Assembly: GCA_003990765.1 (NCBI GenBank)
Contig: RBNJ01000240.1
Coordinates: 1 to 35,760 of the forward strand
DNA: 35,760 nt
Source: Jimgerdemannia flammicorona
Lineage: Eukaryota
Reading direction: 5' to 3'
Position numbers and translations under genes: made by a program. Below the pieces are notes generated by a model. It made no database searches. It worked only from the letters and a program-made list of their open reading frames with translations, and was not told the origin of the DNA. Within the stretch, counting starts at the first letter, position 1, and every line of letters begins with the position of its first letter. Shown here one piece after another: positions 1 through 35,760 of the stretch.

Positions 1-725
1 AGAAATTTATAATTGATAAAATCTTAGATTAAAATATTTACTGATATATAAAAACAGTTAAGTGGTTTTTTCTAATTAAGTAGAAAACTATCTTACTCAT
101 AATGTAATCTGAAAAAAGAAAGAAATCCTGAAAAATATATAAAAAGCACTATAAGAGTATATAGATATTCTTACTCTCTAATAAAGAATAAAACTGCAAC
201 TCTAACTCCTATATTAACTAAAATAAAAAAGAGAGATGAAGTAGAAAATAGATATATAATTATCTAGAATATATCAATAATAAATACTATAGGAAGTAAT
301 ATATAGAATAACTCAAAAGTATTAATTAAATACTATAGTTAACAAAACATAAATATATTAACTATCTATGAGTTATTACTCTTAAATTATTAATAGTAAT
401 AGCTTCTGATTAGAGAGTATTCTATCAGAAGATCTTCTAAAAATATAGTACTAATAACTCTCTCCTGAAGAGGAGCTACTAGTAGGGTTCAAACCTTCTA
501 TCAGCTGCTGAGACTGATATTTAGTCAAATCTCACTCAATATACTTTAATACCCAATAATATCCAATTATTTGCATATAATCAGTACTAAAGAAAATAAA
601 AGATTATTCTATTGAAGAACTTTTCTAGACCTCTAACAATTATAGAGGACTGTATAAAGTCAAAGTAATATATAATAACTATATTAGCTATATATAGTCC
701 TTATTAGTAATTATAAAAGTTATAA

Positions 726-790
726 GGCTAGGTTTGAACTCCCAGTCTATAGTCTGGAAGCCAATGCCTTAACAGAGTGACCAACTCTCT
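726..790 (-). other. Degenerate tRNA-like sequence (possible SINE head or tRNA pseudogene)
   Basis: Minus strand TGGTCACTCTGTTAAGGC (A-box-like) and GAGTTCAAACC (B-box-like) at tRNA spacing; cloverleaf stems are poor. Confidence 0.35.
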
Positions 791-1282
791 ATCTATAGTT
801 AGAAATAAGATATTCTTAACCTAGTATTATTATATATATTAATTTCTATAACTAGTATATACTTAGCTTATATTAGTAGATTATTTATCTTATAATAGAA
901 TAAAAAAACAGTCATCAGAAATATATTAGAGCAGAAAGTAGTTATAATTAGTATGAAACAATAACTATGAGAAGATATAAATATCAGACAAAAGACAGGA
1001 TATCAAACAATATCTCTATTTTTGAAAATTACAAAGATATCTCCTCAATATAACTATTAGATATCTTACTAAAGTCAGTCTCTTCTAAGTCCAACAGACC
1101 ACCTCTTTGACTATATCAAGATTGTAATATAAGAAAGAAACTTCTACTCTAAGATTCTTAACCTCTCCAGCTAGAACCTTGAACACTTTGTTCTCAACTG
1201 CTGAGAAGTTATTAAAAGGACCTTTTAATCTATTAGCTACTTAAAGATCTAGTATGAGTATAAAATTAGCTACTATATCTAT

Positions 1283-1729
1283 TGTAACGTAGCAGATGCT
1301 AAGATAGGCAAGTATGTCGGATTTCTTTATCTTGAATTCTTATCTTCTTGACTCTCAGAGTCAGTAGTTCCTTGAGGCCAAATATGTTTAAAGAGATAAT
1401 CCCAAAGGTCCTTTTATCAGTATACTTGTTCTTTTTCTAACACTTTCAATCTGAGGTTTATTCACTTCAAGATACTGGGTTATTTATATAAGTTTGCTAG
1501 CTATGCAAAGGTGGCTAAGTAATAAATGAGTCATTTGGACTTTGTCGAAATATTTAGACAATGTCTAAATACTATACTAAATCGAGACATTTGATTTAGA
1601 TAATGTTTAAGAATTTAGACAATGTCGAAATTGAGGACTGCTAACTATAAGGCTATACTACTTTGGAACTGGGTGCGATCGAGTGTCTATTCCCTATTTC
1701 CTTCTTCTAAATTTGGCTGTACCATCACA
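1283..1729 (-). repeat. 3' LTR of element A
   Basis: Collinear with 18065-18511 and the same length; about 30 substitutions counted by eye; TATATAAATA on the minus strand at 1481-1490 and AATAAA at 1457-1462. Confidence 0.97.
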
Positions 1730-1730
1730 A

Positions 1731-1739
1731 CTTCCTCCT
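1731..1739 (-). promoter_or_regulatory. Polypurine tract of element A
   Basis: Minus strand AGGAGGAAG, one base before the 3' LTR start TGTGATG. Confidence 0.85.
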
Positions 1740-1793
1740 GAATAGATGGTCTCATCCCTGAGGCATCTATTCAAACTCCCAGGCTTCAACCAT

Positions 1794-2228
1794 CTATATG
1801 GTCTTATACTGCGCAATTTGCTGCATGACTGTTTCCCAATGATGTCTTCTCACTTTCTCAAAGTCAGTGGGGGTTACTCCTCTCAGGTGGTCTATTGCTG
1901 GTTCATCTTCTCGGAATAGCTTGTGAATCCTTTTGGCAATAGTGATCTGTGAGTGAGAGAGTTGACACTCGGCAATCCAGTCCTCTTTAGTCTTTGCTGG
2001 ATCCTGATTGAGCACCTGTCCAAGCTTGAAGTACTCTTGGAATTCTGCCCGATATTGATAGGCTCTAAAGTGTGAGATCCGAGAGAGATGAGTCTGCACA
2101 ATACTCTGAATATCCTCACAGTATGCCTCTATGGTCGGAGGCTTGGTAGTGTGCCATTGTCTTTCGATAGCTCTTTGGGCAGCACTAGTGATCTTGAGTG
2201 CCATCGCAGTACTTTGGTTATTGGCCAT
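1794..2228 (-). CDS. Accessory ORF3 of element A, 144-aa uncharacterised protein, probably helical
   Basis: Intact ORF between integrase and the PPT; its ATG (2228) overlaps the end of pol (TAA 2220-2218) by 11 nt; similar to the LTR-encoded ORF of element B (YFKLG...QLSHSQITIAKRIHKLF.E....IDHLR..T). Confidence 0.8.
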   Translation of the reverse strand: MANNQSTAMALKITSAAQRAIERQWHTTKPPTIEAYCEDIQSIVQTHLSRISHFRAYQYRAEFQEYFKLGQVLNQDPAKTKEDWIAECQLSHSQITIAKRIHKLFREDEPAIDHLRGVTPTDFEKVRRHHWETVMQQIAQYKTI

Positions 2229-3996
2229 AGTACTTCTTGAGTCAGTTTTGATGAATGATGGTGGAGATTATTGTGCCTGAGGGCTTTCGTAACCGGAAAG
2301 TAGTTCCTTTTATATCTTGTACCAAATAAGGTCCTTCCCACTTGGGCTCCAGTTTTCATGACCAAGAAGCTTCTACCATATTCTGATATACTAAGACTTC
2401 ATCTCCTATCTTGATAATCTCCAGAAGCTTGTGGGCTTTTCCGCATTGTTCTGTTGTAGTGTCTGCACCTTGATTATGTAATCCTCTGCCTTTTTCCTAA
2501 TTTGATGCAATCTCTGTATCTCCATGTCCACATGCTTCCAGATTGCATCATTACTTACTGACAAACTTCCACTAGAACTTTCTTCACCGAATAGCATTTC
2601 TCATGGTGTAAAATGGATACTTTGTAATTGTATATCCTGCAGAGTGGATAATGCTATTGGTAGATAGTAGTCCCAGTTTCCATATTTGTCACAGATCTTA
2701 GCAATGATGTTCTTGAAGATCTTGTTGGTTCTTTCTGCTTGTCTGTTTCCTTGTGGGTAATAGACTGTGGTCTTGATATGTTGAATCTTGTACTTCTTGT
2801 AAAGAACCTCATGGAACTGGTTGACGAATTCTGTTCCTCTGTCTATAGTAACTTGCTTTGGGGTCTTGAATCAGCAGATGATTTCTCTATGTAAGAAATC
2901 GGCAATTGACTGTGCATTGGCTTCCTTGAGGGGTCCAGCCTCTACCCATTTTGTAAATAGATCCACTATTACAATGATATATCAGTTGCCAGTCAATATC
3001 AGGGGGAGAGGGCCAATTACATCCATTGCAATATGGGCAAATGGTATTGGTTCGATGTCTGCTAATCCTGGGGCTTGATCCCATCAGTCTTGTTTCTGTT
3101 TCTGGTATTTATCACAGGTTCTGACAAATTGTCTGATATCTTCTTCCATTCCAGGCCACCACATGGTTCTTCTCACTTTATCATATGTATTTATTCCTCC
3201 TACATGACCTTGTTTATGTACTTCTTTCATCACTTGATTCTTCCGGTGCTCGGGAATGACTAATTGTTGTCCTTTCTTGAGTATTTCTCCATCAGTTTCG
3301 AATTGTTTCCATGTCTGATTAATAATTGTTTTGGTCCATTCTTCCAGATGTGGGGGCATCTTTCGCTGCCCCAGGTAGCTGATGATTCCATAATACAGCT
3401 CTCTATTCATGGTGATTTCATGGGGGTGGGGTCCTTCGGGGTGTCCATGAGAGGGCATCTGCATTGGCATTGGTTCTTCCAGGGTGGTGGGTGATTGTGG
3501 CATCATATGCTTGCAGCTTCATGATCCATCGGGCATAGATTCCTTTGGGCTCACTAGTAGTGAGCAACCAGGTGAGTGCCGAATAATCTGTCTGGATGGT
3601 GAAGTATCTGCCAGCCAGATAGTAGTGGAACTTCTCCACAGCCCAGATGACTGTGAGGCATTCCAACTTGTATGATTCATAGGACTGCTTGGCTCCTCAG
3701 GTACCTCAGCTGAGATAAGCTACACATATTCAGCACCATTCTTCTTTTGTGTGAGGACAGCTCCAAGTCCCATTGCACTGGCATTCATCTGCAGAATAAA
3801 CTCTTGAGTCCAGTCAGGTCTTCTCAGGATTGGGGCCTGGGTCAATCTGGTCTTAAGCTCGTCAAAGGCTAGTTGCTGCTGCTGAGTCCACTGGAACTTG
3901 ACCTCTTTTCTGAACAGATCATAGATAGGACTGGCGATGTGGGAGAACCTTCTAATAAATCTTCTATAGTAGGATGCAAGTCCCATGAAGGCTCGG
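2218..3996 (-). pseudogene. pol: Element A pol, 3' part: RT connection, RNase H and integrase (no chromodomain)
   Basis: FMGLASYYRRFI; FILQMNASAMGLG (decayed TDAS); ECLTVIWAVEKFHYYL; zinc-binding region HKQGHVG...CDKYQ; C-terminal KWEGPY motif; stops and frameshifts. Confidence 0.95.
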
Positions 3997-4477
3997 TGTA
4001 AGAGGGTTACTTTTTAGGGTAACCGTTATGTAGTTCTGGAAAGGTTTTCTGGATATTCTGGATGTTCTAGAAGACCATTTTCTTATGGTCAAGATCAATT
4101 TCGTATAGAGTATGTCCTCTACGCTTATTGATTTCAAGATTGGGTTGACGTCTCAACCAAAGTCCTTTTTTGGACTAGTTCTGGATGTTCAGGATTTTCC
4201 GTATTTCAGGAAGTTCAAGAAACTAAGACCAGCTTAGTTGAATTGGCATATCGCTGCAGACAATACCCAATTAGGAAATTTCGTGATAGGGTTAGGAGTG
4301 GGACCTAACAGAGAGCGGATTTACTTAAGAGTGGTTTGTGGGTTATGGAATAGGTTTATTTGCTATTCATGGTATTGCTATACTAGGAGTATTTGTGTGA
4401 AGGGATATTGTGGGGAAGTGCTCAGGAGTTGTGTTCAGATTGTTCAAGTCTGAGATTCTGAGGTCTGGGGGAGAGGG

Positions 4478-4485
4478 TATTTATA
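4478..4485 (-). promoter_or_regulatory. Putative TATA box of the element B LTR (second copy at 13020-13027)
   Basis: TATAAATA on the minus strand, followed by a pyrimidine run and AATAAA at 4355-4360, the usual U3/R layout. Confidence 0.6.
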
Positions 4486-4674
4486 CTAGTGAGGGGCTAT
4501 CTGAACTATGCTAAATATGGGTGTAGCACTAAGTGCTTTGTTGAGTCGGAATACAGTCATGTAGTACAAGTGTGATCTGACATGTCAAGAGATCGTCTGA
4601 CTGCTGAGTCAGTTCACAGTCACATTGTACAAGGCTAATCTAACTATACTATAACTGCTAGGCTATTTATGGGT

Positions 4675-5907
4675 TTAGGCACTGTCTGGGTAGTCTTCGA
4701 TGACATCACCATCAATTGCATCATCTCTGATGAAGTAGTCATCTAGGAATAATGGTTCGCGGATTACTCCTCCTTGTTCGCTGAGATAATAGTACATTGG
4801 AACTTCGTCTCCGTCCCATAGGATAGCATCGTCTGTCTCGTAGGCTGGATAAGGTGTTGGTGGGCGAAGGATGGGTGTATTGTCTTCGCTTTCATCGGAT
4901 TCACTGTCTGTGTACCTTCTATAGGTTACAGTACTATGAGTTGCAGGATTGTAGTAAGCTGGTGGCTGTGGTTCATGTCGCTTGTACTCAGGTAGTGGAG
5001 TGGTTGGTTCAATCTCGAGAGTTGTCTGGAGGTACAGGTTGTGTTCTCCAGTTTCTTCATTGTAGTTGAAGTAGTTGGGGGTGAACATGGGTTGGTATTC
5101 GTGCCAGTGGTCATTGTCCCAATAAGTCTCATATACAGTTATGAACTGTTGCAAGTTCATCAGCAAGTTTGGTGGTGTGATCAGGGTTGGTAGAGATTCT
5201 TAGCTAGAGATCATGTTGGCATTAGAGGGATCATTATCTTCTGCTTCATCTTCATCGAAGTAGATTATATCGTAGATGTCCTTCATAGCATATCCGACTT
5301 GGGGCATTTGCAGGATATGGTCATCAGGGTGTGGGAAGGTTCTATCTGTAGTCTGGATGTACTCGAGGTACTTGTAGTTGAGTTCTTGTATCATGTCATT
5401 GATTTGGCCATAGGATAGGGTAGCAACCATTTCGCTGGTAGTGACTTGAAGGTGGGAAATAAAGGTGTTATACTCATAGAAGAGTTCTCGATGTTTGCAG
5501 GCGATGAGCTTCTGGTGTTGAGACATCTGGGTAATGTCTGTATCATGGTAGTGTTTGACCATGTCTTTCAGGAGGCAGCCGATCTGATAGTAGCTTGAGA
5601 TTTGTCTGATTCGGTGGGCCTTGCTAAGCATGTTCAGAGTATTCCATCGGGCTTCCACAAAGTAGAGGGGTGCTAGACTATGGATATTCATAAGGGGCAG
5701 AGGGGGTGTGACTCGGTTGACAATGGCATTCCAAATATCAGCATGGATACAGTTGTAGATCTCAGTGGTCATATTTGTATATTTGGAAGTTGTGGTTGTT
5801 GTTTGTTTTGGTTCTCTGATTCGACGCATCTCAGTGCTCAGTATATATGCATCTAATCCTGATTGGTAAGATTCCGTTTGTATAATTCTTGTGTTCTGTG
5901 ACTTCAT
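4675..5907 (-). pseudogene. ~410-aa ORF inside the U3 of element B's 3' LTR (one premature stop)
   Basis: ORFs 5200-5907 and 4675-5166 are in the same frame, separated by one TAA that is CAA in the other LTR copy (ISSQESLP). Confidence 0.85.
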
Positions 5908-6030
5908 ATTGACTCAGCTTTGTGATCAAGCAGGTGATTTCCAGATTTGTTCAGAGGTCGCATGTGATTTCAGTGGCTTGTTCCAAGGGTGACGTGTGAT
6001 TTCGGTGGCTTGGAGGTTGTGTGCTTACAA

Positions 6031-6043
6031 CTCTCCCCTTCTT
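6031..6043 (-). promoter_or_regulatory. Polypurine tract of element B
   Basis: Minus strand AAGAAGGGGAGAG, one base before the LTR start TGTAAGC. Confidence 0.9.
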
Positions 6044-6454
6044 AGCTTTCGATGTCCTCGTCGGGGCCTTCTAATTTGTTCTAGTGTTGTTACACTATTT
6101 GGGAGGTCAAAAGTCTGGTAAGGTCCATTTTCTCAGAAAGTGGCATGCTCGTAGTACAGTTGCCTAATGTGTTGGATTCACACGTTAAAGGGTCATATGT
6201 TCAATGCCGTGCGCCAGAAGTGATTCTGATATCATTCACTACTGGAGAATTTCCTCTAAGGAATCTTCTTAAATGTCTATACCTTGTTTCCCACCAGTGG
6301 TATAGGGAGAATAGGCTTGCTTTCAGTTTTGCTATTTTTTCCAGAGATTCGGTATTCTTGTCTTGTTTTGCTGAGTCTTGATTTGGTTCATGGTAGTTAT
6401 AATGTTCGGAAGGATAATATATGGTATGTGTAGATGGGTGCGGAATATTTAGTT

Positions 6455-6622
6455 CTAGTTGTTCAAGGAGTTATATTTCTGAACTAAGTTAGTAGCATTC
6501 TGGAGATTGGTCTTGAGTTCCCAGGTTACATCATGGATTGGGTAACCTTTCCATTTGACAAGGTACTCAGGATGGTTCTTGTTTCTGCATTTGTTCAGGA
6601 TTTGTTCAACTTCGTACTCTTC
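6455..6622 (-). pseudogene. Chromodomain at the integrase C-terminus of element B
   Basis: Manual translation EEYEVEQILNKCRNKNHPEYLVKWKGYPIHDVTWELKTNLQNA, in frame with pol; TAG at 6457-6455. Confidence 0.93.
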
Positions 6623-9600
6623 TTGGTCATTAATGATGACAGGTGCAGGTGGTTTGGTGGTCCAGTTTGGAAATAGCTTGTCATTATTGTCATTGTATCG
6701 CTTGAGATGTTGAACATTAAAGACTGGGTGAATCTTAATGGAGTCTGGTAGTGCTAGTTTGTAGGAGGTTGGAGAGACTTGCGCAATGACTTCAAATGGT
6801 CCAATGAACTTGCTGTTCAGCTTTGTCGATGGTCTATGCTTGAGGTTGTCAACTCAGTATCCTCTGATGTCCAGTAGAACCTTTTCTCCAATATCAAAGG
6901 TTTCTTCTCTGCGGTGTTGGTTAACATACTGTGACTGTTGTTCTTGAGCTCATGATAAATTCTCAATTGTGATCTGGCTTAGATTATGCAATCGGAGTAA
7001 GAATTCTTCAACAGCTTTGACTGTAGAGGGTTCTTCAGTAGTTCAGATGAGTGTCAAAGGGGTGTTTGGGTTTTGTCCAGTATTGGCGAAGAATGGGGTC
7101 ATTCCAAGAGAGGCTTGCTTGCTATTGTTATAGGTAAACTCAACTGTGGTGAGGTATTCATGCCAGTCATCTTGTATGTAGGAAACATAGTTTCTTAGCA
7201 TTTGTTCCAGAGTTCGGTTCATTCTTTCAGTTTGGCCATCAGTTTCTGGGTGAAAGGCTGTGGATAGTGCAAGTTTTGTTCCAAGGTGCGCATGGAGGGC
7301 ATTCCAAAAGTGGCTGGTGAATTTCGGATCTCGCTCACTAACAATGATCTTAAGAAGACCATGATAGCAGAAGATGTTATCAAACAGGAGTGTGGCTGTG
7401 TCTGGTGCTGTTATGGTAGTGGTAGTAGGTACAAAGTGGGCTTGTTTGCTGAGATAGTCCATGAAGACAACAATTGCATCTTTCCCATTCTTGGTTCGGG
7501 GTAGTTGTACAATGAAGTCCATAGAGATTTGTTCCCAATTCGTGGATGGTACCGGGATAGGGTGGAGTAAGCCGGGTTTTGCTAGTGTTGAGAACTTGTT
7601 TCGTTGGCAGGTATCACAGGAAGTGATGTAGGTTTTGAGCTAATCTGCCATGTGGGGCCAATAGAAGTTTCGGGAGATAACTTCATAACATTTATCAAAT
7701 TCTAAATGTCCAGCTGTAGGGGCATCACGACATTCGAATAGGATAGTCCTTCGGAGGTCTCGGTTGTTTGGAACATACAACCTGTCCTTGTAGTAGATAG
7801 CATTGTCCTTGAGTTAGTATTGATTGTACTGGGTATATTTGTCAGCATTGTCATTGTTCAGGATTTCTCGGAGTGCTTGAGCTTCTTTATCATCAACACA
7901 TGCTGCGATGATTTGTTCCATGATAGTGTTGGTAACCAAGGTCAGAGTTTGGATAACCTCTTCGATTAGTGGTCTGGAGATTGCATCGGCAACAATATTT
8001 TCCTTGCCAGAGCGGTACTGGATTTCATAGTCAAAGTTGGTGAGAACTTTCATCCATCTGGCTTGCTTTCAAGAAAGGGTAGCCTGTGTCTTGATGTTGA
8101 CTAATGACTTGTGGTTAGTCAATACAGTGAAGTGTGCTCCTTCTAGGTATGGTCGCCATTTGATCAGAGTGTCTATGATGGCTAGCATTTCCTTCTTATG
8201 AGTTGCGTAGTTGATTTCAGCATCATTGAACTTGTGAGAGTGATAGGCTACAGGGTGTCCTTCTTGCATGAGCACTGCTCCAAGAGCTAGGTCAGAGGCA
8301 TTGGTAGTGACTTCATATGGTAGGGCAGGGTTTGCCGCTTAAAGTACTGGAGTGGTTATCAGGGCATCTTTTAGTGCTTGAAAGGCAGTATCTTGTTTGG
8401 GTCCCCAATTTACAAGATTATTGAAGTCTTTCTCTTGTTTCATGGTCCAGGGTTGTTCTTGTTTCTTGCTGTGCTTGGTCATTTGGGTGAGGGCAGTAGC
8501 GATTTTAGCAAAGTTGGCAATGAATCGCCAGTAATAGTTTGCTAATCCCAGGAATAACTAGAGGTCTTTCAGCTTCTTGGGCGTGGGCCAATCTTTGATT
8601 GCAGAGATTTTGCTGGGGTCCACTTTGATTCCATTTGGAGTAACAATGTGTCTAAGGAATTGAATTTCTTTCAGAAGAAATTCACACTTGCTGAGTTTTG
8701 CAAAGAGTCAGTTTTCTCAGAGTTTCAGTAGTACTAGTTCAAGGTGTTCAAGATGTTCTTCCAGGGTTTTGCTGAAGACTAGGATGTCGTCAATGTAGAC
8801 AACAATGAATTTATCCAGATATGGATGCAGAATGGTATTCATCAGTGTCTGGAAGGTTGCTGGAGTATTAGTTAAGCCAAAGGGCATAACCAGGAACTCG
8901 AAGTGTCCATAGTGGGTTCGGAAAGCTGTCTTGTAGATGTCTTCTTCTTTCATGGCAATTTACCAGTAACCATTTCGCAGGTCAAAAGAGCTCATGAATT
9001 GTGGGTTGGTAAGTCTATCGAATATTTCATCAATCCTTAGTAGTGGGCAACAGTTCTTAATGGTTTGTTCGTTGAGATCGCGGTAGTCAATGCACATTCG
9101 TAGGTCTCCTCCTTTCTTGACAATAAAGAGGACTGGTGCACCATAAGGTGATACACTGGGTCTGATGAATCCTTGTTCTAGGAGTTCATCAATCTCCTTC
9201 TTGAGTGCATCTATTTCTCTCAGGGACATATGGTAGATTGACTTGAAGGCTGGTTTGGCATCTGGAATAGTCTTGATTGCATGGTCTACTGCTCACTTGG
9301 GAGGTAGGCCTTTTGGAAGCTTCTTTGGAAATATGTCTCGAAATTTCTGGAGTAGTGGTCTGACATGGCTGTCAACCTTGGAAAAATCTTCTTCAGAGTT
9401 CTCAGGTTCTCCTTTGGATGGGTGGATGGAGATGGCGAAGAGAGGGCATTTCTTGGCCAATTTCTTGAGTTGTAGCTTATTGATGTGAGTGATCTTTGGT
9501 CCAGGGTCACTAGAGTGAAGTGGGTCTTTTTCACCTTATAGTTTGAAGTGATGGCATCCTTTCTTGATGGTCAGGGAATGGTTTACCCAATCGATCATAG

Positions 9601-9900
9601 GGTTCTCTTGTTTTAACCATGACGTCCCAAGGATGATTTCATTGTCAGGAAGTGGTATGATTTGGAGGATAACATGTACTCAGTAGTCACCAATTCGGAG
9701 GGGTAGATTGCAGACTTCTTTGCTAATAATATGTGAGGTCCCATCAGCTGTAGCGACTGCTTGAGTTTGCTGTACTGGAGAGGTAAAGACCTTGAGTCTG
9801 TTGGCTGTCTCTTCATTGATGAAGTTGCCTGAGGCACCACTGTCTATCATAATCTTGACAGGTGCTCGATTGACAAAAGCTTTAAGTGTAAGCAGTTTGT
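6623..9900 (-). pseudogene. pol: Element B pol: aspartic protease, RT, RNase H, integrase
   Basis: [41 protein letters not shown] and NIVADAIS; MDFIVQLP, DGQTERMN and GPF motifs; all fragments share one frame, broken by point stops. Confidence 0.96.
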
Positions 9901-10111
9901 CTGATCTAATGGTAGTGATTTTGGTTGTTTGAGCTTTCCTTCTGTTGGTTCTTCTTTGAGCCAGTTCATTGATACAAGAGAAGCAATCATCAATCATTCG
10001 GGAAGAGTACATTCCAATGCCATGAGAGCATCAGCCACTTGGTACATATCTGTCTTCTATCTTCTTGTAGAATTGTCCTTCTTTGCTCATGGTAGGTTGG
10101 GCTGGGGCCTT

Positions 10112-10530
10112 GTTTGATGAGCCAAATCCTTTGGATCCTCAGATGGTGGGCAGTAGTTCAGGGACTTCCTTGACTGTCAGAGTTGACTCGATTTTTTCAA
10201 ATAGGATCTGGGCAATGCAGAAACCAATAGGGATCTTGAAGGGTGTCCAACTGTGGTTTCGGATGAGGACAATAATTTCATCTGTGTAATCCTCATCAAT
10301 GACTCCTCCTTCTACTGAGAGTCCTTTCAATGCTAGGCTGCTGTGACAGCATATTCTTCCAACATGTCCTTTAGGGATTTGAATACTGATTCCAGTGTAA
10401 ACTTGTTTGACTTCTTGGTTAGAAACTGTAGCTTCTTCAGCTGCATACAGGTCATATCCGGCTGCTTTTTGACTTCCTTTAGTTGGGGCCTTAGCAGTTT
10501 GTCTTAACTTGACAAAGTCTAGTGTTCTTG
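10112..10530 (-). pseudogene. dut: Trimeric dUTPase domain of element B, between the Gag zinc knuckle and the protease
   Basis: AAGYDL, SSLALKGL, GGVIDEDY, IAQI and *GSKGFGSS (motif V Arg codon now TGA). Confidence 0.93.
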
Positions 10531-10594
10531 TAGTCAGGTTGTTGAGGTGGTGAAGAGTGGTAACAGTTGCTCGTGTTGCTGTTCGGGGTTTTCA

Positions 10595-11577
10595 GTTGGG
10601 GCAGGCACTGGTCATGTGTCCTGTCTTTCAGCAATAAAAGCATGCTCCACTTCTTCGAAGTTCATTCCTTTCGCCTTCAGTGAGTTTCTTGAAGGTGCTC
10701 GGCTGGGTAGGTTCATGATTTCTGGGTGTCCAAGAGGTGGATATAGAGGGAGCTCGGGATGCTTCATGCTTGGGTTCTTCTTTCTTGGTCCAAGTCTTTT
10801 CCTTGTTGTTAAATTGTCTTTGGGGCAGAATTGGTCCGGCTGTTAGGATTTGCTTGATCATGGTCTTGATTCTTGCCAGACACCATTGTTAGTGATCACA
10901 ACCAACTGGGTGGCCTTGTTCTCGGATTTTTCTAGTAAGCCATTCAGGCAGTGCATTGAATAAATGGTCTGCTCTTGTACCATTTCGTGCTTCATCATTG
11001 GTGATATATCCTAGGCCAACAGTGTTCAGGAGTGACTCAAGTTTTGTATAGAAGGTTTCAAATTCTTCTTTATCATGTATATCAAATTTGAGGTTGCAGA
11101 GTTTTACTTGGGATTCTGCGATCATGGTTTCGCTGTGGTATTGGGCAATCATGAGTTGTTTGAGTCCAGGGGCTGCAGGATGGGCTCCATATCCTGGGGC
11201 ATTGTTTGCTGCATTCTGGGCAACTACTGCAGGTCGGGTATCCCATGTGAGGGGTTTTTCAGGAAGGGTTCGCCACCATTCTTCGGCAGGTCCTCAACAA
11301 CTTGACAGACATAGGCTGTAGTTGTAGTGAAGAGTTGTTCCAGGGTGTGGTCTTGATTGTTTGTCAGAATATGGTCAGCAACTCACTCATTAGTCCATTG
11401 ATTGGCTTCGAAGTTGGTGTCAACTACACTAATGAAGTTTTGGACTTCCTGTGCAGTACCATTGAAGATAGGTAGGCTCAGATTTTTGGTAGGTTGGGTC
11501 TGTTCAGCTAAGGCAGTAATGGTTGCTGCCATTATGGCTACCTGGGCTGTGAGGTCAAGAATCTGTTGGTTCACCAT
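10595..11577 (-). pseudogene. gag: Element B gag with CCHC zinc knuckle
   Basis: LPIFNG...FI, GPAEEWW, ERNELRRSGACFYC*KTGHMTSAC; one frameshift near 11305. Confidence 0.88.
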
Positions 11578-11661
11578 ATTGTTTACTGGAGGCAGTTGGA
11601 CTGCTGGTAGTGGTGTTACTGGTACTACTTGAGGTACTGGTGCAGAGTGTGATGGAGTTCT

Positions 11662-12465
11662 TTAGGTCTGTGTAAGTTGCTGGAGTAGTAGTTGTGGATC
11701 TGGAGTAAGGGCTTGATAGATAACTGTTTGTTGCTGTATAGGTGTATTCTGTCCTGATGGAGGTGCATCTCCTTCGGTGGTGTATCCGGGATCAAATTCA
11801 GTGAGATACTCCTTCTCCTCTTCGGTTTGGTCCTCATGTAATTGGGTTTGCTCAGCGTCAAAGTAGACAGAATCAGTTATATATCTGATTTCAGATGGAC
11901 TTAATTCAAAGTCAAGTTCAGGTTCGGTATTGGTTTCAGATTCAGGTAGGGCTGTAGCAGGGCCTGCTTCAGGTTCAGGGTCAGGTAGTTGATGAAGGGT
12001 TTCTCTTGCTTCTTCTTTGAGGATATGGCAGGCCTTGCTGTTCTGGAATCGGTAGTATAATGCGGTCTTGGTCCTGGTATGGTAAAAGTCAGTAGAGTTG
12101 AGCCACTTGACTACAGAGGCTTGGGCTTTGTGGGGAACTAAGGCTAGAAAGACTGCTGCTGGTTGTCCTAGATCGCTCAGATTTGTGGAGCTGACAAAAC
12201 TCTTGTTGAGAAGAGTAAAGAAGGCTTCAATAAGACCTTCTTCATCTTGACTTACTGGGTGTAGTGCAAGGAGTTCGGTGAATAGGGTTTCGCCTATTTG
12301 CTGATTTAACTGGAGTATTTCTTTCTTTGAATGGAGTTTGTCCCACTTGTTGCAGGTGTGGAGGTCAAATTGTCCTTGTACATCAGGTTCAATTCTCTCC
12401 AGATTGTCAGATGGTTCAGATAAAGTCCAGTTCAGAGGTTGGGCTTTATACCAACTTGTAGGAAT
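11662..12465 (-). pseudogene. 267-codon stop-free leader frame, upstream of and in frame with element B gag
   Basis: Manual translation is open from 12465 to a TAA at 11664-11662, then continues in frame into MVNQQ (11577); no in-frame ATG, so it is absent from the ORF track. Confidence 0.7.
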
Positions 12466-12512
12466 TCACAGAGGGGTTTGTAGCGAGGTGAGGAAGCATC
12501 TTGAAGCAGAAT

Positions 12513-12535
12513 TGGATTGAAAACCGCTGCTATCA
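12513..12535 (-). promoter_or_regulatory. Primer-binding site of element B, initiator tRNA-Met-like
   Basis: TGATAGCAGCGGTTTTCAATCC, 3 nt after the 5' LTR; resembles the iMet PBS TGGTAGCAG...TTTCGATCC with G>A changes. Confidence 0.7.
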
Positions 12536-12538
12536 AGT

Positions 12539-14571
12539 TGTAAGAGGGTTACTTTTTAGGGTAACTGTTACGTAGTTCTGGAAAGGTTTTCTGGATATTC
12601 TGGATATTCTGGAAGACTGTTTTCTTATGCTCAAGATCAATTTTGTATGGAGTATATCCTCTATGGTTATTGATTTCAAGATTGGGTTGACGTCTCAACC
12701 AAAGTCCTTTTTTGGACTAGTTCTGGATGTTCAGGATTTTCCATATTTCAGGAAGTTCAAGAAACTAAGACCAGCTTAGTTGAATTGGCGTATCGCTGCA
12801 GACAATACCCAATTAGGAAATTTTGTGATGGGGTTAGGAGTGGGACCTAACAGAGAGTGGATTTACTTAAGAGTGGTTTGTGGGTTATGGAATAGGTTTA
12901 TTTGCTATTCATGGTATTGCTATACTAGGAGTATTTGTGTGAAGGGATATTGTGGGGAAGTGCTCAGGAGTTGTGTTCAGATTGTTCAAGTCTGAGATTC
13001 TGAGGTCTGGGGGAGAGGGTATTTATACTAGTGAGGAGCTATCTGGACTATGCTAAATATGGGTGTAGCACTAAGTGCTTTGCTGAGTCGGAATGCAGTC
13101 ATATAGTACAAGTGTGATCTGACATGTCAAGAGATTGTCTGACTGCTGAGTCAGTTCACAGTCACATCGTACAAGGCTAATCTAACTATACTATGACTGC
13201 TAGACTATTTATGGGTTTAGGTACTATCTGGGTAGTCTTCGATGACATCACCATCGATTGCATCATCTCTGATGAAGTAGTCATCTAGGAATAATGGTTT
13301 GCGGATTACTCCTCCTTGTTCGCTGAGGTAATAGTACATTGGAACTTCATCTCCATCTCATAGGATAGCATCGTCTGTCTCGTAGGCTGGATAAGGTGTT
13401 GGTGGGCAAAGGATGGGTGTATTGTCTTCGCTTTCATCGGATTCACTGTCTGCATACCTTCTATAGGTTACAGCACTATGAGTTGCAGGATTGTAGTAAG
13501 CTGGTGGCTGTGGTTCATGTCACTCATACTCAGGTGGTGGAGTGATTGGTTCAATCTCGAGGGTTGTCTGGAGGTATAGGTTATGTTCTCCGGTTTCTTC
13601 ATTATAGTTGAAGTAGTTGGGGGTGAACACGGGTTAGTATTCATGCCAGTGGTCATTGTCCCAATAAGTCTTGTATACAGTTATGAACTGTTGCAAGTTC
13701 ATCGGCAAGTTTGGTGGTGTGATCAGGGTTGGCAGAGATTCTTGGCTAGAGATCATGTCAGCGTTAGAGGGATCATTGTCTTCTACTTCATCTTCATCGA
13801 AGTGGATTATATCGTAGAAATCCTTCATAGCATATCCGACTTGGGGCATTTGTAGGATATGGTCATCAGGGTGTGAGAAGGTTCTATCTGTGGTCTGGAT
13901 GTACTCAAGGTACTTGTGGTTGAGTTCTTGTATTATGTCATTAATTTGGCTGTAGGACAGGGTAGCAACCATTTCGCTGGTAGTAACTCGAAGGTGGGGA
14001 ATAAAAGTGTTGTACTCATAGAAGAGTTCTCAATGTTTGTGGGCGATGAGCTTCTGGTGTTGAGACATCTAGGTAATGTCTGTATCATGGTGATGTTTGA
14101 CCATATCTTCCAGGAGGCGGCTGATCTGATAGTAGCTTGAGATTTGTCCAATTTGGTGGGCCTTACTAAGCATGTTCAGAGCATTCCATCGGGCTTCCAC
14201 GAAGTAGAGGGGTGCTAGGCTATGGATATTCATAAGGGGCAGAGGGGGTGTGGCTCGGTTGACAATGGCATTCCAAATGTCAGCGTGGATACAGTTGTAG
14301 ATCTCAGTGGTCATATTTGTATGTTTGGAAGTTGTGGTTGTTGTTTGTTTTGGTTCTCTGATTCGACGCATCTCGGTGCTCGGTATATATGCATCTAGTC
14401 CTGATTGGTAAGATTTTGTTTATGTAATTCTTGTATTCTGTGACTTCATATTGACTCAGCTTTGTGATCAAGCAGGTGATTTCCAGATTTGTTCAGAGGT
14501 CGCGTGTGATTTCAGTGGCTTGTTCCAAGGGTGATGTGTGATTTCGGTGGCTTGGAGGTTGTGTGCTTACA
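12539..14571 (-). repeat. 5' LTR of element B (2033 bp)
   Basis: Direct repeat of 3997-6029; followed on the minus strand by the PBS. Confidence 0.97.
13217..14449 (-). pseudogene. Second copy of the LTR-encoded ORF (5' LTR of B), with several stops
   Basis: Fragments 14069-14371 and 13634-13972 match the 3' LTR copy; stops near 14421, 14069, 13634 and 13359 fall on codons that are sense in the other copy. Confidence 0.85.
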
Positions 14572-15340
14572 CTTGGGCTTCAGTGATACTGGTAGGTACT
14601 GGGTATGCTGCTACTGCCTTGATCTTTGTAGGGTCTGTATGTATTCCTTTGCAGTTGATGATGTGTCTAAGGTATGCAATTTCTTCTTCTCCAAACTTGC
14701 ATTTCTTGGGCTTGATGTAGAGGCCATATTTGCGAAGCCTTCTGAGAATTTCCTTGATATGTTCCAAGTGCTCCCTGGCAGTTTGGCTGAAGATGATTAC
14801 ATCATCTACATATACCATCATCCATTTTTCCATAACATCTCTGAAGATGCTGTTCATCATTCGCTGGAAACTTGCTGGTACATTGCACATTCCAAAGGGC
14901 ATGCGAAGATAGACATAGGTTCTATCAGGAGTGATGAAGGCTGATCTTTTGCTGGCTTCAGGTGTAAGACTGATTTGGTAAAATCTAGAGAATAGGTCAA
15001 GAGTGATATAGAATTGTACTTCATTTCCTAGCATGATAAGGATGTCGCCAATGTTGGGCAATAGTTGTCTATCCTTCTTGGTGACTTCATTGAGCCTTCT
15101 GTAGTCTGTACAGAGCCTTGGTGCAAACTCTCCTGGTCAGCTTCCTTTCTTTGGTGCAAGGACAATGGGGGAGGACCAAGGGCTGCTGGCTTTCTTGATG
15201 ATACCGGATTCCTCCATTTTCTTGATTTCTGTCTTGAGCCATTCTCTGTATACTGGTGGAATTGGGCGGGCCTTCTGATAAATTGGCTTCGCATCTCCGG
15301 TGTTGACATTATGATAGTACAGGGGCTTCTTGGTCTTGAT
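14572..15340 (-). pseudogene. pol: Element A reverse transcriptase, N-terminal and core part
   Basis: LDLFSRFYQI, RMPFGMCN, VYVDDVII, KPKKCKF; cut by the element B insertion. Confidence 0.96.
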
Positions 15341-15502
15341 GTCCTTAAAGTCAGTGGCCAGAATATCTTTAAATGCGTGCAGTAGTTTCTGTGGTTCTTC
15401 TTGGAGAGGGAAGTTCTTCCCAATTATGTAGGTGTGTCTGTTTTGACTTTCCTTCTTCTTGTGCTCTAATTCAGTAATCTTGATTGCTGCAAGGACTCCT
15501 CT

Positions 15503-15919
15503 TCCTGTGGAGCTGAATCCCGCTCTTCCTCACTCGGTTTGTCTGATTTTTGTTACTTCCTTGATTCTCAGGTTAAGGATAAGTAGGATGAGCATCTGCA
15601 CCAGCTGATCTTTCTTCCTTACTTCGAATGAAATGATTGGGTTGTGATTTCTGGTGAGAAGGAGGATTTCTCCAGTATAATCTGAATCAATGACTCCTCC
15701 TTCTATAGATATTTCACTTTTTGCCAGGCTGCTCCTTGTCTTGAGGATTCCAACGTGGTTTGGTGGGATGGTTACTTCGATTCCTGTTCCCAAGATGGTG
15801 GTGGTCTGTGGTTCGAGTATTGTGTGTATTGTTGTAGACAGGTCCATTCCTGCTGCATTCTCCAATTTGTATTGTGACATAACTGCATCAGGGTGGATCC
15901 TTCGTATCTTAACTATGAT
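15503..15919 (-). pseudogene. dut: Trimeric dUTPase domain of element A, between protease and RT
   Basis: AAGMDL, RSSLAK, GGVIDSDYTGEI and *GRAGFSSTG (motif V Arg codon now TGA). Confidence 0.94.
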
Positions 15920-16199
15920 GTCTTCCTCATCATCACTGTCATCCAATAGCCCTGGAGGTCTATCTTCTGGTTCCTCCTGGTTCTTCTTTGGCTTGTTGGT
16001 GATCTTCTTCACCTCAATGATGCAGGAGTAGCAGTAATCCAGGTGTTGAGCGCAATACATTCTTTCACCATAAGGGCACACTCCTTGAGGTGCATATCTA
16101 TTTACGATTTTTACATACCATTCTTTCTCTGTCAATTGCTTGCCTTTTCCTTTCTTTATAATAACTATATAGGTTTCTTCCTTTTGTTCTTCCTCTATC

Positions 16200-16600
16200 T
16201 CTGGGCAGACTCCTTTGTGGACATTGATGGGAATTCTGATCTTCTTTCCCTGGTAGACGATTTGCATCTTCTGTATGCTGAGGTCAATCATTGCCTTGGC
16301 TTTGTGAAGCCACTGATTGCCAATGAGAATATCATAGTTGGTTGCATTGGTAACAATGACATCTACAGGGATAGTGGCTTCACTGAATTTGATTGGTACA
16401 TCTTGAATCTTTCCCAAAGGTGTTGCTTGTGTTCCATCAGCTGTGATGAATACCAATTTGGTGGCTTTCTCTATTTCCCAGCCTAGACGGTCTACTGCTT
16501 TCTTAGTGATGAGGTATCCTCTGGCTCCTGTATCAATGATGGCTTCAAAGACTCAATTCTCGATCTGGCAAGTAGCATATACTGATGTTTTCCAATTGTC
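16200..16600 (-). pseudogene. Element A retropepsin-like aspartic protease
   Basis: AIIDTGA at ~16523-16543; ITADG; DILIGNQWL. Confidence 0.92.
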
Positions 16601-17159
16601 TTTGCTCTCTTCATCTGAATCTTCTTGTGCATTGTTGGCTTCGATTATTCTGTAACCCTGGTCTTTGCTGATGTCTGAGATCTCTGTTCTCATTTGTTGT
16701 CTGAATGTTGAGATTTCAGCCAGCTGGCCAAAGGTTGCATTGACTCTTTGGTCCTTGAGGTCCTTGAAGATGTCATACTTAAAGGTCTTACTCTTGCACA
16801 GTTTCTGCTCCTTCTTCCCTTCACTTGATGGGATAGTATTTTGAATAATATCTTCTACTGCTCGCTCCAGCTTGGCATCTTGTTCTAGCTCTATATCTTG
16901 GTCAGCTTCGCTCTGCTGAATTCCTTTTTTGGTGACCATTTCTGGTTGTTTTGTCTGTATCTGGGCCTTCTTAGGAGGTCTGCCTGGAGGTCTTTTGTAG
17001 GGACTGGATTGGACATCCTTCTTGCTTGAGATGGCAGGGTAAGCTTCCCATTCCTCCCTTTCTTCCTCAGATTTCCCAATCTCCTCGAAGGTGATAGTGT
17101 TTGCTTGTTCATGCTTCCTGGTTGCATTGCTTAGATTGGCCTTTCGCTTGGTTTCTGTC

Positions 17160-17965
17160 ATGCATTCTGAGGCATAGTGGCCTTCTTCTCCATAGTTATA
17201 GTATGTTATTAATTGTCTTATATTTGTAGCAGCAAACTTCTATACTGGCTTCTTCTTGAACTCTTTGACTATATCGCTGAGGTGTGCAGTCATTTCTGCA
17301 AACTGTTTGGCCAGTTCCTCCATTGGGTCAACCCTTCTCTGGTCTTGTAGTTGTAGTTGTGTATTCCGGTTGACTATGGTAGCCAGGATTGTATTGGTGA
17401 CTCTTGGTACTTATTCGATTTTTACTCCAGTTATCCTTTCCATTGTATGGCCTTGAGGGTGTCTGGCAGTCCAGTATCTTTGGGCATAGATAACCTTCTG
17501 TCCCAGGTCCAGTAGTATTGGGGTAGATCGAATGGCTAAAGTAATTTCTTGGTGAATGCCTTTTATAAAGGTATTCTTGGCCACTTGGTCTTGAACTGCA
17601 TTGGGGTAGTCAGTAAGGACTATTTGATGTCAGATTCTTATATAGAATATATTTGGGTCTTCAGACATTCCTTGGCAGATAGTATTCAGTTGATCTTTGA
17701 GTACCTGTTTGATTTCATCTGTGTATATAGTAGGTTACCCAGAGCCAGGCCTTGAAGGCCAGGATTCTTGCTGGATCATTGGCTCCTTATATATTAGCTA
17801 CAGTAAATGCAGTTCTTGCTGGGCCTCTGAGGCTCACAGAGAGTAGGGCTACTTGTTGTGCTGCCGATAAATTCTTATAGCAGCATACTGCTCGAAATCA
17901 TCAATGAAGGTAATGATTGATTTGTCGGAGGTATATCCATGGAATATGGGTGGTCTCATATCCAT
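17160..17965 (-). pseudogene. gag: Element A gag with decayed zinc knuckle
   Basis: MDMRPPIFHG...FIDDFE...SLRGPA; knuckle reads YYNYGEEGHYASEC (decayed CxxCxxxGHxxxxC); frameshifts and stops. Confidence 0.85.
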
Positions 17966-18044
17966 TCTGTCTGATTGTATTGTGTGGGTTCTGGTTGCGG
18001 TTATTTGTTATTCAGCTTGAAAGTGAGGGATTCATCTTGAATTA

Positions 18045-18061
18045 CCAGCCAATGGACACCA
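18045..18061 (-). promoter_or_regulatory. Primer-binding site of element A (tRNA not identified)
   Basis: TGGTGTCCATTGGCTGG, 3 nt after the 5' LTR; the TGG start is complementary to tRNA CCA. Confidence 0.75.
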
Positions 18062-18064
18062 AGT

Positions 18065-18511
18065 TGTAACATAGCAGATACTAAGATGGGCAAGTATATC
18101 AGATTTCTTTATCTTGAATTCTTGTCTTCTTGACTCCCAGAGTCAGTAGTTCCTTGAGGCCAAATGTGTTTAAAGAGGTAATCCCGAAGGTCCTTTTATT
18201 GGTATACTTGTTCTTTTTCTAATACTTTCGATCTGAGGTTTATTTACTCCAAGATACTGGGTTATTTATACAAGTTTGCTAGCTATGCGAAGGTGGCTAA
18301 GTAATAAATGAGTCATTTGGACTTTGTCAAAATATTTAGACAATGTCTAAATGCTATACTAAACCGGGACATTCAATTTGGATAATGTCTAAGAATTTAG
18401 ACAATGTCGAGATTGAGGACTGTTAACTATAAGGCTATACTATTTTGGAACTGGGTGCGATCGAGTGTATATTCCCTATTTCCTTCTTCCAAATTTGGCT
18501 GTACCATCACA
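18065..18511 (-). repeat. 5' LTR of element A
   Basis: Direct repeat of 1283-1729; followed on the plus strand by TSD CTAT. Confidence 0.97.
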
Positions 18512-18736
18512 CTATTAATACTATCAGAGCCTCACTATAGATCAAATTATCATCTAGACTAAACTGGATATATTGGTATAAATAAAGACTTACTAAAAAG
18601 ATCTATCAAATTTTCTGATATTACTCTCTATATAATCTCTAATTGTAACTTTAATAAATATCAGATATTTAGAATCTCTTCTACCCTAAAGTAGATAAAC
18701 TAAAAGTTAAGGTAGCTACTAAGGTCTACTCCTAAA

Positions 18737-19048
18737 TAATACTTCTAATAAATTGAATTGATCAAATTAAGGTTCAATTCAATTGAATTGAATTAAAGGT
18801 TAATTTGATTTAAAATTTAATTTGAATACTACTTTTTGAAATATAATAACTTAACAAATATATGTCCAAATTTAACAGTCTTTAGCTTATTAGATTTCCC
18901 TATATAAGGTAAATCTAATAAGCTAAGAATTATTAAATTTAGATATATTTTTATCAAGTTATTATATTTTTAAAAATAGGATTCAAATTGGATCCTCAAT
19001 TTGATTTGAATTGAAAAATCTTTAATTTAATTTATTTGAGAATACTAT
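18737..19048. mobile_element. Foldback/MITE-like palindromic element (boundaries approximate)
   Basis: Imperfect inverted repeat centred at 18904, with arms 18819-18897 and 18911-18989; perfect core TTAGCTTATTAGATTT/AAATCTAATAAGCTAA; AATTG/AATTC pentamer repeats at both ends. Confidence 0.7.
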
Positions 19049-19244
19049 CTATAGATCTCTCTCAAGATTAAAGACTATATATAAACCTCATTAGAGTTTC
19101 TTACTAAATAATTACTCTGACCAATGGATTCAAGACCTCTCTGATCTATTTGAAGGACTATTTATACAAATGGACATCTAAAGGAATAAAAACTAAGTAC
19201 TTTATATAAATAGTACTAACCACATCAGATAGCAATCTCTAACC

Positions 19245-19255
19245 AGTAAGAGGAT

Positions 19256-19292
<37 letters not shown>

Positions 19293-19304
19293 TAAGAGGA
19301 TCTC
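19245..19304 (-). mobile_element. Poly(A)-only retroposon insertion with a 14-bp TSD
   Basis: AGTAAGAGGATCTC (19245-19258) + T31 + A + AGTAAGAGGATCTC (19291-19304). Confidence 0.85.
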
Positions 19305-20964
19305 ACTATCTTGGATTAGTAAGAATTATTTATAGATCTTATTGATTTCATTATTCTTAATATTGATATCTCTACTGATCTATATACTAATCAAGGAAAT
19401 ATTAATGATAAGAATAAGAATATATTCCTCTAGTCTTTAACTTCAAGATAGATGAAATAAAATCAATATAGATAGATATTGATTTCTAAGAAGAGTGAAA
19501 TATAATAAGAATTTTATTTATAATATATTGTAAATAGTGATTACATGACCTAACAAGCAATAATATCATAAATGAGTAATATATAAAGTAAATAAGATAA
19601 ATAAGATGAATGTTGAAAATAATATATTAAATCTCCTGAATACTAGAATTAGTATTAGTGCTATAGTAATTATATTACTTAACTAATATATTATTAAAAG
19701 TAATTGCTCTGATTATAAAATCAAAAGTAACTATCTAGAATATAAAGAATATTTATTTTTGAAATAAACAACTAAGTAGTTATATTTAATTAATTATTTA
19801 TAGATAACTAGAAAACTGTGAAATATTATTTAGTCAATATATATAAATATACTAATAATTATATTTCAAATAAACAAGCTCTTAGCTAAGTATAAATCTC
19901 TTAACATATATATATATACCTGAGTTTCTTAGTAATGAACCCTAAGTTACTCTAGTATTTCTGACTAAACTTTAAAAAGTCTAGCTAACTTCTTCCAGAA
20001 CTAAGAACTAGTATATAAATCTAAAAAGAAAACTTCTTTGAATCTGAATGATAAGAGATTTAGTCTATAAATAGCAAGAATAAGTCTCTTATAACTATAG
20101 TTACTAAAGAAGGGCCACATCTTTATTCTGCTATAAAGAAATAGTACTTCTTCAAATCTTAATAAATCTCACTAAGTAAAAGAATAATTGAAAGACTTTT
20201 TAATATACATATATAAAGTTTCTAAGTAATATCTTATTACTCAAGTTATCTAAAGATATAAAAGAAATTAAAATAAGTATTATTATAAGTCTTTTTAACT
20301 AGCCTTTTACATTCTCTTTCTCTTTTTCTCCTCTTAGATCTAATCTCAATTCTTGAAGAATTTCTTCTATCTACTCTTTAATTTAAATAATCTCTGATAA
20401 ATCCCTCTCAAGCACTATAATTTTCTAACTCTTTAGTCTAACTATTATTATATAAGTTCTCTTCTATAGCTTAGTTCTCTTTTAGAATATAAATTTAAAA
20501 TTCACTATCTTATTATATCTCTCTAAAGTCTCAATAATTATCTCTTTTATCTTCTATCTCTCTAAGATCGGCATTCTTTCTACTATTAGCCTCACTACTC
20601 TAAAATCCTATCTTCAATATCTTATTATTTTAATCTTAACTTTTCTGACAACTAGTTATTTTTCCAGAATAGTTACTATCTTCTTCTCTTTTATAAAGCT
20701 CACTTTTACTATATATTACTACTAAAGAAATAAACTTTAAAAACTCAGCCTTATTAACTTTTTTACTAATAATATACAGTATCTCTCTAGCAGATATCTC
20801 TAGATCTAGAAAGTTTATTAAGATAGCTTAGATAAATATCAACTTATAGAAGAAAGATCTTGCTACTAGCTTATTAAATCTTATAGTCAAAGAGACCTTT
20901 CTTTTACTATTTATCACTCTATCAGTTATATCTTCAATTATATTTTCACTAATTATGTATGTAG

Positions 20965-21680
20965 TCTAGTCATTTGCAATTGCCAGAAGTACTGTCTCTC
21001 TTTTATCATCCACTTTATATACCTCAGCTTCTAGAAAAGCTGTCATTATCTCATCTTGGAGTTTTCACAGCACCTCCTCACCTTGTAGGATTTCTCTCCA
21101 TGCCTCTCACTAAGTACCCAAAAGTCCTCCTCTCCCAACTCCTCAGCTGCCACATTCACCAGTATTTTCCACCACTATTTCTCCTCATTAACAGTCTCCT
21201 CTACTCTCTGGGCCACCTCTTTTCCTCTCTTCCACTATTCTCTCTCTCTATTTATTTTTGCCAACTTATTCCAATTCCCCTCCAGTATATCCTATAGTTC
21301 ATCATTCCCTCTAATCCTGCTGGCACCCCATATTACAGATACTCCTCCTTGACCATCTCTTTATCTTCTACTACTATACTCTATCCTGAGTCTCCACTCT
21401 TTCCCAGGGTCTCCTCTAGTGCTACTCTCTTCTCCCCTGCTCAGATACTCACCTTCAACTTAATATCTATAGTGATGGCCCCCCCCTCTGCCCTCTCTCC
21501 CAACTTTGCCAACAGATTCTTCTGAATATACCTCCTCTGTATCCTCTCTCAGACTGTCCAATTCAGCTGCACCTTCTTGTCATTCATAATCTCCACTACC
21601 ATCTTGGCCTCAAACTCGTTTTAGGCCAATCTCCTTCTCTCAACAGCCCCAGTTAAATCCTTCAATACCTTCAGCAAGTC
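20965..21680 (-). mobile_element. LINE ORF1 fragment, same family as the element at 30374-35728
   Basis: Translates DLLKVLKDLTGAVERR...QKNLLAKL, versus DLLEALEELGGAVER...QKKLLAKL in the plus-strand LINE ORF1. Confidence 0.8.
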
Positions 21681-24600
21681 CATTAGAAATATCTTAGTTA
21701 TAGTAAATTAATATATAATAATATAGCCTGACTATATCATCATATAAAATATTATCAATATATATATATAAATATATAAGCTATTAATAAATAACCAATA
21801 TTTCTTCTCTCTACTCTTTTTCTAAGTATTCTATAACAAAAGGTTATAAGCTCTACTAGTGAAAGCTGATAATAATAAAAGACACTCCTTTAGTATATAT
21901 ATTATATTATGCAAAGATATTATATCTACTAAGAATATCAAATATAAGCCTGCTAAGTAATATAAGTAGAACAGGACCCAGAATGGATACCAGCAGCATA
22001 AGTGTTATAACTATGACTATTCCTATAGTAGTGCTAACAATAACAATAATAAAGAGGATGATTCCTATTTTTGACAGTAAAGATTACATCATATAAAAAT
22101 ACTATATAAAGAATCTCTTAAAAGAATATAGTCTGAAGAACTACTAGAAGCCATTGATATAAATAATGAGATATAATACTATAAAGAATTATAGAGTACT
22201 AAGAGAGATTATATTTATTCTTTTGAATATATAAATGAAACTTATCATCATACTATAATAGTGAACAAAGTTTGAGAGATCTTATATAATTATATTGGCA
22301 GATATCTGCATCAAACAGATTCTGCCTAAAAGTACAACTATTTAATCTCTAAATAAAGTTCAAAAAGAGTATCCAGAACTATATCAACTATATTAATATT
22401 CTGATTAATCAAGTGAATTCTCTTTCTATATTAGCTGATCTTATTAAGAATGAAGACAAGGTTCTGACCCTTATGTGTGATCTTTGAGACATATAATATA
22501 GTTATCACTACTATGAGAGAATCAGATAAACTATTAGACTATAAGTATATTTTTACATATCTTTTAAATGAGAAATAAAGACTAAGTAGTAATGATAATG
22601 AAGATGATGAGAAAGTATTCTATAGAGTATGTGAATGAGACAAAGATAAGCTGAATAAAGGATGAGAACAAAATAAGCAGTGTAATAATTAGTGAGCCAA
22701 ATTCAATAATAAATACTTCTACTATAATAAGTATATATACTATAAGTAAGAATACAATTATAAGAAAAAAGGAAAGGGTGGTCAAGATGAGTAATATAGA
22801 TATATAAATATCATAGATACTAATAGTAATTAAAGTAGTAGTAGTGACCAGTTCTTTATAGAAGTAGTAATTTTTTTTTTTCTTTTTTTTTTATAGTCAC
22901 TCAGACTTTCATTTATTATCACTCAGTCTAAAATAATAATACATATATATCCACAGCCCCTCAGCCAATGTCTCTCAGAACTCTCTCTCCTCTCTCTATC
23001 TCTCCCTATTGAAGGACTACCTACCAACTTGAACCCTCCTACCACACTTTATGCAAATACAGTTCACCAGATTCTGACAGCCCCCCCCATCTGATTCCCA
23101 CCCTCTCCACTAATCATTCAAAATGTCAAGTATCAACTATTCCCAATGTGCTACTCAAGCCTCAACCTCAATCTGCTGGCTCTCTTCAAAGACATAAAGT
23201 CAATGACTGGTCATCTCTATCCAAATTGCCAGGACCCATCCCAAAGTCAGCCATTCATCTCCAACCCTGCCCTCTAGCCTTTGCCAGAGGTCCCCCCATC
23301 TCTCTCCCTCTCCCCCCATCAGGGGCTACAATCTCAGTCTGCTCATAATACTATACCAAAACTCTTCCAAAATCTCACACTCCTCTAGCCAATGTTCAGG
23401 CATTTGTACCACTCCCCCATTCTGTCCAATGTTTATACATTCCTCACACTCAAATACACCATATGCTATCAAGTACCCTGACTGATAATTCAGCATCACA
23501 TTCCACCTTAGGAATCTCCAGCATACTATCCAGAACTTGGAAGAGAGCTACTGCATCACCTGCTTGCTCTAAGGCCAAACACTATTCTAATCTCACTTCT
23601 CATCAATCCCTACTCTTTGCCATACTTCAGGCCACCTGTCCCCCCTGAACCCCTACATATATTCCATTCCATCACCAAGCTAAAAATCCTCCACCAATGT
23701 ACCTTCCAGCAGTAGCCAGTTCTATCTCCACATCTATGGTCACCAGTCCTCCTTCTCCTCATCACTCCTCCATCTAAGTCTAATTCTCCTTGCACTATTT
23801 ACCACTCTCTACTAAAAGCCTTTGTAATACATCCTCCTGCTCTCATCTATGGCCACCATCACAAGCAAGTTACCAGTCACTCTATGAGAGGAATACCAGA
23901 CTTCCCATAACTTCTGTATGAGTGGTACTCACTTCTGGTTCCTCAACTCACTTATCCTCTTCAGCCACCATACTTGTAGACTATAAAGACACTTGGTAAA
24001 GTCTACCAATCTCAGCCCACCCCTGTCAACAGGCTGAGTGAGAACCTCCTAGCCTATCTGACTTTACTGCTCAGCCCAAATTTATGATCTTGCTATCTTC
24101 AGAAGTTGTCTGACTACCTATGCTGAAAAGTCTAGATAATATCATACATATCACAGCTTTGGCAGCCAATACATATTCAGCACTATCACCCTTCCTGCCA
24201 AAGATATATGCTGACCACCCCACTTCAAGAGAATATTCTTCTATACAAGTAGCTACATTCTCACCATATATGGGGCAGAAGGGACCCATATACTGAAAAG
24301 TATATCTCCAAGTACTAGACTGGTTCTTCTGCTAGAACTACTGTCCCAATCATATCACTACCAACTATTCCACTGCTTAGCACCAGAGTCTCACATTTGT
24401 GCCAGTTGAGTCAAGTACTAGAGCCTCTCTCATATCATTCCACCATCCTCCATAATTCCACCACATCCTCTAAAGAACTCAGTCTAACCACTATGTTATC
24501 CAATCTTTTAGTTAATTCCCAAAATGTCCAAACCTCCAATTTGATGCTGGATCCTATCCAATAGAGGTTCCAAGGAAAGGACATAAATGATAGATAATAA

Positions 24601-27600
24601 AGAATTCCCTTACAGCACCCCATGACCTAGTGGAAAAGTCACACCCCTGTGCCTATTCACTATCAGTGCTGCTTGACTGTTCTCCAATAGACCAATTAAT
24701 GATCTCCTGAACTCTGGGGGAACTCCCACATATTGTAGCACTCCCTCTAGTCAGACTCTCCTCACCCTGTCATATACCTTCTCCTGATCCAGGAATACTA
24801 GCCATCCATCAACCCCAGCTATCCAAGCCCCTTCAATTACCCCATAGACTCAGGCAGTGCAATCTTGGATCAACCAACCACCAACAAAACCCCTCTGCTC
24901 CTCTCCTAGAATCTGCTGAGCAATCCTCTATAGTCTAGTTACTAAGATCTTAGTCATTAGCTTTCAATCTATATCAAGGAGCATGATCAGTTGCTAGTTC
25001 TTTCAATCTTCTCTTCTCCTCTTATTCTTATAGAGTAAGGAGACCAGCCCTAGGCACTGGCCCTCAATCCAAGTTTCAGATCTAAGTATCTCATCACACA
25101 TTACTATCATCTCTCCTAGAACTACTGCCACCCCAGCCATCTTCTTCCAAAAATCCCAGGGCAGCCCATCCTCATCTGGAGCCATCTCCTTACTTGTTGA
25201 AGCCAGGACCTTACACACTTCTTCCCACTACACTGGATCTCCCAGCATCTCCAGGCTCAGTACTGGATTTGGATGCCAATCTTCCAACTGCCACTTAATG
25301 TTCAGGGCATCCTCACCCCCCTCTTCATCACTCTATAGATTTCCTCAGTAAGTCTTCAGTAGGCCCAAAATCATAGGAGTCTCTGCCACCATCTCCACAT
25401 CCTCATCCAAGATACCATCCCACCACTATTTAGTTCTCTATACTTGGAGCAACTATGATAGAAACCTAGTGGGCCTCTCCCCCTCCTCCAACTCCTGCTA
25501 CTGCAACTTTGCCACCATCTCCTTTTGCTTAACCTCTTTCTCTATTTGTGGCACTTTCATTAGCTCATCTACTTCTTTTTATATCTGCAGAATTCACCAA
25601 TCAGTCACCTCTCTATCCTTTAATGACCCTGCCCACCTCCCCAGGAGTGCTGCCAATCTCTGTGAAGCCCATTATACTTGCTGCCACCACTGAGCACTTC
25701 TTCCTTTCCTGGCCTCCCTCCAGTACCTCTGAGCACTTGATTTTAGCCTCTACCAGCAATTCCCAATCTCCAGTCCCTGCTCTCACTACCTACCAATCTT
25801 CTCAATAGCTTCTACCTCCCAGTCTGTCCATAAAGGACTATCCTCTAATAAAGAAGAATTCAATCACCAATGTCCAGGCCCATCTCCACTTCCCCCAAAT
25901 CTCCCACTCCCTATCAAACCCCAGTGATCTGACCATGGGCACCAAACCACATATTCCATATTTATCTCATTACTAGCCAGATCCAAGTACTGCTTCACTT
26001 CCAAATCATTCTCTCTTACAGCCTGAGTATCCAGTGCTTTCAAGATTTCCTAATATTCCATCCCATCCACCACCTCTATTTCTGTCTGATAATCCACACA
26101 CACCACTCTCCACTTCTTCAATCCCTTTCTTGAACCCTATAAGTATACTATCTGATTATTCACAATTATTTGTCTCTCTTATTATTTACTTAATATTTAA
26201 CTGATTTCAAGAGCACTACCAGAATCTCATTCCTAACCTTCCTTGGCACCTCCTCACCTCAAAGAATTTCCTCCCAGTATCTATTGCCCATAATCCAGAA
26301 GTCCTCCCCCCTCAGCTCCTCAGCTGCTACTCTCTCCAGAGTCTTCTACAGCTACTTCTCCTCATCCACTATCTCTGCAACCCCCTTTACTACCCCTTTG
26401 ACCCCTACCACAGGGTCCACTAAAGTGCTCCTCCTTACTGACTCATCTCACTCCTCAAGTATGTCCTATAGTTCCTTCTCACTATCTGCTCTGTATAGAA
26501 CCTCATACTGAGAGTATACTTCCTCATCCATTTTGATATCCTCTACTATACTGCCCCATCTCTCCTCACTTGATCTACCTTGAGCTGCACCTTGGGCTGT
26601 CCTGTACTCCCCAGCCCAGGCACTCTCTCTCAATCCTGCACCACCTTCTCTTGTACCACTGCTCATCCCACTACCTCTCAACTTCTCCAGCAGCTTCTTC
26701 TAGATATGCCTTCTCTGCACTTTCTCCCAGATCACCTGGTCTATCCTGATCCTCTTCTCATCCACAATCTCCACCACCATCTTGGCTTCATACTTCTTTC
26801 AAGTCAATCTTCTTCTCTCTACTACTCCTACCAGATCCTCCAGAGTCTCCAGCAAGTCTTTCTCTTTCTCTGTCATCCCTTTCATCTGAGAGATCTTGTA
26901 TTCAACCAGGCCCCACTTAAGAGTTGCCAGCCAGTCCCTCATCTTCCCCATATTCTCCTTTCTAGTCAGTCTTATCTGAATATTGACATCTCCTATCTAG
27001 AGTTCAGTATCCTCCCAGACTCAGAACCTAATGTCTACAATTTCTCGATACCCCTTGACCTCCTCTACAATCAGCTCCCTGGCCCTCTCCCTCAACACTA
27101 TGGGGAAATCCAATACCATCTACTGTACCACTTAGGGGTCTCAGCATATATACCTCACTATAGGAACTACCACTCTACCTACTACTACCCCTTTATCTAC
27201 AGCCTCCAACAATAACACCTCTTCCTCAAATTTAACCTTGACCCCTTTCTTCCCCTTCAAGAACTTCACTGAAGTCACCCCCTTCACCTTCTATACCCTC
27301 AGCCCCAAAATCATCCTCATAGTTACTGTCAAGTCTCAGAAGTACAATATGATGACAAATTCTGATCTTGACTTTTTGAGTAATAGTGCTAACACTATGC
27401 CAGTCATGCCATCTGCCAGGTCTGCAGACCTCATGCTCTCCTCCTGACCTGATCTACCAATAACTATCACATCTGGATTTTTTTCCAAATTCCCAGTCAT
27501 AGCTCTATCAGCAGTCACATCTCCAGTCCCTACTCTCCCCCCCTCCCTACTGCCCAACCCTCTCATGGGGGTCTCTCCCTGTCTCCCAACTGAAGCTATC

Positions 27601-28610
27601 AATGTCTTCCCCAGTCCCAATCAATTATCCAGACCAGATGCTATCTTCCCCATCTTGATCTTATCAGTAAAGATTGTCCTCTCTCTCCTTATTACCTCAA
27701 TCCACCCCTCTCTCTACCTCCAGTACTACAGCCCACCATAGGAGGCTCTGGCATCTCCAATCCATCTCCTTGCCTCCTCCTGACATACTGTCAGTCAAAG
27801 GCACTTCTATCTCCCTGGCTGATATGCTCATCAGTATACTTGTTACTGTCTATATTACTAGTCTCCTTTTACCAAAAATATTGCAGAAAGTGTTATCTGA
27901 GTCTTGTGTCATCTGAATGTTACTAGTTAAAGATATCTGTAGTAACTTATTTATATATAGAGAGAGATATAAAAGTAAATTTAGAAAATATTTATATACT
28001 AATAAAAAATACTCTAATTATTAGTTCTATCAGTTTCAGTACTAGCACTAATGTAAATTATATACCAAATACTTATATATATAGTAAAGAAGTCTGGTTT
28101 ATAGATTCAAGTGTAATATAGTATATGTATAATAGTATACTATGAGTAATTATCTACATATGAGAAGTTCAAATATCTCATGCATATCAAATTAGATGAT
28201 AATAATATCATTTATGCTCAAGACAAGGGTAATGTCAATATATATCTATATAGAACTCTCAGGTACCTCTGTAGATATACTATATATACTAGATATGGAT
28301 AAGAACCTCTTCTCAATAGGCCAGATGATAGCTCAAGGAGATAAAAAAGTAAATATATAACCAAATAGTATATATAACAGTGATTAATCTAAAGAATAAT
28401 AAGAAGCTAATATATGTATCAAAAAAGAGGAATCTATATACAATTAATAGTATGCTAAGTGATACATTATCTATATATTCTACAATAGTAATTAATATCT
28501 AGTATATATAGTATAAATACTTAGAATATATCAATAAGATGAGTTTGGAATAAATGATAAAGAGTAAATCTATATAGTGTAGTATACAATTTGTATGGGT
28601 CTAGTTGCTG
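21681..28610 (+). mobile_element. Heavily mutated Ty1/Copia relic (5' LTR, gag, PR, pre-integrase), interrupted by a LINE and 3'-truncated
   Basis: Probable short LTR ~21681-21838, then GGTTATAAGCTC (decayed GGTTATGAGCCC Copia PBS); Gag-like PIFDSKDY, SASNRFCLKVQLFNL and NEDKVLTLM; after the LINE, protease VWFIDSSVI*YMY at ~28092, AQDKGNVNI and KNLFSIGQM. Confidence 0.75.
22871..27921 (-). mobile_element. L1/Tx1-like LINE, older near-full-length copy with an internal deletion
   Basis: Poly(A) tail (T run 22871-22892) with AATAAA at 22912-22917; 5' end CATTCAG matches 30374; LEKNPD and ADLADG in ORF1; WSDH, APDEDGLPWDFW and C-terminal CEEC...PEHWLEEC in ORF2; N-terminal endonuclease motifs not found. 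Confidence 0.92.
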
Positions 28611-30116
28611 ATAGATATTATATATAGTTCAATATACTACTAATTAATTATATACTATTGATATCTTTATTTACTAATAATATTCTAGCTTAATGTTCAG
28701 TTCAACTACTATTTGATTTGTTCACATTTCCCATTTGTATCAAGTTGGAGTTGGTGTCATATTGAAGTTTATATATTATGAGTCCTTGGTTATATGACTA
28801 GATATTGGAATGGCAAAAGGTGAAAGAACTATGTTATGGATTCAGGCAATCATTTTTATAGATTTTTTGAGCTCTCTGGCAATTGGTAATTATTTATTCA
28901 TCAAAAGGGCAATCATTCATATCATATATTATCCTTGAGTATGCTGGTAAATTGGTAATTATTCTAGTATTCTATAATAGTATATTCTTCATATCTGATT
29001 TTTAAGACAGTATTTAACTAACTAACTTGACTAGTGATGGCAATAAGAGTGATTCATCTTCTCAGTCTCTGAGCTTCATACTTCAGGTAGATATATTGAT
29101 CTCTAGAATTATTTGTTCTCTTAGAGATAGTGTGTTTCTCTGTAAAACTTTCTTTTTACTTCAAACTAGAACTGACTGAGGTTTATTTACTATAGATCAG
29201 AGGGATATTTATACAGATTTTAGGCTAGATATAAGGCTGGGTAATTGATTAAAACTCACAATTACTATAAGATACTATTTAGTGTACTTTTGAAATTCAG
29301 ATGACTAACTAACTAAAAAAGGCTAGTTTTATATTTGTGATAAATTTGGCTAGTTAAAGTATAGTCACTGTTTGTACAACTAACTAACTAACTTGAATAT
29401 GGCTAGTTAAATATATAGTTACTAACTTACTTATATTTGACTAATAGAGTTATTCTTATATATCTTAAAGTTCAATATGATAGAGATTATATCATTCTCA
29501 TTTTTCTCTTTATTTTCTTCAGAGAGTCCAGTCAAATCATTTTCTGTATTCTCCATAGTTGTATTGGAATCAGTGAGAGGGTCTTGGAAGAGAGAAAGAA
29601 AATTGTAAGCATTATCTTCTAGTAGAATAAGTGGGTTATCATTATTCTCCAAGTTGTCTGAGGGGGTGATATCATTCTATTCTTCAGATCTCTAGTCAAT
29701 AGTGAGGTTATCTACAAAGTAAGGAATATCTGTGGAGTTCTGAGGATAGTGGACTCTCAGAGGAGGGTCTTCAAATAGTACAATCAGACTATAGAGAAAT
29801 TGATCTAGGTTGTTCTCTAGGATAGAGTTCCAAAGATCTTGAACTTCATCACTCTTAACTATAATAGTAGATTGGGTCTCCTCAATAATTATTTTCTCAA
29901 AGTGGTCTGTATAGTGGCTTGTCAATTCTTGAATATCAGAGACTTTGATATTCTTGAGATTGGAAATAGCTTAGAGTGTATACCTGAAGATCTAGTGAAC
30001 TCTTTTGGCCAATTTTTGCACATATCTGTCTATATATATAGTATTTTCAATTTCTTGAAAGCTGGTCTATGAGAACTCCTAACAGAGATGATGTCTCATT
30101 CTTCTTTCTCTAGTAA

Positions 30117-30356
30117 TATTCAGATTATACAATCTTTTGACCCACTTAAGACATCATTTTTGGAGTAAAGATACTAGCAATATAGTAACCAATATACATT
30201 TTGAGATACATGATGGGCAGGGAAGCTCTAGTGCATTCAACTGGCAGTATGTGGAGAGGAGTCATAGCTTGGAGAGAAGTATGAGGGGCCTGCTAGCAGG
30301 AGGATATAAAAGGAGAGAGGGTGGCACTGGGGGACAGAGAACTAGAAGGGTGAGCC
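30117..30356 (+). mobile_element. 5' end of an older related LINE copy
   Basis: Diverged direct repeat of 30374-30613 (RHHFW..., GQGS.SAF.WQ.V.R, MRGLL.GG). Confidence 0.85.
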
Positions 30357-30439
30357 GCATCTCTTTCCAGTACCATTCAGGTTACACAACCTTTGGAAGG
30401 CACTTTCGACATCATTTTTGGCAAAAAGAGACTAACAAC

Positions 30440-32464
30440 ATGGCAACTGACAGACAACCTGAGGTGCATACTGGGCAGGGCAGCCCTAGCGCTTTCGACT
30501 GGCAGCAGGTGGGGAGGGGGCCAGGCCTGGGGGGAGGTATGAGGGGCCTGTTGGTGGGTGGACATGGAAGGGGTGGAGGAGGTGGTGGAGGATTGGGATC
30601 TGGGAGGGCAAGCTTCGTGGAGATGGTAAAGGGGAGACAGCAGGCATCGGGGCTGGAGGGCTGGCTGAAGAAGGGCAAGGAGACCGAGAAGGCGACAGTG
30701 CCGGGGGGTGCGGCCCTTGGAAGGGGGGGCAGTGGAGCTACAGGAGTAGTGGCTGGGGGGGGTGTGACTGCTGATGGTGTGGGGACTGTCGATCTGGAAA
30801 AAAATCCAGATATGATGGCTGATGGCGAGGCTGAGTGGCTGAGGCTTAGACGACAAGGGGACTTGGCAGATGGTGTAATGGGTCTGGCGGTGGCCCCGTT
30901 ACTCAAGAAATCGATTTTGGCATTCGCGGTCACACTATGCTTCCGGGGCCTGGCGGTGACAGCAAAAATGGTGCTGGGGCTCATCACTAAGCAGGTGGCA
31001 GGTACACCATCTGTGAAGTTTTTGAAGGGACTGAAAGGAGTGGAGGTGGGTTTTGAGGAGGCGGCACTGCTGGAGGAGGCGCTGAAGGTGGGATTGGTGG
31101 TTGGAGAGATATGTGTTCCTATGGCATGGTGCCTGAAGTGGGACCCCAGGGTGGTCCAACTGCTGGTGAAGGGAGTGCCGACAGTGACAGCAATGGAGAC
31201 GAGGAAGAGAGTTGAGGATTTTATGGCAGAATATGGTAAGGTAGTGGATATCGGGTTCAGGGTCTGGGAAGGGACCTTGCTCAGGACTGGTGACATGGAT
31301 GTGAGGATTCGGCTAGCTGGGAAGGAAGCCACTGGGAAGGCAAGGGATTGGCCTTCGGCGATGGTCTGGGGAGCGATCCTGTGTAAGGTGACAAGGGTGA
31401 AGGGGAGTGAGGAGGAGGAGGAGGATTTACTGGAAGCACTCGAAGAGCTGGGGGGTGCTGTGGAGAGGTAAGTGAAGGCTTGAGAGGCTTTTGAAGAGGC
31501 GACACACTTGGAGGTGGTGGATGGAAAGTGGATTCAAGTAACCAAGGAGCAGTGGGAAAGAGCTCAGGGGCATAAGAGGCAGAAGAAGTTGCTGGCCAAA
31601 CTGGATAGTGGACCACTGGGGGAGGCGAGAAAGGTGAAGGGCACAGGGGGAGCTGGAGCGAGTGTCTGGGCCGGCGAGGGGGAGGGGAAGGACAAGAAGG
31701 AGGCAGGGGAGGACAAGAAGAAGGATGAGAAGGACCTGTATGCAGATGGTACACTGGAGGTGTGGGAGGAGGACTGGGTGGGCTCCCCTACTCCTACCCC
31801 TCTCATCAGGCGGGGCCCGGCTTCCCGGAATAGGGTGGTGGAAGATGTGCCAATGTGAGGGGCCCAGAGGGTGCAATTCGGAGTTCCGGAGGTGGCATAT
31901 GGGAGACAGGTGGAGGCAGATGGCAAGGAGGAACTGGTGGATGTCCCAGAAGTATGAGATGAGTCTGCAAGTGCTGGAGCTGACACCACAATGTTGGATG
32001 GAGGGAGGCCAGTGACTCCGGGGGGGAAAGAGGTGGGGAACTTGCTTTGGATGTGCCGGATGATGAATAACCTGGTGGCGGAGGAATTGGGGGAAGTGGA
32101 CTTGCGAGTGATGAGTGATGAGCATTGGGTGGGAATACTGCAGGGGGATGGCATGATGAAGGCATTGAAGGTGGAAATTCTTGCAGTATACCTGGAGGAG
32201 GAAGGATATGAGGTGGATAAGGAGAGGGAGGAGGAGATGGTAGTTGTTGCTAGAGAAAGGGCTGAATACTGCTGGAACAAGCAACATGGACTACAGCTCT
32301 GGCAGGAAGCGTGCATCGAATACCGAGAGGAGTTTGAGGAGAAGGCCGATGGCAAGATGAATGAACTGCTGGCTGGATTGGAGGCTCAGAGGGCTGAAGA
32401 GGAGGAGGTGGCTGCAGAACATAATTTAGACAGGACACAGGAGGAGATGAGCATGGAACAGTAG
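30440..32464 (+). pseudogene. LINE ORF1, ~674 codons with about four premature stops
   Basis: ORF-track pieces starting at 30137, 31508 and 31991 share one frame; Gly-rich N-terminus; RRM-like LLVKGVP...EYGKVVDI...RTGDMDVRIRL; acidic, coiled-coil-like C-terminus. Confidence 0.85.
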
Positions 32465-32497
32465 AGGCAGATTGACAATATCACCTATATCATCAAT

Positions 32498-35400
32498 ATG
32501 AATAGTACAACCAACATTTTCTCTTTGAACGTGAATGGGTTATGGGGCGCTTCTCGACGTAGGAACATTTTTACTTGGATGAAGGGATTGGAGGCCGATC
32601 TCTTCCTCTTGCAGGATGTCCGGTGCGAAGATGACTCTGATAGGTTCGAATAGACAAAGGAATGGGGAGGTGCGGCGATTTGGAAGGGCAAGGTTGGGAT
32701 TTTAGTTAGGAAAGGCAGAGGGGAGATACAGAATGTACAGTGCTGGGGGAAGAGACTGGTCTGGGGAGAGTGGATTCGGGCAGGCTGGGAGCCAGTTATG
32801 GTTGGTTCCTGCTACTGCCCTGCAGTATGGGGTGATAGGGTCGATTGGGTGAAAGGCTTACAGGAGAGTGGATTACTTGTGGAGGCAGGGGTGGATGTGC
32901 TAGGGGGAGATTTCAATATGGTTAGGAATATACTGCTGGATAGATCAGATGGAGGCCGAGGTGCTGAGAGCAGGAGTGGAGGGCTGGTGGCATGGGAGGA
33001 AGTAGAGAGGCTGAGTGCACTATTGGATGCTGGAAGAGAGTGCTGGGGGAGTAGGAGGGTCTATACTCATTGGGCAGGGGGTCTGGGGACTAGAATCAAT
33101 TGGATTTTGACAGCATGCTGCTGGGGACTAGATGTTTGGAAATCATTGGAGGTGGAATGGTGTCTATGGTCGGATCACTGGGGGCTTTTGGGACAGGGGT
33201 GCTTTGGGGGAAGTGGGGATGGGCCTGGACATTGGTGCCTCAATTTCTCTTTGTTAGATGACAAGACCCGGTGGGATGAGTGGGCTAAAGACATTCAGCT
33301 GAGGGTGGAGAACTGAAGGCAGGAAGGGGCTGCAGTTGGGACTCAGTGGATGAGGATGAAGGAAATGGCCAGGATTTACTGGAAGGAGGCTGGCAAGGAG
33401 GCAGGGAAGCAGCGAAAACGAAGAGTGCACTGGGCCTCTGCTAGATTGATGAGGCTTCTGGAGGAGTGGGCAAGGCTGACGATGTTGGAGGGTGAAGGAG
33501 ATTGGAGATTAATAAGGGTGAAAATGGAGGTTGGGGAACTTCAACAGGTGCTGCGGGAGGAGGAAGAGGCTAGGGTACAGAGCTTAGCAGCACAGCTTCG
33601 TTGGCAGGATCTGGAGGAAGGAGAGAGGCCTTCCAAGCTTCTTACAAGAGCCCTTTGGGCGAGGCGGGTCCAGCAATGGTGGGAAGGGGTATTGGACTCG
33701 GATGGTGTACTGGTGCATGGTGTACAGGACATTCTTGGATCGCTGAAGGAGAGATGGAGTGGATTGTGGAGTGAGGAGGAGGGTGGGGTGGATACCGCTA
33801 CTATTGAATGAATATTGGAGGATTGGCACCCACCACAAGTTGAAGGGCTAGGGGACCTGGTGATGCCTGTAAAGGAGGATGAGATCCACCAGGTTCTTGC
33901 CATGACAACGTCCGGTATGGCACCTGGGGAGGATGGGCTGCCCTGGGACTTTTGGAAGCAAATGGTTGAAGTCCAAGGGGTGATGGGAGAGATGACAGCG
34001 ATGTGTGACCTTATTCTATGGATGGGTAGATGGGTGGGAGAACAGGACCTTGGGCTGGTGATGCTGCTCTACAAAAACAAAGGAAGGCGGGAGGATTGGA
34101 GGAACTGGTGGCTGATAATGCTGCTAGATATGGACAGAAAGTTGGTAACTAAGGTGGTGGTGGCAAGACTACAGAAGGTGGCCCAGCAAGTCATGGGTGT
34201 TGAGCAGAGGGGATTTGTGGGTGGTCGGCTCATCAGGGATGGCACTGCCTGGGTGCATGGCATCATCAAAGGGGCGAGGGCATGTGGACTGGATGGGCGT
34301 CTAGTTTTCTTGGACCAGGAGAAGGCTTACGACCAGGTGTGGAGAGTCTGGCTGGAGAAAGTTTTGGATAGAATGGGGGTACTGCATCAATTCCGGTCAA
34401 CAATGGTCAGCCTACTGGAAGGGAGCAGGGCTGCGCTCATGTGTAATGGACATAGAGGGGTAGCATTCCCCTTAGGAAGGGGAGTGCCCCAGGGAGATCC
34501 ATTGTCCCCCATTTTGTATGCTCTTTCCCTGGAACTACTTATGGACTGGATTAGGTGGAGGATAGTGGGGCTCTCTGTCTTTGGCATAGGATGGAAGGTT
34601 GGGGCCTTTGCTGATGACATGGTGGTGGGCTTGGGTTTGATTGCTGATGTTGAGGAGCTCAAGAGGACTGTGGAGTGGTATGAGGAACATTCTGGAGCTA
34701 AGCTGAATTGGCATAAGTGTGAGATGATGGTGCTAGATAATGGCCTGGTGGGAGGGGAGGTTATAGGAACAATTGTCCCTACCAGTGAAGCAGTGTGGTA
34801 CTTAGGTATCTACTTGTCAGTCTATGGGTCAGTTTTGCCCAAGCTTTGGTGGGAGCAGAGGATTGGTATCTGGGAGGAGGCTCTGCGGAGTTGGGGGGGA
34901 AGACATTTTTCTCTGGCAGGGTGGGTCTCGATTTTGAATGTCTACTGGCTGCCAAAGTTGTGGTACCTGGCGTATCATCTGGACTTCCCAGCCTGGGTAG
35001 TGAAGAGATTGTTGAAGTCGGCAAAGAGATGGATTTGGGCTGGCAGGTGGAGTCAGATTAGTTGGGAGACCTTGTCCCTACCAGTGGCAAGAGGTGGTCT
35101 TGGGCTGGTTGACTTCCCAAAACAGTTACACTGCTTGAGAGCATGGTGGCTGAAGAGGGTGGTAGAGTTGAGAGGAGGTGGATGGGTTCCTCTGTTACAG
35201 AAGATATGGGAGAGGCAGACATTGCCAAGGGGCTCAACTGGTGATCTCCTCTCCTTGGTTGGGCTTCCGAACACTGCCCAACTACAATATAAAGGATTTT
35301 GGTGGGGAATTGCCGAAGGAGCGCACCGCATTGGCATTCGTTGGCAGGGGAATGAAGGTGAGGAGAATTGGGACCCAGCAATGTGGAGATGGGACCGTAT

Positions 35401-35726
35401 ACTGCTGGGGAGTGCTCCCTTAGTTGAGTTCGACATTGGTGATGGGATGGAATGCCAAAGGGGACCAGGCCAGGATCTGTGGCCTAGCGGTTGGCAAGGA
35501 GTTGGAATTGGTGAGGAGTGGAACTGGCATAGTGTTTGGACCTGGAGCACTGCAGTGAGAGCATGGCTGCCACCAAAGTACTGGGTGGTCTGGTGGCACA
35601 TGCTGCGGAGGAATGTTATGCTCAATTTTCACTCAGGGCACCTGGTTGTAGGGGGTTGCTTCGACTGTGAGGAGTGCTATAATGTAGGGCAGGAGGGGGG
35701 TTATGTACAGATGCCGGAACATTGGC

Positions 35727-35728
<2 letters not shown>
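32498..35728 (+). pseudogene. LINE ORF2 (APE endonuclease plus reverse transcriptase), disrupted
   Basis: SLNVNGL, LLQD, GGDFN, WSDH; APGEDGLP, LDQEKAYD, GVPQGDPLSP, AFADD; CFDCEEC...PEHWL. Confidence 0.95.

Positions 35729-35760
<32 letters not shown>
35729..35760 (-). repeat. T homopolymer running to the window edge, probably an antisense poly(A) tail
   Basis: Replaces the expected EEC continuation after PEHWL that is seen in the minus-strand LINE copy. Confidence 0.6.

What the first reader, a model, noticed from the sequence alone, without database searches (positions are those of the whole stretch)
1794..2228. Two different Gypsy elements share a homologous, unnamed accessory protein in different positions
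Seen: ORF3 of element A aligns with the LTR ORF of element B (~5380-5610). YFKLGQVL matches YYQIGRLL. A gapless block follows: QLSHSQITIAKRIHKLFREDEPAIDHLRGVT versus QMSQHQKLIACKHRELFYEYNTFISHLRVTT, 12-13 of 31 identical by hand count (B taken as the consensus of its two copies). An upstream PP sits at similar spacing in both. In A the gene lies between IN and the PPT (the env position), overlaps the pol stop by 11 nt and is intact. In B it lies beyond the PPT, in U3, with a ~230-aa acidic tail. A and B differ in chromodomain, PBS, TSD length and domain order. No signal peptide or transmembrane segment is evident, so it is not env. Inference: a mobile accessory module exchanged between, or kept by, distinct lineages. 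It reminds me of uncharacterised Glomeromycotina repeat-associated proteins, which I cannot verify here.
Basis: partly seen in the sequence, partly recalled or inferred. Interest (0 to 1): 0.85.

Follow-up and report, generated by a model that had tools for sequence, protein, structure and literature searches.

The report
Orphan third gene of Gypsy retrotransposon
A small extra gene at the tail end of a Gypsy-type jumping gene is real and kept by selection, but its claimed kinship with a gene inside the terminal repeat of a second, nested element is only borderline, so the shared-module idea stays unproven.

Summary
Element A (minus strand, LTRs 1283-1729 and 18064-18511) carries a third ORF (1794-2228) between integrase and the polypurine tract. 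Element B is nested in A's pol and has 2033-bp LTRs. Each B LTR holds a ~410-codon ORF (4675-5907) downstream of B's PPT.

ORF3 is a real gene. Ten proteins 65-82% identical exist, and a more intact element (L001) has a 153-codon ORF3. Window versus L001 gives pN 0.19 and pS 0.76, with codon-position differences of 30/23/85. Its synonymous divergence is about three times that of the adjacent integrase, so it looks like a recombining 3' cassette. It has no transmembrane segment, no Pfam family, and no relatives outside its own family among 1.84 billion representative proteins.

The A-B similarity reproduces (18/58 identical) but is borderline:
- BLASTP E is 0.008, and 0.04-1% of shuffles reach the observed score, depending on method.
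- hhalign P is 0.045-0.07.
- A window-wide tblastn gives E 0.43, with a better spurious hit elsewhere.
- The score falls to chance level in other ORF3 clades.
- Fold models are too poor to compare.

Homology is therefore unproven, at roughly 40%. This is a new member of a known kind: extra ORFs of Ty3/Gypsy elements.

The parts
1283..1729 (-). 3' LTR of element A (TG...CA), with 4-bp TSD CTAT at 1279-1282 and 18512-18515
1731..1739 (-). Polypurine tract of element A (AGGAGGAAG). It is conserved in L001.
1794..2228 (-). ORF3 of element A, 144 codons plus stop. The family form is 153 codons and would end at 1767; a premature stop truncates this copy. The start has a conserved A(-3)/G(+4) context.
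1872..2045 (-). Part of ORF3 (residues 62-119) that aligns with the LTR ORF of element B
2185..2228 (-). pol/ORF3 overlap as in the family: 44 nt, with ORF3 in the +1 frame. This copy has an earlier new pol stop at 2218-2220.
2218..3996 (-). 3' part of element A pol (RNase H, integrase zinc finger, core and C-terminus), degraded by stops and frameshifts
3997..6029 (-). 3' LTR of nested element B (2033 bp), with 5-bp TSD CTCGG (3992-3996) / CTTGG (14572-14576)
4675..5907 (-). ORF inside the B LTR, about 410 codons with one internal stop at about 5200-5202. It has a helical N-terminal part and an acidic Pro/Tyr-rich tail.
5437..5604 (-). Part of the B LTR ORF (residues 102-157) that aligns with ORF3
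4478..4485 (-). TATAAATA box downstream of the LTR ORF. It is identical in both LTR copies and places the ORF in U3 (inferred).
   Evidence: read from the sequence
6031..6043 (-). Polypurine tract of element B (AAGAAGGGGAGAG)
6044..12538 (-). Internal region of element B: gag, dUTPase, PR, RT, RNase H, IN, SH3, chromodomain. It is degraded.
12539..14571 (-). 5' LTR of element B. It holds the second, more broken copy of the LTR ORF at 13217-14449.
14577..18063 (-). 5' part of element A (gag, PR, dUTPase, RT), interrupted by the insertion of B
18064..18511 (-). 5' LTR of element A

Best explanation
ORF3 (1794-2228, minus strand) is the third gene of a dUTPase-bearing, chromodomain-less Ty3/Gypsy family, and it is specific to that family.

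Shown:
- It encodes a soluble, all-helical protein of about 153 residues.
- It fills the whole space between integrase and the PPT.
- It starts at its own AUG in a strong context, 44 nt before the family's pol stop, in the +1 frame.
- It is kept by purifying selection about as strong as that on gag.
- Its synonymous divergence is much deeper than that of the flanking integrase and LTR.

Inferred:
- It is a 3' cassette that recombines between sublineages, as env does in retroviruses.
- It is most likely a trans-acting accessory factor that the element needs for its own propagation. My best guess, at about 30%, is a small nucleic-acid-binding regulator of element RNA or LTR transcription, made from a 3' subgenomic RNA or by reinitiation at the pol stop.

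The ORF in element B's LTR is a second orphan accessory gene. It sits in U3 and therefore also at the 3' end of the genomic RNA. Its kinship with ORF3 is possible (about 40%) but not demonstrated.
For: - Relatives: 10 proteins pass E<=0.01 among 15 candidates, at 65-82% identity.
- L001 is a more intact element with gag-PR-dUTPase-RT-RH in one 1258-codon ORF and a 153-codon ORF3.
- Selection, window versus L001: ORF3 has pN 0.186, pS 0.764 and a ratio of 0.24, with codon-position differences of 30/23/85 in 152 codons. The ratio is 0.21 for gag and 0.21 for IN-C.
- Cassette behaviour: pS is 0.24 in IN-C and 0.76 in ORF3. Third-position differences are 15/120 against 85/152 (Fisher p 5e-14). Nucleotide identity is 83-94% per 100 nt across pol, 66-75% inside ORF3, and 84% in the PPT/LTR start.
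- Start context and PPT are conserved in both DNA copies.
- No TM segment. The model is all-helical.
- Orphan status: the only hits among 1.84 billion representatives are its own family plus one spurious repeat protein. No Pfam family matches.
- B ORF: it is present in both LTRs, and one 84%-identical relative exists.
Against: - No RNA evidence exists. No RNA run was listed as a holder, so expression and the route of translation are pure inference.
- Selection and recombination rest on only two DNA copies. pS in ORF3 is at saturation, and pS also varies along pol (0.24-0.51), so mosaicism is not unique to ORF3.
- The window copy itself is a decaying relic: ORF3 has 1 new stop in 154 codons, the same rate as pol.
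- The nucleic-acid-binding idea has only weak leads. HTH_Tnp_Mu_2 scores 14.8 bits against a cut-off of 20.5, in 2 of 11 members, and over residues 5-63 rather than the block shared with B. The best fold match is Z 6.2 to the RSV M2-1 core, on a pLDDT-53 model, and the tool notes this level is common for helical bundles.
Confidence: 0.6

Rival explanations
1. True shared module. ORF3 of A and the N-terminal helical part of B's LTR ORF descend from one 3' accessory gene. It was either kept vertically since the A/B split or swapped between lineages. In B's lineage the PPT moved upstream of the gene, so the gene became part of U3 and is copied into both LTRs.
For: - BLASTP E is 0.008, with 18/58 identical.
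- Shuffles reach the score in 11/2000, 16/2000 and 20-31 of 3000 trials. HMM against shuffles gives 2/5000 and 24/5000.
- The two are reciprocal best non-self hits among 382 window ORFs, with B->A at E 0.0046 and the next hit at 0.68.
- The B model aligns every A-family member that covers the block in the same register, with non-negative scores of 0.1-10.9 bits.
- Both genes sit at the 3' end of the inferred genomic RNA.
- Both elements are dUTPase-bearing Gypsy elements in one genome.
- The 31% identity is in line with pol at 25-36%.
Against: - Profiles weaken the match instead of strengthening it: hhalign P is 0.074 and 0.045 with probability about 1%, and A-profile->B gives E 0.11, tied with an unrelated ORF at 0.12.
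- A window-wide tblastn gives E 0.43, with a higher-scoring spurious hit.
- Other ORF3 clades score 28-39 against a shuffle mean of about 31.7.
- The invariant W84-I85 of family A is unmatched in B, and the HLR..T identities fall on positions that vary within family A.
- The Atlas neighbours of the two proteins share no family.
- The pair was picked post hoc, by eye.
Confidence: 0.4
2. Chance resemblance. A's ORF3 and B's LTR ORF are unrelated lineage-specific orphan genes. The 58-residue match is what two helical, Q/I/H/K-rich sequences can give when a reader scans many ORFs.
For: See the evidence against the shared-module rival. In addition, each family has no detectable relatives beyond close copies, which is typical of fast-evolving extra ORFs. 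Retrosat2 ORF0, for example, is reported to evolve faster than pol (PMC3485330, passages).
Against: Empirical p is 0.0004-0.01 for the single pair. The register is consistent across family members. The two genes occupy equivalent positions in the transcript.
Confidence: 0.55
3. ORF3 is a counter-defence factor, for example a suppressor of host RNA silencing or another restriction. It would not be a regulator of the element's own nucleic acids. Deeply diverged alleles would be kept and shuffled because they meet different host factors.
For: ORF3 alleles are deeply diverged on a much more similar backbone. The family splits into several clades at 63-96% identity. It is a small soluble helical protein with no enzymatic family.
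Against: There is no sign of positive selection: pN/pS is 0.24. No similarity to any known suppressor was found. No expression data exist.
Confidence: 0.2
4. ORF3 is not a gene at all, only a fortuitous open frame in the 3' untranslated region of the element.
For: The window copy is a dead element. No protein family and no RNA evidence were found.
Against: Codon-position differences are 30/23/85 and pN/pS is 0.24 over 152 codons. The frame is open at full length in L001 and in relatives that differ by up to 37%.
Confidence: 0.03

Closest known systems
'Additional ORFs of unknown function' in fungal Gypsy elements, and variable dUTPase placement (Novikova et al. 2010, PMC2864245; passages read)
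   Same: Fungal-type Ty3/Gypsy elements, with or without a chromodomain. dUTPase sits at different places in pol in different families, and some elements have an extra ORF of unknown function.
   Different: That paper gives no sequence family for such ORFs in the passages I read, and I did not open its supplementary tables. Here the ORF is shown to be under purifying selection and to have a separate history from pol.
ORF3 types shared between unrelated retroelements in bdelloid rotifers (Rodriguez, Kenefick, Arkhipova 2017, PMC5408684; outline and abstract read)
   Same: A third ORF downstream of pol in dUTPase-bearing LTR elements, with the same ORF3 type in unrelated lineages.
   Different: The rotifer ORF3s are recognisable families (env-like, GDSL esterase, DEDDy exonuclease) with strong homology. 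Here the protein has no family and the cross-lineage homology is unproven.
Accessory genes encoded in or overlapping U3 of retroviral LTRs: MMTV sag, foamy-virus tas/bet, HIV nef (recalled; for sag only the listing and abstract start of PMC4667437 were seen)
   Same: B's ORF lies downstream of the PPT, inside the LTR and upstream of the TATA box. It is therefore carried at the 3' end of the genomic RNA and duplicated in both LTRs. A helical domain followed by a long acidic tail resembles the layout of a transactivator such as Tas.
   Different: No sequence relation was found or tested. The host is not a vertebrate. The TSS and expression are not known. A's ORF3 lies upstream of the PPT, in the classic env position.
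Retrosat2/RIRE ORF0 of rice Ty3/Gypsy elements (PMC3485330; passages read)
   Same: An orphan extra ORF in elements with very long LTRs. It evolves faster than pol and its function is unknown.
   Different: ORF0 lies upstream of gag-pol, not at the 3' end. That paper reports Ks similar to pol, whereas ORF3's pS is about three times that of the neighbouring integrase.

Membership tests
Retroviral/errantiviral env in the env position | Signal peptide and membrane anchor (hydrophobic segments) | tested here: not met
   The highest 19-residue Kyte-Doolittle mean is 0.08 in the window ORF3 and 0.39 in the L001 ORF3. Both are far below a TM segment.
Retroviral/errantiviral env in the env position | Match to an env or fusion-glycoprotein family | tested here: not met
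   Pfam finds no family for P0001 at E<=10, and none of that kind in 11 further family sequences.
Extra ORF (ORF3/aORF) of Ty3/Gypsy LTR retrotransposons (positional class) | Sense-strand ORF between the end of pol and the PPT | tested here: met
   ORF3 spans 2228-1794, the pol stop is at 2220-2218 and the PPT at 1739-1731. L001 has the same layout.
Extra ORF (ORF3/aORF) of Ty3/Gypsy LTR retrotransposons (positional class) | Kept open and constrained among diverged copies | tested here: met
   pN 0.186, pS 0.764, and codon-position differences of 30/23/85. The full-length ORF is open in L001 and in P0003.
   BLASTP E is 0.008. Shuffle p is 0.0004-0.01. hhalign P is 0.045-0.074. Window-wide E is 0.43. 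Other clades score at the chance mean.
   Both models are all-helical but unreliable: mean pLDDT is 53.4 for A and 43.1 for B.
Pfam PF09039 HTH_Tnp_Mu_2 (Mu transposase I-gamma DNA-binding subdomain) | Score at or above the gathering cut-off of 20.5 bits | tested here: not met
   The best scores are 14.8 and 13.0 bits, in 2 of 11 members scanned, over residues 5-63. The window protein does not hit.
Rotifer ORF3 enzyme types (GDSL esterase, DEDDy exonuclease) | Recognisable enzymatic domain | tested here: not met
   No such Pfam family appears in any ORF3 sequence or in the B ORF.
U3-encoded accessory gene arrangement (as MMTV sag); applies to the element B ORF only | ORF downstream of the PPT, inside the LTR, upstream of the promoter | tested here: met
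   The PPT is at 6043-6031, the LTR starts at 6029, the ORF spans 5907-4675, and TATAAATA is at 4485-4478. The TSS itself is inferred, not observed.
U3-encoded accessory gene arrangement (as MMTV sag); applies to the element B ORF only | Sequence relation to sag, tas or nef | not tested
   No direct comparison was run. Pfam and PDB-sequence searches of P0002 gave nothing.

The most novel reading that the evidence does not exclude
A and B carry remote homologues of one 3' accessory gene that is widespread among dUTPase-bearing fungal Gypsy lineages. In B's lineage a shift of the PPT moved the gene into U3. An LTR retrotransposon then carries a sag/Tas-like LTR-borne gene that combines a nucleic-acid-binding helical domain with a roughly 250-residue acidic activation-like tail. 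That would be a retrotransposon-encoded transactivator, kept as a recombining cassette.
Probability: 0.15. Interest if true: 0.7.

Novelty: new member of a known kind. Interest (0 to 1): 0.4.

Why it matters
Extra genes of LTR retrotransposons are the raw material from which retroviruses gained env and regulatory genes, yet in fungi they are barely characterised. This locus provides three things:
- a clean example of a small orphan third gene that is under selection and has a different history from the pol next to it;
- a second element whose accessory gene sits inside U3 of a 2-kb LTR, an arrangement best known from complex retroviruses;
- a concrete hypothesis, testable with fungal genome data, that the two are one gene family separated only by a PPT shift.

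If that link holds, it would show how an internal gene becomes LTR-borne. If it does not, the locus is an ordinary pair of nested, decaying Gypsy elements, each with its own orphan ORF.

Tried and rejected
- Whole-genome searches were not possible. No genome is held for this window.
- Pfam on 93 minus-strand ORFs of both elements gave only the expected pol domains and nothing for ORF3 or the B LTR ORF.
- PHROGs gave nothing better than E 0.03.
- PDB sequence search gave only an asparaginase at E 0.12 for the A profile and nothing for B.
- The 1.84-billion representative search with the ORF3 profile gave 4 hits at E<=0.001. Three are family members. The fourth, P0014, is a 2190-aa HYR-repeat protein whose repeated weak matches add up, and I rejected it as spurious.
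- Word-indexed searches with the B ORF: 24 candidates and none significant at 129-412 aa; one 84%-identical fragment among shorter proteins.
- IMG/VR scans with B and with the A profile found no relative, out of 11 and 48 pattern matches.
- ESM Atlas: A's nearest clusters are unnamed phage or bacterial proteins (0.95). B's are an F-box cluster and unnamed clusters (0.91). They share no family.
- AlphaFold2 gave pLDDT 53.4 (A) and 43.1 (B).
- Foldseek against the PDB found no match at E<=0.001.
- VIA-align wide: the best hit is the RSV M2-1 core at Z 6.2, rmsd 3.5, 85 residues aligned. The tool's own note says this is below a meaningful level for helical bundles, so I did not use it.
- Sequencing runs: 6 holders, all with small shares, and no RNA holder listed.
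- Contigs of 4 runs were laid. Many 80-99% similar short DNA contigs cover both elements, most densely the B LTR. They gave no information on expression or on selection.
- Earlier findings of this scan hold nothing on this genome or these sequences.
- A tblastn hit of ORF3 at 30012-29887 (27.3 bits) contains two stops in AT-rich DNA and I rejected it as chance.
- The RH row used a wrong frame and is discarded.
- Literature searches found general precedents but no description of this protein family. Sequences cannot be searched in the paper library, so I make no claim that the family is absent from print.
Full report
**Layout of the window**

Bases 1279-18515 hold two nested Ty3/Gypsy elements on the minus strand.

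Element A:
- LTRs of 447 bp lie at 1283-1729 and 18064-18511 (TG...CA), flanked by a 4-bp duplication, CTAT.
- The domain order is gag, protease, dUTPase, RT, RNase H, integrase. No chromodomain was detected.

Element B:
- It is inserted in A's pol between the RT and RNase H parts. The A reading frame continues across the insertion.
- It has 2033-bp LTRs at 3997-6029 and 12539-14571, which align at about 95% identity, and a 5-bp duplication, CTCGG/CTTGG.
- The domain order is gag, dUTPase, protease, RT, RNase H, integrase, SH3, chromodomain.

A and B are clearly different lineages. Using the intact pol of the A-like locus L001 against B, identity is 36% over 440 residues for RT-RNase H, 36% for dUTPase, 25% for protease and 25% for integrase. 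The PBS regions also differ.

**ORF3 itself**

- The ORF at 2228->1794 gives 144 residues.
- Its ATG lies 11 nt before the first stop of the pol frame. It ends about 30-60 nt before the PPT (AGGAGGAAG), which abuts the 3' LTR.
- It has no hydrophobic segment. The highest 19-residue hydropathy mean is 0.08.

Two details need correcting.
- Relatives are 153 residues long, and the window copy has a premature stop nine codons early.
- In the better-preserved relative L001, pol runs 44 nt into ORF3, with ORF3 in the +1 frame. The 11-nt overlap comes from a new stop in this decaying copy.

The window copy of ORF3 is not specially preserved. It has 1 new stop in 154 codons. The figures for pol are 5/1060 (gag-RT), 2/187 (IN-N) and 3/138 (IN-C) (the RH row of that call is invalid because I used the wrong frame).

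**ORF3 is a real, selected gene**

- A word-indexed search found 10 proteins at E<=0.01 among 15 candidates, 65-82% identical, 83-153 residues.
- A metagenome scan found 268 pattern matches, of which 1 was a relative. That is L001, a 6479-nt contig with gag-PR-dUTPase-RT-RH in one 1258-codon ORF and an intact 153-codon ORF3 in the same place.
- Between the window and L001, ORF3 differs at codon positions 1/2/3 by 30/23/85. pN is 0.186 and pS is 0.764, a ratio of 0.24. That is like gag (0.21) and the integrase C-terminus (0.21).
- The A(-3)/G(+4) start context and the PPT are conserved in both DNA copies.

**ORF3 has its own history**

| Region | pS |
|---|---|
| gag | 0.51 |
| PR-dUTPase-RT | 0.48 |
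| RNase H | 0.42 |
| IN-N | 0.31 |
| IN-C | 0.24 |
| ORF3 | 0.76 |

- Third-position differences are 15/120 in IN-C against 85/152 in ORF3 (Fisher p 5e-14).
- Per 100 nt, identity is 83-94% through pol, 66-75% inside ORF3, and 84% again in the PPT/LTR start.
- The first ~75 nt of ORF3, including 30 nt beyond the pol stop, are still nearly identical. The switch in divergence therefore lies near 2155.
- The protein family splits into several clades at 63-96% identity.
- I infer that ORF3 is a cassette recombined between sublineages. Only two DNA copies support this, and pS also varies along pol.

**What ORF3 is not, and what it might be**

- No Pfam family matched the window protein at E<=10.
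- 2 of 11 relatives touch HTH_Tnp_Mu_2 at 14.8 and 13.0 bits, below the 20.5-bit cut-off, over residues 5-63.
- PHROGs and PDB sequences gave nothing useful.
- A profile search of 1.84 billion representatives returned three family members and one spurious HYR-repeat protein.
- AlphaFold2 gives an all-helical model with pLDDT 53.
- Foldseek found nothing at E<=0.001. The best VIA-align hit, the RSV M2-1 core at Z 6.2, is at a level the tool calls common for helical bundles.

Function therefore rests on context. The gene is small, soluble and helical, it sits at the 3' end of the element, and it is needed often enough to be kept. I favour a trans-acting accessory factor acting on the element's RNA or LTR, at about 30%. 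A counter-defence factor is about 20%. The translation route is unknown. It could be a subgenomic RNA, an internal promoter, or reinitiation at the overlapping pol stop. A +1 frameshift fusion is not excluded, because the ORF3 frame has a stop only 12 codons upstream of its ATG.

**The ORF in B's LTR**

- It runs 5907->4675, about 410 codons with one stop in the low copy. The second copy at 14449->13217 is more broken.
- It starts 122 nt inside the LTR, just after B's PPT (6043-6031).
- A TATAAATA box at 4485-4478, identical in both LTRs, lies 190 nt downstream of its stop. I therefore place the ORF in U3, but the TSS has not been observed.
- If so, it is transcribed only as the 3' end of the genomic RNA. 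That is the same place in the transcript as ORF3 of A. The two 'different positions' then reduce to where the PPT sits.
- The protein has a helical N-terminal part (model pLDDT 43) and an acidic Pro/Tyr-rich tail (35 D/E against 7 K/R, pI 4.05).
- Only one relative was found, a 128-residue fragment at 84% identity.

**Is the A-B similarity real?**

The alignment reproduces: 18/58 identical with 2 gaps.

Evidence for:

| Test | Result |
|---|---|
| BLASTP, single comparison | E 0.008 |
| Whole-sequence shuffles reaching the score | 11/2000 and 16/2000 |
| Block shuffles reaching the score | 20-31 of 3000 |
| B model against 5000 shuffled A | 2 reach the score |
| A profile against 5000 shuffled B | 24 reach the score |
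| 382 window ORFs, B->A | best non-self hit, E 0.0046; next hit 0.68 |
| B model against A-family members covering the block | same register, non-negative scores |

Evidence against:
- Profile methods do not strengthen the match. hhalign gives P 0.074 and 0.045, with probability about 1%. A->B gives E 0.11, tied with an unrelated ORF at 0.12.
- In a six-frame search of the window the match has E 0.43, and a stop-containing spurious hit scores higher.
- ORF3 proteins of the other clades score 28-39 against B. The shuffle mean is about 31.7.
- The invariant W84-I85 of family A has no counterpart in B, and the HLR..T identities fall on positions that vary within family A.
- The pair was selected by eye after the fact.

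I put true homology at about 40%. If it is real, identity of 31% beside pol at 25-36% fits vertical retention with a PPT shift at least as well as exchange.

**Comparison with what is known**

- Extra ORFs of unknown function, and dUTPase at varying positions, have been noted in fungal Gypsy elements (PMC2864245, passages).
- ORF3 types shared between unrelated retroelements are documented in bdelloid rotifers (PMC5408684, abstract).
- Fast-evolving orphan ORFs occur in long-LTR plant elements (PMC3485330, passages).
- An extra gene, brtn, is reported for a Botrytis Gypsy element (bioRxiv 10.1101/2021.04.13.439636, one passage).
- U3-borne accessory genes are known from retroviruses. I recall MMTV sag, foamy-virus tas/bet and HIV nef; for sag I saw only the listing of PMC4667437.
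- My literature searches found no description of this protein family, but sequences cannot be searched there.

**Verdict**

ORF3 is an accessory gene, not an env, and it behaves as a module. The cross-lineage homology is unproven.
- ORF3 is a new member of a known kind.
- The organism was not identified. Similar DNA is abundant in contigs of soil metagenome runs, which is no evidence of taxon.

Noticed in passing
window 10142-10591 and 15533-16552 (minus strand): Both nested Gypsy elements carry a dUTPase, on opposite sides of the protease (A: PR-dUTPase; B: dUTPase-PR). A Cys-rich stretch next to it (L001 pol residues 545-590) is 47% identical to B's stretch between dUTPase and PR. That is higher than the 36% seen for RT or for dUTPase.
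   Followed up: partly
window 30092-35758 (+ strand): A GC-rich (52-57%) non-LTR (LINE-like) retroelement sits in an otherwise AT-rich setting. A 396-codon first ORF with no family is followed by an RT (RVT_1, E 1e-25). The reading frame runs off the window's end in a run of T. A 213-nt direct repeat at 70% identity lies at 30143-30355 / 30401-30613.
   Followed up: no
window 20000-28000: A stretch of 43-47% GC has very strong strand asymmetry (GC skew -0.35 to -0.57) and no Pfam hit in any of the ORFs scanned. It may be an old, heavily mutated repeat.
   Followed up: partly
window 4678-5199 (minus strand), tail of the B LTR ORF: The acidic tail holds a PPAY (PPxY-type) motif and Ser/Asp/Glu runs. 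Both are present in both LTR copies. In other systems such motifs recruit WW-domain ubiquitin ligases. In a Pro/Tyr-rich sequence this could be chance.
   Followed up: no
window 1282-6030: Contigs from four metagenome runs laid at >=80% likeness differ from the window mostly by transitions. In X1 the counts are A>G 157, G>A 127, C>T 80, T>C 73, against 3-14 for each transversion type. The B LTR is covered roughly ten times more deeply than element A.
   Followed up: no
window 2155-2228 (minus strand): The first ~75 nt of ORF3 are nearly identical between the window and L001, including about 30 nt beyond the pol stop and at synonymous sites. The rest of ORF3 is only 66-75% identical. This marks either the recombination boundary or a conserved RNA signal at the pol/ORF3 junction.
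   Followed up: partly

Follow-up and report, generated by a model that had tools for sequence, protein, structure and literature searches.

A probable accessory protein gene inside the long terminal repeats of a chromovirus from Jimgerdemannia flammicorona

A chromovirus nested in another retroelement

The DNA analyzed here (the window) is a 35,760-nucleotide stretch of contig RBNJ01000240.1 from the Jimgerdemannia flammicorona assembly GCA_003990765.1. It contains a minus-strand Ty3/gypsy chromovirus with a dUTPase domain, element B, nested in the reverse transcriptase (RT) region of a second element, element A. Self-BLAST identified the two long terminal repeats (LTRs) of element B as an ungapped pair, 2033 nt each and 94.589% identical. 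The 3′ LTR occupies positions 3997..6029 and the 5′ LTR positions 12539..14571, both on the minus strand. Inspection of the sequence revealed TG..CA ends, a polypurine tract (PPT; AAGAAGGGGAGAGT, 6030..6043, minus strand) abutting the 3′ LTR, and a primer binding site (PBS) region (ACTTGATAGCAGCGG, 12524..12538, minus strand) abutting the 5′ LTR, the PBS-like sequence being TGATAGCAGCGG. The element is flanked by a 5-bp target-site duplication (TSD), CCGAG at 3992..3996 (minus strand) and CCAAG at 14572-14576. Finally, a contig from sequencing run X3 represents the empty site, joining position 3993 to position 14600 with 26 unlike letters between them. The TG..CA ends, TSD, PPT, PBS and empty-site contig fix the LTR boundaries. 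In another copy of the family, found in run X2, the PBS region reads ..TGGTAGCAGCAG.

The gag-pol region of element B (6455..12465, minus strand) is decayed: its 2002 codons include 21 in-frame stops, and alignment with other copies shows a gap of 10 nt at 11295. Its domains are arranged in the order N-terminal unknown region, gag-like region, dUTPase, protease (PR), RT, integrase (INT) and chromodomain. Pfam recognized the dUTPase ahead of PR (1.5e-29) and, in order, gag-asp_proteas (6.5e-09), RVT_1 (0.0014, a weak match in a decayed copy), rve (1.5e-05), SH3_Tf2-1 (6.7e-18) and Chromo (2.5e-16). Element B thus has the direct TG..CA repeats, short TSD, PPT and PBS of a chromovirus, as well as, over the PR, RT, INT and chromodomain regions scanned, the PR-RT-INT order with a C-terminal chromodomain. 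Among named organisms, the closest integrases come from the early-diverging fungi Paraglomus and Calcarisporiella and from green algae (59-62% identity). A 267-aa frame following the PBS was considered as a possible paralogue of the LTR reading frame described below; this was rejected (best E 1.1), the frame being the N-terminal part of gag-pol. The element B family is present as contigs in 17 sequencing runs, soil metagenomes among them and no RNA run. Four runs were compared with the window (X1, X2, X3 and X8); all consist of contigs, which cannot show RNA starts, ends or expression.

A reading frame contained in both LTRs

The original prediction held that about 60% of the LTR is a single sense-strand reading frame, beginning 122 nt from the LTR edge and ending some 190 nt ahead of a putative TATA box. 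All of these measurements were borne out. The frame spans 410 codons from LTR position 123 to position 1355 of 2033 (60.6%), with the putative TATA box starting 190 nt past the stop. Both the initiation codon and the stop codon lie inside the LTR; thus the whole ORF is contained in it, as in mouse mammary tumor virus (MMTV) sag. The 3′ copy, 410 codons followed by TAA, runs on the minus strand at 4675..5907, with the ATG at 5905-5907 and the TAA at 4675-4677. The 5′ copy follows the same frame at 13217..14449 (minus strand; ATG at 14447-14449, stop at 13217-13219). Neither is intact. The 3′ copy carries one internal stop, a TAA at 5200-5202 (codon 236), and the 5′ copy carries six (codons 10, 127, 140, 272, 310 and 364). 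No paralogue of the frame was found elsewhere in the window.

None of the seven internal stops is common to both copies, and each differs by one transition, C>T or G>A, from the CAA, CAG, CGA or TGG at the corresponding codon of the other copy. Since the two LTRs stop at different codons, each explained by one transition, the frame was open when element B inserted and decayed later, in agreement with the predicted history of the gene. The density of stops in the two copies (7 in 820 codons) is about the same as that of the gag-pol region (21 in 2002); the frame has been eroded at the pace of gag-pol, by transitions at CpG and CpA. As they stand, both copies in the window are dead.

Several lines of evidence suggested that the ancestral frame was coding. 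In the same interval of the 3′ copy, the other five frames contain 19, 32, 11, 29 and 29 stops, and in the 5′ copy 17, 37, 11, 27 and 28. When the LTR was simulated 2000 times with a first-order Markov model, the longest open frame had a mean length of 85 codons and a maximum of 190; no simulated LTR reached 237 codons and only four reached 174. Codon usage was scored with a model built from 1610 pol/gag codons taken from both elements, A and B; the LTR frame obtained +94 bits in the 3′ copy and +60 bits in the 5′ copy. By comparison, the other two sense frames scored from -159 to -226 and the antisense frames from -22 to -247. Scores were also negative in all three sense frames for the remaining part of the LTR and for the spacer between pol and the LTR (6030-6454). 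GC and AT skews show no change from pol on through the LTR. With its pol-like codon usage and an open relative sharing 66% of its residues (see below), the frame looks like real coding sequence.

The distribution of mutations between the two LTRs was compared with the expectations of a context model. Of the 81 differences within the frame, 40 are synonymous as opposed to approximately 28.5 expected (p = 0.006), while the number of stops, seven, is that expected (about 6.9). The synonymous excess is unexplained and implies that the mutation model is incomplete. Two parts of the LTR are the least mutated: the 122 nt ahead of the ORF (LTR positions 1-122), with two differences against 7.4 expected, and the block extending from the TATA box through R (positions 1541-1713), with none against 5.3 expected. 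Among the 12 indels listed, out of 20 in the four sequencing runs, none falls within either ORF interval and five fall in the 425-nt spacer between pol and the LTR.

The encoded protein and its relatives

The LTR frame would encode a soluble orphan protein whose two halves differ in character. As anticipated, the C-terminal 174 residues are acidic and rich in tyrosine and proline (pI 4.05, 18 Tyr, 20 Pro); this half is probably disordered. The predicted helical nature of the N-terminal half was recovered by both structure models, albeit with low confidence, and this half is probably helical. The structural search proposed alongside the original prediction was unrewarding: AlphaFold2 gave pLDDT values of 31.0 with a three-row alignment and 42.4 for residues 46-235 alone. 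Neither model had a confident fold or was fit for a fold search, and the best match of a profile search of the PDB was a kinetochore protein with E = 0.17. Pfam returned nothing significant up to E = 10, the best hit being ACT-like and below threshold (E 0.06-0.11; 13-14 bits, where the cut-off is 27). No hydrophobic or membrane segment was found, the highest 19-residue Kyte-Doolittle window reaching 0.98. The ESM Atlas gave no usable match for the C-terminal half. For the N-terminal half it gave an F-box lead (0.90, 81 of 256 shared features), which was rejected: the recognition value of 1922 lies below the 2300 mark, and the Pfam F-box is absent at E <= 10 from either half and from the two relatives described next.

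Only two relatives were retrieved among 1.84 billion representative proteins, and both are fragments. One, P0003 (from a contig of 1180 bp), belongs to the same family as the window ORF and has suffered less damage; of the 20 differences between it and the window copy, 17 reflect C>T or G>A damage to the latter. The other, P0002 (from a contig of 998 bp), is a more distant fragment of 247 amino acids, 66% identical and open to the same C-terminus. Its alignment comprises 166 identical and 205 similar residues out of 250 and is interrupted by two 2-residue gaps, hence by in-frame gaps only. As many as 40 of its 80 differences would require more than one transition. Neutral drift to 66% identity was simulated starting from the codons of the window, with three mutation spectra and 1000 runs per spectrum; the frame emerged free of stops in 0.4%, 1.2% and 2.5% of the runs, respectively. 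The persistence of an open frame with in-frame gaps only argues for purifying selection on the LTR ORF, as judged from one diverged fragment known from protein alone. Protein databases record open frames only and broken relatives would go unseen in them. A polyprotein with dUTPase, P0007, comes from a contig of 28.7 kb.

Pattern searches of contig collections yielded 12 and 592 matches in JGI metagenomes, 111 among the viral contigs of IMG/VR and 114 in prokaryote genomes; none of these was confirmed as a relative. With two relatives in 1.84 billion proteins and none in the contig sets, the family is narrow and could be short-lived. The two relatives and the lack of any Pfam or PDB match make this a lineage-restricted protein, in the sense applied to the additional ORFs (aORFs) of plant retrotransposons.

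Placement, expression and origin of the LTR gene

The gene was originally predicted to lie in the U3 part of the LTR. Its confinement to the LTR is established; its placement in U3 we infer from a single pair of motifs downstream of the frame. The first, TATAAATA, is a putative promoter TATA box found at 4478..4485 (minus strand; also at 13020-13027), starting at LTR position 1545 and occurring once in the LTR. The second, AATAAA, is a putative poly(A) signal that would mark the end of R. It is located at 4355..4360 (minus strand; also at 12897-12902) and starts at LTR position 1670, 315 nt past the end of the ORF and 125 nt past TATAAATA. Apart from TATAAATA, the LTR contains one TATA-like match, TATA[AT]A at position 183, which falls within the ORF.

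The opposite edge of the LTR has features of its own. Three GAAATCAC motifs, spaced by 30-32 nt, occupy the first 100 nt of each LTR (5934..6003, minus strand; also 14476-14545). A motif search counted eight matches in the window, three per LTR, against 1.62 expected. The same stretch was recovered as a 25-nt direct repeat (D4), the 30-nt repeats being unreported by TRF. From their location just upstream of the ATG, we infer that these motifs form a region that may control the ORF. No ATG of the LTR precedes that of the ORF in the 5′ copy; in the 3′ copy one does, at LTR position 67, where the 5′ copy reads ACG.

We consider it probable that this retrotransposon family has, in the LTR frame, a genuine gene for an accessory protein, located within the U3-like two thirds of the LTR that lie ahead of the promoter. 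At reverse transcription, the U3 at the RNA's 3′ end would be copied into both LTRs; hence the genomic RNA would carry the gene once, in its 3′ untranslated part, and the gene would be present twice in each DNA copy and once in each solo LTR. On the full-length RNA, the ORF would lie behind a gag-pol frame of about 2000 codons, unreachable by scanning ribosomes, and would thus need an mRNA of its own. The favoured candidate is a short transcript whose start would lie within the first 122 nt of the LTR or shortly ahead of them, and whose end would be at the LTR's AATAAA. Alternatively, the protein could be made from a spliced subgenomic RNA, as is the case for MMTV sag. A scan of element B for splice signals found four donor-like hexamers; the 440 nt leading up to the ORF contain no branch-like CTRAY, and no set of donor, branch and acceptor stood out. 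Contig joints between the two LTRs, which skip 8529-8553 nt, were considered as signs of splicing and dismissed, as they reflect LTR equivalence. Neither Rfam families nor tRNA genes were found in the window; thus, the cargo of the LTR is not a Cassandra-like RNA gene.

The product would most likely serve the family in trans as a regulator or adaptor. The suggestion that it might be a transactivator or an anti-silencing factor takes its basis from the acidic composition alone. An extended form of the proposal, possible and in our view doubtful, would make each LTR a self-contained gene. Such a unit would combine a promoter at the 5′ edge with the GAAATCAC motifs, a monocistronic mRNA for the 410-aa protein and a poly(A) signal of its own, and every 5′, 3′ and solo LTR would express a trans-acting factor serving the family, for instance an acidic activator or an adaptor that counters silencing. 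In double-copy retroviral vectors, a cassette placed in the U3 of the 3′ LTR is duplicated to the 5′ LTR and, being outside the retroviral transcription unit, can be expressed independently. Those vectors are engineered; if LTRs of the element B family were indeed self-contained, the ORF would be a putative natural counterpart, and no protein gene encoded by an LTR would have been described in a retrotransposon before it.

Other explanations can be envisaged for a frame of this kind. The open frame might have arisen by chance from a skewed base composition, without any gene being involved. The sense strand is indeed rich in A and C and poor in G, and the structure models are poor. Nonetheless, the failure of composition-matched simulations to attain 237 codons, the abundance of stops in the other frames and the maintenance of the frame in a diverged relative leave this idea scarcely credible. 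A gene without function for the element is a more serious contender. In this scenario, host or foreign coding DNA would have been captured into the LTR in a single lineage, not long before the burst of that lineage, and the frame would have been open at insertion only because it was young. The orphan status of the protein, with its two fragmentary relatives and no known domain, would fit such a passenger, as would the tolerance of U3 to insertions and the presence of an imperfect inverted repeat around the ORF. However, the open P0002 frame, uninterrupted over 247 residues apart from in-frame gaps, is the rare outcome of the neutral simulations, and codon usage and strand skews are already like those of the element's own genes, which argues for a long residence on the element's RNA. 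We therefore regard capture of a passenger as rather unlikely.

The inverted repeat itself, with 31-nt arms at 4603..4633 and 5888-5918, brackets the ORF closely and could be taken to delimit an unrelated small mobile element (LTR positions 112-1427) that inserted in an ancestral LTR and brought the ORF as its gene. This origin appears very improbable, as the arms are only 71% complementary and both contain a TGAGTCA/TGACTCA core whose palindromic nature gives much of the match. Furthermore, no target duplication is seen beside the arms in the LTR sequence, no transposase or other Pfam match was obtained, and the composition resembles that of the host element. The repeat may be due to chance. 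A last alternative accepts the gene and questions its position relative to the promoter: if transcription started at the 5′ edge of the LTR, R would be about 1.6 kb long and the ORF would be the first cistron, repeated at both ends of the RNA. The ORF's ATG being the first in the 5′ LTR and the GAAATCAC repeats in the first 100 nt are compatible with this arrangement. Against it, a textbook TATAAATA and the AATAAA that follows both lie downstream of the ORF, an upstream cistron of 410 codons would block scanning to the gag-pol frame, and the promoter of the 5′ LTR would be limited to host DNA and at most 122 nt of LTR. Such a long R is, in our judgement, improbable.

Retrotransposon LTRs are usually treated as non-coding control regions and are masked by annotation pipelines. 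A conserved gene in them would carry a retroviral trick, that of MMTV sag and the nef-type overlaps with U3, over to non-infectious retrotransposons. Solo LTRs are usually deemed dead relics; in that case, they could encode protein at loci dispersed in high copy number through a genome. The gene would also be a candidate for how a very high-copy family withstands CpG-directed mutation and silencing. In any event, the ORF offers a clean test case for the entry and carriage of cargo in U3. Phrase searches of open-access text, which are not proof of absence, found no report of a protein ORF within the LTR of a retrotransposon; the matches for LTR-borne coding were limited to MMTV-type retroviral cases, foamy-virus LTR miRNAs and Candida Tca5.

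In MMTV, the sag gene precedes the LTR promoter and its mRNAs are spliced. The nef gene of HIV/SIV, bel2/bet of foamy viruses and the end of HTLV tax belong to 3′ genes that run into U3 and are expressed from subgenomic mRNAs. These genes start before the LTR and merely overlap it, whereas the ORF of element B starts and stops inside. It resembles sag, described in three reports as a superantigen ORF in the 3′ LTR of MMTV (PMC2119085, PMC2191119, PMC2119154), in that a complete ORF resides in the LTR and is thus duplicated in both LTRs of the DNA form. The carriers differ, MMTV being a vertebrate betaretrovirus and element B a chromovirus retrotransposon, and so do the products, since Sag is presented as a type II membrane protein (abstract of PMC2191119) and the LTR-ORF protein is without a hydrophobic segment. 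With no Pfam relationship to Sag and no membrane anchor, the ORF is at most similar to a U3 gene and is not a member of the Sag family. In Candida Tca5, according to passages of PMC4139406, the gag-pol frame may begin inside the 5′ LTR.

Additional ORFs of plant elements provide a second term of comparison. ORF0 of rice Retrosat2/RIRE3/RIRE8 lies between the 5′ LTR and gag-pol (passages of PMC3485330), and the aORF classes are assigned to the internal region, from the 5′ LTR to gag or from pol to the 3′ LTR, in review text that names no LTR placement (passages of PMC7264820). By those descriptions, element B resembles the plant cases in having a lineage-restricted orphan protein, a Ty3/gypsy carrier, unusually long LTRs and an ORF that evolves faster than pol; it differs from them in the location of the ORF, inside the LTR instead of the internal region. 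Extra proteins have been described for other elements, including the trans-acting CERV of C. elegans Cer1 (abstract of PMC10309623) and ORFs captured, besides gag and pol, by bdelloid rotifer elements (abstract of PMC5408684). The abstracts mention no LTR-internal position, and the likeness to element B is by description only. Finally, passages on Postia placenta chromoviruses (PMC2864245) list for some elements an "add. ORF" of unknown function, giving no LTR placement, and describe dUTPase-bearing members, PosPlaTy3-3, -4 and -5. As far as those passages go, element B resembles PosPlaTy3-3 in having its dUTPase on the N-terminal side of Pol, and element A resembles PosPlaTy3-5, with the dUTPase between PR and RT.

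An open reading frame inside the LTRs of element B

Comparison of the window with itself reveals two direct copies of a 2033-nt repeat, at 3997-6029 and 12539-14571, which align at 94.589% identity with no gap. Read on the minus strand, both copies start with TG and end with CA, and a 5-bp duplication borders the pair (CCAAG at 14572-14576, CCGAG at 3992-3996). The polypurine tract AAGAAGGGGAGAGT adjoins the 3' LTR of element B, a minus-strand Ty3/gypsy chromovirus, and the PBS-like sequence TGATAGCAGCGG directly follows its 5' LTR. A contig from a soil run links 3993 straight to 14600 across 26 unlike letters and is the site without element B in element A, a second chromovirus. The agreement of ends, duplication, tract, PBS and empty-site contig thus makes the LTR boundaries firm. 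Element B interrupts the RT of element A, whose LTRs lie at 1282-1729 and 18064-18511.

A decayed polyprotein lies between the element B LTRs, in the order gag-like, dUTPase (10139-10591, minus strand; PF00692, 1.5e-29), aspartic protease, RT, integrase core, SH3_Tf2-1 and C-terminal chromodomain (2.5e-16). The dUTPase of element A is placed between protease and RT (15530-16552, minus strand, 2.5e-18) and that of element B before the protease, corresponding to two of the three arrangements reported from Postia placenta elements (PMC2864245). After position 11295, other copies represented by one contig of sequencing run X8 carry 10 extra bases; runs X1 and X2 show loose ends there. This insertion would bring a 267-aa frame lying past the PBS (11662-12465, minus strand) into the gag-pol frame, and it is therefore no separate upstream ORF but the N-terminal part of a single polyprotein of about 2000 codons. 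One extra base stands at 12418-12419 in almost every contig of runs X1 and X3 (depth 140.9/142.9 in X1); the window copy thus lacks 1 nt, a deletion private to it, near the start of the polyprotein frame. The best matches to the integrase are 65% identical; named ones are from Haematococcus lacustris (61-62%), Paraglomus occultum (61%), Calcarisporiella thermophila (59%), Nannochloris (51%) and Berkeleyomyces (47%). Sequencing runs in which the family occurs bear the label soil metagenome or that of a coded organism. A fungal host is plausible.

Each LTR contains a sense frame that begins with an ATG at LTR position 123 (element orientation), extends for 410 codons to a TAA at 1353-1355 and takes up 60.6% of the LTR (3' copy, 5907-4675; 5' copy, 14449-13217; both minus strand). 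One internal stop is found in the 3' copy (codon 236) and six in the 5' copy (codons 10, 127, 140, 272, 310 and 364). None is common to both, and each is one transition away from a CAA, CAG, CGA or TGG in the other copy. The putative TATA box TATAAATA begins at LTR position 1545, 190 nt past the ORF stop. The original prediction, which described an LTR-internal ORF with unshared, single-transition stops and this spacing to the TATA box, was borne out in every detail.

In both copies, each of the other five frames of the interval is broken by 11 to 37 stops. The LTR was simulated 2000 times with a first-order Markov model: the longest open frame had a mean of 85 codons and a maximum of 190, short in every case of the 237 codons still open in the 3' copy despite its damage. 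With 1610 gag/pol codons of elements A and B as training set, a codon model gave the ORF +94 bits in the 3' copy and +60 bits in the 5' copy, as against -159 to -226 for the two other sense frames and -22 to -247 for the antisense frames. Scores were negative in all frames of the remaining LTR and of the pol-LTR spacer. G is raised at the first codon position (0.25 vs 0.11 and 0.13), as it is in pol, and the sense-strand skews of element B (C over G, A over T) run unchanged across the LTR.

Decay since insertion and possible traces of selection

The LTR copies differ at 110 sites, 107 of them by transitions, and their mutation loads are alike (52 and 55 mutated states). Differences affect 50/128 CpG sites (39%), the most mutated class, 39/309 CpA/TpG sites (12.6%), 20/485 other C/G sites (4.1%) and 1/1111 A/T sites (0.1%). 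Classical RIP of ascomycetes prefers CpA, unlike this CpG-first spectrum. In-frame stops number 21 in the 2002 gag-pol codons of element B and 7 in the 820 codons of both ORF copies together, and stop-prone codons make up a similar share of each. The ORF was thus as intact as gag-pol at insertion, and the two have decayed jointly from then on. The stops match the expectation from site context (7 vs about 6.9), whereas synonymous changes are in excess (40/81 vs about 28.5; p = 0.006). This excess looks more like the product of an incomplete mutation model than of selection; it may stem from a bias of strand or of the wider sequence context, or from conversion by other gene copies. Two blocks are the least mutated of the LTR: the TATA-to-R block (LTR 1541-1713; window 4317-4489 and 12859-13031), with 0 vs 5.3 expected from context (P 0.005), and the 122 nt ahead of the ORF (LTR 1-122; 5908-6029 and 14450-14571), with 2 vs 7.4 (P 0.02). 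They may have been spared methylation-linked mutation or reflect chance among the five blocks tested.

A word-indexed search of 5.8 billion proteins identified one relative of the ORF protein among 478 candidates of similar length and one among 50 shorter ones; phmmer over 1.84 billion representatives of any length returned only the same two. One fragment, P0003 (128 aa), covers residues 46-173 at 84% identity. It belongs to the window's own family and has suffered less damage: 17 of its 20 differences are C>T or G>A changes that the window copy has undergone. The other, P0002 (247 aa), is truly diverged. It ends at the same C-terminus and matches at 166/250 identical and 205/250 similar positions, with two 2-residue gaps, and half of its 80 differences (40) are impossible as single transitions. 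When codons 160-410 of the window were allowed to drift neutrally to 66% identity, only 0.4%, 1.2% and 2.5% of runs stayed stop-free (1000 runs for each of three mutation spectra). The open frame and in-frame gaps of P0002 are the main evidence for purifying selection and argue for it moderately, coming from one fragment and from databases that record open frames only.

The element B family is very abundant, with 8928 contigs in run X1, one of four runs. Variation in the four runs is mostly transitions; of the 12 indels listed (out of 20), none falls inside either ORF interval and 5 lie in the 425-nt pol-LTR spacer. DNA relatives of the ORF were not found in JGI metagenome contigs, IMG/VR or prokaryote genome contigs, and no second related locus was found elsewhere within the window. 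Summed contig depth, a measure unfit for ranking parts, is in all four runs about twice as high over the R-U5 end (3900-4621, 12564-13285) as over the ORF part, a mere hint at possible LTR variants that lack the ORF part.

The predicted protein and its proposed expression

Judged by Pfam, PDB and Atlas, the protein fits no known family or fold. Pfam returned only an ACT-like match below threshold, the best PDB profile hit had E = 0.17, and Atlas gave no match for the C-terminal half. A weak F-box lead for the N-terminal half (Atlas score 0.90, recognition below the mark) found no backing in Pfam. AlphaFold2 models are poor (pLDDT 31.0 and 42.4), both showing long helices at residues 40-190. 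No hydrophobic segment is present in the protein. The C-terminal 174 residues (pI 4.05) include 35 acidic vs 7 basic residues, 18 Tyr and 20 Pro, a composition common to P0002. Stretches unchanged between the two families include FPHPDDHILQMPQV, TGEHNLYLQTT, PPTPYPAY and YFIRDD.

During replication of LTR elements, U3 is copied from the RNA 3' end into both LTRs. The only TATA/poly(A) pair found in the LTR, TATAAATA and an AATAAA at position 1670, lies downstream of the ORF. An element transcript starting after the former and ending after the latter would place the ORF in U3; the genomic RNA would then carry it in its 3' untranslated part, and each DNA copy would have it twice. Because the polyprotein frame of about 2000 codons precedes it, the ORF would need an mRNA of its own. 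This could be a spliced RNA, for which a splice-signal scan gave no support, or a short mRNA starting in or just before LTR nt 1-122. We favour the short transcript from the LTR edge because of three GAAATCAC motifs spaced 30-32 nt apart in the first 122 nt, the position of the first ATG and the low mutation of that stretch. The window contains 8 matches to GAAATCAC vs 1.62 expected, 3 of them in each LTR. In the 5' copy the first LTR ATG is the ORF start; in the 3' copy another precedes it at position 67, a triplet that is ACG in the 5' copy. The ORF is bracketed by an imperfect 31-nt inverted repeat (4603-4633 and 5888-5918; 71% complementary), both arms containing the palindromic core TGAGTCA/TGACTCA, the AP-1/Gcn4-type site.

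Known systems and other features of the window

Genes of the nef type overlap U3. An ORF inside the LTR is textbook knowledge for MMTV sag (PMC2119085 and others). Extra ORFs of plant LTR retrotransposons are well documented, in the internal region (PMC3485330, PMC7264820); ORF0 of Retrosat2 sits upstream of gag-pol (PMC3485330), whereas the element B ORF is inside the LTR. The sections drawn on from the 2020 plant aORF review mention no LTR-internal aORF (PMC7264820). Phrase searches of open-access full text found no retrotransposon whose LTR contains a protein gene, and a precedent may exist. On present sequence evidence, moderate for selection, the ORF is an accessory gene in a real and unusual location, its expression and function being putative.

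Elsewhere, a GC-rich stretch (52-57%) at 30092-35758 (plus strand) contains frames of 459 aa (no Pfam match) and 649 aa (open-ended, with an RVT_1 domain, 1.1e-25), together with two shorter ones. The stretch is a further retroelement, unlike elements A and B in kind; our guess is a non-LTR element. Very AT-rich stretches (GC 22-29%) lie between elements at 1-1000, 18500-20500, 22000-23000 and 28000-29000, and a segment of 172 nt (18819-18989) aligns to its reverse complement with 82.6% agreement.
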